This document shows, piece by piece, positions 1-53,222 of a stretch of 53,222 nucleotides of DNA. Under the pieces are notes generated by a model. The model was not told the DNA's origin, made no database searches, and worked only from the letters and a program-made list of their open reading frames with translations. Within the stretch, counting starts at the first letter, position 1, and the number at the start of each line of letters is the position of its first letter. Source of the DNA: a virus. Its lineage: Duplodnaviria > Caudoviricetes. The stretch spans positions 1 to 53,222 of IMG/VR virus record IMGVR_UViG_3300009566_000017, one strand, 5' to 3'. The translations under genes and the position numbers were made by a program.

Positions 1-222
1 AACCCCCAATCATAGGCCCTTCCAGGACTGACCTCTCCAGCTACGGCCCCACAATCTTGCCATCTGCATGCATTATGATGGCCGGAATCGACCCGTAGAG
101 TGCTCAGGACACCCCGGAAATCGAGCGTGAGTGGGCCTACAAGACGCGATCTCCAGCAGGGTGGTATCTGACTACCCCCCACCAGAGATCGGCTGAAAAA
201 CCCCCACTCAATGTCGGATTTT

Positions 223-3200
223 CTACCAAACTGCCCCCATTATGGGGCTCTCGAACCGGCGCTTCTTCCCCCGGTTCTTGCGCTCCGCCTTGTTCACCAG
301 ACGCTGCATCTGATGGAACGGCATCCCGAGGAACTTCTCTCCCGCAAGGGCGGGCTTCTCGGTGAACGAGTACACGTCACGCGCAATGCGTCCGAACGGG
401 AACCAGGTCCATACGTGCTGGCTGGCGAACTTGTCCCAGTCACCCGTCATCAGCGTCCCGAACGTGGCGTACGGGATACGCATTACGGGCGGACTCACCA
501 CCTGAATAACCGACAACGGATACGGCAAGGGCGAGTAGAACGAGCGCTCCTTGTCCTCGTCGTCACCGAAGAAGAACGTCGCCATTTCCTTCAGCTGCGA
601 GAGCGGCCCGCCCAGTACGGACGAGAACATCGAAGCGGGAAACAGCATGGCCAGTCCCCACATGAACAGATCGGCCGTCATCCTGCGCTGGAGCTTCTGG
701 AACGCTTCTGTCCCTTCGTCATAGCCCAGGGCCGCGGCTTCCTTCATGATGTCCACACGCATCTTGGTGCTCTTGAAGGCATACATCTGGAAACGGGAGA
801 ACACGCGTCCCAGCATCGTGCGGGCGAAGGCAGGACGCGCTGCGTTGTTGTACAGGAACTGGGTGCCCGCGACCCCACGGTTCGCCATAGCGATCAACCA
901 GGGATCGTCGTACTTGAACGTTTGCATCGAAGCGCCCAGAACCTCCCTGGCCTTCAGGTAATGCGCCAGCCATGCACGGTTCCGCAGGTAACGCTCGGAA
1001 TAGCGCATGGGCCAGCTCCCAACATCCATCACGCCCTTCATGGCGGCATTCTGTTCCATCTTCTGCTCGAAGCTGTAGCCATCGGCGGACGGCTTGCCCC
1101 GGAAGCGTCCCATGACATCCTTGCCCAGTTCGGCCAGTGAACCCTGGCGTCCGGAAGTCCCAGCCTCGAACACGTCGACGATGTAGGTTTCACCAGCGCC
1201 ATGCTCTTCGGCGAATCGCTCGATGTCTCGCATTGTGTTGAACTCGGGACCCGTAAACACGTTCTGTTTCAGGTACTTAAAGTCCTTGGCTTTCACCCAG
1301 GACTCCATGCCGGTCGACACGGCAGTGTTCACGTTGCCGTCGAACAGGTTGTACGCCATGGTCTTGGTATGCGAGAGCAGCGAGATCATCTCCCACTTGG
1401 CTTCGAGGTTTGCCAGAACACGGGCCTTCCCGTAAAGCGCCTCCTCGGCCCCGTAGGAACCGTTCGCGATCGCCTTCTTGGTGAGTGCTCCCGCCTGCTT
1501 CGCATAGCTGTTACGCTCTTTCTCGGCCTGCTCGGCAGCAGCGACGTCCCCCTTAACGACCGCACGCAACCTGCGCGTCTCGGCATCGGAGGCCTTGGCC
1601 TTCAGCTCGGACTGCTGCTTCGCAGCGGTGTCGTACAACTGATACTTCCTCGAGATCTTCTTGAGCTGATCCAGCATAAACTGGTCTGTGAGTGGATAGT
1701 ACAGCATGTTGTTGCGGATCATGTACGACGGATCCTCCAGCCACTCCTTCCGGAACGTGGACGGGTACCCCATGTTGTCCCGGTTGTAGATCTTCATCAT
1801 CATGGCCCAGGGACCGGTGTTCTTCCCCATGACGTTCCGCCCGACGAAGTCTCCTATCATCGAGTGGCTCATCAGACTGCCCAGCATCTTGTGGTAACCC
1901 CGGATCATCTGCGTCTCATAGCGCCAGAACGCTTCTGTCGACTTGTCCCAGCCAGGTAGCGGCTCGGCTCCACGATGATGCGCCGGAGTCGGGATCACCT
2001 TGAACAGATTCGCCACACGGATCCCCTGCTCCTCGACTGTATCGGCTTCGAGCAGATCCATCGTATCGGCCCAGCCACCCGTCTCGTCGTTGGCCTGCGT
2101 GGCCTGCGATTTCAACTCGGCTTCTGCATCCATGGCCCCGGCCTTGTCACCGGCCTTCAGCTGGTCGAGCACCTTCTCCCGCATGATCTTCTCCACCAGC
2201 TTCCGGGGGTGTCCGTTGTGGGGGAAGTACATCTCCTTGAACGCAAACGGGATCACGGGATCATAGGTCATCCAGCCGGAAGCGTTGATCTTGCTCCCTT
2301 CCAGCTTGGCACGCTCCCGCTGCCGGTGCTCACTGTCGGCAATGTCCCGGTACAGAATGCGGTCATAATGAATGCCGTTGGGATCCGTGTAGTCCTTCAC
2401 GTAGAGCTTCTCGATAAGCATCTGATGATACACGCGGTACAGGCCATTCATACCGATAAACGGCAGCCTTCCGCCCTGCCGGATCGTCTTGGCAAATCCA
2501 GCCAGCGTGGCACGGACATCCACTTCCCCAGTGTCGCGGGTCTTGATGTGCTCCCTCTCCAGCTCGGGATTGTTCAGGAACAACGCCACACGTTCGGCCC
2601 AGCGGGTCTGAAGCTCCATGATGCGGGCATGGATCTGGACGGCGCTCTCGGTGACACGGCTGCCCCGGTGATCGGTGTAGGTCAGCATCTTCTGGCCGCC
2701 GTCGTACAGCCGTTTGAAGCGGGCCTCCGCCTCATCGGCAGCTTTCTCGTAGTCGTAGGGTTCACCGATCTTTGCTGCCTGTTTGCCCTTGGCGGCCATA
2801 TCGGAGAGCTGCGCCGATACGACCACCCCCATCTTCCGCTGCCTGATGTCGGAGACGATCGAGAAGATGGTCTCCCCATCCTCGCCCAGTGAACGGACGA
2901 ACTGGAGTCCGCCCTCGTAGTCCTTCCAGCCAGTCTCCAGCTTCTTGCGCTCCTCATTCATAGTGCCGTTGGTAGAGAAGTGCATGGCCTGCCAGACTTC
3001 GGCGATCGAGTCGAACGTCGAGAGTACGGTTTTGACATCCTTGAAAACTACGTTACCATCGGGCAACGCAACGGGAGCACGATAGGTGGCAATCTGCTCA
3101 TTGTCCACCGGGCGCATGGCCGAACCCAGGCTCTCGGGATCGAACAGGAAATGACGGCGCTTCAGGGCCAGATCACGCTCTTCCTTGGTCAGCTCATGCC

Positions 3201-6200
3201 AGAACTTCCCGTGGTACATGAAATGCCGCATGAACGTCTTCAGGTCGCGCTTCGTCGCCTGACGAATGTTGTGTGCGACGTCTCCGTCACGGTACCTTCC
3301 GGCGAGCACGCCTTCCCAGAGGGCGGGCAGATTCCGCAGGATGTGCGGATAGTGGTAGAGGAACTCCTCGAACTTCTTGAGAAGATCCAGCGTCCCCTTG
3401 TCCAGAGGGTTCTCCGGCGTAGCACCGGAGCGCTCATAGGCTTCTTTCAGGAACGTCTCGTGGTACTCCCTGAGCTTGTACTGGACGTTGACATCGCCTG
3501 CCGCATCGGGAACAACTTCCTTCATCAGCGATGATATACCATCCAGATGCACGGTGCCCGAGACGGCACGGGCCAGCTTCTCGCCGTTGACCGTCTTGCC
3601 GTCGATGCTGCCCAGCAGCTCGTTGACCGTCGAGAGCATCGACTTGATGTACGACGGGTGGATGAAGTCCCAGGTGTAGGCCAGTCGGCTTATCCCGCGA
3701 TGATAGAACTCCTTCGTGACGCGGTCCAGCTCTGCCTGCGCCAGTCCGCGTTCGTTGACCAGGGCGAAATCCTTGACGCCGTTGACCTTCTCCGATTCGG
3801 CGATGCGGCGGCTGAGGTCATCGACCTTGTCCTTCAATGGGGTGATCTTCGTCAGATACGGAGCATCCTGATGATACAGACTGCCCAACAGCCGGTAGGC
3901 GAAGTACTCCTTACCGGGCTCTGAGAGCTTCTGGTACATCTCGTAGGCCCTGTCATGGAGATCCTGCGCACGGCGGTCCCCTTTGATCTTGAAGCCCAGG
4001 TCTTCCAGCGCCTTGTCGTTCGAGAACATCGTGGCATCCTGCGTCTTCAGCTCCTCGGCCAGCGTGCTGATCTCCAGAAGCTTGGCCTGCGCCTCGGTTT
4101 CTGTGCCGCGTCCCCGTGCCACAAAGTCTTCGGCGAATGCCTTCCCGGACTGCATGAGCTTGATGGCACTGACTGCTGAGTAGATGTCGTTGAACACGAG
4201 CTGGTTGATCTCGGTTGCCATCTGCTCGGACGACAGTCCGCGCTGCTTCATGCCTGCGATAGCGGCATCCAGGCCGCTCTGCGGCGCCTGGAAGTGATGC
4301 AGTATCGCGTACGGAGCGAGACGTGGATCCTTGTTGACCAGGCCTACGAACTGCTCCAGGAGCTTCTGCACACCGTCCGTGTTATAGCCAGCCATCGAGG
4401 TCTTCCGGAGCTGGAGTCGGCCCATGTGCAGTCCGCCCAGATACCAGGTGTGCCCGGAATGCTTCAGAACGTCCCGCAGCTCGATCTTGTTCAACCCGCT
4501 GATCACATCCTCAAACGAGAGGCGTGCGCCATTCTGGTTGCGGCCGCGCATCAGGCGGTCAAGCTGCGCCATCTGTGCATATACCGGATGGCGGCGTATG
4601 GGAACAAGCCCCTTGTACGCAACCTCATCGGCGTAGCCGCCGCGTGTGGCCGGAGTCGGCTTCTTCCCTGGTTCACGGAGCCACTCCTTCTTCCCGCCTA
4701 CCGTGTAGTGCACCTTCAGGTCCGGGATGGCGGTGCGCGTGATGACGTCGAAGATCTCTTCCCTTGGCTTCAAGATGTATCCCTTGGACGCATCGGCAGC
4801 CGTGTTGACAACGTCACGCAGGATACGTTCGACCTCGTGCTCGGGAGCGACCTTGCCGCTGAACACGAACTGGGACGTCTTTGTCTTCTCGTCCAGCTGC
4901 CAGAAGCGCGTCTTGCGTGCCTTGTCCATGTCCTTGCCGCGCTTCAGGTACTCCTCAGCCAGCGTACGGTATTCCTCGGCGTCCTGCGCCTTCAGGTTGC
5001 TCAGGCCGGGAAGCGACCCGTCGAGCTTGCCGCGGATCACATCTGCGATGTCCATGGACCACTGGATGATGCCGTCGTTCTTGTCAATCGCCGTACGCAC
5101 CATGTCCAGAAGCCGCCTGGAGTGCAGAAGCGACGGTCCCAGCATACGCAGGCCCCTGGTAGACGACTCATGGAACAACACCTCGTTCTTCGGACTGAAC
5201 GCACCGCCGACAGACGAACGCATGCGCTTCGCCAGGGCGATCTCCTCGGGCGAGCCCTTCTCCTCGACCTGGAACCGTGTGGCGTCGGACTCATCGTACA
5301 CATCCATCTCTTCGCCAGAAGCGGTTCTGGCCTTGTGATGCCACTGCATCGACTTGCCCTTGAAGTAGGCCTTCATGTTCGTGTGCAGCTCACGGTCGGG
5401 CAAACTCGTGTACACATCAACGGCATCCCCGTCCTGATCCATACCGCCCATGTACGACATGTCCTTCGGTGTGACAAACACGCCGTACCCTTTGGAGCCC
5501 TTCACGAATCCCTTGAAACGCAGAATACGGATACCGCTGGCAGAATCTGCCGGAACACGGATCATAAAATGCTCCATGGCTTCATCCAGCTCTTTGTAGC
5601 GCGGCGTGTCCTGCTTACCCTGCACCTGGAGTTCGTAGTATTCGTCCCATGCAGCCCCCAGCGTCGTACGTTCGGGGCCAATGCGGATCGGCTTCTCCCG
5701 GAGACCCTCGGCGGCCATGTACTCGCCGTCCTTCAGGCCATAGCGCTTCTGGAGATGCAGATCCAGGCCGTAGGACTTCGACCGCCATGATCCGTCCAGA
5801 TGCGGCTTCACAACTCGGTCTCGGAAATACTTCCGCATCCTGGTATCCAGGAAGCCCTTCAGGTACTTCCACTCCAGCGTCAACGGGGACAACTCACCTG
5901 CCTTCAGGATCGTCATCGCAGCGCTGCGGGCAGTCGCTTCTTTCATTGCTTCTGCCTTGTCGATCGGATCAACAATGTCGGTGATCTCGGTGAAGTCGTC
6001 TTCCTGCACCTTGAGCACTTCACGGACCACCTTATCGAACAGCGGGCCTTCCTGCATGTAGCGGCCCTGAATGACATCGTACACGTCCTGGGCGCTCATG
6101 CGGCGGACGTCGATACCAGCGGCGATTGCTTTGCGCTCTTCCGGCGTCTTGGCTCCCATGTACCGGACGACCTGCGAGTTCGTCTCGTACTCACCGCGCC

Positions 6201-9200
6201 ACGCGCGTTCGGCCATCTTCTGCACCCAGAGACGCGCCAGACCCTGATCGAGCTGCCCGGAAAACTGGATCTTCGCCTGCACATCGGACAGATCCGCGTG
6301 CTCACCGGCGGAGAAGTTCATCCGCAGGCCTTCTGCCGGAATCAACGTCTCCCACGGACGCTCACCTGTCGCTACCGGCTTCTCAACCGGCGGGGGCAGA
6401 TCAAACGAGAGGTCCTCATCAGCGGGTATGAGTTCGGGCGGAGGCGCTTCGTCCGGCATCTCGGAAACGCGCCGTTCGGACACCTGCGGCTTTGCCGGTG
6501 CGGACTTCTGTGCTTCTGCGCCCTCCAGAGCCATCGTCTCCAGCATGTTCCAGTCGGCTGACGCCACGGGCATGTCGCTCGACATGGTCAGGGACTTGGA
6601 TGCACGGGTCACCGCCGTGTACAGCCAACGCGGATCGTTGGCCATCTTGGACTGCTTGCCGGAGATGAACACACGTTCCCACTGCGATCCCTGACTCTTG
6701 TGCCCGGTGATCGAATAGGCGTAGGTGGCGATGCTCAGCGACTTGCTGATGTATGGGCTACCGTCCTGACGTCTCTTCCCGATGAAAGCCCCGAGCCCGA
6801 CATCGTTGAACGATGCGGGATCGAATGCCTGTATGGATGCAGTCGGTTTGGCGTAGTCGGGCAGGATCAACGTACCCGTAAGCTTACCATCGGATGTGGA
6901 TGGACCCGGCATGAACTGTGCCTTGAGAGGTTTGCCCTGCGGATCCCGCAGCGTCACCATGCGAGCACCATCAACCTGCGCCTTGTCGATGACCTTGAAC
7001 GTCTCGCCGTTCTTCAGTCGTGTCGAATTGAAGATCGAGATCAGCGGCTCACCAGCGATATAGGGGGCATCCAGGTTCACACCATGCACGTGGGAGCGGG
7101 CGTCACGATTGGCAGCGACACGTTCTTCGTTGGTCGTCGCGATCAGCACTGCATCCTCGCCTGCCTTCATCGCGTCCAGGAACTCCTGACGCACTTCACG
7201 CTCGCTCTTAACCGCAACATCACCGTCGCTCTTGTCGGGCATGATAGCCCGCTTGCCGCTGGTCCGCATGGCTGTGGCCAGCTTCAGGATGTTGGACTGA
7301 AGACTCTGGCGGCGTACTTCTGTCAGCTCGTAACTGGGCGACTTCAGGACAGAGAAATCGCTCTTTCCCCCACCCTCGACGGGACGGAGCTGGAAGGTAT
7401 CACCGATCCAGATCACGTTCACGCCATCGGTATTCACCAGATCCATCATGTCCTGGTGGACGGCGCTGTTCACCATCGACGCTTCATCGACGATAACCCA
7501 GTCTCCAGGTTTGGCCTTGACCTTGTCATCAGCGAAGAACGACAGGGCCCCTGTCACCGGATCCACCGACGGCTCCCCGTAGAGCAGATTGTAGATCGTG
7601 CGTGTCCGCACGCCACCCATGCGTTCTTTGATGTCCGCCGGGAGTTTTCCGTCCAGCACGCGCACTGCCTTGTTGGTCGGAGCAACGACATGGACCTCGC
7701 CGCTTCCCATCACCGCATGGGCCGTGCGGACAAGGTTCTCGATGATCGTGGTCTTACCGGTACCGGCATAACCAGCCAGAACGAACGTCTTGCCCTTGGC
7801 TCCGGGCTTGATCATATCCCCCAGCTTCAGTAGCGCTTCCCGCTGTCCGCTGGTGTACTCGATTGGTGTCTGTCGGTTGTCCAGAATCCCTACGGGCTTG
7901 GATACGTCAATCGTATGAGGCACGGGCGATTGCTCAACAGCGGGACGCTCCTCCGCCGGTTTCGCGGGGACAGGAGCAGCGGGCGCTGCTGCGCTCTCGC
8001 CCAGAAGCCTGCCGTCCTCGTGACGGTACTCGATGTCGCTGGTCTTGCTGTTCCAACGCTCGGTGAACTGCTCGCGAATCCCCTGCTGCTTGGCTGCCGT
8101 ATCGTAGATCTTGTATGCCCACCCCTTGCCCATCAGGTGCGCGTCCAGCTCCGGTGTGGCACGGTGCACCAACAGCTTGCCCAGGAACATGCCCTTACCG
8201 GGCTCGGCAAACGTGATCGTGAGCTTCTGGGCCCCTGTCCCCTTCTGGCCCATGGCACGTTCCAGGCGGTCGAAGTAATCGCCGCGCATGAACATCACAC
8301 CATCGAGATGCGTATCAACGACGTAGCGCTCCGCCGTACCGTCCTTGCCCATGCGGTATGCGGTGAAGCCCAGTCCGTCCAGATCTTTGGAATCCACCTG
8401 CACGATGATCCCCGGAAGCTTGCCGTTCTGGAAGTGCGGCAATCCGGCAAACGTCTCGCCCGCCATGTAGTAGTCCGGCGAGTGGATCACCTGGAGCCGC
8501 TTGTTCCAGTCCACCGGCTTCAGGATGAACTTCTTCCCGTGTGCCAGCATGGCTTCGACGGGAACTCCAGCGTTCAGCGTCTCCAGCACGACGATGTCGT
8601 TGGCGTACAGATGATCGAACATCGCGTCGAGCTTGTGCTCGGGGATGATATAGCGGCCCGACTCGTCGAGGAAGTCCGACTTGAAATCGCGCTTTGCGTA
8701 TTCGTAGGACTCGATGATGTTCTCGACCGTCTCGCCTTCTTTGGCCGTTGCGTTCAGGGCGCGCTGCATGGCAGCGAGCTTGTCTTCCAGGGAGAACACG
8801 ACGCGTTTCCCGTTCGCCGGATCACGGTAGGAGTACATCTCACGGCCATCCCGGAATACACGCCAGGTCAGGGCGCGTCCGAACAGACGCACACCGGTGT
8901 CCTTCTTGCCGCCCATGAACATGAGCGGCTGGTCATAGCCGTCTTTCGTCTTCCGGAAGTACATATCAGCGATGACACGGCTGAACTTCAGACCAGGCAC
9001 TTCGGTCAGATCAACGAGGCGCTCTTTCCCGGTCTTGGGATCCTTGATGTAGGCCTCGGACACCTCGATGATGCGGCTTCTGCGATACTTGCCATCGCGG
9101 TTGAACAGCATCAGGTCCATGTAGCTGGCCGCCTTCTTGCCCTGCGTCGGCTTACCGTCCAGAATCTCGGGCATGGATACGACCTGCGGCTCGCCGCTGG

Positions 9201-11010
9201 CATCGAGCTTGACCATCATGGTCATGTATGGACGGTCCTGCACCATACGCGTCCACATGACGCTCAGATCGCCGTACAGATCGCTCTCGCGGTCTATTGT
9301 GAACGGTGTATCGGACTTCGCGTACTTGCCCTCGACCTTCTGGATGAACGATTCGAGATCGCTCATGCGGACACTGCCGCTCTTGCCGTCCAGGAACGCA
9401 GCCATCTCTTTGACCAGCTCCACCTCGAACTCGGCGTAGGACTTGGTCTCCTTCGTCTTGAGGAAGTGCTCCTCCATCTTCAGGGCAAGCTTCGTCAGGG
9501 GATCATGGAAGCGCACCGGAACATGTTCCTCCTCGAACGCCTGAAGCACCAGCTGGTTCTGCTTGGTCAGAAGATCGTTCGTCGCACGCTTGTCGGCAAG
9601 ATCGTTCTCCTTGAGCGTCTTGACGAACTGCTCGTACATGTTCTCCTTCTCAGCACCGAACGAATACATGCGCTCGCGCAGACCTTCCTTGGCCGCCTTG
9701 ACGATCTCCGCCGGATCGGTGATCCCGCGGTCCTTGGCCGCCTGTTCCTCCAGGCCGTACTCCACCATCATGCGCTGGCCGTCCAGGATCTCGTCCAGCG
9801 TCGTCATGTCGATCTGGTGATCGGACACCGACCGTTCGAGAGCAGACTTGGCAGCCGTGCCCAGCCCCTCGCCCACGTTGGTCCAACCGGTACGCATCTC
9901 GACGCGGCCGATGTGCAGATCGCCCCAGTGCAGGACCTCTTCCTTCGCATGCTCGGACAGCCCGTCCCATCCTTCGAGTTTCTCCGGGCGAAGCAGCTTC
10001 CACTGTCCGCCAACGCTCCGAAGGTTCTTGCTCCAGAAGCGTCCAGCTTCCTCCATCCAGGCGGGTTTCTCCAGAGTGCCGAAGACGGCGCCGGATACCC
10101 AGTCATAGATCTGGATCGGCGTAGGATCGCCGCGCAGCGTAGACGGCAGCCCCATGTACAGCGCCGACGTGGCAGCGCGTGCCACGATGTTCCCAAGGGC
10201 CTCCCGTTCACTGCCATCAGCGAGCACACGGCGGGCGGAGCTGCCCACGAGGCCGCCCTTCCCGATCAGGTTTCCGATTCCGCCGAAGACCACACCGGCC
10301 TCGAAGCCGTAGGAGAGCGCCTGTAGCCTGGTATCCAGGTCCAGCCGGTAGATCGGTGCAGCGGAGACGGCAGAAGCGAGCCCCAGGTGCATTCCCTTCT
10401 GGAGCATCGCAGCTCCGGCACCGTTGGCCACCATGTACTTCTCGAGGAACTTCACGTGGCCGAGACCTTCGCGCATACCGTTGAAGGCCCACTTACCGAG
10501 CTTGCTCTCCATGGCCAGATCAGCGCCCAGCATCGGCACGCTTTTCAGCCGCGCAAGCTGCGCTGGTAGCTGTCCAAGCTGCTCCAGGTTCTTGAGGCGC
10601 ACGCCAAACTCACCGCCGATACGGAGCGCTTCCATGCCGCGCCCGATCACCATCGAGCTGCGTATCAGCGCAGAAGCCCCCAGCTTGCCAAGCGAACCGA
10701 CGCCAGGGACGATACCGATAAACCCCAGCAGGTGTCCCAGATTCCTGGCAACGTACTCGTAGTCGTTTTCCGGATTGGAGCCCACCTCGAGCGTCGTGAA
10801 ACCCTGAACAAAGCCCTGGAGCAACTGGCCGGTGGTGTCTCCGATACTGAAGTCCTTGTCACCGGATTTGTAAGGCAGTCCGGCAGAAGCGACCATCCTG
10901 GTCAGTTCAACGGTATCCTCCTCGTTGAACAGCTCAGGATTGTTCGCCTGCATGGACTGAAGGGACTGAAGGTTGGACTGCTCAACTGTCAGTAGTCTGG
11001 GATCAGGCAT
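223..11010 (-). CDS. Giant (3595 aa) putative virion-ejected polyprotein: two-barrel (crAss gp66/QDE-1-like) RNA polymerase with an inserted SF1B helicase
   Basis: GGMDQDGD catalytic-type motif (nt 5425-5439, aa ~1858-1862) preceded by RVP (nt 5551-5559). HLDGVMF and KGMFLGK motifs at aa ~900-945. SF1 helicase motifs GYAGTGKT, APTNKA, DEASM, GDTFQL, EVRRQ, HKSQGSQW and YTAVTRA. Last gene of the tail/ejection module. Confidence 0.8.
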   Translation of the reverse strand: MPDPRLLTVEQSNLQSLQSMQANNPELFNEEDTVELTRMVASAGLPYKSGDKDFSIGDTTGQLLQGFVQGFTTLEVGSNPENDYEYVARNLGHLLGFIGIVPGVGSLGKLGASALIRSSMVIGRGMEALRIGGEFGVRLKNLEQLGQLPAQLARLKSVPMLGADLAMESKLGKWAFNGMREGLGHVKFLEKYMVANGAGAAMLQKGMHLGLASAVSAAPIYRLDLDTRLQALSYGFEAGVVFGGIGNLIGKGGLVGSSARRVLADGSEREALGNIVARAATSALYMGLPSTLRGDPTPIQIYDWVSGAVFGTLEKPAWMEEAGRFWSKNLRSVGGQWKLLRPEKLEGWDGLSEHAKEEVLHWGDLHIGRVEMRTGWTNVGEGLGTAAKSALERSVSDHQIDMTTLDEILDGQRMMVEYGLEEQAAKDRGITDPAEIVKAAKEGLRERMYSFGAEKENMYEQFVKTLKENDLADKRATNDLLTKQNQLVLQAFEEEHVPVRFHDPLTKLALKMEEHFLKTKETKSYAEFEVELVKEMAAFLDGKSGSVRMSDLESFIQKVEGKYAKSDTPFTIDRESDLYGDLSVMWTRMVQDRPYMTMMVKLDASGEPQVVSMPEILDGKPTQGKKAASYMDLMLFNRDGKYRRSRIIEVSEAYIKDPKTGKERLVDLTEVPGLKFSRVIADMYFRKTKDGYDQPLMFMGGKKDTGVRLFGRALTWRVFRDGREMYSYRDPANGKRVVFSLEDKLAAMQRALNATAKEGETVENIIESYEYAKRDFKSDFLDESGRYIIPEHKLDAMFDHLYANDIVVLETLNAGVPVEAMLAHGKKFILKPVDWNKRLQVIHSPDYYMAGETFAGLPHFQNGKLPGIIVQVDSKDLDGLGFTAYRMGKDGTAERYVVDTHLDGVMFMRGDYFDRLERAMGQKGTGAQKLTITFAEPGKGMFLGKLLVHRATPELDAHLMGKGWAYKIYDTAAKQQGIREQFTERWNSKTSDIEYRHEDGRLLGESAAAPAAPVPAKPAEERPAVEQSPVPHTIDVSKPVGILDNRQTPIEYTSGQREALLKLGDMIKPGAKGKTFVLAGYAGTGKTTIIENLVRTAHAVMGSGEVHVVAPTNKAVRVLDGKLPADIKERMGGVRTRTIYNLLYGEPSVDPVTGALSFFADDKVKAKPGDWVIVDEASMVNSAVHQDMMDLVNTDGVNVIWIGDTFQLRPVEGGGKSDFSVLKSPSYELTEVRRQSLQSNILKLATAMRTSGKRAIMPDKSDGDVAVKSEREVRQEFLDAMKAGEDAVLIATTNEERVAANRDARSHVHGVNLDAPYIAGEPLISIFNSTRLKNGETFKVIDKAQVDGARMVTLRDPQGKPLKAQFMPGPSTSDGKLTGTLILPDYAKPTASIQAFDPASFNDVGLGAFIGKRRQDGSPYISKSLSIATYAYSITGHKSQGSQWERVFISGKQSKMANDPRWLYTAVTRASKSLTMSSDMPVASADWNMLETMALEGAEAQKSAPAKPQVSERRVSEMPDEAPPPELIPADEDLSFDLPPPVEKPVATGERPWETLIPAEGLRMNFSAGEHADLSDVQAKIQFSGQLDQGLARLWVQKMAERAWRGEYETNSQVVRYMGAKTPEERKAIAAGIDVRRMSAQDVYDVIQGRYMQEGPLFDKVVREVLKVQEDDFTEITDIVDPIDKAEAMKEATARSAAMTILKAGELSPLTLEWKYLKGFLDTRMRKYFRDRVVKPHLDGSWRSKSYGLDLHLQKRYGLKDGEYMAAEGLREKPIRIGPERTTLGAAWDEYYELQVQGKQDTPRYKELDEAMEHFMIRVPADSASGIRILRFKGFVKGSKGYGVFVTPKDMSYMGGMDQDGDAVDVYTSLPDRELHTNMKAYFKGKSMQWHHKARTASGEEMDVYDESDATRFQVEEKGSPEEIALAKRMRSSVGGAFSPKNEVLFHESSTRGLRMLGPSLLHSRRLLDMVRTAIDKNDGIIQWSMDIADVIRGKLDGSLPGLSNLKAQDAEEYRTLAEEYLKRGKDMDKARKTRFWQLDEKTKTSQFVFSGKVAPEHEVERILRDVVNTAADASKGYILKPREEIFDVITRTAIPDLKVHYTVGGKKEWLREPGKKPTPATRGGYADEVAYKGLVPIRRHPVYAQMAQLDRLMRGRNQNGARLSFEDVISGLNKIELRDVLKHSGHTWYLGGLHMGRLQLRKTSMAGYNTDGVQKLLEQFVGLVNKDPRLAPYAILHHFQAPQSGLDAAIAGMKQRGLSSEQMATEINQLVFNDIYSAVSAIKLMQSGKAFAEDFVARGRGTETEAQAKLLEISTLAEELKTQDATMFSNDKALEDLGFKIKGDRRAQDLHDRAYEMYQKLSEPGKEYFAYRLLGSLYHQDAPYLTKITPLKDKVDDLSRRIAESEKVNGVKDFALVNERGLAQAELDRVTKEFYHRGISRLAYTWDFIHPSYIKSMLSTVNELLGSIDGKTVNGEKLARAVSGTVHLDGISSLMKEVVPDAAGDVNVQYKLREYHETFLKEAYERSGATPENPLDKGTLDLLKKFEEFLYHYPHILRNLPALWEGVLAGRYRDGDVAHNIRQATKRDLKTFMRHFMYHGKFWHELTKEERDLALKRRHFLFDPESLGSAMRPVDNEQIATYRAPVALPDGNVVFKDVKTVLSTFDSIAEVWQAMHFSTNGTMNEERKKLETGWKDYEGGLQFVRSLGEDGETIFSIVSDIRQRKMGVVVSAQLSDMAAKGKQAAKIGEPYDYEKAADEAEARFKRLYDGGQKMLTYTDHRGSRVTESAVQIHARIMELQTRWAERVALFLNNPELEREHIKTRDTGEVDVRATLAGFAKTIRQGGRLPFIGMNGLYRVYHQMLIEKLYVKDYTDPNGIHYDRILYRDIADSEHRQRERAKLEGSKINASGWMTYDPVIPFAFKEMYFPHNGHPRKLVEKIMREKVLDQLKAGDKAGAMDAEAELKSQATQANDETGGWADTMDLLEADTVEEQGIRVANLFKVIPTPAHHRGAEPLPGWDKSTEAFWRYETQMIRGYHKMLGSLMSHSMIGDFVGRNVMGKNTGPWAMMMKIYNRDNMGYPSTFRKEWLEDPSYMIRNNMLYYPLTDQFMLDQLKKISRKYQLYDTAAKQQSELKAKASDAETRRLRAVVKGDVAAAEQAEKERNSYAKQAGALTKKAIANGSYGAEEALYGKARVLANLEAKWEMISLLSHTKTMAYNLFDGNVNTAVSTGMESWVKAKDFKYLKQNVFTGPEFNTMRDIERFAEEHGAGETYIVDVFEAGTSGRQGSLAELGKDVMGRFRGKPSADGYSFEQKMEQNAAMKGVMDVGSWPMRYSERYLRNRAWLAHYLKAREVLGASMQTFKYDDPWLIAMANRGVAGTQFLYNNAARPAFARTMLGRVFSRFQMYAFKSTKMRVDIMKEAAALGYDEGTEAFQKLQRRMTADLFMWGLAMLFPASMFSSVLGGPLSQLKEMATFFFGDDEDKERSFYSPLPYPLSVIQVVSPPVMRIPYATFGTLMTGDWDKFASQHVWTWFPFGRIARDVYSFTEKPALAGEKFLGMPFHQMQRLVNKAERKNRGKKRRFESPIMGAVW

Positions 11011-11028
11011 CGTCTTTGGTAGTCGTGG

Positions 11029-12060
11029 TTATTTCGAGACCTGGGCACGTTCGAGGGCGCCCTTGTTCTGCAAGGCCTGTTCCTCGAGAGCTGCCTGATA
11101 CTTCAGGCGCGCCTGGATCAGCGGAGACTGGCTCCACTGCAAGACACCAGCGCCAAAGTTCTGGACTGGTCCCGGAGGAAGAGTTTGCAGGTCTGGAGCC
11201 ATGATGGCATTGGCCGCAGCCGTCGTCGGAGTCAATCCCAACTCGGAATTCTTCGCATAGATGTCGTAGAGCTTCAGTTGCCGTTTCGCGGCAGCCTGTA
11301 TCGCCAGCTCGTTGCTTGCTTCAACGCTGTCGGCCATTGTGTTCTGGTTGGCGGTCTGCGCATTGCCCACGATCGACGTGATCCATCCTGCATGGCTTCC
11401 TGTGGCAGCGGCAACACCACCCAGGATGGTGTTCAGTCCACGCCATCCCTCTCCCGTGCGCGTCGGCACCGGCTGCACCTTCGGATCCTGGGCGGCCTGG
11501 ATCGCCTCGTTGGCTACGGCCCAGTCGCGGCGGTTCTGTCCCTTCATGTAATCCATCTCCGCGCCCCAGCGGTTCTGAGCCGCCGTCATCTGGTCCTTGA
11601 AGTGCCGGTCCTGCATCGCCAGCTCATCAGCGCGGGACTGCATACCCATGATCAGCTGCCGGTCGTTGAACGTGACCATACCGTCCTTGTTTGCAGCAGC
11701 GAGGAATTTGCCCTGGAGCGCTGTTCCCTTGAACGCCTCTTCCAGCTGAGCGGCCGAGACGGGCTGCTGGTTCAGCAGACTGTTCTCCTTCTGGAGAGCA
11801 CCGCTTTTGACCAGCTCCTCCATGCGCTGCTTACCCTGCTCGCGCATACGTTCCGTTTCACCGCGTTCACGCATTCCCTGGAGTTCTTTCTGGTAGTCGG
11901 CCTGCGTGCGCAGTACGGCGAGCTGCTGCTCGCGGTTCAGCACGTTCTCCGCCTTCTCGAACTCCTGTGAACGCCTCAGCATCGCCATGCGGGCGTTGCG
12001 TTCTTCCTGCGCGTTGATCGCGCTCAGGATCACCTCACCAAAGTTCCAACCTTGTGCCAT
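11029..12060 (-). CDS. Putative internal virion/ejection protein (343 aa)
   Basis: Helical, Q/A/E-rich, with a Gly/Ala hydrophobic patch; GGAG RBS; lies between the nozzle and giant genes, the usual podovirus position. Confidence 0.55.
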   Translation of the reverse strand: MAQGWNFGEVILSAINAQEERNARMAMLRRSQEFEKAENVLNREQQLAVLRTQADYQKELQGMRERGETERMREQGKQRMEELVKSGALQKENSLLNQQPVSAAQLEEAFKGTALQGKFLAAANKDGMVTFNDRQLIMGMQSRADELAMQDRHFKDQMTAAQNRWGAEMDYMKGQNRRDWAVANEAIQAAQDPKVQPVPTRTGEGWRGLNTILGGVAAATGSHAGWITSIVGNAQTANQNTMADSVEASNELAIQAAAKRQLKLYDIYAKNSELGLTPTTAAANAIMAPDLQTLPPGPVQNFGAGVLQWSQSPLIQARLKYQAALEEQALQNKGALERAQVSK

Positions 12061-12073
12061 GTGTGTGGTCTCC

Positions 12074-12619
12074 CTATTCGCCGTTGCCAGCTGCCCACTT
12101 GCCGAGCAGGCTTCCGCCGAGGCCGAGCATCTGGTTCATGAATCCGCCGAAACTGTACTGGTCGTCAAGCTGCTTCTGGAGCATACTGGCCTGGTTCTGG
12201 TCTCCGTAGATCGCGGCATTCCAGCTCAGGGCCTGTCCCTGGTTGGCAACGGCACTCTGCTCGTTGTTCAACAGATGCGTCAGGAAGCTCTGTCCGGCGG
12301 ACTGCCGTGCACGCGTTTCCTGTTGCCGCGCCTGTTCACCCGCCATGGTGATGGAGCCGCCGCCGGAAAGGCCTCCAAGACCGCGTTGCAGCTGCATCAG
12401 CTCGTTGACCGACGGTCCCGCAGAACGCGCGCTGGTGCGGATCTGCGAGAGCACCATCTTGTTGAAGGCGGAGTTCGGGTCGCGGAGTTCCTGTGCACGC
12501 CGGATACCACCGGAAGCCCAGCTCATACCGTTCTGAAGGACGTCGCTCTGCGTGGGCGTGTATCCCGCGGGCTCGTTGTAGTTGTTGGGATCGTACTTGT
12601 CACCAGGATACATTGGCAT
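12074..12619 (-). CDS. Putative small ejection/pilot protein (181 aa)
   Basis: Q/G-rich with a C-terminal GLGGSLLG patch; AAGGA RBS; synteny. Confidence 0.5.
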   Translation of the reverse strand: MPMYPGDKYDPNNYNEPAGYTPTQSDVLQNGMSWASGGIRRAQELRDPNSAFNKMVLSQIRTSARSAGPSVNELMQLQRGLGGLSGGGSITMAGEQARQQETRARQSAGQSFLTHLLNNEQSAVANQGQALSWNAAIYGDQNQASMLQKQLDDQYSFGGFMNQMLGLGGSLLGKWAAGNGE

Positions 12620-12631
12620 CGGTTTATCCTT

Positions 12632-12832
12632 TTAAGAAGTCCATGTGTCTTTAGTTACCCATTGCTTTCCATCGAAGTACTCCAGCGACAGCGTCGCAGC
12701 ATCGGCGGAAGACGTGAATCTCCAGCGTCCGGCGATGACTCCCTGTGCTGGTAGCGCGTTGATGGCGCTCTCAATGTCGCGGAAGTTGCGATCGGTACCC
12801 TTGTCCTGTACGGGCGGAAGACGCAGACTCAT
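12632..12832 (-). CDS. Small hypothetical virion protein (66 aa)
   Basis: ATGA-coupled to the upstream gene; fills the operon. Confidence 0.55.
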   Translation of the reverse strand: MSLRLPPVQDKGTDRNFRDIESAINALPAQGVIAGRWRFTSSADAATLSLEYFDGKQWVTKDTWTS

Positions 12833-14697
12833 CGCTTACCCTCCATGCGCCTGTACATGATGTTCACCGAACGCACCTCATCCAGTCCATCCCCGGCGAT
12901 GACAAAGCGGATCAGCTTGAAACCTTTCGCGCTGTGCAGGTCGCTTCCGGCAAGCTCGTGTCCGATGATGGGTGTGGTTCCGGCAGCGTCCACCTGCTTG
13001 TCGTAGTACTTCTTCTCCTGCGTCGGTTCCCCGAGGCCCATCCAGGGGCTGCGCCATGCCCACGGAAGTCGTGTCGTACCAGCGGAGATCTGATAGAGCC
13101 TCGTGAACGTCAGCGTGGCGGTCGGGGCTATGGGAACAAAGCGTCCCTCCAGTACGACGTGCGTCTTTCCGTCGGCATCGGCAAAGGCGCCAGCGGCGGC
13201 AACATTCACCGGGTTGCCGTAGATCGGATCCGTCACGGGAAACGTCCAGTAGTCCCAGCGTTTCGACGCGAACGAGTAGATCCAGGCAGAAGCCTGAAGT
13301 CCGACTCTGAGGAACATCACCGCCGTGTACTCCGGCAGGTAGATCACCTGCATACTCGATGCAGTCCAGGCCTGCCATGTGTCGGCGATCGGAGTGGAAA
13401 GGTCCACCATCTGCTTGCCGTCGTACATGTAGGCACCGAACGCATTGCAGAAAACCATGCCGCCGTCCAGCGACAGAACGGATCGCGGGCTGTATGTGCC
13501 CGTCTGTTCTATTTGATCCTCGATATAGAACCCAATCGGGTTGATGCGCAGGATGTGATGGTCGCTGAAGACGTACAGACGGCCTTCATAGCCGGTGATC
13601 GCCCTCGGCACGTACGGCAGCCGCAGGTATTCGTTGGCCCAGTCGAACGTGTCCAGGCGTCCCACCAGAGAGCGGAACAGCAGGAACTCGGCCTCGGGAA
13701 CGCCTTCCTTCGTGCAGTGACCAACAAACAACGAGCCACCAAACAGACATCCCAGTCGGTACTGAACGAAGCTGGAAGTAGCGGCAGAAGAGATGCCCGA
13801 GATGCGCTCGTACTCGTCACCCACCTGGTCCTCGCCATTATCGAAGACCGAAATCACCCCGCTGCCCTGAACGATGGTATCGGCAACCGATGCCCGTGAT
13901 GTCGGGTAATCGGTTTTCAGGCGATCCACCGTGGCGATCAGCCGGTACGGAGTGTCTGGCGCAGCAGCGCTGGAATCTGTCGAGAACGCACGCCACACGC
14001 GGATTGCCGTCGCCCGCCTGTACAGAAGCGTGTCTTCCTTGAAGTCGTCAAACCGCACCTCGTTGTAAGACTCCGCTGTTGCAGCAACGGCAGTCACGAC
14101 TTCGCCCAGGGGACCGTCCTGGAGACCGTCGTACAGGACAGAAGCGCGATAGAAGTACTTGCCAGCCGCAAGCTGTCCGCTCGTACCGGTCGTGTAGGTC
14201 GTGCCGGACAATTCCCACGCAGAAGGCATCTTGGGCACCTCTGCCGTGTCGACGATGTCCTGACCGGCATAGTCCTGCCCGCCGAAGTACACCAGATCAG
14301 CGTCGATGGACGGGTGCTTCCCGCAGACGCGCACGTTGGTCAGGGCTGGGATCAACTCTCCACGGCGCTCGACGATGGATTTGTTGGAGAGATATCCCGT
14401 GCCGAATGTCAGAGCATCGGTGATGTTCCCCTGCGTTCCGTCCTGGTTCTTGGCGCCGAGTAGCGTCGTGTATTTGACGACTCCTTCCGGAGAATACAGA
14501 ACGTGAGCCGAACGCAGCGCATTGAGGTTGAGCAGGACATCGTTCCTGACATCCGACTTGCGTCCGCGCAATCCGCCGAGGTACAGCGGGTCGATGTTCA
14601 GACTTTCCCGTGCAGCATCAGGGGCCTGGTCGGTTTCATCCAGAACCGTCACCGTCCCCTTGTTGAACTGCCCGATGTTGAAGATCTCACGCGGCAT
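12829..14697 (-). CDS. Tail nozzle / tail tubular protein B-like stabilization protein
   Basis: Beta-rich, propeller-like 622-aa protein; N-terminal FNKG...ESLNID and C-terminal WRSPW...KKYY patterns typical of podovirus nozzles; start moved to ATG 14697, which has a GGAG RBS. Confidence 0.6.
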   Translation of the reverse strand: MPREIFNIGQFNKGTVTVLDETDQAPDAARESLNIDPLYLGGLRGRKSDVRNDVLLNLNALRSAHVLYSPEGVVKYTTLLGAKNQDGTQGNITDALTFGTGYLSNKSIVERRGELIPALTNVRVCGKHPSIDADLVYFGGQDYAGQDIVDTAEVPKMPSAWELSGTTYTTGTSGQLAAGKYFYRASVLYDGLQDGPLGEVVTAVAATAESYNEVRFDDFKEDTLLYRRATAIRVWRAFSTDSSAAAPDTPYRLIATVDRLKTDYPTSRASVADTIVQGSGVISVFDNGEDQVGDEYERISGISSAATSSFVQYRLGCLFGGSLFVGHCTKEGVPEAEFLLFRSLVGRLDTFDWANEYLRLPYVPRAITGYEGRLYVFSDHHILRINPIGFYIEDQIEQTGTYSPRSVLSLDGGMVFCNAFGAYMYDGKQMVDLSTPIADTWQAWTASSMQVIYLPEYTAVMFLRVGLQASAWIYSFASKRWDYWTFPVTDPIYGNPVNVAAAGAFADADGKTHVVLEGRFVPIAPTATLTFTRLYQISAGTTRLPWAWRSPWMGLGEPTQEKKYYDKQVDAAGTTPIIGHELAGSDLHSAKGFKLIRFVIAGDGLDEVRSVNIMYRRMEGKR

Positions 14698-14699
14698 AG

Positions 14700-15152
14700 C
14701 TACTTGCTCCACTTGATGATAAGCAACACGATACCGATCAGCAGCAGCAGAAAGAGAATCAGCGGGACATAGCCGAGCGTCGTTTCCCAGATCGTCAGCT
14801 CGCGCTCGTGCTTGATGATCGTCACCGCCGTGTCCTTGTCGACGTATTCAACGGGAGGCGGAGTGACCTGCACCCTGACATCCCATTTCTTGATCTCGCG
14901 TACCGCCTCTTTCACCTTCTGGATCTGCTCGCCGGTCTTGCCCTTGACATCGGGCGTGACGGTGACGGTCCCCACGGAAGACGAATCCGTTACGATCGAC
15001 AGGCTGTCCGTCATCGTAGCCGACAGGACTGTGTCTATCCTGGGAACAAACACCAGCACCGTCTCAGCACTGGTAGTCTGCTCGACAGAGACTCGTTCGC
15101 TGGCACCACATCCCAGAAGCAACAGAAGCATTGCAGCTGCCAAATATTTCAT
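14700..15152 (-). CDS. Unimolecular spanin (u-spanin)-like lipoprotein
   Basis: MKYLAAAMLLLLLGC lipobox, beta-rich middle and C-terminal TM helix (YVPLILFLLLLIGIVLLII); ATGA-coupled to the endolysin. Confidence 0.75.
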   Translation of the reverse strand: MKYLAAAMLLLLLGCGASERVSVEQTTSAETVLVFVPRIDTVLSATMTDSLSIVTDSSSVGTVTVTPDVKGKTGEQIQKVKEAVREIKKWDVRVQVTPPPVEYVDKDTAVTIIKHERELTIWETTLGYVPLILFLLLLIGIVLLIIKWSK

Positions 15153-15622
15153 GCGACGACTCCTTTGAGAGCACGGGTCATCCACCCGGCAAGGAATTTC
15201 ACCTGAGAAGTATTGCGTGTCACGATCCGCGTGTAATGCATGACCGACGCTTCCACCAGCTTCAGCAGCAGGCGCTCTGGATGCATCGCATTGATGGCAT
15301 AGAGCGTCTCCTGTCCCATGATCCCATCAACGCGGACACCGACGGCGGCCTGCACGTACATCGTGGCACGGATCCTGCCCATGTTGACCGCCATATCGAA
15401 GATCTTCCACCGGATCGTCTCGTTGGCCACTTCGTCCAGGCGCAAGAGATCGTAGAAGTCACGCTGCAAGATAGCTGCGGCGTCCTCTTTGGTCAGGTTC
15501 TTGATGTCCACGTGCGGATAGCTCCGGCGGGAGATCCCGAACTTCGTCTCACCGCCTGGATCGTCAACATCGTTAACGTAGCCGCCTTCAAGATTCAGTG
15601 TGCGTTCAATGATCGTGTTCAT
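15149..15622 (-). CDS. Endolysin, glycoside hydrolase family 108 with peptidoglycan-binding C-terminus
   Basis: EGGYVNDVDDPGGETKFGIS, FDMAVNMG, DGIMGQET and FLAGWMTR motifs; start reassigned to ATG 15622. Confidence 0.92.
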   Translation of the reverse strand: MNTIIERTLNLEGGYVNDVDDPGGETKFGISRRSYPHVDIKNLTKEDAAAILQRDFYDLLRLDEVANETIRWKIFDMAVNMGRIRATMYVQAAVGVRVDGIMGQETLYAINAMHPERLLLKLVEASVMHYTRIVTRNTSQVKFLAGWMTRALKGVVA

Positions 15623-15932
15623 ACGATCCCATCCCGGTACGCAGACTGGGGATACAGTGCGTACACTCGTCCTTGCGGACATAGTTGCGAGCAAGATCAA
15701 TGTGCAGATCAGCGATCTTCTGACGCGTCTGTGTATTCTCGGAGCTGACAAGCGTTTTGACCTCATCAAACCGCGTGAGATAGTTGAACTTGATCTCATT
15801 GACGTCTTGCGTGACGGCGTCGATCTTGACAATCTTGCTGCGTACGAACCAACCGACAATGCCTATCAGCAACATGATGATGACGCTACTGAGCGTCTGG
15901 ACGAGTTCGGCGATCTCCGGATGCAGTGTCAT
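15606..15932 (-). CDS. Putative holin / single-TM coiled-coil protein
   Basis: One N-terminal TM helix (VIIMLLIGIVGWFV); directly upstream of the endolysin. Confidence 0.5.
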   Translation of the reverse strand: MTLHPEIAELVQTLSSVIIMLLIGIVGWFVRSKIVKIDAVTQDVNEIKFNYLTRFDEVKTLVSSENTQTRQKIADLHIDLARNYVRKDECTHCIPSLRTGMGSYEHDH

Positions 15933-16222
15933 GAGAGTGCCTCCACCAGAAGCCGGAATTGCAGCGAGTCGGTGTGCAGCCCAGTCGAGGCCTTCACCGT
16001 CACCAGCGTCTCGCCGGGGGCGAGTCCGCGCATGGTCACCATCGCGATGGCATTACCGGTGTAGCCGGTAAGGTACGAGGCAATGGCACCGTCCTCGATG
16101 GTGGTTCCACCCAGCGCAATCACGGAATCCACGGGAAACAGTTCAGTGAAGTCCAGCTCTACGGCCACATCGTTCCCCACCAGGACATGGAACAACGGGA
16201 TGTCATTGTCGCGTGTCGCCAT
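15929..16222 (-). CDS. Hypothetical beta-rich protein (97 aa, Ig-like?)
   Basis: AGGAGA RBS before ATG 16222; ATGA overlap with the next gene. Confidence 0.55.
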   Translation of the reverse strand: MATRDNDIPLFHVLVGNDVAVELDFTELFPVDSVIALGGTTIEDGAIASYLTGYTGNAIAMVTMRGLAPGETLVTVKASTGLHTDSLQFRLLVEALS

Positions 16223-16230
16223 ACGGTCTC

Positions 16231-16599
16231 CTATTTGAATACGAGATACAGGGTTGCCAGGGACGCCAACGCGGCCCCCACCTCCAGCCACCACAATCTG
16301 GGCCACCAGTTCTCGCCCGGAGTGCGGTGAAACGGAATATCGAGCAGGACATGCCAGAGGATCGGCGGGAAGAAGAACCCGAGCCACACAAGATCCCCCG
16401 AATGCATCCTGCTGTACAGCACCCAGCGCGGCTTCTTGAAGACGACAGAAGCCACCCAGTCGGCGGTGTCAGGGAGCGTCCCCACGATGCCACCGAGGAT
16501 CACCGCCCCAACAGACTGTTCCGGCGGAACGTGGCCGTGCATAAACACGAGCGCCGTTCCCGCTGCTCCAACCAATCCATGTGTGACGAACGTTGCCAT
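16231..16599 (-). CDS. YdjM-like membrane metal-dependent hydrolase
   Basis: THGL, G.LPD..D, HSG and H..LD motifs among hydrophobic helices; TGATG-coupled start. Confidence 0.6.
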   Translation of the reverse strand: MATFVTHGLVGAAGTALVFMHGHVPPEQSVGAVILGGIVGTLPDTADWVASVVFKKPRWVLYSRMHSGDLVWLGFFFPPILWHVLLDIPFHRTPGENWWPRLWWLEVGAALASLATLYLVFK

Positions 16600-18968
16600 C
16601 AGCGTATCCGTATCCTGAGCCGTTTTTTGATTGAGGGCGAAGGCGGATCGGGATCTGGGTCTGGATCGGGCGTTCCCCCATCCGTATATTGCCTCGCCCC
16701 GATGTCGTCGCCCCACCCGAGGTCTGTCCCCGCGTTGATGCACGGAGAATCAGACTGAAGGTTGAAATCCGCGAGCTTCACATGACCTGCCGCAGAGTCC
16801 CATGGCGATGCTACAAACAGCGGGTTCTGCCCAGAAACATCGTGTGCGCCGCTCATTACCGCATCGGTGCCGGAGAGCGCGACCGACCAGAGGTTGTAAT
16901 CGGAATATGTCGTGCCGCCCGGTGTCTCGTCGCTCTGGGAGAAACAGTCCAGGCCGGTAGTGTCGAGCTGCGCTATGATGTTGTTCTTGAATGTGACGTT
17001 GTTGAACGGAACGGTGTTCCAGAGATATGTCGTCCCGCCGTCGTACCACGAGCAAATGAACGTGTTGTTGGCCACGATAAAGTTTGTCGGCCCATCAGCG
17101 AGAGCGAACACGGTACCGCCGCCCATCGCGACGTTGTTGATCACGGTGTCTCTTGAAAACGTGAAGCCCACGTATGCCTCGTTCCAGATGCCAAAAGACA
17201 CGTCACCGTAAATGCCGGACGCGGGAATCCGGCGCATCATCCAGGTGTTGTAGGCCAGGTTTCTCTGGAACTTGCTGTCTTCGCACAAGAGCATGTAGAG
17301 AGAGACCGAATAGGTGTTGTAAACGACATTGTCCTCGACGAGCGCTCCCTTGCAAATGCGGTGCGTGAGTCCTTCGCCCCAGATGTTGTAGAGCGTGTTC
17401 CTGCGCGAGATCGGATACAGCACCGTATCGACGACGCGCCATTGCCCCTCGATCTCGCTGCCATAACCCGCGACGAAGATTCCGACCCCCCAGGGCCCGT
17501 AGGGGAAGTTGTTGTAGCTCGGCTCATACCGTGCAGCATAGTTGTCCAGATAGACATCGTGAACAAGGCAGTCTTCGATGATCGGATAATCGCCGGAAGC
17601 GGCAATCCCCGACCCGCCCAGGTTGTGAATGTTCAAGCTGTCCACGGTCACATGGTCACCCGCAATCTGCACACCGCGGATGTTTCCCAGATCGCTATCC
17701 GTGTTGCGGATTTCCAGCCCGACGCAGTCCCAGTAATTCGCGCTCAGAGCAACCACCCCCCAGTTGTCGAGCCAGGATTCCCAGTAGGCAGCTCCACCCG
17801 ACCACTTTGAGAAATCGCCGTCGATGATCGGCTGCTCGCCGGGATAGCGCTGGATGACAATGTGCGCGTTTGCCGTCCCGTCGTTGTACCCCGGCTCTGC
17901 GTAGATATTCTGGTAGTACACTCCCCCTCTGACGAAGAGCGTGTCTCCCGCTTCAAGCAGAGGCAAAGCATGAGCGAACGTCGCCCAGGGACTTCCAATG
18001 GAGCCATCGTCGCTATCGCTACCATCGACGGCAATAAAGCGTGCGTTCGCCGAGGGTTCATACCCACTGCCTTCGGGACCATCCCACCCAGCCAGTCGCG
18101 CCCAGAGCCACCACGCGGCTCCCGCCTTTACGATGCAGTTTAACGCGTACGAGTGGTCGCAATCTGTACACAGGGAAGCCAGCGTCGCCATCTCCGAATC
18201 GGGGTTTGCCGCCACCCAGTTCACTCCCCAGTTCTGGTCACGACTCCCATTGTTGTCGCTGTCGTAATCCAGCGTGTCGTCCATATTGTACGCCGTATAG
18301 TTTGTCGTGCCATGGGGAGCATAGCTTTCTATGTCGGCATAGTCGTAGAGGACCTTGTGGTTCGTGTAGCAGAAATCCCGGATCTGCTCGTTGTTCTGGT
18401 TCGCCGTTCCCGATGTGCCATAGCCATCGGCTGGTCCAGTCATGTACACGAACTGGATACTGGGATACTCGCTTTCCAGCGAGTCCATGCCAAGCAGATA
18501 TTTGTCGATCTGCGCGGACGTTGCGGAGCCGATAGGCCAGCACCATGCCCACATCACTACGTTCCGGTCGTTCGTGCCGTCTCCGCCATTGAGCATCCAG
18601 CGTGTAGCCCACGTGAAACCGCCGTCTCCGTACCGAAGATCGTAGACCGAAAGAGGAGCCGCGGCGTCGTTGGCAGCAGTACCGGACCACACGTAGTTCA
18701 TAAACTTACCGGCGGTGAGCCCGTTGGACCACATCTCGACATTGAACCTCGAGATTTCATCCGCCATCACGTACATTCCGGAGATCAGCTGGTGACCGTG
18801 CGACGTATTGGCGTAGCCGATCTTGAGCTTCGCTTTTGCACTGTCCACCCAGTTGTTCGGAATCTGGTTGTAGTAGATGCAGTCATGGTCGACAAGAATG
18901 CCGTACTGGGCGTGGCCGAGCACGCTCACCAGCATAAGGAGCGATAATGTCAATGTGCGCATCATCAT
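16599..18968 (-). CDS. Signal-peptide protein: SGNH-like N-terminal domain plus right-handed beta-helix (pectin-lyase-like)
   Basis: Signal MMRTLTLSLLMLVSVLGHA|Q; TSHGHQL...DCDH domain; GSDSDDGSIGSPWAT...GDTLFVRGGVY beta-helix entry; SPCINAG...DIGA cap; (PD)n linker and basic tail. Confidence 0.7.
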   Translation of the reverse strand: MMMRTLTLSLLMLVSVLGHAQYGILVDHDCIYYNQIPNNWVDSAKAKLKIGYANTSHGHQLISGMYVMADEISRFNVEMWSNGLTAGKFMNYVWSGTAANDAAAPLSVYDLRYGDGGFTWATRWMLNGGDGTNDRNVVMWAWCWPIGSATSAQIDKYLLGMDSLESEYPSIQFVYMTGPADGYGTSGTANQNNEQIRDFCYTNHKVLYDYADIESYAPHGTTNYTAYNMDDTLDYDSDNNGSRDQNWGVNWVAANPDSEMATLASLCTDCDHSYALNCIVKAGAAWWLWARLAGWDGPEGSGYEPSANARFIAVDGSDSDDGSIGSPWATFAHALPLLEAGDTLFVRGGVYYQNIYAEPGYNDGTANAHIVIQRYPGEQPIIDGDFSKWSGGAAYWESWLDNWGVVALSANYWDCVGLEIRNTDSDLGNIRGVQIAGDHVTVDSLNIHNLGGSGIAASGDYPIIEDCLVHDVYLDNYAARYEPSYNNFPYGPWGVGIFVAGYGSEIEGQWRVVDTVLYPISRRNTLYNIWGEGLTHRICKGALVEDNVVYNTYSVSLYMLLCEDSKFQRNLAYNTWMMRRIPASGIYGDVSFGIWNEAYVGFTFSRDTVINNVAMGGGTVFALADGPTNFIVANNTFICSWYDGGTTYLWNTVPFNNVTFKNNIIAQLDTTGLDCFSQSDETPGGTTYSDYNLWSVALSGTDAVMSGAHDVSGQNPLFVASPWDSAAGHVKLADFNLQSDSPCINAGTDLGWGDDIGARQYTDGGTPDPDPDPDPPSPSIKKRLRIRIR

Positions 18969-21166
18969 GGGTTCGCCGGTTTGAGAGAGACAGCTACCTG
19001 CCCGCACAGCCCTGACGCCGAATACACGTAGCGCATCAGCACCGATGTCGCTGGCGTGCCCTTGGACATGTACACGTCGGTGACATCGCCGCTACTGTTC
19101 ACCATCGCCAACAGCGTTTGGTTCCACCAGATTGGGACGTAGTACGCACATCCCATCCCCAGCACCAGCTCGTTGGTTGCGCTTGAGACGGTGACCTCTG
19201 ACGTGTCATTCGTCTGATGCGCCATGACATACCCAGAGAAGGGAGTTGTCTGGTGCAGCCCCGTCACGTTCATAGAGATGGCAGAACACTCGCTCGGAGC
19301 GGATGCCATCGTCACCAGCACGGTGTCGGTTCCAACAGCGGGTTGCAGGATGTACCACAGTTCCCCGATAAGATTTTCGTTCGTCCTGCGCGCCGTGCCG
19401 ATCTTCGTCATGTTCCGCCGTCCACCGGCTTCCCCGAGCTGCATAGCGGAGACGCTGTCCTGGCCAGACTTGTAGTTGGCAACAGCAACGAAGAGGCCGC
19501 GATTGTCACCGGCGGCAATCGTATGGGGCCAGCTATTGGTTGCCGTCCAGAAGTTCGTTGTCTTGACAGAGTCCACTATCGCCACCGGGACCGACGGAGA
19601 TGCGACGTTGCTGCGTGTCACCACCGAAATCATCGGGTTGTTCTGCTTTTTTCTCCGGAGAAGCTGTTCGGTCGTCGGCTGATACTCATACGCTCCTATG
19701 TCTGGAGTGCCCTGTATCGGGTTGCCCAGTATATCGCGGGTGTACCCGAGGTTGGCCCCCGCATCCCGGCAGGAAGAAGAAGCGGAGAGTGCAAAGTTCG
19801 ACGTGGAGACGAACCCCGAAACCCCGACGCGGGAATGTGCGTCCTGACCCGTAGCAGACTGATACGTTGCAAACTGGGCGGGAGTGTAGTTCGTCCGATT
19901 GTAGTAAAACATCGTCTGACCGCTTGTGTGACGATAGGAATTGTTGTCGAACGTTATGGCAGCGAGCTGCGCGGCCGTCAGCCAGTAGCTGGCATGCATG
20001 ATCTGTCCCGTAGTCCCACCGCCCTCCGAAAACGTACCGCTGACCACGAGAGCACTGTCGAAAATGTTGTTCCTGATGAAGATGTTCGAGAGTGTCGCGC
20101 TGTCGCAGTAGCCGATCTTGAATTGCATACACCCGGCAGAATCTGCTCGCTGCGTCGCCCACCCCCCGAGATTGATGCAGGTGTTGTTCTCGAAGAATAT
20201 GCTGTCGGCGGTTGAAGTCTGTCCCCCACGTATCCAGAAGGACATTGACGCGTAAGCACAACGCTGGAATAGGTTGTGATGGATGCGCACCCGTTTTCTC
20301 ACATGGCCCGCTGCCAGCCCCTGCAACGTCAGACCCTCGTCATACACCTGGTCGAATGTGCAGTATCGCATCGTGATGTCCGTCCCGGACTCCCAGAATT
20401 GTACGGCATTGCCATAGCGCAGACTGTCCGCAATAACCTGGAGAGCGCCGCCAATCCATGCAAAGTCGCAGTTCTGGATGAGCACGTCATCTGTGCCAGA
20501 TGCGGTCATGATCCCCATCACTCCACCGTACCTGAACGACAGACCGTCGATCACAATGTGGTCTCTCCCGCTGATATAGAACAACGCATCCCTGTTGGTT
20601 CCTGGCGTCCAGCGGCCTATGACCTCGATGTCCGAGTAGACGCTCGCCGGATTTCCCACTGAGTAGATGTAGACGAGACTGTCTGACCTACTGAACCAGA
20701 AATCACCCTGGTTCACGCATTGGTACTTTGAGGTCATCCGCTTCCGGCCCCATGAAGTCCCACCGTTGAAAACGAGGTTGGCCACATCCGGGAAATTGAA
20801 CCCGACCTGATTGAACTTGGCCGCTGACTTCCAGATGTTGCCAGCGTCGTTTGTCCAGTCGTCAGTCGTGGATTTGTTGGCGCTCCCCATGATGACAGGT
20901 TTCGCACCAGTCCCATACGAACTGAAGACCACCGGATTTCCGGCAGCCCCGCCCTGCCCTGGATCGAGTCCCTCTCTCCACGTTGATCCGCACTTGAGGA
21001 AGACTCCATCGCCAGCGGCGAGTGTCGTGGCGTTGACCTTTGCCAGCGTAGCCCACGCCGTTCCGTCCGAGGTTCCTGCCGCCGCATCGCTTCCCCCGTT
21101 CTTGACGTAGTAGTTCGTCGAGTAGGCCAGCGAGGTGCAGAAGACTATGAGCGCGGGTAGTCTCAT
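18965..21166 (-). CDS. Signal-peptide right-handed beta-helix protein with a C-terminal beta-sandwich domain
   Basis: Signal MRLPALIVFCTSLAYS|TNYYV; GSDAAAGTSDGTAWAT...GDGVFLKCG; beta-helix repeats; PDIGAYEY. Confidence 0.72.
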   Translation of the reverse strand: MRLPALIVFCTSLAYSTNYYVKNGGSDAAAGTSDGTAWATLAKVNATTLAAGDGVFLKCGSTWREGLDPGQGGAAGNPVVFSSYGTGAKPVIMGSANKSTTDDWTNDAGNIWKSAAKFNQVGFNFPDVANLVFNGGTSWGRKRMTSKYQCVNQGDFWFSRSDSLVYIYSVGNPASVYSDIEVIGRWTPGTNRDALFYISGRDHIVIDGLSFRYGGVMGIMTASGTDDVLIQNCDFAWIGGALQVIADSLRYGNAVQFWESGTDITMRYCTFDQVYDEGLTLQGLAAGHVRKRVRIHHNLFQRCAYASMSFWIRGGQTSTADSIFFENNTCINLGGWATQRADSAGCMQFKIGYCDSATLSNIFIRNNIFDSALVVSGTFSEGGGTTGQIMHASYWLTAAQLAAITFDNNSYRHTSGQTMFYYNRTNYTPAQFATYQSATGQDAHSRVGVSGFVSTSNFALSASSSCRDAGANLGYTRDILGNPIQGTPDIGAYEYQPTTEQLLRRKKQNNPMISVVTRSNVASPSVPVAIVDSVKTTNFWTATNSWPHTIAAGDNRGLFVAVANYKSGQDSVSAMQLGEAGGRRNMTKIGTARRTNENLIGELWYILQPAVGTDTVLVTMASAPSECSAISMNVTGLHQTTPFSGYVMAHQTNDTSEVTVSSATNELVLGMGCAYYVPIWWNQTLLAMVNSSGDVTDVYMSKGTPATSVLMRYVYSASGLCGQVAVSLKPANP

Positions 21167-23886
21167 TTGCCTATGTACTTTTTCGTTCTACTGTAGACGG
21201 TAGAGACTTCTGTCGCAGACAACGCCTTCTTGTAGATTGCAGCGAACGAGAACTTGATCGGTGTAGAGTACCGCCCATCGGATGTGCGTTCGCTCCCAAA
21301 ACAGAACCACGTAGGATTGATCGCGCCAACGTCTGTAACATTTGTCGGGCCTGCGACCAGAGCACCATCCTTGTATGTCCTCACGGAGTCGTTGGCATAG
21401 ACGAACGCCCAGACGTGCCCCGCCTTGAACGTATCGGCGTATGCGGTATAGTCTGCGGAATGTCCCCATCGGAAGAACGTGGCGGTGCGATTATCGGACA
21501 TCATGTCGTTGTAGTAGCTGTACCGTACCTCCTCGTCGCTGGTATTGATGACGAAGTGCCAGTCTACCGTGCTCGTGGAATCGAAGGCCATGCCAAGGAC
21601 GATCGTGTTGGCTACATTGTCCCCCCGCAGATACTTGACCACCGAGTCCGCGGTCATCGTCTGCTTACCAGCGTCAGTCGTCGTCAAAGCGGGATACGTC
21701 CCGAAGACGTTGGTCTTGTAGACAAACCGCCTCCCTGTTCCAGAGGGAGCGACGAGGTCGACCTGTCCCGTGCAGGTATCCGGTACTGTCCCGATAGAAT
21801 CACCATTGCTGGCGGTCAACCAGTTTGTGTTCACGTACCATTTGAGAGAATCTATTTCGTCCAGAGAATCCGGCAGATAGTGAGGAACAGTTGGGGATCT
21901 GTACCCCCACGCACGAAGCTGGAGATTCGTCGGTTGCGCCGCCGTCTCCGTCAGAGCGGGCCAGAGGAAGTTCCCTGGCGGCACCCTCGGGTTTGCAAAT
22001 GTCGTTGTCGAATTGCCCACCGTCGTGTTTGTCACCGTGAGCGCCGTGGAGTTCACGTCCGTGGGCGTTGCGTCAAATTCGTTTACGTCAAAGCGAAACT
22101 TCACGTCCACATCGGGGCTGGACCCATGCACCGTACCCGCGATGCGTGTGATCACCAGCGTGTCGGTTCCATAGTTGTCCAACGACGGCAGCATGTATCC
22201 CTGCCGGAACAGCGCGGTGTCTGTCGGCATGCCGATGCCTATCGACGTAGCATACAGAAGCACGGTATCCTCGGAAACGCCCCCGGTGTTTTGATCCACG
22301 GCGATCTTCACGGTGCTATCGGACGGATCGTACCACAGTTTGCTTGTTGTCGCGGTTCCGCCTTCCGCACCTGTCAAGTCGAGTCTCGCCATAGTCCCAA
22401 GAGAATCGCTGATCCACTTCTTGACGCTATCAGCGGAGACACCGCTGCCACCTGGCGGAGCAGCCCAGTTCCCATCAGCGCGCAGGTAGTTTGTCGTCCC
22501 ACCACCGGAAGCTCCAACAACGCCAGCGTTGCTCGTCCCGAATGTCTGCACCTTGCTTCCGGAGAGCGTGCCGTCGGCAAGATCGTCCAGATCTGAATCC
22601 TTTGCCTGGTAGGCTGCCGCCGCATCAGAGGGTGTGAGGTAAGTGGATGAATCGGACTTGTCCAACTTCGCCGCCAGCGATGTCCCCAGACCAGCGGTGT
22701 CACTGGGCGTCGCACTCACTACACCACTTGCTGCGCGAAGCGTTCCCGTTAATCCTGTTGGCAATGTCAGAACCTGGTTGGTATCAATCTTCATTACCAG
22801 GGTGTTGTGTGCATAAAAGGATAGACCATAGCCGGTGTTTCCATAGAGTCGGACAAACTTATCCGCTCCAGAAGCATCACCCAAGCGCCATACGGTAACT
22901 CCAGCAGAATCTTGCCCGACGATACTCAACAAAAGGTCGTCTTGATTCTTGTTATAATACGGTGTCTTGTAGAACAGCGAACCCGCGCTTGAGGCGGGAA
23001 ATAGGGTGGTTAATGTTAAGCTCGTCCCTGTCGCTGCGCCAAGATTGGGGGAAACAAGTGCGCGTGTGCCGCCTGAGACTGCGGCAAGAGAATCGGCCAC
23101 CCGCTTCCTGACCGAATAGGGCGTTGCCACTTCTGTCGTATCAACGGCAAGATGCAATGAGTCGGCCACCCCTCCACCTGTGATCCCGTATCCATCCGTG
23201 ACTGCGGTGATGTCGCCCCCGCCAATACCATAGCCCTGCAACTGTACCCATGCCTGGATCGAAGCCTTGAGCGTGCTCGAATCAGCGGGGACCAGATATG
23301 TCCCGGCAGCCTGCTTGCCAGCGATCAACGTCTTGACGTATGCAAGGAAATTCACCGAGTCGGCCGCAGAGAGTTTGCCAGCGATGAGCTGCTTGGCGTA
23401 GTTCAACGCTGCCACAGAGTCCCAGCCGATCGTCACAACGCCAGAAGCGCCGCCGCCCGTGATCGGAGACGTGACCGACACACCCTCGATGTCGCCGCTA
23501 CCCACGCCGTACCCCTGAGACTGGATCCATGCAAGGATCGAGTTCTTGAGCGTGACCGTGTCGCCAGGAAGCAGATACCCATAATGCGCCAGATACCAGT
23601 GCGTTGCCACGCGGTTGGTGTCTACCACCAGATTATCATCGTCCAGCAGAAGCTCTGGGGCCAGACCAACGGGACGTATCACGCCTCCAATGTCAGCCAT
23701 GAGCAGAGTCGGGGCGCCTGGGCGCACGTAGAGACGAGCACCGCCGTGCAGGCGCAGCTCGCCCTGAACCATCGTTGTATCGCCCAGGAACGGGAGGATC
23801 TTGTTTGCCCTAATCTGCCAGTTCTGCCCGTAGGCGATCGCTGCCAGAAACATCAGGGCTATGAGAGTCTTTGCCTTGCCTGCCAT
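21163..23886 (-). CDS. Signal-peptide tail-fibre-like protein with a C-terminal LamG/ConA-like domain
   Basis: Signal MAGKAKTLIALMFLAAIAYG|Q; fibre motifs GDITAV..G.GITGGG and NYLRADGNWAAP; C-terminal TYKDG...AIYKKALSATEV LamG-like ending; start reassigned to ATG 23886. Confidence 0.65.
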   Translation of the reverse strand: MAGKAKTLIALMFLAAIAYGQNWQIRANKILPFLGDTTMVQGELRLHGGARLYVRPGAPTLLMADIGGVIRPVGLAPELLLDDDNLVVDTNRVATHWYLAHYGYLLPGDTVTLKNSILAWIQSQGYGVGSGDIEGVSVTSPITGGGASGVVTIGWDSVAALNYAKQLIAGKLSAADSVNFLAYVKTLIAGKQAAGTYLVPADSSTLKASIQAWVQLQGYGIGGGDITAVTDGYGITGGGVADSLHLAVDTTEVATPYSVRKRVADSLAAVSGGTRALVSPNLGAATGTSLTLTTLFPASSAGSLFYKTPYYNKNQDDLLLSIVGQDSAGVTVWRLGDASGADKFVRLYGNTGYGLSFYAHNTLVMKIDTNQVLTLPTGLTGTLRAASGVVSATPSDTAGLGTSLAAKLDKSDSSTYLTPSDAAAAYQAKDSDLDDLADGTLSGSKVQTFGTSNAGVVGASGGGTTNYLRADGNWAAPPGGSGVSADSVKKWISDSLGTMARLDLTGAEGGTATTSKLWYDPSDSTVKIAVDQNTGGVSEDTVLLYATSIGIGMPTDTALFRQGYMLPSLDNYGTDTLVITRIAGTVHGSSPDVDVKFRFDVNEFDATPTDVNSTALTVTNTTVGNSTTTFANPRVPPGNFLWPALTETAAQPTNLQLRAWGYRSPTVPHYLPDSLDEIDSLKWYVNTNWLTASNGDSIGTVPDTCTGQVDLVAPSGTGRRFVYKTNVFGTYPALTTTDAGKQTMTADSVVKYLRGDNVANTIVLGMAFDSTSTVDWHFVINTSDEEVRYSYYNDMMSDNRTATFFRWGHSADYTAYADTFKAGHVWAFVYANDSVRTYKDGALVAGPTNVTDVGAINPTWFCFGSERTSDGRYSTPIKFSFAAIYKKALSATEVSTVYSRTKKYIGK

Positions 23887-24185
23887 GAAACGCGCGCTCC
23901 TTCTTCGTCTGCAACGAGTGAAAGACCGGTAGTTGTGCGATCGACAATGCGCGCACGCACGAGATACGAACCATCGGCGCTGCACGCGTACACGATACCG
24001 GGGACGTAGTCGCCTTCGTCGGCAAACGACGTCGCAAACAATACCGTCACGGGTGTGGTACCGACGATGGCCTCACCGAATTCGTCGTGAACGGTTGGCT
24101 CACCGGGAGTGGCCGGGGTGGTAAGTTCACGCCCGACCACTCTCGTGTAGGTAGCCACACCACCAGGATTGACCCGGCGGATCAT
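23859..24185 (-). CDS. Small fibre-associated protein (108 aa), paralog-like to 27766..28152
   Basis: VTVLFATSFAD..DYV...VSWQA resembles VTITFERAFADTNYVV...IGWLAIG. Confidence 0.5.
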   Translation of the reverse strand: MIRRVNPGGVATYTRVVGRELTTPATPGEPTVHDEFGEAIVGTTPVTVLFATSFADEGDYVPGIVYACSADGSYLVRARIVDRTTTGLSLVADEEGARVSWQARQRLS

Positions 24186-24186
24186 A

Positions 24187-24402
24187 CTATTCGACCTCGG
24201 GCGGTACGGTTGCCAGGTCCTTTTTCCGCTGGAACAACGAGATGAGCGCACCGACGGCGAACATCAGAAGACCGATCAGCACTTCCTCGATGGCTCCGGT
24301 GGAAACACCGATGGCTCCGATTGCGCCAGCGCCGACCTTCATGACCCAGCGCACGATGAACAACACGATGGTCTGCACGATTGCTTTGAGTTCAGGTGAC
24401 AT
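24187..24402 (-). CDS. Small two-TM membrane protein (holin-like)
   Basis: 71 aa, two hydrophobic helices and a basic C-terminus; AGGAG RBS. Confidence 0.55.
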   Translation of the reverse strand: MSPELKAIVQTIVLFIVRWVMKVGAGAIGAIGVSTGAIEEVLIGLLMFAVGALISLFQRKKDLATVPPEVE

Positions 24403-24424
24403 GATATAGCTCCTTTGTGTTTGG

Positions 24425-27400
24425 TTAACGTTGAACAGCGCCTATGTCGTCCCACTTCTTGCCCTTGCGGAACAGATACACTCCGTCACCTGTATTCCAG
24501 GTGCGTGCGGACGAGAGCGTGATCACGTTCGTCGCATAGTTGACTGCCGTGATCCCTACCGGACTCGTCGCGGCGATCTGGATCGAATCCCCCACCACCC
24601 CGAACGCGCTCATGCCCATAGCATCGCGGAAGTAGTATGCGTCACCCACGGTGAGCGACGTACTGCCCGTTCCGCCAGCGCTGGCCGTCGTCAACGGGCC
24701 ACCGGCATCAATCAGAGGGCTGCCGCCAGCTGGAGTGAAGTCGTACAGCGTATGATTGCCCGTCGGATAGTTCGGCACGCTCGTGAAGCTCGGCGCCGTC
24801 TGCAACGAGTGCGCGTCCTTCCCCAGAACGCCAGAAGCAAAGTGCCCCTGCCACAGCGCCAGACCGGCGATCTCTTGCCAGCCCGATGCGTAGTAGCTGA
24901 ACAGCGGGGTCCCAGTCGTCTGGTAATACAGGTTGTAGTCGATGTCCAGAGCGCTGTTTGAGGCGCTGGACTGCACGTACACGTAGTCGTTCACCAGCGC
25001 ATTGTTCTTGACCGCGTTGCCGTAGGCCACGCCCCAGTGTGAAATGTCGGAGCAGTTGTTGGTCGTGTCTCCGGCAATGCCTCGCCTGTTGTTGATCATC
25101 GTGTTGTTGTACGCCTTCCATCCAGGCCAGAACTGCGAGCCGAAGCTCCCCGCGTTGGAGTAGAAGATGTTCCCGTGCGCCACGACATGCTTGGAGGTGT
25201 CTCCAGCGCCAACCTCGAACGCCCCGCCGGATTTCCCCAGCTCCCCAGCAGCGAGCCAGGTGGGCGCCTTGAACCAACCGTCGTCCACTCCGGAGATCCG
25301 GTAGAAGTAATTGTCTTCGACCCGAACATGTCCCGTCGCCTTGAGGTCGATCCCGTTCTCGGCGTTGTCGCGGAACACGTTGTTGCGGACCAGATGCTTG
25401 AAGTGACGCGGTGTCGCCTGCTCGGCCGCCGTGCCGTAGTACGGCTGCCACTGGATGCCGTCCTCGCCCCAGGTGTTCTCGATCAGGTTGTTGTCCACCA
25501 GGATGGCAGGCGTATGGAACCCGGCCCCCACCGTATCCCACCCGATGATGATGGCGCACCATGACTGCTTCGCAAAGTGATTGTTCTTGATCCAGAAGAA
25601 CGACGTGTCGGTCCTGGCGGCAGTCATCACCAGCGAGTGCGACCATCCGGTGAGGTAGCACCCGTTCAGCGTGAACCGTTCACTGTTGTTGCCGACAGCG
25701 ATGGCGCGGTGCTCGACGTACCGGAACGCCTGCGCGTTGCAGTCCTCCAGCTCCTGCCGGAAGTCGCAGTACTGGAACGTCACACCAGATGACTGCGAGA
25801 TGTCCACGTGGTAGTTGTAGTTCTGCCAGTCGTCATGAATGACCCGTGCCATGGCAAACTTGATCCCCTGCACCTTGCAGTTGGTGACCGAGCTGGCCGT
25901 AGCGAAGTAATGGTCCCCCGAGCCGTTGCCCGTTACCGTCACCGCCTCTTTGGCGTAATTGGTGAACGTCACCCCGGATTTCAGGGCGATGGTTTCCGGG
26001 TATGTCCCAGCACGGATCACGATCGTATCGCCGCTGGTAGCAACGGCACGGGCACCCGCGATCGTATTGAACGGATTCCCGAAGGATCCGTCTCCACCGA
26101 CACCGCCCGATCTGTCCACCCAGTACGTGCCGTCGAGCACGCTGTCGGCATAAGCGACGCCATACCCTCCGCGCCATCCGGCGGTATCAGCGGGTGCGTA
26201 GGGTGATGCAGCCGTGACAATCGCGGAGTCCACGTTCGAGATCGCAGAGCTGTTCCCCGCAACATCGGATGACCGCATCGCCACATAGTAGGTGCCAGCG
26301 GCCAATCCAGTGAGGTCAAATGCCTCGGACACACCGGCAGCTTTCGGCGTCGGTTCGTTCTCGTATTGCGTTGCGTTGGCCCAGGCCGTCGACGCGGATC
26401 CGCCAGTAACAGCGCTCAGAGCAATGGCAGCGCTTGCGTAGTCTTCCCCGTTGAGCAGATAGTTCAGCGTCATCGTGACGCTGCCAGAAGCACCATCGCG
26501 ATAGCTCGAGGCACCGCACGCATCCACTCCTTCTCCGGCATAGTAGATGAAGCCCTGCGTCTGTCCCGCACCCCAGGTCGCGCTCGCGATGTCTGGATCG
26601 AGCGAATGGATGTCAATCAGGAATTCGCCCGTGACGGACGACGGGATGGTCACCGTGGAATAAGGCCACGCGACGCCCTCGCCACTGGCAGTCGTGCGCA
26701 CCGCGCTGACATTCGAGAGCTTGTAGACGCCCGCAACAACCTTCGGGGTCCCGGTGTAGTAGAAGGTGATCGTATGATACCCAGCTCCGGGTTCGTCCAG
26801 CGTCCAGATCTCCGCGCGCTGGTCAAGGCGCACACCGGCTGCCTGCTGCGTGAATCGTCCGGAAATCGAACTGACGACGGAATCGCAGGTCCAGGAATTC
26901 CAGTCGTATCCTCCGGTGACAGCAACGAACATCCCGTTCGCGGCTCCGCTGGTTCCCATGTACAGGACGGACGTCACCGTAGACGTACTCTCCTGGGACT
27001 TGAGCGAGTCCAGACTGATTGGCGAGCTGGCGCTCCCCGAGTCGCCGTACTCCGTGATCGTCGCGGTCGAATACCGGATGTCGTACGACGCCGCATTGCC
27101 GGGATTCGCGTTGGGCGCTGTGAATGCAAGCGACATCTTCCCCGCACCGCCGCTTGCGACAAGGTCGGCAACAGCGTTCGGGGCTATGCGATCGCTGGTC
27201 GGATACGTCGCCGTGTCCCCGTTCTCCAGCTGCGCCTGAAGCAAAGCAACCCGCACGCGTAGCGCGGTGATCGAATCTGTAGCCACGGCGAAGCGAGAGA
27301 CGGTCGAGGCTTTCTCTGCCGCCAGTTCCGATTGCAGTTCCCCGATATACCCCATACTGATCTCAAAGCCCTGGTCCGCGTAGCTGTACGCCAGGGAGTC

Positions 27401-35251: not shown

Positions 35252-35280
35252 AAGATGGAGTCTTCATTCTGCGAAGTCAA
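35252..35280 (-). promoter_or_regulatory. Conserved promoter motif, copy 1
   Basis: TTGACT-tcgcagaatgaagactc(17)-CATCTT. Confidence 0.75.
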
Positions 35281-35286
35281 GTAAAA

Positions 35287-36834
35287 TCATACATTCACCC
35301 AACTTTTTTTTCTGTGCAGCCAGCCGAGGGCATTCTGCTTCTTTTCTCCCGGCTTTGCGGGGGCGGCTTCAGTCCCGTGAGACGGACGGTATACCCCTTT
35401 GAATGCGTAGTACATGGCATCCAGTAGATCTTCGTGGGCTCCTCTGGGGTAGACGATGAGCTGGTCAACGAGCGGCTGAAGACCTCGCTTGATGTAGACC
35501 TTCTTCGCTCGAAACCAAGGTTCCAGCGTTTCCAGGCGGCTTGACTTTGCCTGCCGCGGCGTGTTCTTGATTTCCAGTCCTGGTATGTACTCGTCTTGCC
35601 TTTTGAGGTAGTCACGGAGCATCTCCTGGTATCCGACGGATTCGATTTGTGTGCGGCTGGACCTGTACTCCTTGAAGTTCTTCTGGATCGCCACGGCCAG
35701 ATCCATGGGCGCCATGCGCTTGTTCATCAGCGAGATGATGAAGCGGTCGTCCTTCGCCGACACCGCGTTGTTGATGATTGCGGAGTAGTCCGCCGACTGG
35801 CGCGTGGAACTCGCCGGGTCGATCCCGGTGAAGATGTTCACGGGAACAATCAGCGGGTTGTCCTTTGGGAACGTCATCTCCCCCATCTCGGTCACGTACA
35901 GAAACGCTTCCTTGTTCTCGTTCAGGACGACGTCCCCGTCCCAGTACTGGATGTCCCCCTCGCGGAAGAGCTGCGTCTCGTCGCCGATCACCTCGCACTG
36001 ATACTCGCGGTACCAGTACGACACCTTGCCGATGCTCTCTGCGGTCTCCTTTTCCTTCAGCAGCGACTCCAGCGATTGCCACTCGGGCCAGAGCACCTTC
36101 AGGTTGTCCCGGTTCTCGAGCGTCAGCGGCCCGTCTCCGGTGATCGACTTGTAGTGCCGGGTGCGCCAGCCGGAGGCCTCCTTCAGCTTCATCACCATCG
36201 AGCGCTGGTGCTGCGGCGTGCCGATCACGAAGCAGCGCCCCTTGCGCGGATCGCGTGTGGGATAGAGCTGCGTCAGGAGCCACTTCAGGTTCAGCTCCAT
36301 GGCCTCGACGGTCTTGGTGTTCATCAGGTCTTCTGGATCGTCCAGAAGGATGAACGTCGGACGCTGATTGCCCACCTTCAGGCCCACCACCTGCTGCCCG
36401 GTGCCGCGGCAGATGATCGCGTCGCCCGTATCGAAGATCACATAGTCCTTGGTCCAGATCTTCGCGTTGAGCTGGCCGTGGTACCCGTACATCATGCGGA
36501 AGGTCTTGGAGTACATCACCGTGTCCTTCACGGTGTCCAGAAGCCGAATGGCGTGATCGCGTGTCTTGGAGACCAGTACGACCACCTTCCTGCCGGGGAT
36601 GCGTGTATCAGCGAAGAGATGGTGCAGCACGAACAGGGCTCCCACCAGCGATGACTTGGCGTGGCCTCTGGGGGCGATGATGTTCTCCGCCGTCGTCGAC
36701 AGATCCATGTAGTCGTCGCACAGCTCGTAGTGGAACTCCGCGCTCTTGACGGAGAACATCCCCGGCATGACGGCCTTGCCGAAGAACATCGGGTCGGAGG
36801 ACGCCCGCTCTTTCAGTCTACTCAGATTTGACAT
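35287..36834 (-). CDS. terL: Terminase large subunit
   Basis: APRGHAKSS Walker A, ILLDDPE Walker B, IGTP, EYQCE, and RNase H-like GIDPA, DYSA, HEDLLDA; start reassigned to ATG 36834. Confidence 0.95.
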   Translation of the reverse strand: MSNLSRLKERASSDPMFFGKAVMPGMFSVKSAEFHYELCDDYMDLSTTAENIIAPRGHAKSSLVGALFVLHHLFADTRIPGRKVVVLVSKTRDHAIRLLDTVKDTVMYSKTFRMMYGYHGQLNAKIWTKDYVIFDTGDAIICRGTGQQVVGLKVGNQRPTFILLDDPEDLMNTKTVEAMELNLKWLLTQLYPTRDPRKGRCFVIGTPQHQRSMVMKLKEASGWRTRHYKSITGDGPLTLENRDNLKVLWPEWQSLESLLKEKETAESIGKVSYWYREYQCEVIGDETQLFREGDIQYWDGDVVLNENKEAFLYVTEMGEMTFPKDNPLIVPVNIFTGIDPASSTRQSADYSAIINNAVSAKDDRFIISLMNKRMAPMDLAVAIQKNFKEYRSSRTQIESVGYQEMLRDYLKRQDEYIPGLEIKNTPRQAKSSRLETLEPWFRAKKVYIKRGLQPLVDQLIVYPRGAHEDLLDAMYYAFKGVYRPSHGTEAAPAKPGEKKQNALGWLHRKKSWVNV

Positions 36835-37072
36835 CGAGCGCCTTCTGCCGTGCGATGAGGGTCTGTCCCCAGGCCTTCCACACGCACCGGCACACGATCG
36901 GCTTGCCGTCCTCGCGGAACCCGATCCGTCCGGTGCCCCAGCACGGGTCATGCTTCTTGACGATGGTGTCGATGATCTTCTTCTCCTCGTCCGTCAATTC
37001 CTCGGGCCAGGAGTTCTCCATCGTCGCCTTGTTGAGCGCATCGCGCTCTTCCAGACTCAGGTGTTCAGACAT
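36818..37072 (-). CDS. Small Zn-finger-like protein
   Basis: HDPCWGTG...CRC pattern. Confidence 0.5.
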   Translation of the reverse strand: MSEHLSLEERDALNKATMENSWPEELTDEEKKIIDTIVKKHDPCWGTGRIGFREDGKPIVCRCVWKAWGQTLIARQKALDVKSE

Positions 37073-37299
37073 TGTTGCGCTTCTTCCTCGCAAAGTTTTT
37101 CCATGCGTTGCAGGAGCATCGTGTTGACTTCATCGCAGATGCTCGGACGGTGTATCCGATCGACGAGACTGTGCACCATCGAGACGCGATACTGTCCGAA
37201 CGTCAGCATGTGCGAGCAGTGGTCGTCCTCCGGGCGCATCTGCCCCCAGCGCCATACTCTGCCGCAATCATCGGTCATCTCTTTCCAGTCGAACGGCAT
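37057..37299 (-). CDS. Hypothetical protein (80 aa)
   Basis: TGATG-coupled to the phosphoesterase gene. Confidence 0.4.
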   Translation of the reverse strand: MPFDWKEMTDDCGRVWRWGQMRPEDDHCSHMLTFGQYRVSMVHSLVDRIHRPSICDEVNTMLLQRMEKLCEEEAQQCLNT

Positions 37300-38078
37300 C
37301 AGTCGTACGTCTTTCCGTTGTAGTAGAACGCGTCTCCGTTGAAGACAATGGGGATAACGCTTGCAGCTCCCCCAGGGGCAACAGCGATGACGGCAAAGGA
37401 ATTTGTCCACTGCCTGCGCTTGGCCCCAGGCATGTATGTAAGGCCGCGAGAGGACTTGTCCCCCATAAATCCGATATTGTACGCTGCACGTGTGTTAAGT
37501 CCATAGATCTGGAAGCGGTGCGAATGGCCAAAGATGACGGATCCACCAAACTCGTCCAGATGCTTCTTAGCGGTATGGACCGGGGTCCAGAGCCCGTGCG
37601 TGACTTGAAGACTTGTACCGAGATGGTATACGTCGTCTTTCCATTGGTCGAGCACTGCATATCCCAGTTCCCGGAGCCGTAGAGCAGATTCAGGTGCCTC
37701 CAGAGCGCCGAGATATTTTCCTCTGTCGCCTCGTTCAAGCTCACGGAAATAGCGGTCCTCGTGATTGCCGTAGAGGAAGACGCGCTTGGCGTCTCTGTTG
37801 TCGAGTGCATCATCGAGCTGCTTGACGACTGCGCGCCCGATGGCGTACTCTTTCCCGAGGTTGATATCCTTGAGCATCTGGAGACTGTCTGCGTGATACG
37901 ATCCGAGACTGTACATATCCATGATGTCGCCGTTGAGGACAATGCCGTTAAAGCGAGGGCGAGCTTCTCGAACCATCCGACAGATTGCATTGAGGTAGCC
38001 TTCGTTGTGCCAGGGAATGTGGACATCGCTCAGGTAGAGCCAGAGTTCATGCGCCGGATCGGGCTGAACCAGCTGCAT
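37299..38078 (-). CDS. Calcineurin-like metallophosphoesterase
   Basis: SDVH, GDIMD, GNHE, THG and FGHSH motifs; start uncertain (ATG 38078 preferred). Confidence 0.9.
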   Translation of the reverse strand: MQLVQPDPAHELWLYLSDVHIPWHNEGYLNAICRMVREARPRFNGIVLNGDIMDMYSLGSYHADSLQMLKDINLGKEYAIGRAVVKQLDDALDNRDAKRVFLYGNHEDRYFRELERGDRGKYLGALEAPESALRLRELGYAVLDQWKDDVYHLGTSLQVTHGLWTPVHTAKKHLDEFGGSVIFGHSHRFQIYGLNTRAAYNIGFMGDKSSRGLTYMPGAKRRQWTNSFAVIAVAPGGAASVIPIVFNGDAFYYNGKTYD

Positions 38079-38203
38079 ACCGACAGGACGTCGCTCTTGA
38101 TCTCCCGCACGTTCTTCATGTACTGCTGGTACTTCTCCGGGGGCGTTAGATACCGGACACACACTGTCTTTAGGCCGCATTCGGCATCTCTGCATTTGAG
38201 CAT
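38030..38203 (-). CDS. Small Cys-rich protein (57 aa), not in the ORF track
   Basis: Translated by hand: MLKCRDAECGLKTVCVRYLTPPEKYQQYMKNVREIKSDVLSVCSWFSPIRRMNSGST; C-x4-C-x5-C-x-RY...C-x-WF; phage-like codon use. Confidence 0.55.
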   Translation of the reverse strand: MLKCRDAECGLKTVCVRYLTPPEKYQQYMKNVREIKSDVLSVCSWFSPIRRMNSGST

Positions 38204-38499
38204 GATTCTCTCAGGTTGGCTTTCAGGAGGTGAAGGTAATTGATGCAGTCGGCGATGCGTGTGTCCAACTCGGGATCAGGCACGCCGCGTCCCACCATCG
38301 CGGTCAGCGCATCCAGGTGCTTCAGCAGGTACACCATGCAGACCTGCTCCGGCTTCAGTCCCATGCGGGAGGCAATGCCCTTGAAGTTTGCCAGAATATC
38401 AGCGCTGGCAATCGTGTACGACGGACGTTTGGCCTCAACGATGCTCTGCGCCAGCGCGTAGGTTTCCTGAACCATGTGGTTGTAGTCGTGTGCGGTCAT
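38170..38499 (-). CDS. Nucleotide-modification-associated (Nmad1/DUF1599-like, all-alpha NTP pyrophosphatase-like) protein
   Basis: K..SY...DILANF...YLLKH.D...RIADCINY pattern. Confidence 0.55.
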   Translation of the reverse strand: MTAHDYNHMVQETYALAQSIVEAKRPSYTIASADILANFKGIASRMGLKPEQVCMVYLLKHLDALTAMVGRGVPDPELDTRIADCINYLHLLKANLRESCSNAEMPNAA

Positions 38500-38661
38500 A
38501 ACCCTTTCCTTTCCAGTAAGTGCATCAGCAGAATCAGATCTTCTTTGAGGTGACGCCACCAGCTCCCCTTCCGCTTGACGGGCAACGTCGTGCCTATCCA
38601 GAGCAGCTTGGCGTTGCGGTAGATCAGCACGTCGCCTTCCACCGGGCCGGTGCGCCGTCCA

Positions 38662-38862
38662 TCAGGAAGCTGTATCTCGACGAACGGCTTCCTTGGACTC
38701 CCAGTAGTCGCATCCGTCTTCGAGTTCTTCTTGTTTGAGGGGGATGGCATGTATGTCCTCCTTGTTCTGTGGGTGATTGCAGAGAAAATCGTTGACGAAG
38801 CGCATACCGCCCATCGCCACGTGAGCGCAGGTCCAGCAGGAACGATCACCGTCCGTCGGCAT
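38662..38862 (-). CDS. Small Cys-rich hypothetical protein (66 aa)
   Basis: CWTC...C...CDYW pattern; overlaps the terS-like stop. Confidence 0.45.
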   Translation of the reverse strand: MPTDGDRSCWTCAHVAMGGMRFVNDFLCNHPQNKEDIHAIPLKQEELEDGCDYWESKEAVRRDTAS

Positions 38863-39628
38863 CGCTGGTGCCTTCCATCAGTCGTGGGGCTTCGGCTTGC
38901 TGCAACAGACGCTCCGCTTCAGCTTCCAGGTCACCATCGGACGGCGGGGGGAGCTGCCTGCGCGATCCACCACCAACATCCAGACCTACCAGCGCAGCCA
39001 GACGGTCATTACCCCTTACCATCGCAGCGGCATCCCCCTTCGCCTCTCCCACCTCGATGGCACGCTGATATGTCTTGATCACACTCTCCTGCGTGATCCC
39101 ATTGCGCTTCAGGACATCCTCGAGTTCCTGCTCGATCATTCTCTTGATCCTTTCGTTCTTGAACAGACGGCGTAGCGTTGCCTGCGGCACCTTCTGATCG
39201 GGACGGTACATCTTCCCCAGCGCTTCCCAGTCGACCGACCCGCCCAGGATCATCTGCACGTATGCGGTGATGACATTCTTTGTCCTGGTTAACCGCGCTT
39301 CTTCCTCGTCCCAGCTCTTTCTTCCCTGCTCGTGGTAATTGCCCGAGCGCTGCCTCTGGATGAACGACAGGTGCTTCTGCCTGGTCCATGCGCGCGCATA
39401 GGGCAGCACCATCAGCGTGCGCGTCTTCCCCCCGTTCTTCGGAGTGAATTCGTACCGGGCAATCACCTCTGCCACGTAGCCATCATCGGAGATGCACCAC
39501 TCTCCCGCCTTCGCTTCACGCCAGGGCTTCGCGTCAATCCCCTTCATAGCGGCCTCAACCTCTGGCATCACCTCGTAGAGCTTGAAGACACCCTTGTGCT
39601 TCCTGCCGATCGTGACAGTCTCCATCAT
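38846..39628 (-). CDS. Putative terminase small subunit
   Basis: C-terminal half LRRLFKNERIKRMI...GITQESVI...AIEVGEAKGD..AMVR..DRLA.LVG is TerS-like; upstream of terL. Confidence 0.55.
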   Translation of the reverse strand: MMETVTIGRKHKGVFKLYEVMPEVEAAMKGIDAKPWREAKAGEWCISDDGYVAEVIARYEFTPKNGGKTRTLMVLPYARAWTRQKHLSFIQRQRSGNYHEQGRKSWDEEEARLTRTKNVITAYVQMILGGSVDWEALGKMYRPDQKVPQATLRRLFKNERIKRMIEQELEDVLKRNGITQESVIKTYQRAIEVGEAKGDAAAMVRGNDRLAALVGLDVGGGSRRQLPPPSDGDLEAEAERLLQQAEAPRLMEGTSDADGR

Positions 39629-39876
39629 GACAGCACCGTCAAGGCCATCTGGATATGGTTGGGTGGAACGTACAGGAAGACATCGGAGACGTCGTACAGC
39701 ACACCCCAGGTGCGCTTGTAGGTCAGCGCATCGACGATCGGTGTGCGAACATCACGGTAGTGACGATGGAGGGGTTCGAGGTTGGAAACGGGCTGGCGGC
39801 TTACCCGCGATCTGTCCAGCTCATCAGTACGAAGCGGTGTGCCATCTATCGGCGCTGCTATCGTGTGACTGATCAT
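39625..39876 (-). CDS. Hypothetical protein (83 aa)
   Basis: First ORF after promoter copy 2; ATGA overlap with the next gene. Confidence 0.4.
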   Translation of the reverse strand: MISHTIAAPIDGTPLRTDELDRSRVSRQPVSNLEPLHRHYRDVRTPIVDALTYKRTWGVLYDVSDVFLYVPPNHIQMALTVLS

Positions 39877-39911
39877 CTACCGCACCATGTCGTTGTTCAA
39901 CATGGCAACGG

Positions 39912-39940
39912 AAGATGGAGCGTTCAATCTGCGATGTCAA
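39912..39940 (-). promoter_or_regulatory. Conserved promoter motif, copy 2 (packaging operon)
   Basis: TTGACA-tcgcagattgaacgctc(17)-CATCTT with an upstream A tract. Confidence 0.8.
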
Positions 39941-40107
39941 GTCTTTTTTTCGATTTCTCAAAATATTTTGTGATGCGATGTGCACAGTACAGCCACGCCG
40001 GAATAAACGGACAGGACGGAGTTCGGAAAAGTTGTCGCTCGATGTGGGCGAGAGGTCCACTCGAGAACGACTCCCCCCGTGGAGATGGTGGGGTGGGGTC
40101 GAACTGG

Positions 40108-40136
40108 TTGAGATTTCACCATGATTCGATTGCACT
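40108..40136 (+). promoter_or_regulatory. Putative rightward promoter (second class)
   Basis: TTGAGA-17-TGCACT; shares ATTTCACCAYGATT with the 41569 promoter. Confidence 0.45.
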
Positions 40137-40194
40137 CACACCCAAACGCAGGGGCAGCCTGCACATATCACAACATTTCGTCGGAGGTGGTACT

Positions 40195-40623
40195 ATGGAA
40201 CGCATCTGGAACTTCAAGCTGTTCGTGGATGGGAAGCCCGAGACTGTGCCCGCCGAGAAGATCGCGACTGAGCACGACGCATGGGACTTCATCGAGATCG
40301 GTGCGAGCATGGACAAGGCGCCCGCCGCTGTCCTGAAGGCACTGAACTCAGCGTCCATGCAGGTCGAGAAGAAGCTGATCAGCCAGGACGAGTACCAGCA
40401 AGTCCTGCGTGATGTCGCTGAATCGGCTGAAATGCTCGAGCAGCTCATCGGTCTCAAGAGCTTGCTGATCGACAATGGCTATGCTGTCACTGGCCAGACC
40501 CAGATCAGCTTCTCTGAGTCCAAGGGAACGCCCTGGCTCAATGCCAGACTGTACCGTGTTCCCAAGCTTACCGCAGAAGAGGCGAATGCAGCCAAGGCCG
40601 CTGTCCTCTTCAAGAAGCGGTAA
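40195..40623 (+). CDS. Hypothetical early protein (142 aa)
   Basis: GGAGGT RBS, strong codon bias, followed by a terminator; the upstream extension in the ORF track is rejected. Confidence 0.75.
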   Translation: MERIWNFKLFVDGKPETVPAEKIATEHDAWDFIEIGASMDKAPAAVLKALNSASMQVEKKLISQDEYQQVLRDVAESAEMLEQLIGLKSLLIDNGYAVTGQTQISFSESKGTPWLNARLYRVPKLTAEEANAAKAAVLFKKR

Positions 40624-40673
40624 ATCCCTGTCCTCTGGGAAGGACACATCATTCCCATCTGTGCCTACCATCC

Positions 40674-40714
40674 GCATCCTACATCCCGGCAACGGGGTGT
40701 AGGGTGCCTTTTTT
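40674..40714 (+). terminator. Intrinsic terminator
   Basis: GCATCCTACATCCC-loop-GGGGTGTAGGGTGC followed by T6. Confidence 0.8.
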
Positions 40715-40812
40715 GACCAACTGAAGCCACAGCAACCGTATCACCGAGGTCTCACGCATTCGGGACGTTGTGTCCTGAACAATCAACCACCACGCATTGT
40801 CGGAGAACGACC

Positions 40813-41061
40813 ATGACACTCAATGGCAAACAGGTTGTCGTGCTCACCCATGACACCGTGACCACTCAGCAACTCAATATCATCCAGGCCGCGCTCAATC
40901 TCATCAGCGAAGACACAAACGACCAGCGCATCATACTCGACGAAGCATGCAACCGAGTGCGCCTCATCCAGCTCGTCCGCACCGCCTGCCCCGGCCTTGG
41001 GCTCAAAGAGGCCAAAGACGCCGTGGACGTCTACCACAATCTCACCAAGGAGAAGCCATGA
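40813..41061 (+). CDS. Protein with a ribosomal bL12 (L7/L12) C-terminal-like motif
   Basis: RVRLIQLVRTACPGLGLKEAKDAVD; GGAG RBS. Confidence 0.65.
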   Translation: MTLNGKQVVVLTHDTVTTQQLNIIQAALNLISEDTNDQRIILDEACNRVRLIQLVRTACPGLGLKEAKDAVDVYHNLTKEKP

Positions 41062-41156
41062 GAACCTTCCTCGAACGTCACGATGATGCAGTGACACTGA
41101 TTCTCGTGCTCATCTGCGTCCTGATGTACACCGTCGCTGTTGCACCCCAACCATAG
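41058..41156 (+). CDS. Small single-TM protein (32 aa)
   Basis: AAGGAG RBS, ATGA overlap, hydrophobic helix. Confidence 0.5.
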   Translation: MRTFLERHDDAVTLILVLICVLMYTVAVAPQP

Positions 41157-41171
41157 ACCTGGAGAACGATC

Positions 41172-41393
41172 ATGACATTCACCGCCTTCAGAAATACCTG
41201 CACCCAGCCCACATCGGGTGTCATCGTCTTTCAATCCTTCATTGAAGCACGGGAGTTTGCACACCAGCACCCGGAGATGATCGAAACAGAGTTTGAGGCA
41301 GATTCACTCCAGGAAGCGTACGACCGCACATATGCGGAGTATGAGGAGACGCGGGACATCTACACAGAAGCTATCGTGGGAGACATCTACTGA
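41172..41393 (+). CDS. Acidic hypothetical protein (73 aa)
   Basis: GGAG RBS. Confidence 0.6.
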   Translation: MTFTAFRNTCTQPTSGVIVFQSFIEAREFAHQHPEMIETEFEADSLQEAYDRTYAEYEETRDIYTEAIVGDIY

Positions 41394-41568
41394 CAGAGGA
41401 ACCCGATCACCGGTCCCCTTGTCAGTCACCAACATCGGGGATCGCCATCGGCGTTCCTCCGACGACCGACCTCCGGCAGTTCGTATGCCTATCAGATCAT
41501 AGGCCGCGGGCTGCCGGACGGTTTTTACGTCTTCGTCCCGGAACAAACACCGCGATGCAACCGATTGC

Positions 41569-41597
41569 TTGACAATTTCACCACGATTGCATACCAT
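41569..41597 (+). promoter_or_regulatory. Sigma70-like promoter
   Basis: TTGACA-17-TACCAT, followed by an AGGAG RBS and ATG 41631. Confidence 0.7.
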
Positions 41598-41630
41598 ACA
41601 TAGACGATGGGATACACTTAGGAGAGAATC

Positions 41631-41753
41631 ATGAACCACTTCCGCGTTATCAGCAACTGGTACATCCGCAGTAGCAATGCCCACGCCATGCTGCTTCACA
41701 AACGCTACAGCTGCTCGAATCGTCCTCGCAGCGTCTCCTCCTGTCTCGCGTAG
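41631..41753 (+). CDS. Small basic peptide (40 aa), not in the ORF track
   Basis: Promoter plus AGGAGAG RBS; MNHFRVISNWYIRSSNAHAMLLHKRYSCSNRPRSVSSCLA. Confidence 0.4.
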   Translation: MNHFRVISNWYIRSSNAHAMLLHKRYSCSNRPRSVSSCLA

Positions 41754-42015
41754 ACACACTTCAGCCATAGGGCTGGATTGCATCCTGAAGTAATCGACCT
41801 CTTGCTACGCTCTCGAGCGTAACACCGGGACACGCTCTCTTTGCACTGGTGCTGGGCAGACCCTCATCTCAATGCCATGGGTGGTGGAGTATTACGTCCA
41901 CCTTGCCAAGAACCATGTCCTGCTGTTGGCGCCTACATGTAGCGTGGCATCGCTGATTCTGGATGCGGGTACACAGCCCACACCGTCTCCACTAATACGC
42001 GAACAGCAGGGGACA

Positions 42016-42044
42016 AAGATGGACCTTTCATTCTGCGATGTCAA
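42016..42044 (-). promoter_or_regulatory. Conserved promoter motif, copy 3 (leftward)
   Basis: TTGACA-tcgcagaatgaaaggtc(17)-CATCTT. Confidence 0.75.
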
Positions 42045-42076
42045 GGAAAAAATGTTTCAGATTGAAAAGATTTCTC

Positions 42077-42105
42077 TTGACTTCGCAGATTGAACACCCC
42101 ATCTT
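42077..42105 (+). promoter_or_regulatory. Conserved promoter motif, copy 4 (replication operon)
   Basis: TTGACT-tcgcagattgaacaccc(17)-CATCTT, then AGGAG RBS and ATG 42133. Confidence 0.8.
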
Positions 42106-42132
42106 CACCCCCCACTTTAGGAAAGGAGCTTC

Positions 42133-42411
42133 ATGCCAGTCGTTCTACTTCGCAAGCAGATCAATACGCTGCCGGAAGCACGCGAGGAGATTTCCAGGCT
42201 ACGACAACAACTCCAAAGAACCAAAGCAGCGCTATCCAATCCCAATCCAAACGCAGCATCTATGACCAGTCTCAACTACACCTATCACATCATCACCAAA
42301 AACCCCGAGTACGCACAGCAACTCATGCAGCTCGCCGACACAATAGGCGAACCCATCAAATCACACATCCACACCATCATCACCAACGCAAGGAAAGCAT
42401 ATGGCCACTGA
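42133..42411 (+). CDS. Hypothetical protein (92 aa, coiled coil)
   Basis: AAAGGAG RBS. Confidence 0.6.
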   Translation: MPVVLLRKQINTLPEAREEISRLRQQLQRTKAALSNPNPNAASMTSLNYTYHIITKNPEYAQQLMQLADTIGEPIKSHIHTIITNARKAYGH

Positions 42412-43120
42412 ACGCTTCTTCTACAAGGTTCTGGTAGAAGCACTGCCGGGTGCTGGCAAGACGTACTCGACACGCAACCTGCCGCGCGACACTACCGGCT
42501 TCATCAACGTGGAGGCGAAGCCCCTCCCCTTCCGCGGCACATTCAAACACATGGTCATTCCGGAGAAGTTCCAGGACATCCTCGAGAAGATCGCGGAGTT
42601 CAGCCGCAGTCCCGAGATCACCACTGTCGTCCTGGACTCCTTCAGTGCCACCATGGAGCTGGCCTTCAAAGAACTGCGCCAGCAGGGCCTGAAGGGCTAC
42701 GACATCTGGAGCGCGTACAACGACCGCGTCAGCACGCTTCTGGACTACATCAAGCGTTGCAAGAAGGACCTGGCTGTCATCGGCCACTATGAGATCCTCA
42801 ATGTCGAGGACAGCGCAGAACGCCGTCTGAAGGTTCTGGGCAAGGCCTGGGAAGGCTGGGTCGAGAAGGAATTCACCGTCGTGCTGTTCGGTGAGCATCT
42901 CCGTCCCGATGATAAGGGCGGCAAGGGCGAGTTCACCTTCTGGGTCTCCAAGCCCGGAACACCAGCCAAATGCCCGCCAGAAGTCCTGGGTGATGACGTT
43001 CTGCGTATGCCGAACGATCTGGCCCTGTTCTACAATCACCTGTACAAGTTCCTGGGCATACCTCCTCTGGTCCCGTCCCTGAACAACGTGCAGACCACCA
43101 TCAAGGAGAAAGCGGCATGA
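42401..43120 (+). CDS. AAA_24/Sak4-like P-loop ATPase (recombination/annealing)
   Basis: ALPGAGKT Walker A, VVLDS Walker B, IGH, EKEFTVVL and AKCP motifs. Confidence 0.8.
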   Translation: MATERFFYKVLVEALPGAGKTYSTRNLPRDTTGFINVEAKPLPFRGTFKHMVIPEKFQDILEKIAEFSRSPEITTVVLDSFSATMELAFKELRQQGLKGYDIWSAYNDRVSTLLDYIKRCKKDLAVIGHYEILNVEDSAERRLKVLGKAWEGWVEKEFTVVLFGEHLRPDDKGGKGEFTFWVSKPGTPAKCPPEVLGDDVLRMPNDLALFYNHLYKFLGIPPLVPSLNNVQTTIKEKAA

Positions 43121-43356
43121 TACGAGCACATCACACGCTGGTGCATATGCTCTACGAGGCCCTCTACCGCATTCGTTACGCTATCCACGCACTACCAGAG
43201 GGCTACGCCCTTGTCATCCCCGCTCGTGGGAATCTGTATCTTCTGGATCCCAACCAGCAGAAAGCCGAATTCGTCATGTCCCACGTTTCCCTGGCAGACT
43301 TCATCGCACGCAACGATACTACAGGTATTATTCCAACAGAGGAGATGCCCAAATGA
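43117..43356 (+). CDS. Hypothetical protein
   Basis: AAGGAG RBS; ATGA overlaps at both ends. Confidence 0.55.
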   Translation: MIRAHHTLVHMLYEALYRIRYAIHALPEGYALVIPARGNLYLLDPNQQKAEFVMSHVSLADFIARNDTTGIIPTEEMPK

Positions 43357-43574
43357 CACCACCCATCGTCGAAAAGCTGGAACTCGCCATCGAAACCATC
43401 TGTGCGTGTATCCGAGAACTACCGGGAGACTACCGCTTCGACATTCGCAAGGACGGTACCATCCACCTCTGGGAATGGACCGACCACGGACGAACTGGCT
43501 GCAATGTCATCCCAGTAACAGATATTCAGTCCTTTATCGAGTACCTGAACGAGCACGCAATTCCGGCAAAGTAG
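43353..43574 (+). CDS. Hypothetical protein
   Basis: GAGGAG RBS, ATGA overlap. Confidence 0.55.
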   Translation: MTPPIVEKLELAIETICACIRELPGDYRFDIRKDGTIHLWEWTDHGRTGCNVIPVTDIQSFIEYLNEHAIPAK

Positions 43575-43608
43575 CTCACAACCACACACACAACAAGGAC
43601 AACACACA

Positions 43609-44169
43609 ATGGCGTTAGAGTGCAAATCCAATGGCAACGGAGGCGGCAAGGTCATTGCCGATGATGTCAGTGTCTACTCAGGCAAGATCGAAGACGTTGG
43701 CATCCTGAATGGCGTCCAGCCGGAAGGATGGAAAGAGCCGATCGAAATCGGCATACGTCTCTTTCTGGAACAGGGATCACTCTCCTTTCAGCCCGAGATC
43801 ATGATCTACGGCAGGGTCAAGCGCAACGAAGCCGGTGCAGTCGTGGACTGGGGAGGAGCATTCCCGGTGCGTGACGTCATCAACCAGATCGGCGGATACG
43901 ACGGCCCGATCGGTGAGAACCTCGAGCTGCCCACTGCGGCTCTGAAGCAGCTCATCGGAAAGACAGTGTACTACGTCCGGTACAAGACCAACCGCGCCAA
44001 GAACGACAACCCGAGCGAGTACTACAACACCACGTTCCGGGAAGTCGCACCGACGGAAGCGGCCATGACCGAAAAGTGGAAGAAGGCCAGAAGCAAGGGC
44101 TATCCCAAGGACTACTTCCATGCACCGCAGACACAGGCATCAGCATCGGTGCCGGGAGAGATCTTCTGA
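43609..44169 (+). CDS. Putative single-stranded DNA-binding protein
   Basis: Beta-rich 186 aa with LIGK motif and flexible tail ending EIF; synteny with the Sak4-like gene (inference). Confidence 0.45.
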   Translation: MALECKSNGNGGGKVIADDVSVYSGKIEDVGILNGVQPEGWKEPIEIGIRLFLEQGSLSFQPEIMIYGRVKRNEAGAVVDWGGAFPVRDVINQIGGYDGPIGENLELPTAALKQLIGKTVYYVRYKTNRAKNDNPSEYYNTTFREVAPTEAAMTEKWKKARSKGYPKDYFHAPQTQASASVPGEIF

Positions 44170-44501
44170 TGACACGCCTAACCACGATCGACATCATCGT
44201 GGAATGGCTCCGGACTCGTATGGGCCGAGTGATCGGCTCATACGAGATCGAGACGGCAATACCGAAGTACGCCATGCTGTTCCACCAGCATCCTGTCACA
44301 CCAGGTACGGTGAACAGGAAGTTCCGCATCCTTCGCAGTGACAACGACTTACAGGCCCGTTACGGCCTCATCATCACGGAAGAACCGCCAAATGGAAAGG
44401 AATCGAAATGGCGAGTGAGACCCTATACTACGAACTCGCCGTCGCAAGTTTCAGCAACAGAGCTATCTTCGTCCCAACAGACGAACTCAGAAGCCGCATA
44501 G
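44169..44501 (+). CDS. Putative winged-HTH DNA-binding protein
   Basis: TGATG-coupled; TPGTVNRKFRILR helix and ESKWRV wing; overlaps the primase start by 94 nt. Confidence 0.45.
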   Translation: MTRLTTIDIIVEWLRTRMGRVIGSYEIETAIPKYAMLFHQHPVTPGTVNRKFRILRSDNDLQARYGLIITEEPPNGKESKWRVRPYTTNSPSQVSATELSSSQQTNSEAA

Positions 44502-46204
44502 CAGACGCAGGCGAGCACGAGCTGTACCGGTCCATGTACATGTATGGATCGGAGATTCTTGAACACATGAAGATCAACAAGACGCGCAAGCATTTTGCTG
44601 GTCGCTACTACCTCGACACGATCATCTTTGACATCGACAAAGGAAAGGAATCCAACGAAGGGACGCTCCGCCGTGCACAGGAGTTGGTCCGCATGCTCTC
44701 CAACGAATGGTTGAACCAGGAGTGCATCTGGCCCTTCTTCTCCGGCAGGGGCTTTCACATCACCACACCGGATTTCTTTGGATTTCCACAGGGACGCAAC
44801 GATCTGCCTGACATCGTCGACGCGACATTGACTGCATACTTCCCGCACATCGACCCGATCTATGATGCTGGCAGGCTGATCCGCGTAGCCCACACTCGCA
44901 ACCAGAAGTCCGGCAAGTACAAGATACCCTTGACGCTCGACGAACTGTTCGGCATGAAGGCCGACGACATCGTTGAACTGGCCAAGGTCAAGCGCGTCAT
45001 CCCCGTGTCGCGCGAGACTCCAAACCAGATTCACACGGCCAAGATTATCGTTCCGAAAGAACAGCCCAAGAGCGTCATTCTCACCACATCCATGCAGGGC
45101 ACCGATGGCGCAGAGCTTCTGACAACCCAGCATCGCAAGAACACGGACATTGCCACTGTCGTACCGTGTGCTCAGAAGATGTTTGCAGAGGGAAGCTCTA
45201 CCACACACCGGCGTCCGCGTATCCTGCGCATCGCTTCTGCATGGCGCAGACAGGGCATCCCGGAACAGGCGACACTCGCCGCATGCATCCACCAGTTCAG
45301 CACGCTTGAACCGGCAGAGGTCCAGCGCGTTGTTGGAGAAGTGTACACGACGAACTATGAGTACAGCTGCCACGACGAATGGATGCAGCGGTACTGCGAC
45401 TCCAAGTGCAAGTTTGCAGCCAAGAAGAACTTCACGCTTGACGTCATGGATGCCGCAGCAATGGAGAAGCAGTTCACCGCATTCGTTCGCAGCCACTGGA
45501 ACGGCATGAAGCTCAGTCTCAACGATGTCTTCACGCTGCCGCAGCCGTTCAGCTTCTATCCCGGCGAATATGTCACGTTCATGGGAGACACCGGGCTGGG
45601 CAAGACGGCCTTCATCCAGAATCTCATGGTCAAGTGGAAGGTGCCCTCGCTCCTGTTCAGTCTCGAGACCAGCGCCACGCTGATGTACAGGCGGTTCGTC
45701 CAGATCGAGCACAACATGACCAAGGAACAGGTGATCGAGCATTACCAGTACAACGACAATCACCTGTCCAAGAACCTCCAGCACATCAAGATCGTCACCG
45801 TGAAACCGCAGCTCTCCGCCATCAAGGAGCTGATCACGACATCGGGGGCGCAGCTGATCGTGGTGGACGTCATCGACGCAATCGACGTGCCGTACAAGAA
45901 CGAGATGGACAAGCTCAAGGCCATCGCATCGGAGCTGTCAGCCTGGTCCCAACAGTACGACATCATCATCTTTGGTGTCAGCCACATCTCCAAGAAGGCG
46001 GCATATGGCGGCGCACTCGATGTACACTCGGCTTCTGGTCCGGGAACCATCGAACACAGAAGCGACAAAGTCATCACTATCGAAGGAGATCTGAAAGCCA
46101 ACTACCGCATCATACGCAGCCAGAAGGCGCGGGACGAGGCACCGTTCCAGCTTGCGACCGTGTACGATGTGAACACGTTCAGATTCGAACAGGTCACATT
46201 CTGA
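44408..46204 (+). CDS. Primase-helicase: AEP (primpol) domain, Cys-cluster domain and SF4 (DnaB-like) helicase
   Basis: FDID, FSGRGFH and IYDAGRLIR..HTRNQKSG (AEP); PC...SC..YC..KC; GDTGLGKT, FSLE, IVVD, VSH and QKAR (SF4). Confidence 0.88.
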   Translation: MASETLYYELAVASFSNRAIFVPTDELRSRIADAGEHELYRSMYMYGSEILEHMKINKTRKHFAGRYYLDTIIFDIDKGKESNEGTLRRAQELVRMLSNEWLNQECIWPFFSGRGFHITTPDFFGFPQGRNDLPDIVDATLTAYFPHIDPIYDAGRLIRVAHTRNQKSGKYKIPLTLDELFGMKADDIVELAKVKRVIPVSRETPNQIHTAKIIVPKEQPKSVILTTSMQGTDGAELLTTQHRKNTDIATVVPCAQKMFAEGSSTTHRRPRILRIASAWRRQGIPEQATLAACIHQFSTLEPAEVQRVVGEVYTTNYEYSCHDEWMQRYCDSKCKFAAKKNFTLDVMDAAAMEKQFTAFVRSHWNGMKLSLNDVFTLPQPFSFYPGEYVTFMGDTGLGKTAFIQNLMVKWKVPSLLFSLETSATLMYRRFVQIEHNMTKEQVIEHYQYNDNHLSKNLQHIKIVTVKPQLSAIKELITTSGAQLIVVDVIDAIDVPYKNEMDKLKAIASELSAWSQQYDIIIFGVSHISKKAAYGGALDVHSASGPGTIEHRSDKVITIEGDLKANYRIIRSQKARDEAPFQLATVYDVNTFRFEQVTF

Positions 46205-46208
46205 GGTC

Positions 46209-46604
46209 ATGATGAAATCCTTTCCAAAACGCACCGCAATACGCCGACCTCTGAGTCCTGGTACATGCAAGAAGTGCCACAAACCGATCTGGTGGGGTAG
46301 AATGGTCGAGACAGGCAAGTTCTACCCCCCGTTCACCGACAAACACGCAACCGACTGGCATAAATGCGACGCTACCAGCGCAGAAGCATCGGCTTCCGAT
46401 GAAGCGACTGCCAATGCGCTTCTCGCCAAACGGCAGCAAGATGCCTACGACGCCGCCAAAGAGCGCGACATCGAGACCGCCAAGCGTCGGGAAGCCAAGA
46501 AGACTCAGAAGCGCACGCTGGAAGCAATGGACCTCGACAACCTCATCCTCACAATCCAAACATGTACCACAAAACTACGGGCCTATGGCAGACCAACTGT
46601 TTGA
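46209..46604 (+). CDS. Zn-ribbon-containing hypothetical protein
   Basis: CKKC.KPIWW...H.C pattern. Confidence 0.55.
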   Translation: MMKSFPKRTAIRRPLSPGTCKKCHKPIWWGRMVETGKFYPPFTDKHATDWHKCDATSAEASASDEATANALLAKRQQDAYDAAKERDIETAKRREAKKTQKRTLEAMDLDNLILTIQTCTTKLRAYGRPTV

Positions 46605-47088
46605 CGTTCAGGAGAAGGAACCGCTGTTCCCCGACTGGACTGGACCTGAAACATTCCCCGTCACCGATTTTGGCGTGGCCATGCATCTGGGGCGCATCAA
46701 GCAGATCGACCATGAGATCGAACGCTTGAAGCAACAGCAGGCTGCCCAGGACGAATGGTTCCGCAATCGGTTCCTGAAGCTGGCGGAAGCGAGGGATCAC
46801 CATGAAGGGGAAACCTTTCGCACACTCAAAGAACTCGGGGAAAAGTCCTGTGCGACTCCACACGGGACGGCGACGATTCGCAAGAGCACGACGACAATCT
46901 GGCCCTCGGACGTTGAAGTGCTCGACTGGGTCAAGACGCAAGCGCCAGAAGTCAGACTGACTCTGCTCAAGACCAAGGAACAGCCCGACAAGACCGCCAT
47001 CAAGAATTACCTGGCAGCTGTCGGAGGCACGCTTCCGGGGTTCGAGGTCAAAGAGACAGAGACGCTTGCCATTCGGAAGGCGTCCTGA
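46585..47088 (+). CDS. Mu Gam-like / Siphovirus Gp157-like protein
   Basis: Coiled coil, then KS..TPHGT..IRK, KTKEQPDKTAIK and LPG. Confidence 0.65.
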   Translation: MADQLFDVQEKEPLFPDWTGPETFPVTDFGVAMHLGRIKQIDHEIERLKQQQAAQDEWFRNRFLKLAEARDHHEGETFRTLKELGEKSCATPHGTATIRKSTTTIWPSDVEVLDWVKTQAPEVRLTLLKTKEQPDKTAIKNYLAAVGGTLPGFEVKETETLAIRKAS

Positions 47089-47276
47089 TGTTCGTGACGG
47101 CACACACACCAAACCGGCGCTTCTACCAGATTCGCTTCTGGATCTTCACTGTAGCGCTCGCGTTACTCCAGCGCAACGGCATCCACATGCAGCTCGCCGT
47201 CGGACTGGCACCAACACATTATTCACTGGGAGTCGAATTCACATTCGGTCTCTCCACATGGAACAAGAAAGGATAA
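47088..47276 (+). CDS. Hypothetical protein
   Basis: TGATG-coupled; fills the operon. Confidence 0.4.
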   Translation: MFVTAHTPNRRFYQIRFWIFTVALALLQRNGIHMQLAVGLAPTHYSLGVEFTFGLSTWNKKG

Positions 47277-47279
47277 GTT

Positions 47280-47702
47280 ATGCATATCCACGATGCAAAT
47301 CGCCTGCTCTACACTCCCACAGCTATCACATTCTTCACCACCACTATGGACATGCTGAAAGAGACGCTCAAGCCCCAAAACGACGAAGTCTACACGCTGA
47401 TCGACTCCCTCGCAGTCGCCCTCAAGGGGGCAACCAAGGACACGATCCACAGCCGGTACCCGAATCTCACGGACGATGAATGCAAGAGTGCGGCAGCAGC
47501 CGTCATTGCCCTCACCTCTGGCTTCCTGATCGCCGACGTGTTCTCCCAGGTCGCCTCGCTGGTGAACATGGATGACACACAGATGGACGCCGCCAACGCT
47601 GCCTTCAAGGCCGCAGGCGCTTCTGGTCTGATGCGCGTCGCCAAGGCAAAGGTCCCGAAGGACGTGGCCGAAGACGTCATGGCCAATCAGGCAGCGGCCT
47701 GA
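47280..47702 (+). CDS. Hypothetical protein (140 aa)
   Basis: AAGGA RBS, strong codon bias. Confidence 0.65.
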   Translation: MHIHDANRLLYTPTAITFFTTTMDMLKETLKPQNDEVYTLIDSLAVALKGATKDTIHSRYPNLTDDECKSAAAAVIALTSGFLIADVFSQVASLVNMDDTQMDAANAAFKAAGASGLMRVAKAKVPKDVAEDVMANQAAA

Positions 47703-48067
47703 TGGGCGGACGCGGATCTCGCACCAAGGGATTCGGCTTCGAGCGCGAGGTCGTGCAGCAGTTCAGAGCTGCCAACCTCGCTGCTCGACGGTTCTGGGGT
47801 TCTGACGGACGTTCTGCCGGTTTCCCGGAAAAGGCCGATGTCGAGGCCGCCCGGAGAATCTGGCAGCTCAAACGCCTGAAGAAGCTCCCGGTACTGCTGA
47901 ACATCCCCGACGAAATCGACGGCTACATCTGCCGTCAGGACAACTCACCGGCAGTCGCTGTCGTGCGGCTGCAATTTCTGATCGACATACTCAAGGAGCT
48001 GGATGGAAACAGGATTATTCGAAACAGAGACAGCTCCGGCGACAACGGAGCTGCCAGCGATGGATGA
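47702..48067 (+). CDS. Holliday junction resolvase (Hjc-like PD-(D/E)XK)
   Basis: SRTKG..FERE, ARR..GS, AD and QLKR motifs. Confidence 0.75.
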   Translation: MGGRGSRTKGFGFEREVVQQFRAANLAARRFWGSDGRSAGFPEKADVEAARRIWQLKRLKKLPVLLNIPDEIDGYICRQDNSPAVAVVRLQFLIDILKELDGNRIIRNRDSSGDNGAASDG

Positions 48068-49202
48068 TTTGGAGAGCAAAACCGTTGTCGAATTGAAGTC
48101 TCTGGCTCGTCACCTGGGGCACCGGGGAACCAAGATCGACTATCTCTCCAAATCTCAGCTGATCACACTCATCACCACCAACAAGGTACCACCCACCATG
48201 TCCCAATCACCTGCAACAGATGCCCCGGCGATGCTGGCAACGGCAATCACCGCCCTGGTGCAGAGCCAGGGACTCGTCACCACAGACACGCTAAACAAGC
48301 AGATCGAAGAAGCTCTGTCCAAACAAACGATGAAGGCGGAGCTGCCGGAAGACGTACGTACCACCATCGAAGCACTCAACGATGCTACCGCCACGCTTAC
48401 CGCACGTGTGAAGGAGCTGAACGAGAAGCGCTCCATCGAACTGACCGTCAAGAAACTCGACGGTTCTACGCAACACCTCGGAGCAACACACAAGTCGTTC
48501 AAGGAGCTGTTCGACATTGCCAGTCTCAACCTCAACGAGAATATCCCTGCCAACCTGAACATCTGGCTGGTAGGGCCCGCTGGTACAGGCAAGACGACAG
48601 CCGCAGGACAACTGGCCAAGGCGCTCGATCTGCCTTTCTACTTCAACGGAGCCATCGACAGTGAATACAAACTCAGAGGGTTCGTCAACGCACAAGGTCA
48701 GATCGTGGCAACTGCGTTTCGGAAAGCATACATCGAAGGCGGAGTCTACCTGTTTGACGAGGTGGATTCCTCGCTTCCAGGTGCTCTTCTGGCGTTCAAT
48801 GCAGCCCTCGCAAACCACCACTATGATTTCCCTGACGGTGTTCACCCGCGTCACCCGAAGTTTATCTGTATTGCTGCGGCGAACACGTTCGGGCTGGGAG
48901 CTGATTTTCAGTACGTAGGACGCATGAAGCAGGACGCAGCCTTCCTTGACCGCTGGGTACAGCTCAAATGGCCCATCGACGAGGAGCTGGAACGGCAGCT
49001 TGCCGGAAACGACAAGTGGGTAGACTACGTCCAGAAGGTACGGAAGAAGGTTGCAGAGCACGGTATCCAGGTTGTCGTCTCTCCCCGTGCCAGCATCTTT
49101 GGCAGCATCCTTCTGGCCGCGAAGATCGACCGGGACAAGGTCATCGAGTACACGCTCCGAAAGTCCATGACGGAAGAACAATGGGAAACGGTCGAGCCAT
49201 GA
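48003..49202 (+). CDS. MoxR/CobS-like AAA+ ATPase
   Basis: GPAGTGKT, LFDEVD, AAANT.G.G, YVGR..QDAAFLDR and SPRA motifs. Confidence 0.88.
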   Translation: METGLFETETAPATTELPAMDDLESKTVVELKSLARHLGHRGTKIDYLSKSQLITLITTNKVPPTMSQSPATDAPAMLATAITALVQSQGLVTTDTLNKQIEEALSKQTMKAELPEDVRTTIEALNDATATLTARVKELNEKRSIELTVKKLDGSTQHLGATHKSFKELFDIASLNLNENIPANLNIWLVGPAGTGKTTAAGQLAKALDLPFYFNGAIDSEYKLRGFVNAQGQIVATAFRKAYIEGGVYLFDEVDSSLPGALLAFNAALANHHYDFPDGVHPRHPKFICIAAANTFGLGADFQYVGRMKQDAAFLDRWVQLKWPIDEELERQLAGNDKWVDYVQKVRKKVAEHGIQVVVSPRASIFGSILLAAKIDRDKVIEYTLRKSMTEEQWETVEP

Positions 49203-50083
49203 GCCAAGTCCGCAAACATCCCGTCCTCAGCAAGAACCTGATCGTGACCGGCGGGAAAGGCAACGACATCGTCGTGTTCGATACGGTCCCCCGGTTCATC
49301 GAGATGGTGGAAGAGAACGGCTACATGAGAAACGATCTCGACAGTTGGGCTGGCGACAGCAAAGAAACCGCACTGCGCTATTCCAGGATCGGCGACAAGC
49401 GCCTGGTGCCAGAAGCACAGAAGCGTGTGAACCAGCTTCAGGCCACGCTGCCCGACATGCAACCCACCTGGTCCCCGGATATTGCAGGGGATCAGGTGGT
49501 GGTGCCGGAGTTTCTTTCCGGCATCCCGGAACACATGCGCCGCAAGATTCCCAACGAGACGATCTCCAGCCCCCTGAAGGTTGTCTTCGACACCATGAGT
49601 TCGGCTGCCATCTCGGCACAGGCACTGAAAGACCGCGGCACAACAGTGCTCGCGCTGCTGATGCGCCTCATCATCGAGCGGCCGATCGAGTTCTGGATCG
49701 TCAACGCATACTCCACCGACCCCGAAGTAGGCATGATGATACGTGTGCCCACTACCCCGCTGAATCTGGGTATGGCCAGCTATCTGCTTACCAACGTGGC
49801 ATTTACCAGAAACTTCATGTACGAGACCATGGTACAAGCGTTGTCCTGGGATGGCACCTGGCCCTCCATCGCATTCAAGAATGCACACAGAAGCGGTCGT
49901 TATTCCTTGGACTTCGACACCGACGAGCATGTCGCAGAGCACACGCGCCAGTTCTTCGGACTGAAGGACACGGATCTTGTCATCCCTATTGCCATTCACA
50001 AGAGCTACACAGACATGTGGCAGCATCCCGTGAAGTGGATCAACGAACGGCTTCAGGAGTGCAGAAACTATGAAATCGCATGA
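49199..50083 (+). CDS. VWA-like partner of the AAA ATPase
   Basis: DIAG...VPEFLSGIPEHM and FDTMSS (MIDAS-like); ATGA-coupled to the ATPase. Confidence 0.6.
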   Translation: MSQVRKHPVLSKNLIVTGGKGNDIVVFDTVPRFIEMVEENGYMRNDLDSWAGDSKETALRYSRIGDKRLVPEAQKRVNQLQATLPDMQPTWSPDIAGDQVVVPEFLSGIPEHMRRKIPNETISSPLKVVFDTMSSAAISAQALKDRGTTVLALLMRLIIERPIEFWIVNAYSTDPEVGMMIRVPTTPLNLGMASYLLTNVAFTRNFMYETMVQALSWDGTWPSIAFKNAHRSGRYSLDFDTDEHVAEHTRQFFGLKDTDLVIPIAIHKSYTDMWQHPVKWINERLQECRNYEIA

Positions 50084-50207
50084 CGACACGCTGTTCAAGA
50101 CACTCCAGATCCTTGGCTGGATAGGCATAGCGGCAACCGCATTGGCATTCCTGCTCTGGATCTTTGGTACCCTACTGATCTTCGTCTACATCATCATGAA
50201 AGGATAG
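50070..50207 (+). CDS. Small membrane protein (45 aa), not in the ORF track
   Basis: AGGAG RBS; ILGWIGIAATALAFLLWIFGTLLIFVYII. Confidence 0.5.
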   Translation: MKSHDDTLFKTLQILGWIGIAATALAFLLWIFGTLLIFVYIIMKG

Positions 50208-50210
50208 TAT

Positions 50211-50750
50211 ATGTCATTTCCATCCATCGAACAGCTGCAAGAAGAATCGAAGAACCCGCCTCAAACACCCAAGAAGCTCACGCAGGTGCAGCAGAAGTGG
50301 GCACTCAAACGCATCGCAGCCATTCTGGATGCCAAGGAATCGCTGCTGCACAAAGAACGCGAGGCACAACTCGAACATGAGGACGATTTCGCAGAACGTC
50401 TCATCGCGGACTGGCTGAAACAGCATCCAGAAGTGATCGCATCCACCATCGACGCCATCGTTGCCAATCCCTCCATCCTGAATCTTGCATCCTGGCGTCC
50501 CTGGGAAGACGATGTCGACATCCCCGTCCGCAGCAAGGAGCTGAATGCTTTCAGACAAGCGCAGGCAAAAGAACGGGAAGAGATGAAGCAGACCATCGAG
50601 CGTCAGCACAAGATCTTTCTCCACAATCTGCGCACAGAAGCCGACGGTCTGCGCGATGCTATCGTCTTCATGGGTGCACCCGAAGTGCTGGCATTGATCC
50701 AGCAGTTCGAAGCATCCGACGTGCCTGCTTTCGTCAAAGACGCGGCATGA
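50211..50750 (+). CDS. Hypothetical helical protein (179 aa)
   Basis: AAGGA RBS, codon bias. Confidence 0.65.
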   Translation: MSFPSIEQLQEESKNPPQTPKKLTQVQQKWALKRIAAILDAKESLLHKEREAQLEHEDDFAERLIADWLKQHPEVIASTIDAIVANPSILNLASWRPWEDDVDIPVRSKELNAFRQAQAKEREEMKQTIERQHKIFLHNLRTEADGLRDAIVFMGAPEVLALIQQFEASDVPAFVKDAA

Positions 50751-50753
50751 CCT

Positions 50754-51047
50754 ATGGCCGCAAAGAAAGCGAAGTACGTCGGCAACTGTACTACACTTCC
50801 GGGCGAACACGTCGAGAAAATGGTGGACCAGGCAAAACCGATCGAGTACGAATACTTTCTGCGCGTTGTCAGTCGTGAAGACCTGAAGCAGCTCTTTCCG
50901 CGCTACAGGTGGCATCGTGGATGGGATACAGGGCTGCGCCTGAAGGATGACTGGGCAGTACGGTTCTACTCCAGCACATTCAAGGGCAAGCCCTGCGTCT
51001 TCATCGACCACAGCGCCATCGAATACGTGTTTGTCTGCACCAACTAA
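50754..51047 (+). CDS. Hypothetical protein (97 aa)
   Basis: Globular-looking ORF ending HSAIEYVF; in operon. Confidence 0.65.
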   Translation: MAAKKAKYVGNCTTLPGEHVEKMVDQAKPIEYEYFLRVVSREDLKQLFPRYRWHRGWDTGLRLKDDWAVRFYSSTFKGKPCVFIDHSAIEYVFVCTN

Positions 51048-51061
51048 CCCAAGGAACTCAT

Positions 51062-51298
51062 ATGACCACAACCAAACGGCAACTCTCGCGGCTCGCTCAG
51101 ATCATACGACTGGTAGACAAATTGGATGATCTGCGGCCAGATCGCTCGTTTCATTCGATTCGTCTCTACGGTGACGGTTCTGGCGAGGTGGTTTCCGGTT
51201 GCTATCACGAAACACGGCTGGCCAACTTCAACACCGTTTCGGAAGCACTCGCTGCATTGAAGCAGCTGGTCGCAGCAGAAAGGAAGAAGGCGACGTGA
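51062..51298 (+). CDS. Hypothetical protein
   Basis: AAGGA RBS. Confidence 0.55.
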   Translation: MTTTKRQLSRLAQIIRLVDKLDDLRPDRSFHSIRLYGDGSGEVVSGCYHETRLANFNTVSEALAALKQLVAAERKKAT

Positions 51299-51492
51299 GA
51301 CAAACAGACAATGACCCGATTACCCTGAGCCAACAGATCGCGGAACTCGAGGACCAGCTGGAAGATTACAAGGACACCGTCAGGGCGCTTGAACAGCAGA
51401 ACGAAGAACTGAAGATCCAGGTACGCGACGCCAAGCACGTCTTCGATCACCTGTCGTACATGTGCGCTGATATGTTGAGGAACTTGTCGTGA
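51295..51492 (+). CDS. Coiled-coil hypothetical protein
   Basis: GTGA overlap start; heptads. Confidence 0.5.
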   Translation: MRQTDNDPITLSQQIAELEDQLEDYKDTVRALEQQNEELKIQVRDAKHVFDHLSYMCADMLRNLS

Positions 51493-51707
51493 CTGGAAAG
51501 GATCCCTGCATGAAAATCATCCCATATCAAGAGATCGAAAACTGTGTGTACTGTCCCTATTACTCCACCAAAGACTACGAGGATCCATACTGTGGACACG
51601 ACTCCGGCAACCGGTGCTTCACAGACACTGAACTGGACGCCATGGACAATGCCCCCGACGAGAGATTCGTACCCGATTGGTGCACACTCGAAGAGGTTGG
51701 TAAATGA
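51489..51707 (+). CDS. Cys-rich hypothetical protein
   Basis: CVYCPY...YC...PDWCTL pattern common in small phage proteins. Confidence 0.6.
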   Translation: MTGKDPCMKIIPYQEIENCVYCPYYSTKDYEDPYCGHDSGNRCFTDTELDAMDNAPDERFVPDWCTLEEVGK

Positions 51708-51892
51708 GTAACCCCTGGTGGTACGAGATCCCAGAAGACAAGCTGGTCAGAGAGATCGCGACGTATCGTGCTACACCAGCGGGAGGAGCTGATGCCCGCA
51801 CCGATACCGAGCTGAGACCATACGCTGTTAACACGATCATCGCTCGGGAAGCACCAACACTTGCCCGCCTCTCCCGAAAGGAGGAGAAGTAA
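51704..51892 (+). CDS. Hypothetical protein
   Basis: GAGG RBS, ATGA overlap. Confidence 0.5.
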   Translation: MSNPWWYEIPEDKLVREIATYRATPAGGADARTDTELRPYAVNTIIAREAPTLARLSRKEEK

Positions 51893-51893
51893 C

Positions 51894-52034
51894 ATGACGT
51901 GGTATGGAGTAGCACTTGTGATCGTGGCAGTGGTGAGTACTCCACTTGCAACGGTCTGGCTATGGCTCTGGATCTTGGGGTGGCTGGACAAACAAGAGGA
52001 AAGGAACGACAATGGACATAGACGCACACATTGA
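51894..52034 (+). CDS. Small membrane protein (46 aa), not in the ORF track
   Basis: AGGAGGAG RBS; WYGVALVIVAVVSTPLATVWLWLWILGWL. Confidence 0.5.
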   Translation: MTWYGVALVIVAVVSTPLATVWLWLWILGWLDKQEERNDNGHRRTH

Positions 52035-52194
52035 CTTCACACATCCGATGAGGGAACAGCCGCCCCGAGAACCAATGATCACCATGACGGTTCGGCAAAG
52101 AGACTACTATCTCTACCGGATCAAAGAGCTTGAAGCTGAAACTGCGATGCTCAAGGCACGAATCAAGAAGATGGGCACACACGATGACACCTAA
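52012..52194 (+). CDS. Hypothetical protein
   Basis: AAGGA RBS before ATG 52012. Confidence 0.5.
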   Translation: MDIDAHIDFTHPMREQPPREPMITMTVRQRDYYLYRIKELEAETAMLKARIKKMGTHDDT

Positions 52195-52387
52195 CCAGAC
52201 AAGCCGTATGAAGCACAAACCGGGAACCCGCTATCGGATCGTTCTGCGCCGCACCAAGCCCAAAGACGAGAAGCTCTACTGGAGCAACCAGGACGGATGG
52301 GTGGAATCGAAGGGCGCCACAGTATTCACCGCAGCAGAACGCAAACGCTACGGGTTACCTATCAACGGAGAATGGGAGGCAGTATGA
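52184..52387 (+). CDS. Hypothetical protein
   Basis: LYWSNQDGW...ATVFT..E...LP..GEW pattern. Confidence 0.55.
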   Translation: MTPNQTSRMKHKPGTRYRIVLRRTKPKDEKLYWSNQDGWVESKGATVFTAAERKRYGLPINGEWEAV

Positions 52388-52542
52388 AAGTCAAACAGCT
52401 CGTACCGATACCCGACGCCAAGCCGATGGACAAGCATCCCAACTGCTGGGTCATACCATCACGCTACTTCGTCGATGGTGTTTCGTGGAAGGACGGTATC
52501 CCGCATCACTGGATTGACGTAGAGGAGCCAGAAGCCGCATGA
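52384..52542 (+). CDS. Hypothetical protein
   Basis: GGAGG RBS, ATGA overlaps. Confidence 0.5.
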   Translation: MKVKQLVPIPDAKPMDKHPNCWVIPSRYFVDGVSWKDGIPHHWIDVEEPEAA

Positions 52543-52754
52543 CGCTCAAAGATCTGTTGCAATATGTGGATGCACAACGGCTGGAATCTTCGGAGGAGAC
52601 AATCCCTCTGAGCATGGCGCTGACCAGCCAGGTTCACATCACCGACAAAGCCGACTTCCAATACGACTCGTTGGTGCATTCGGTGACAAGGATCGAAGTC
52701 AAGGATGGCGCCCTGCGTCTTATCAGCGACATCGAGATCGGACAGGACGTGTAG
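52539..52754 (+). CDS. Hypothetical acidic protein
   Basis: GAGGAG RBS, ATGA overlap. Confidence 0.55.
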   Translation: MTLKDLLQYVDAQRLESSEETIPLSMALTSQVHITDKADFQYDSLVHSVTRIEVKDGALRLISDIEIGQDV

Positions 52755-52801
52755 TTCACTGCTGATCAGCCCGCCCCTTATCCTACCGACCGCCCTACCC
52801 C

Positions 52802-52843
52802 AGACCGTCGCCACTCCGTCAGGAGTGGGGCGGTCTTTTTTTT
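52802..52843 (+). terminator. Intrinsic terminator ending the rightward operon
   Basis: GACCGTCGCCACTCC-GTCA-GGAGTGGGGCGGTC followed by T8. Confidence 0.85.
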
Positions 52844-52849
52844 GCCCAC

Positions 52850-52878
52850 TTGACATTTGTACGGGATCTTCCTACACT
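52850..52878 (+). promoter_or_regulatory. Sigma70-like promoter
   Basis: TTGACA-17-TACACT. Confidence 0.75.
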
Positions 52879-52885
52879 CTCATCC

Positions 52886-53222: not shown

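What the first reader, a model, noticed from the sequence alone, without database searches (positions are those of the whole stretch)
5400..8320. Putative virion RNA polymerase with a complete SF1B helicase inserted between its two barrel regions
Seen: the 3595-aa ORF has LDG (aa ~903) and KGMFLGK motifs, then a full Dda/RecD2-like helicase (aa ~1050-1475, nt ~6580-7860: GYAGTGKT, APTNKA, DEASM, GD..QL, RQ, HKSQGS, YTAVTRA), then RVP (aa ~1818) and GGMDQDGD (aa ~1858). Pro/Ala-rich linkers bracket the helicase (SAAAPAAPVPAKPAEE; APPPELIP...LPPPVEKP), as expected for an inserted module. Known: single-chain two-barrel RNAPs (crAss-like phi14:2 gp66, QDE-1, YonO) use a DxDxD loop preceded by an R-x-P motif, and gp66 is virion-packaged and prefers single-stranded templates in vitro. 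Inference: this is an ejected polymerase carrying its own 5'-3' unwinding motor, used for template melting or for pulling the genome into the cell. I do not know of a characterised example of this fusion.
Basis: partly seen in the sequence, partly recalled or inferred. Interest (0 to 1): 0.9.

Follow-up and report, generated by a model that had tools for sequence, protein, structure and literature searches.

The report
Phage RNA polymerase with inserted helicase
A 3595-residue late protein of an uncultured phage folds like the RNA polymerases that some phages carry in their particles, and it has a complete DNA helicase looped out between the two halves of its catalytic core, which is a rare placement of a polymerase-helicase pairing that is common in crAss-like phages.

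Summary
An AlphaFold model of aa 800-1999 matches single-chain two-barrel RNA polymerases across both flanks of the helicase: QDE-1 Z 17.8, crAss-like phi14:2 gp66 Z 12.0, P23-45 gp96 Z 11.6. The DxDxD and R-x-P motifs are invariant in 65 of 65 aligned relatives. Residues 1040-1509 are an intact Dda/RecD-type SF1B helicase (PHROG 3.6e-68; Foldseek T4 Dda 3.7e-18) held by two disordered Pro/Ala-rich linkers.

The backbone is a large uncultured-phage family that is not detectably gp66-like by sequence. Only this protein and its sister P0003 carry the helicase (2 of 150 family proteins; 0 of 80 IMG/VR loci). A tree supports a single gain.

The fusion itself is not new. Of 118 other giant proteins with a related helicase, 88 have a gp66-type polymerase core. 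In 83 the helicase is C-terminal, as in RefSeq crAss-like phage cr118_1 gp14. In one (P0285) it is also between the barrels. Earlier notes of this scan report such crAss-type fusions on other DNA.

Virion packaging and helicase-assisted template unwinding are inferences, not shown. Verdict: a new variant of a known kind, of moderate to high interest.

The parts
223..11010 (-). Giant ORF of 3595 aa (P0001), the last gene of the leftward structural/late gene block
   Evidence: Searches show the open frame. Portal, MCP and TerL lie upstream on the same strand.
8011..8433 (-). First double-psi beta-barrel region (beta-like, 'DPBB-B'), aa ~860-1000, with invariant D903/G904, K929, K945 and K974
   Evidence: The AF2 model has pLDDT ~90+ and is beta-rich here. 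The region is included in the alignments to QDE-1 and gp66.
7894..7995 (-). N-terminal Pro/Ala/Glu-rich linker of the insert, aa ~1006-1039
   Evidence: The sequence is. pLDDT is <50 in both models. The segment is absent from helicase-less homologues.
6484..7893 (-). Complete SF1B (Dda/RecD2-type) helicase, aa ~1040-1509; Walker A K1086, DEASM 1175, GDxxQ 1203, RQ 1234, HKSQG 1437, YTAVTRA 1464
   Evidence: family and PDB sequence hits; all 36 invariant helicase columns are present; model pLDDT 81.5, Foldseek T4 Dda 3.7e-18, RecD2 2.6e-17.
6352..6483 (-). C-terminal Pro-rich linker of the insert, aa ~1510-1553
   Evidence: pLDDT <50. This is the least conserved segment between P0001 and P0003, at 25% identity.
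5794..6348 (-). Return strand plus helical connector/clamp-like domain between the barrels, aa ~1555-1739
   Evidence: AF2 pLDDT 85-95, helices 782-935 of the model. hhalign places the 'LRMNF' block at about gp66 residue 1095, the start of gp66's Connector.
5311..5793 (-). Second double-psi beta-barrel (beta'-like, 'DPBB-A'), aa ~1740-1900, with R1818-V-P1820
   Evidence: matches to the largest subunits of multisubunit RNAPs, Z 8-10, on model residues 932-1108. Foldseek bacterial RNAP chains 4.9e-5; aligned onto gp66 1289-1387.
5425..5439 (-). Candidate metal-binding motif D1858-Q-D1860-G-D1862
   Evidence: Invariant D-x-D-x-D in 7 of 7 and 65 of 65. Aligned to gp66 1361-DFDID-1365.
5080..5193 (-). 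Long helix aa ~1940-1977, a candidate bridge helix
   Evidence: The model has a 38-residue helix at pLDDT 62-80. The QDE-1 and gp66 alignments extend to model residue 1173. The assignment is an inference.

Best explanation
The gene encodes a giant late protein whose centre is a single-chain two-barrel RNA polymerase of the kind that crAss-like phages and Thermus phage P23-45 carry in their particles. It belongs to a separate, previously unnamed sequence family of uncultured ~45-53 kb phages. In the common ancestor of this phage and one relative, a complete Dda/RecD-type SF1B helicase was inserted into a loop at the junction between the first barrel and the inter-barrel connector. It is held there by two flexible Pro/Ala-rich tethers.

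Most likely mechanism (inferred): the protein is packaged into the virion, enters the cell with the DNA and transcribes the first genes. The tethered helicase translocates 5'-3' on the non-template strand, in the same direction as the polymerase moves along the template. It thereby supplies the single-stranded template that gp66-type polymerases need.

Shown: the fold, the motifs, the insertion, its single origin and its conservation. Inferred: packaging, polymerase activity, helicase polarity and the coupling between the two enzymes.
For: Fold. The AF2 model of aa 800-1999 has pLDDT ~90 on both flanks. VIA-align gives QDE-1 7y7p_A Z 17.8 (403 aligned, model 7..1173), RDR2 Z 13.5, P74 gp62 Z 12.2, phi14:2 gp66 6vr4_B Z 12.0 (471 aligned, chain 866-1562) and P23-45 gp96 Z 11.6.

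Motifs. DxDxD, R-x-P and three barrel-B lysines are invariant in 65 of 65 sequences. hmmsearch and hhalign put them on gp66's RIP...DFDID.

Helicase. Searches identify it. The linkers are predicted disordered.

Insertion. The spacing between the barrels is 756 aa here and 867 aa in P0003, against 298 aa or less in 165 of 183 relatives. The helicase is present in 2 of 150 family proteins and in 0 of 80 IMG/VR loci. None of 5 complete relatives has it anywhere (positive control).

Single gain. (P0001, P0003) are sisters with support 0.999, nested among helicase-less forms.

Conservation. The helicase is 46% identical between the two proteins, similar to barrel B (49%) and the connector (46%).

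Coupling. Related helicases sit in one polypeptide with gp66-type cores in 88 of 118 giant proteins, at three different positions. Our helicase is nested within that clade. gp66 transcribes ssDNA efficiently but dsDNA only weakly or not at all in vitro, and QDE-1 needs the QDE-3 helicase and RPA (passages of the preprint).

Late-gene position. The gene lies at the end of the structural block, as g066 does in phi14:2.
Against: No activity, virion proteomics or transcript data exist for this phage. Sequence profiles do not link the family to gp66: the PDB profile search found nothing, the gp66-type HMM gives no hit to P0001 or P0004 at E<=1, and hhalign probability is only 50%. The link to gp66 therefore rests on a predicted structure and on motifs.

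Other relatives carry unrelated modules. A cpYpsA SLOG domain sits at two different sites. A sub-threshold ART-PolyVal domain sits between the barrels of P0107. The backbone therefore tolerates cargo that has nothing to do with unwinding. About 99% of the family works without a fused helicase, and five complete relatives encode none, so a helicase is not obligatory for this type of polymerase.
Confidence: 0.6

Rival explanations
1. The polymerase backbone is real, but the helicase is independent 'polyvalent protein' cargo. On this view the giant virion protein is a delivery vehicle, and the helicase acts on its own after entry, for example in counter-defence, in clearing proteins from the entering DNA, or in starting replication or recombination. 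It would not be mechanically coupled to transcription.
For: Unrelated modules occupy the same backbone. cpYpsA SLOG lies upstream of barrel B in P0004 (aa 683-830) and after the DxDxD in P0005 (aa 1518-1665). ART-PolyVal (7e-7, just under Pfam's cut-off) lies between the barrels of P0107. In crAss-type giants the helicase co-occurs with PF13532, PF08719 and PF18760 domains (precomputed Pfam lists). Long disordered tethers suit a loosely attached module. Polyvalent phage proteins that contain helicases are described (PMC5512222, passages read).
Against: The helicase recurs with this polymerase type at three positions, including twice inside the core. The helicases of such giants form a clade. 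That pattern argues for a specific partnership rather than random cargo. The two readings are not mutually exclusive.
Confidence: 0.3
2. The two-barrel module is not a transcriptase. It could be a primase-like or RNA-templated polymerase, a PolD-like DNA polymerase, or an inactive structural relic. The helicase would then serve replication.
For: The best structural match is QDE-1, an enzyme with both RNA- and DNA-templated activity (abstract of PMC9508822 in the listing). No DNA polymerase was recognised by Pfam or PHROGs in the ORFs I scanned.
Against: All catalytic-type residues are invariant across the family, so an inactive relic is unlikely. The matched phage proteins gp66 and gp96 are DNA-dependent RNA polymerases that transcribe early genes. 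The gene sits in the late/structural block and not with the primase-helicase at 44408-46204. No PolD chain appears among the 50 rows shown, which is not an exclusion.
Confidence: 0.07
3. The helicase segment is an assembly chimera or a mis-joined neighbouring gene.
For: The contig is a metagenomic assembly. No sequencing run could be listed to check reads.
Against: The frame is open through both junctions. An independent contig encodes P0003, which has the same insert at the same site at 46% identity. GC and GC3 of the insert (0.60/0.72) are close to those of the flanks (0.59-0.61/0.75-0.82).
Confidence: 0.02

Closest known systems
[quoted passage not shown]
   Same: It is a single chain with two double-psi beta-barrels joined by a connector (Z 12.0, 471 aligned residues). 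R-x-P and DxDxD align. It is a giant protein encoded at the end of the structural block. gp66 is virion-packaged and prefers ssDNA templates (preprint passages).
   Different: There is no detectable sequence-family membership. The motif is DQDGD here, not DFDID. gp66 has no helicase, and phi14:2 encodes no related helicase anywhere. The host phage here is not recognisably a crassvirus: TerL is <25% identical to any isolate and the capsid protein is of the SU10 type.
crAss-like phage cr118_1 gp14 (YP_010110531.1, 4946 aa, annotated 'exonuclease V'; NC_055872.1) and similar giant proteins
   Same: One polypeptide carries a two-barrel polymerase core (DFDID at 3209; gp66-type HMM 3.5e-71) and an SF1B helicase of the same kind (AAA_30 1.7e-25, UvrD_C_2; GYAGTGKT Walker A).
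   Different: The helicase is at the C-terminus, about 1250 residues after the catalytic motif, and not inside the core. The polymerase sequence family and the phage order are different.
P0285, a metagenomic 4489-aa gp66-type giant protein
   Same: An SF1B helicase (aa 2964-3392) splits the polymerase core between the barrels. HMM positions 18-371 lie before it and 375-717 after it, each at about 1e-42.
   Different: The family is crAss-type (DFDID). The insertion point maps to gp66 residues ~1169-1174, in the middle of the connector. Ours maps to about residue 1095, at the start of the connector. This is an independent event.
Neurospora QDE-1 (PDB 7Y7P/2J7N)
   Same: It is the best structural match (Z 17.8). 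It works with a separate helicase (QDE-3) and RPA on ssDNA.
   Different: It is a eukaryotic RNA-silencing enzyme. Its helicase is a separate protein of another family. It is not part of a virion.
Thermus phage P23-45 gp96, tape-measure-fused virion RNA polymerase (PDB 8H2M/8H2N)
   Same: It is a two-barrel virion polymerase fused to a large virion protein (Z 11.1-11.6; passages).
   Different: It is fused to a tape measure, has a short connector and has no helicase ('helicase' occurs 0 times in the text).
T4 Dda and Deinococcus RecD2 (SF1B helicases)
   Same: The fold and all motifs match.
   Different: They are stand-alone proteins. Here the domain is embedded in another enzyme. The closest stand-alone relatives are ~476-aa proteins at 40% identity.

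Membership tests
Two-barrel (double-psi beta-barrel) RNA polymerase superfamily, single-chain forms | Two DPBB domains in one chain, arranged as in QDE-1 and gp66 | tested here: met
   QDE-1 Z 17.8, rmsd 5.0, 403 aligned over model 7..1173. gp66 Z 12.0, 471 aligned. The test rests on a predicted model with pLDDT ~90 on these parts.
Two-barrel (double-psi beta-barrel) RNA polymerase superfamily, single-chain forms | DxDxD metal-binding loop in the beta'-like barrel | tested here: met
   D1858, D1860 and D1862 are invariant in 65 of 65 sequences. A D.D.D is present in 182 of 183 family hits, the exception being a truncated protein. The motif aligns to gp66 DFDID.
Two-barrel (double-psi beta-barrel) RNA polymerase superfamily, single-chain forms | Conserved basic residues in the beta-like barrel | tested here: met
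   K929, K945 and K974 are invariant in 65 of 65 sequences. That these correspond to the catalytic lysines of the beta subunit is recalled, not tested.
Two-barrel (double-psi beta-barrel) RNA polymerase superfamily, single-chain forms | Bridge helix after the catalytic barrel | tested here: inconclusive
   A 38-residue helix at aa ~1940-1977 has pLDDT 62-80 and lies within the aligned range. It was not mapped residue by residue.
Two-barrel (double-psi beta-barrel) RNA polymerase superfamily, single-chain forms | Templated RNA synthesis | not testable with these tools
   This needs biochemistry.
gp66-type virion RNA polymerases of Crassvirales | Sequence-profile membership | tested here: not met
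   A gp66-type core HMM hits gp66 at 1.9e-67 and cr118_1 gp14 at 3.5e-71, but gives no hit at E<=1 to P0001 or P0004. The PDB profile search found no polymerase. hhalign probability is 50%.
gp66-type virion RNA polymerases of Crassvirales | Presence in the virion and delivery into the host | not testable with these tools
   Only the late-block position of the gene is seen.
SF1B helicases (Dda/RecD2/Pif1) | Helicase motifs I, Ia, II, III, IV, V and VI | tested here: met
   All 36 invariant columns of a 66-sequence alignment are present, including GxxGxGKT, DE, GDxxQ, R, HKxQG and YTxxxR.
SF1B helicases (Dda/RecD2/Pif1) | Fold | tested here: met
   Model pLDDT 81.5, pTM 0.78. Foldseek gives DSH9 7.7e-19, T4 Dda 3.7e-18 (TM 0.66 on the target) and RecD2 2.6e-17.
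SF1B helicases (Dda/RecD2/Pif1) | 5'-3' translocation on ssDNA | not testable with these tools
   Inferred from family membership.
Polyvalent proteins of phages (Iyer et al. 2017) | Several enzymatic domains in one polypeptide of a phage, delivered with the DNA | tested here: inconclusive
   Two enzymatic modules are present. Hallmark polyvalent domains are not in this protein. They occur in relatives only: ART-PolyVal below cut-off in P0107 and cpYpsA in P0004 and P0005. Delivery was not tested.

The most novel reading that the evidence does not exclude
SF1B helicases of this clade are dedicated partners of gp66-type virion RNA polymerases. The pair works as a two-motor machine, with the polymerase moving 3'-5' on the template strand and the helicase 5'-3' on the non-template strand, comparable to the two motors of RecBCD. 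It can start transcription on the entering double-stranded genome without classical promoter melting and may help draw the DNA in. The intra-core insertion seen here, and independently in P0285, is the tightest version of that partnership. It would explain why gp66 alone handles only single-stranded DNA in vitro.
Probability: 0.3. Interest if true: 0.8.

Novelty: new variant of a known kind. Interest (0 to 1): 0.6.

Why it matters
Characterised virion two-barrel polymerases pose a puzzle. In vitro, gp66 transcribes single-stranded DNA efficiently but double-stranded DNA only weakly or not at all, yet the phage genome enters the cell double-stranded.

This protein places an intact 5'-3' helicase inside the polymerase core. 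Related helicases are fused to gp66-type cores in most giant proteins that carry them (88 of 118). Together these give a concrete, testable answer: the unwinding activity is supplied in cis.

The protein also defines a large polymerase family with no Pfam or PHROG model: 145 cluster representatives and 185 IMG/VR stretches. It shows that this strategy extends beyond Crassvirales. The central 800-2400 fragment is a compact natural construct for biochemistry.

Tried and rejected
Sequence searches did not reach known polymerases. Pfam and PHROGs on the whole protein found only the helicase. phmmer and a 7-sequence profile against PDB sequences found no polymerase. tblastn of the C-terminal half against 50,697 phage records found nothing.

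A mixed alignment that included stand-alone helicases (A2) was misaligned: barrel B of the relatives was stacked on the helicase. I discarded it. The Z~8 methyltransferase rows on model residues 247-416 are a generic Rossmann-like match to that poorly modelled part, and I do not read them as a finding.

The first hhalign run, which used the helicase-containing query, ran partly through the helicase (36%). It was replaced by a run with a helicase-less master.

Pfam on three other large family members found nothing, and on P0065 and P0045 nothing.

The look-up of sequencing runs listed no run, so no read-level check of the junctions was possible and read laying was not used.

Literature searches. 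'Crassvirales' + 'RNA polymerase' + 'helicase domain' gave 0 papers. 'Helicase' occurs 0 times in the crAss001 structural atlas and 0 times in the P23-45 paper. The polyvalent-protein paper contains no 'double-psi', 'RecD' or 'SF1'. I could not see Fig. 3 of PMC7886860 or any supplement. These show the domains of the crAss transcription block and may already depict the helicase. PMC5736458 is not held. I did not test a T7-like (N4-type) polymerase reading directly; the structural matches to two-barrel polymerases point away from it.

Full report
**Observation**

The window is one complete-looking viral contig of 53,222 bp. ORF 223-11010 on the minus strand encodes 3595 residues.

The central part is a helicase by any standard:
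- Pfam AAA_30 1e-26, AAA_19 2.5e-17 and UvrD_C_2 2.8e-12.
- PHROG 325 'Dda-like helicase' 3.6e-68 over aa 1046-1482.
- PDB sequence hits to a Dda-like protein (9kwf), RecD2 and RecD.

No family library recognised anything else in the protein.

**Genomic setting**

The genome is phage-like. On the same strand as the giant gene lie the following:
- TerL at 35287-36951 and a portal protein at 32678-34963.
- An SU10-type capsid protein at 30484-31833.
- Beta-helix tail proteins.
- A GH108 lysin at 15149-15859.

A primase/DnaB-type helicase lies on the other strand at 44408-46204. The giant gene is the last gene of the ~35-kb leftward late block. This is the position of g066 and its neighbours in phi14:2. 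TerL is below 25% identity to every isolated phage. No second RNA polymerase and no DNA polymerase were recognised in the ORFs I scanned.

**The backbone family**

A word-indexed search with aa 1550-2400 found 7 proteins, including the window's own. An exhaustive phmmer search found 145 cluster representatives at E<=1e-3, mostly 2600-3600 aa long. A scan of IMG/VR found 185 stretches that encode relatives. The 80 loci kept lie on contigs of about 6-89 kb, many of them 40-53 kb.

The following residues are invariant in an alignment of 65 sequences: D903, K929, K945, K974, R1818, P1820, G1826, G1856, D1858, D1860 and D1862 (a similar set in the 7 full-length proteins). The family has no Pfam or PHROG model.

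**Fold of the flanks**

I folded aa 800-1999 with that alignment. Mean pLDDT is 68.8 and pTM 0.59. Confidence is about 90 for aa 800-1000 and 1550-1900, and low for the helicase, where the alignment had only two rows.

Foldseek against the PDB returned bacterial RNA polymerase chains (best 4.9e-5), T4 Dda (9.6e-5) and the phage AR9 polymerase core. I recall that the D and J chains of these bacterial entries are beta'.

VIA-align against 48,161 chains gave these top matches:
- QDE-1: Z 17.8, 403 aligned, spanning model residues 7 to 1173, that is both sides of the helicase.
- Maize RDR2: Z 13.5.
- P74 gp62: Z 12.2.
- phi14:2 gp66: Z 12.0, 471 aligned, chain 866-1562.
- P23-45 gp96: Z 11.6.
- After these, the A and D chains of multisubunit polymerases at Z 8-10, on the second barrel only. 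I recall that these chains are the largest subunits.

A family HMM aligns 'RVP...GGxDxDxD' onto gp66 'RIP...GSDFDID'. A profile-profile comparison aligns 350 columns across both barrels at 50% probability.

The two-barrel reading is therefore strongly supported by predicted structure and motifs. It is only weakly supported by sequence profiles: one search found nothing, and a gp66-type HMM does not hit this family.

**The helicase as an insertion**

The helicase-less homologue P0004 runs straight from '...YYNKAGVEV...' to '...LSALRMNFSAGE...'. Here about 548 residues intervene.

- With HMMs for each barrel, the inter-barrel spacing is 756 aa here and 867 aa in P0003. It is 298 aa or less in 165 of 183 relatives, and the next largest value is 465.
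- A related helicase is present in 2 of 150 family proteins.
- It is present in 0 of 69 giant ORFs and 0 of 80 IMG/VR loci.
- It is found nowhere in 5 complete relatives (the search finds it in the window's own genome).

A tree of three conserved blocks from 161 sequences puts P0001 and P0003 together with support 0.999. P0004 joins next (0.995), then P0009 and P0010 (0.987). This indicates one gain.

Between P0001 and P0003 the helicase is 46% identical. Barrel B is 49% and the connector 46%. The C-linker is 25%.

Folded alone with 66 homologues, aa 1000-1575 gives pLDDT 81.5 and pTM 0.78, with both linkers below 50. This model matches DSH9, T4 Dda and RecD2 at 1e-17 to 1e-19. All invariant helicase columns are intact.

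The model shows a strand before the insert and a strand after it at high confidence, so the module loops out of a hairpin. By hhalign the return point corresponds to about gp66 residue 1095, the start of gp66's Connector domain.

GC and GC3 show no discontinuity across the insert.

**The fusion elsewhere**

Searching the helicase region among proteins of 1977-6292 aa gave 222 hits, of which the best 120 were listed. I built an HMM of the gp66-type core from 54 of the 118 listed proteins other than P0002 and P0003. It recognises phi14:2 gp66 at 1.9e-67 and cr118_1 gp14 at 3.5e-71, neither of which was in the training set.

With this HMM, 88 of the 118 have a gp66-type core:
- The helicase is C-terminal to the core in 83.
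- It is N-terminal in 4.
- It is inside the core in 1 (P0285).
- 30 have no such hit.

Among those 30, a set of marine ~2700-aa proteins shows weak hits to this window's family HMMs, with the helicase N-terminal to the barrels (Pfam for P0350). P0285's insertion maps to gp66 residues ~1169-1174, in the middle of the connector.

A RefSeq example is crAss-like phage cr118_1 gp14, 4946 aa, annotated 'exonuclease V'. It has DFDID at 3209 and the helicase at 4462-4907. phi14:2 itself has no related helicase.

In a tree of 239 helicase domains, ours plus P0003 sit inside a 124-leaf clade (support 0.945) that holds 90 giant proteins. The sampling is biased by how the lists were drawn. The closest stand-alone helicases are ~476-aa proteins at 40% identity.

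Earlier notes of this scan independently report crAss-type polymerase-helicase giants in other genomes. None of the notes shown describes a helicase between the barrels.

**Other inserts in the family**

- cpYpsA SLOG domains sit upstream of barrel B in P0004 and after the DxDxD in P0005.
- An ART-PolyVal match just under Pfam's cut-off sits between the barrels of P0107.

The backbone thus accepts accessory modules, and this feeds the rival 'cargo' reading.

**Mechanism**

Shown:
- A conserved two-barrel core.
- An intact SF1B helicase.
- A loop insertion on disordered tethers.
- A single origin and conservation since that gain.
- A recurrent partnership of this helicase clade with this polymerase type.

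Inferred from established knowledge:
- SF1B helicases such as Dda and RecD2 move 5'-3' on single-stranded DNA, whereas a polymerase reads its template 3'-5'. A helicase on the non-template strand would therefore travel with the polymerase and open the duplex ahead of it.
- gp66 needs single-stranded templates in vitro, and QDE-1 needs a helicase and RPA.
- The connector is part of the clamp, near the hybrid (passages).
- Virion packaging is inferred from the late-block position and from the analogy with gp66, gp96 and N4.

**Verdict**

The function is plausible but untested. The polymerase-helicase fusion as such already exists, uncharacterised, in many crAss-type proteins. The new elements are a separate, unnamed polymerase family outside recognisable Crassvirales, and the placement of the helicase within the catalytic core, which has arisen at least twice. 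I class it as a new variant of a known kind, with interest 0.6.

Noticed in passing
P0285 (metagenomic protein, 4489 aa), aa 2581-3952: A crAss-type (DFDID) polymerase core is split by an SF1B helicase at a different point of the inter-barrel connector (about gp66 residues 1169-1174). This is an independent, convergent insertion.
   Followed up: yes
L082 (NC_055872.1, crAss-like phage cr118_1) 3670-18510: The RefSeq CDS annotated only as 'exonuclease V' is a 4946-aa protein. It contains the gp66-type polymerase core (DFDID at aa 3209) plus a C-terminal SF1B helicase, so the annotation hides the polymerase.
   Followed up: yes
P0004 aa 683-830; P0005 aa 1518-1665: cpYpsA (SLOG) domains are inserted at two different places in relatives of the giant protein, before barrel B in one and after the DxDxD in the other.
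   Followed up: partly
P0107 aa 1192-1334: An ART-PolyVal (ADP-ribosyltransferase) match (7e-7, 30.5 bits against a cut-off of 31.2) lies between the two barrels of another family member, in the same region that holds the helicase here.
   Followed up: partly
P0334, P0337, P0350, P0355 and similar (~2670-2750 aa, several from marine surveys): This appears to be a third group of giant proteins. The same kind of helicase sits at aa ~800-1220, and weak matches to both barrel HMMs (DSDGD/DNDGD) lie about 650-900 residues downstream of it. The helicase is N-terminal to the polymerase.
   Followed up: partly
L086 (QCPL01000010.1, Prochlorococcus sp. AG-436-M02 single-cell assembly, 46,061-bp contig): This is the only hit in 185,579 species genomes. 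A helicase-less relative of the giant protein lies on a phage-sized contig of a Prochlorococcus single-cell assembly, which is a possible host clue for that branch of the family.
   Followed up: no
window 29938-30011 (-): A single tRNA-Met (CAT) lies inside the late gene block.
   Followed up: no
window 15149-15859 (-): A lysin with GH108 and PG_binding_3 domains lies within the structural block. Beta-helix proteins lie at 16599-19007, 18965-21166 and 24425-27796.
   Followed up: no
window, whole: Pfam and PHROGs recognised no DNA polymerase and no second RNA polymerase in the ORFs scanned. Replication genes seen are a primase/DnaB-like protein (44408-46204), a Gam-like protein (46399-47088) and an AAA ATPase (48003-49202).
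   Followed up: partly
window 223-2950 (-), aa ~2690-3595: The C-terminal ~700 residues are the best conserved part between P0001 and P0003 (58% identity). They contain the protein's only strongly hydrophobic segment (aa 3448-3466). Their role is unknown.
   Followed up: no
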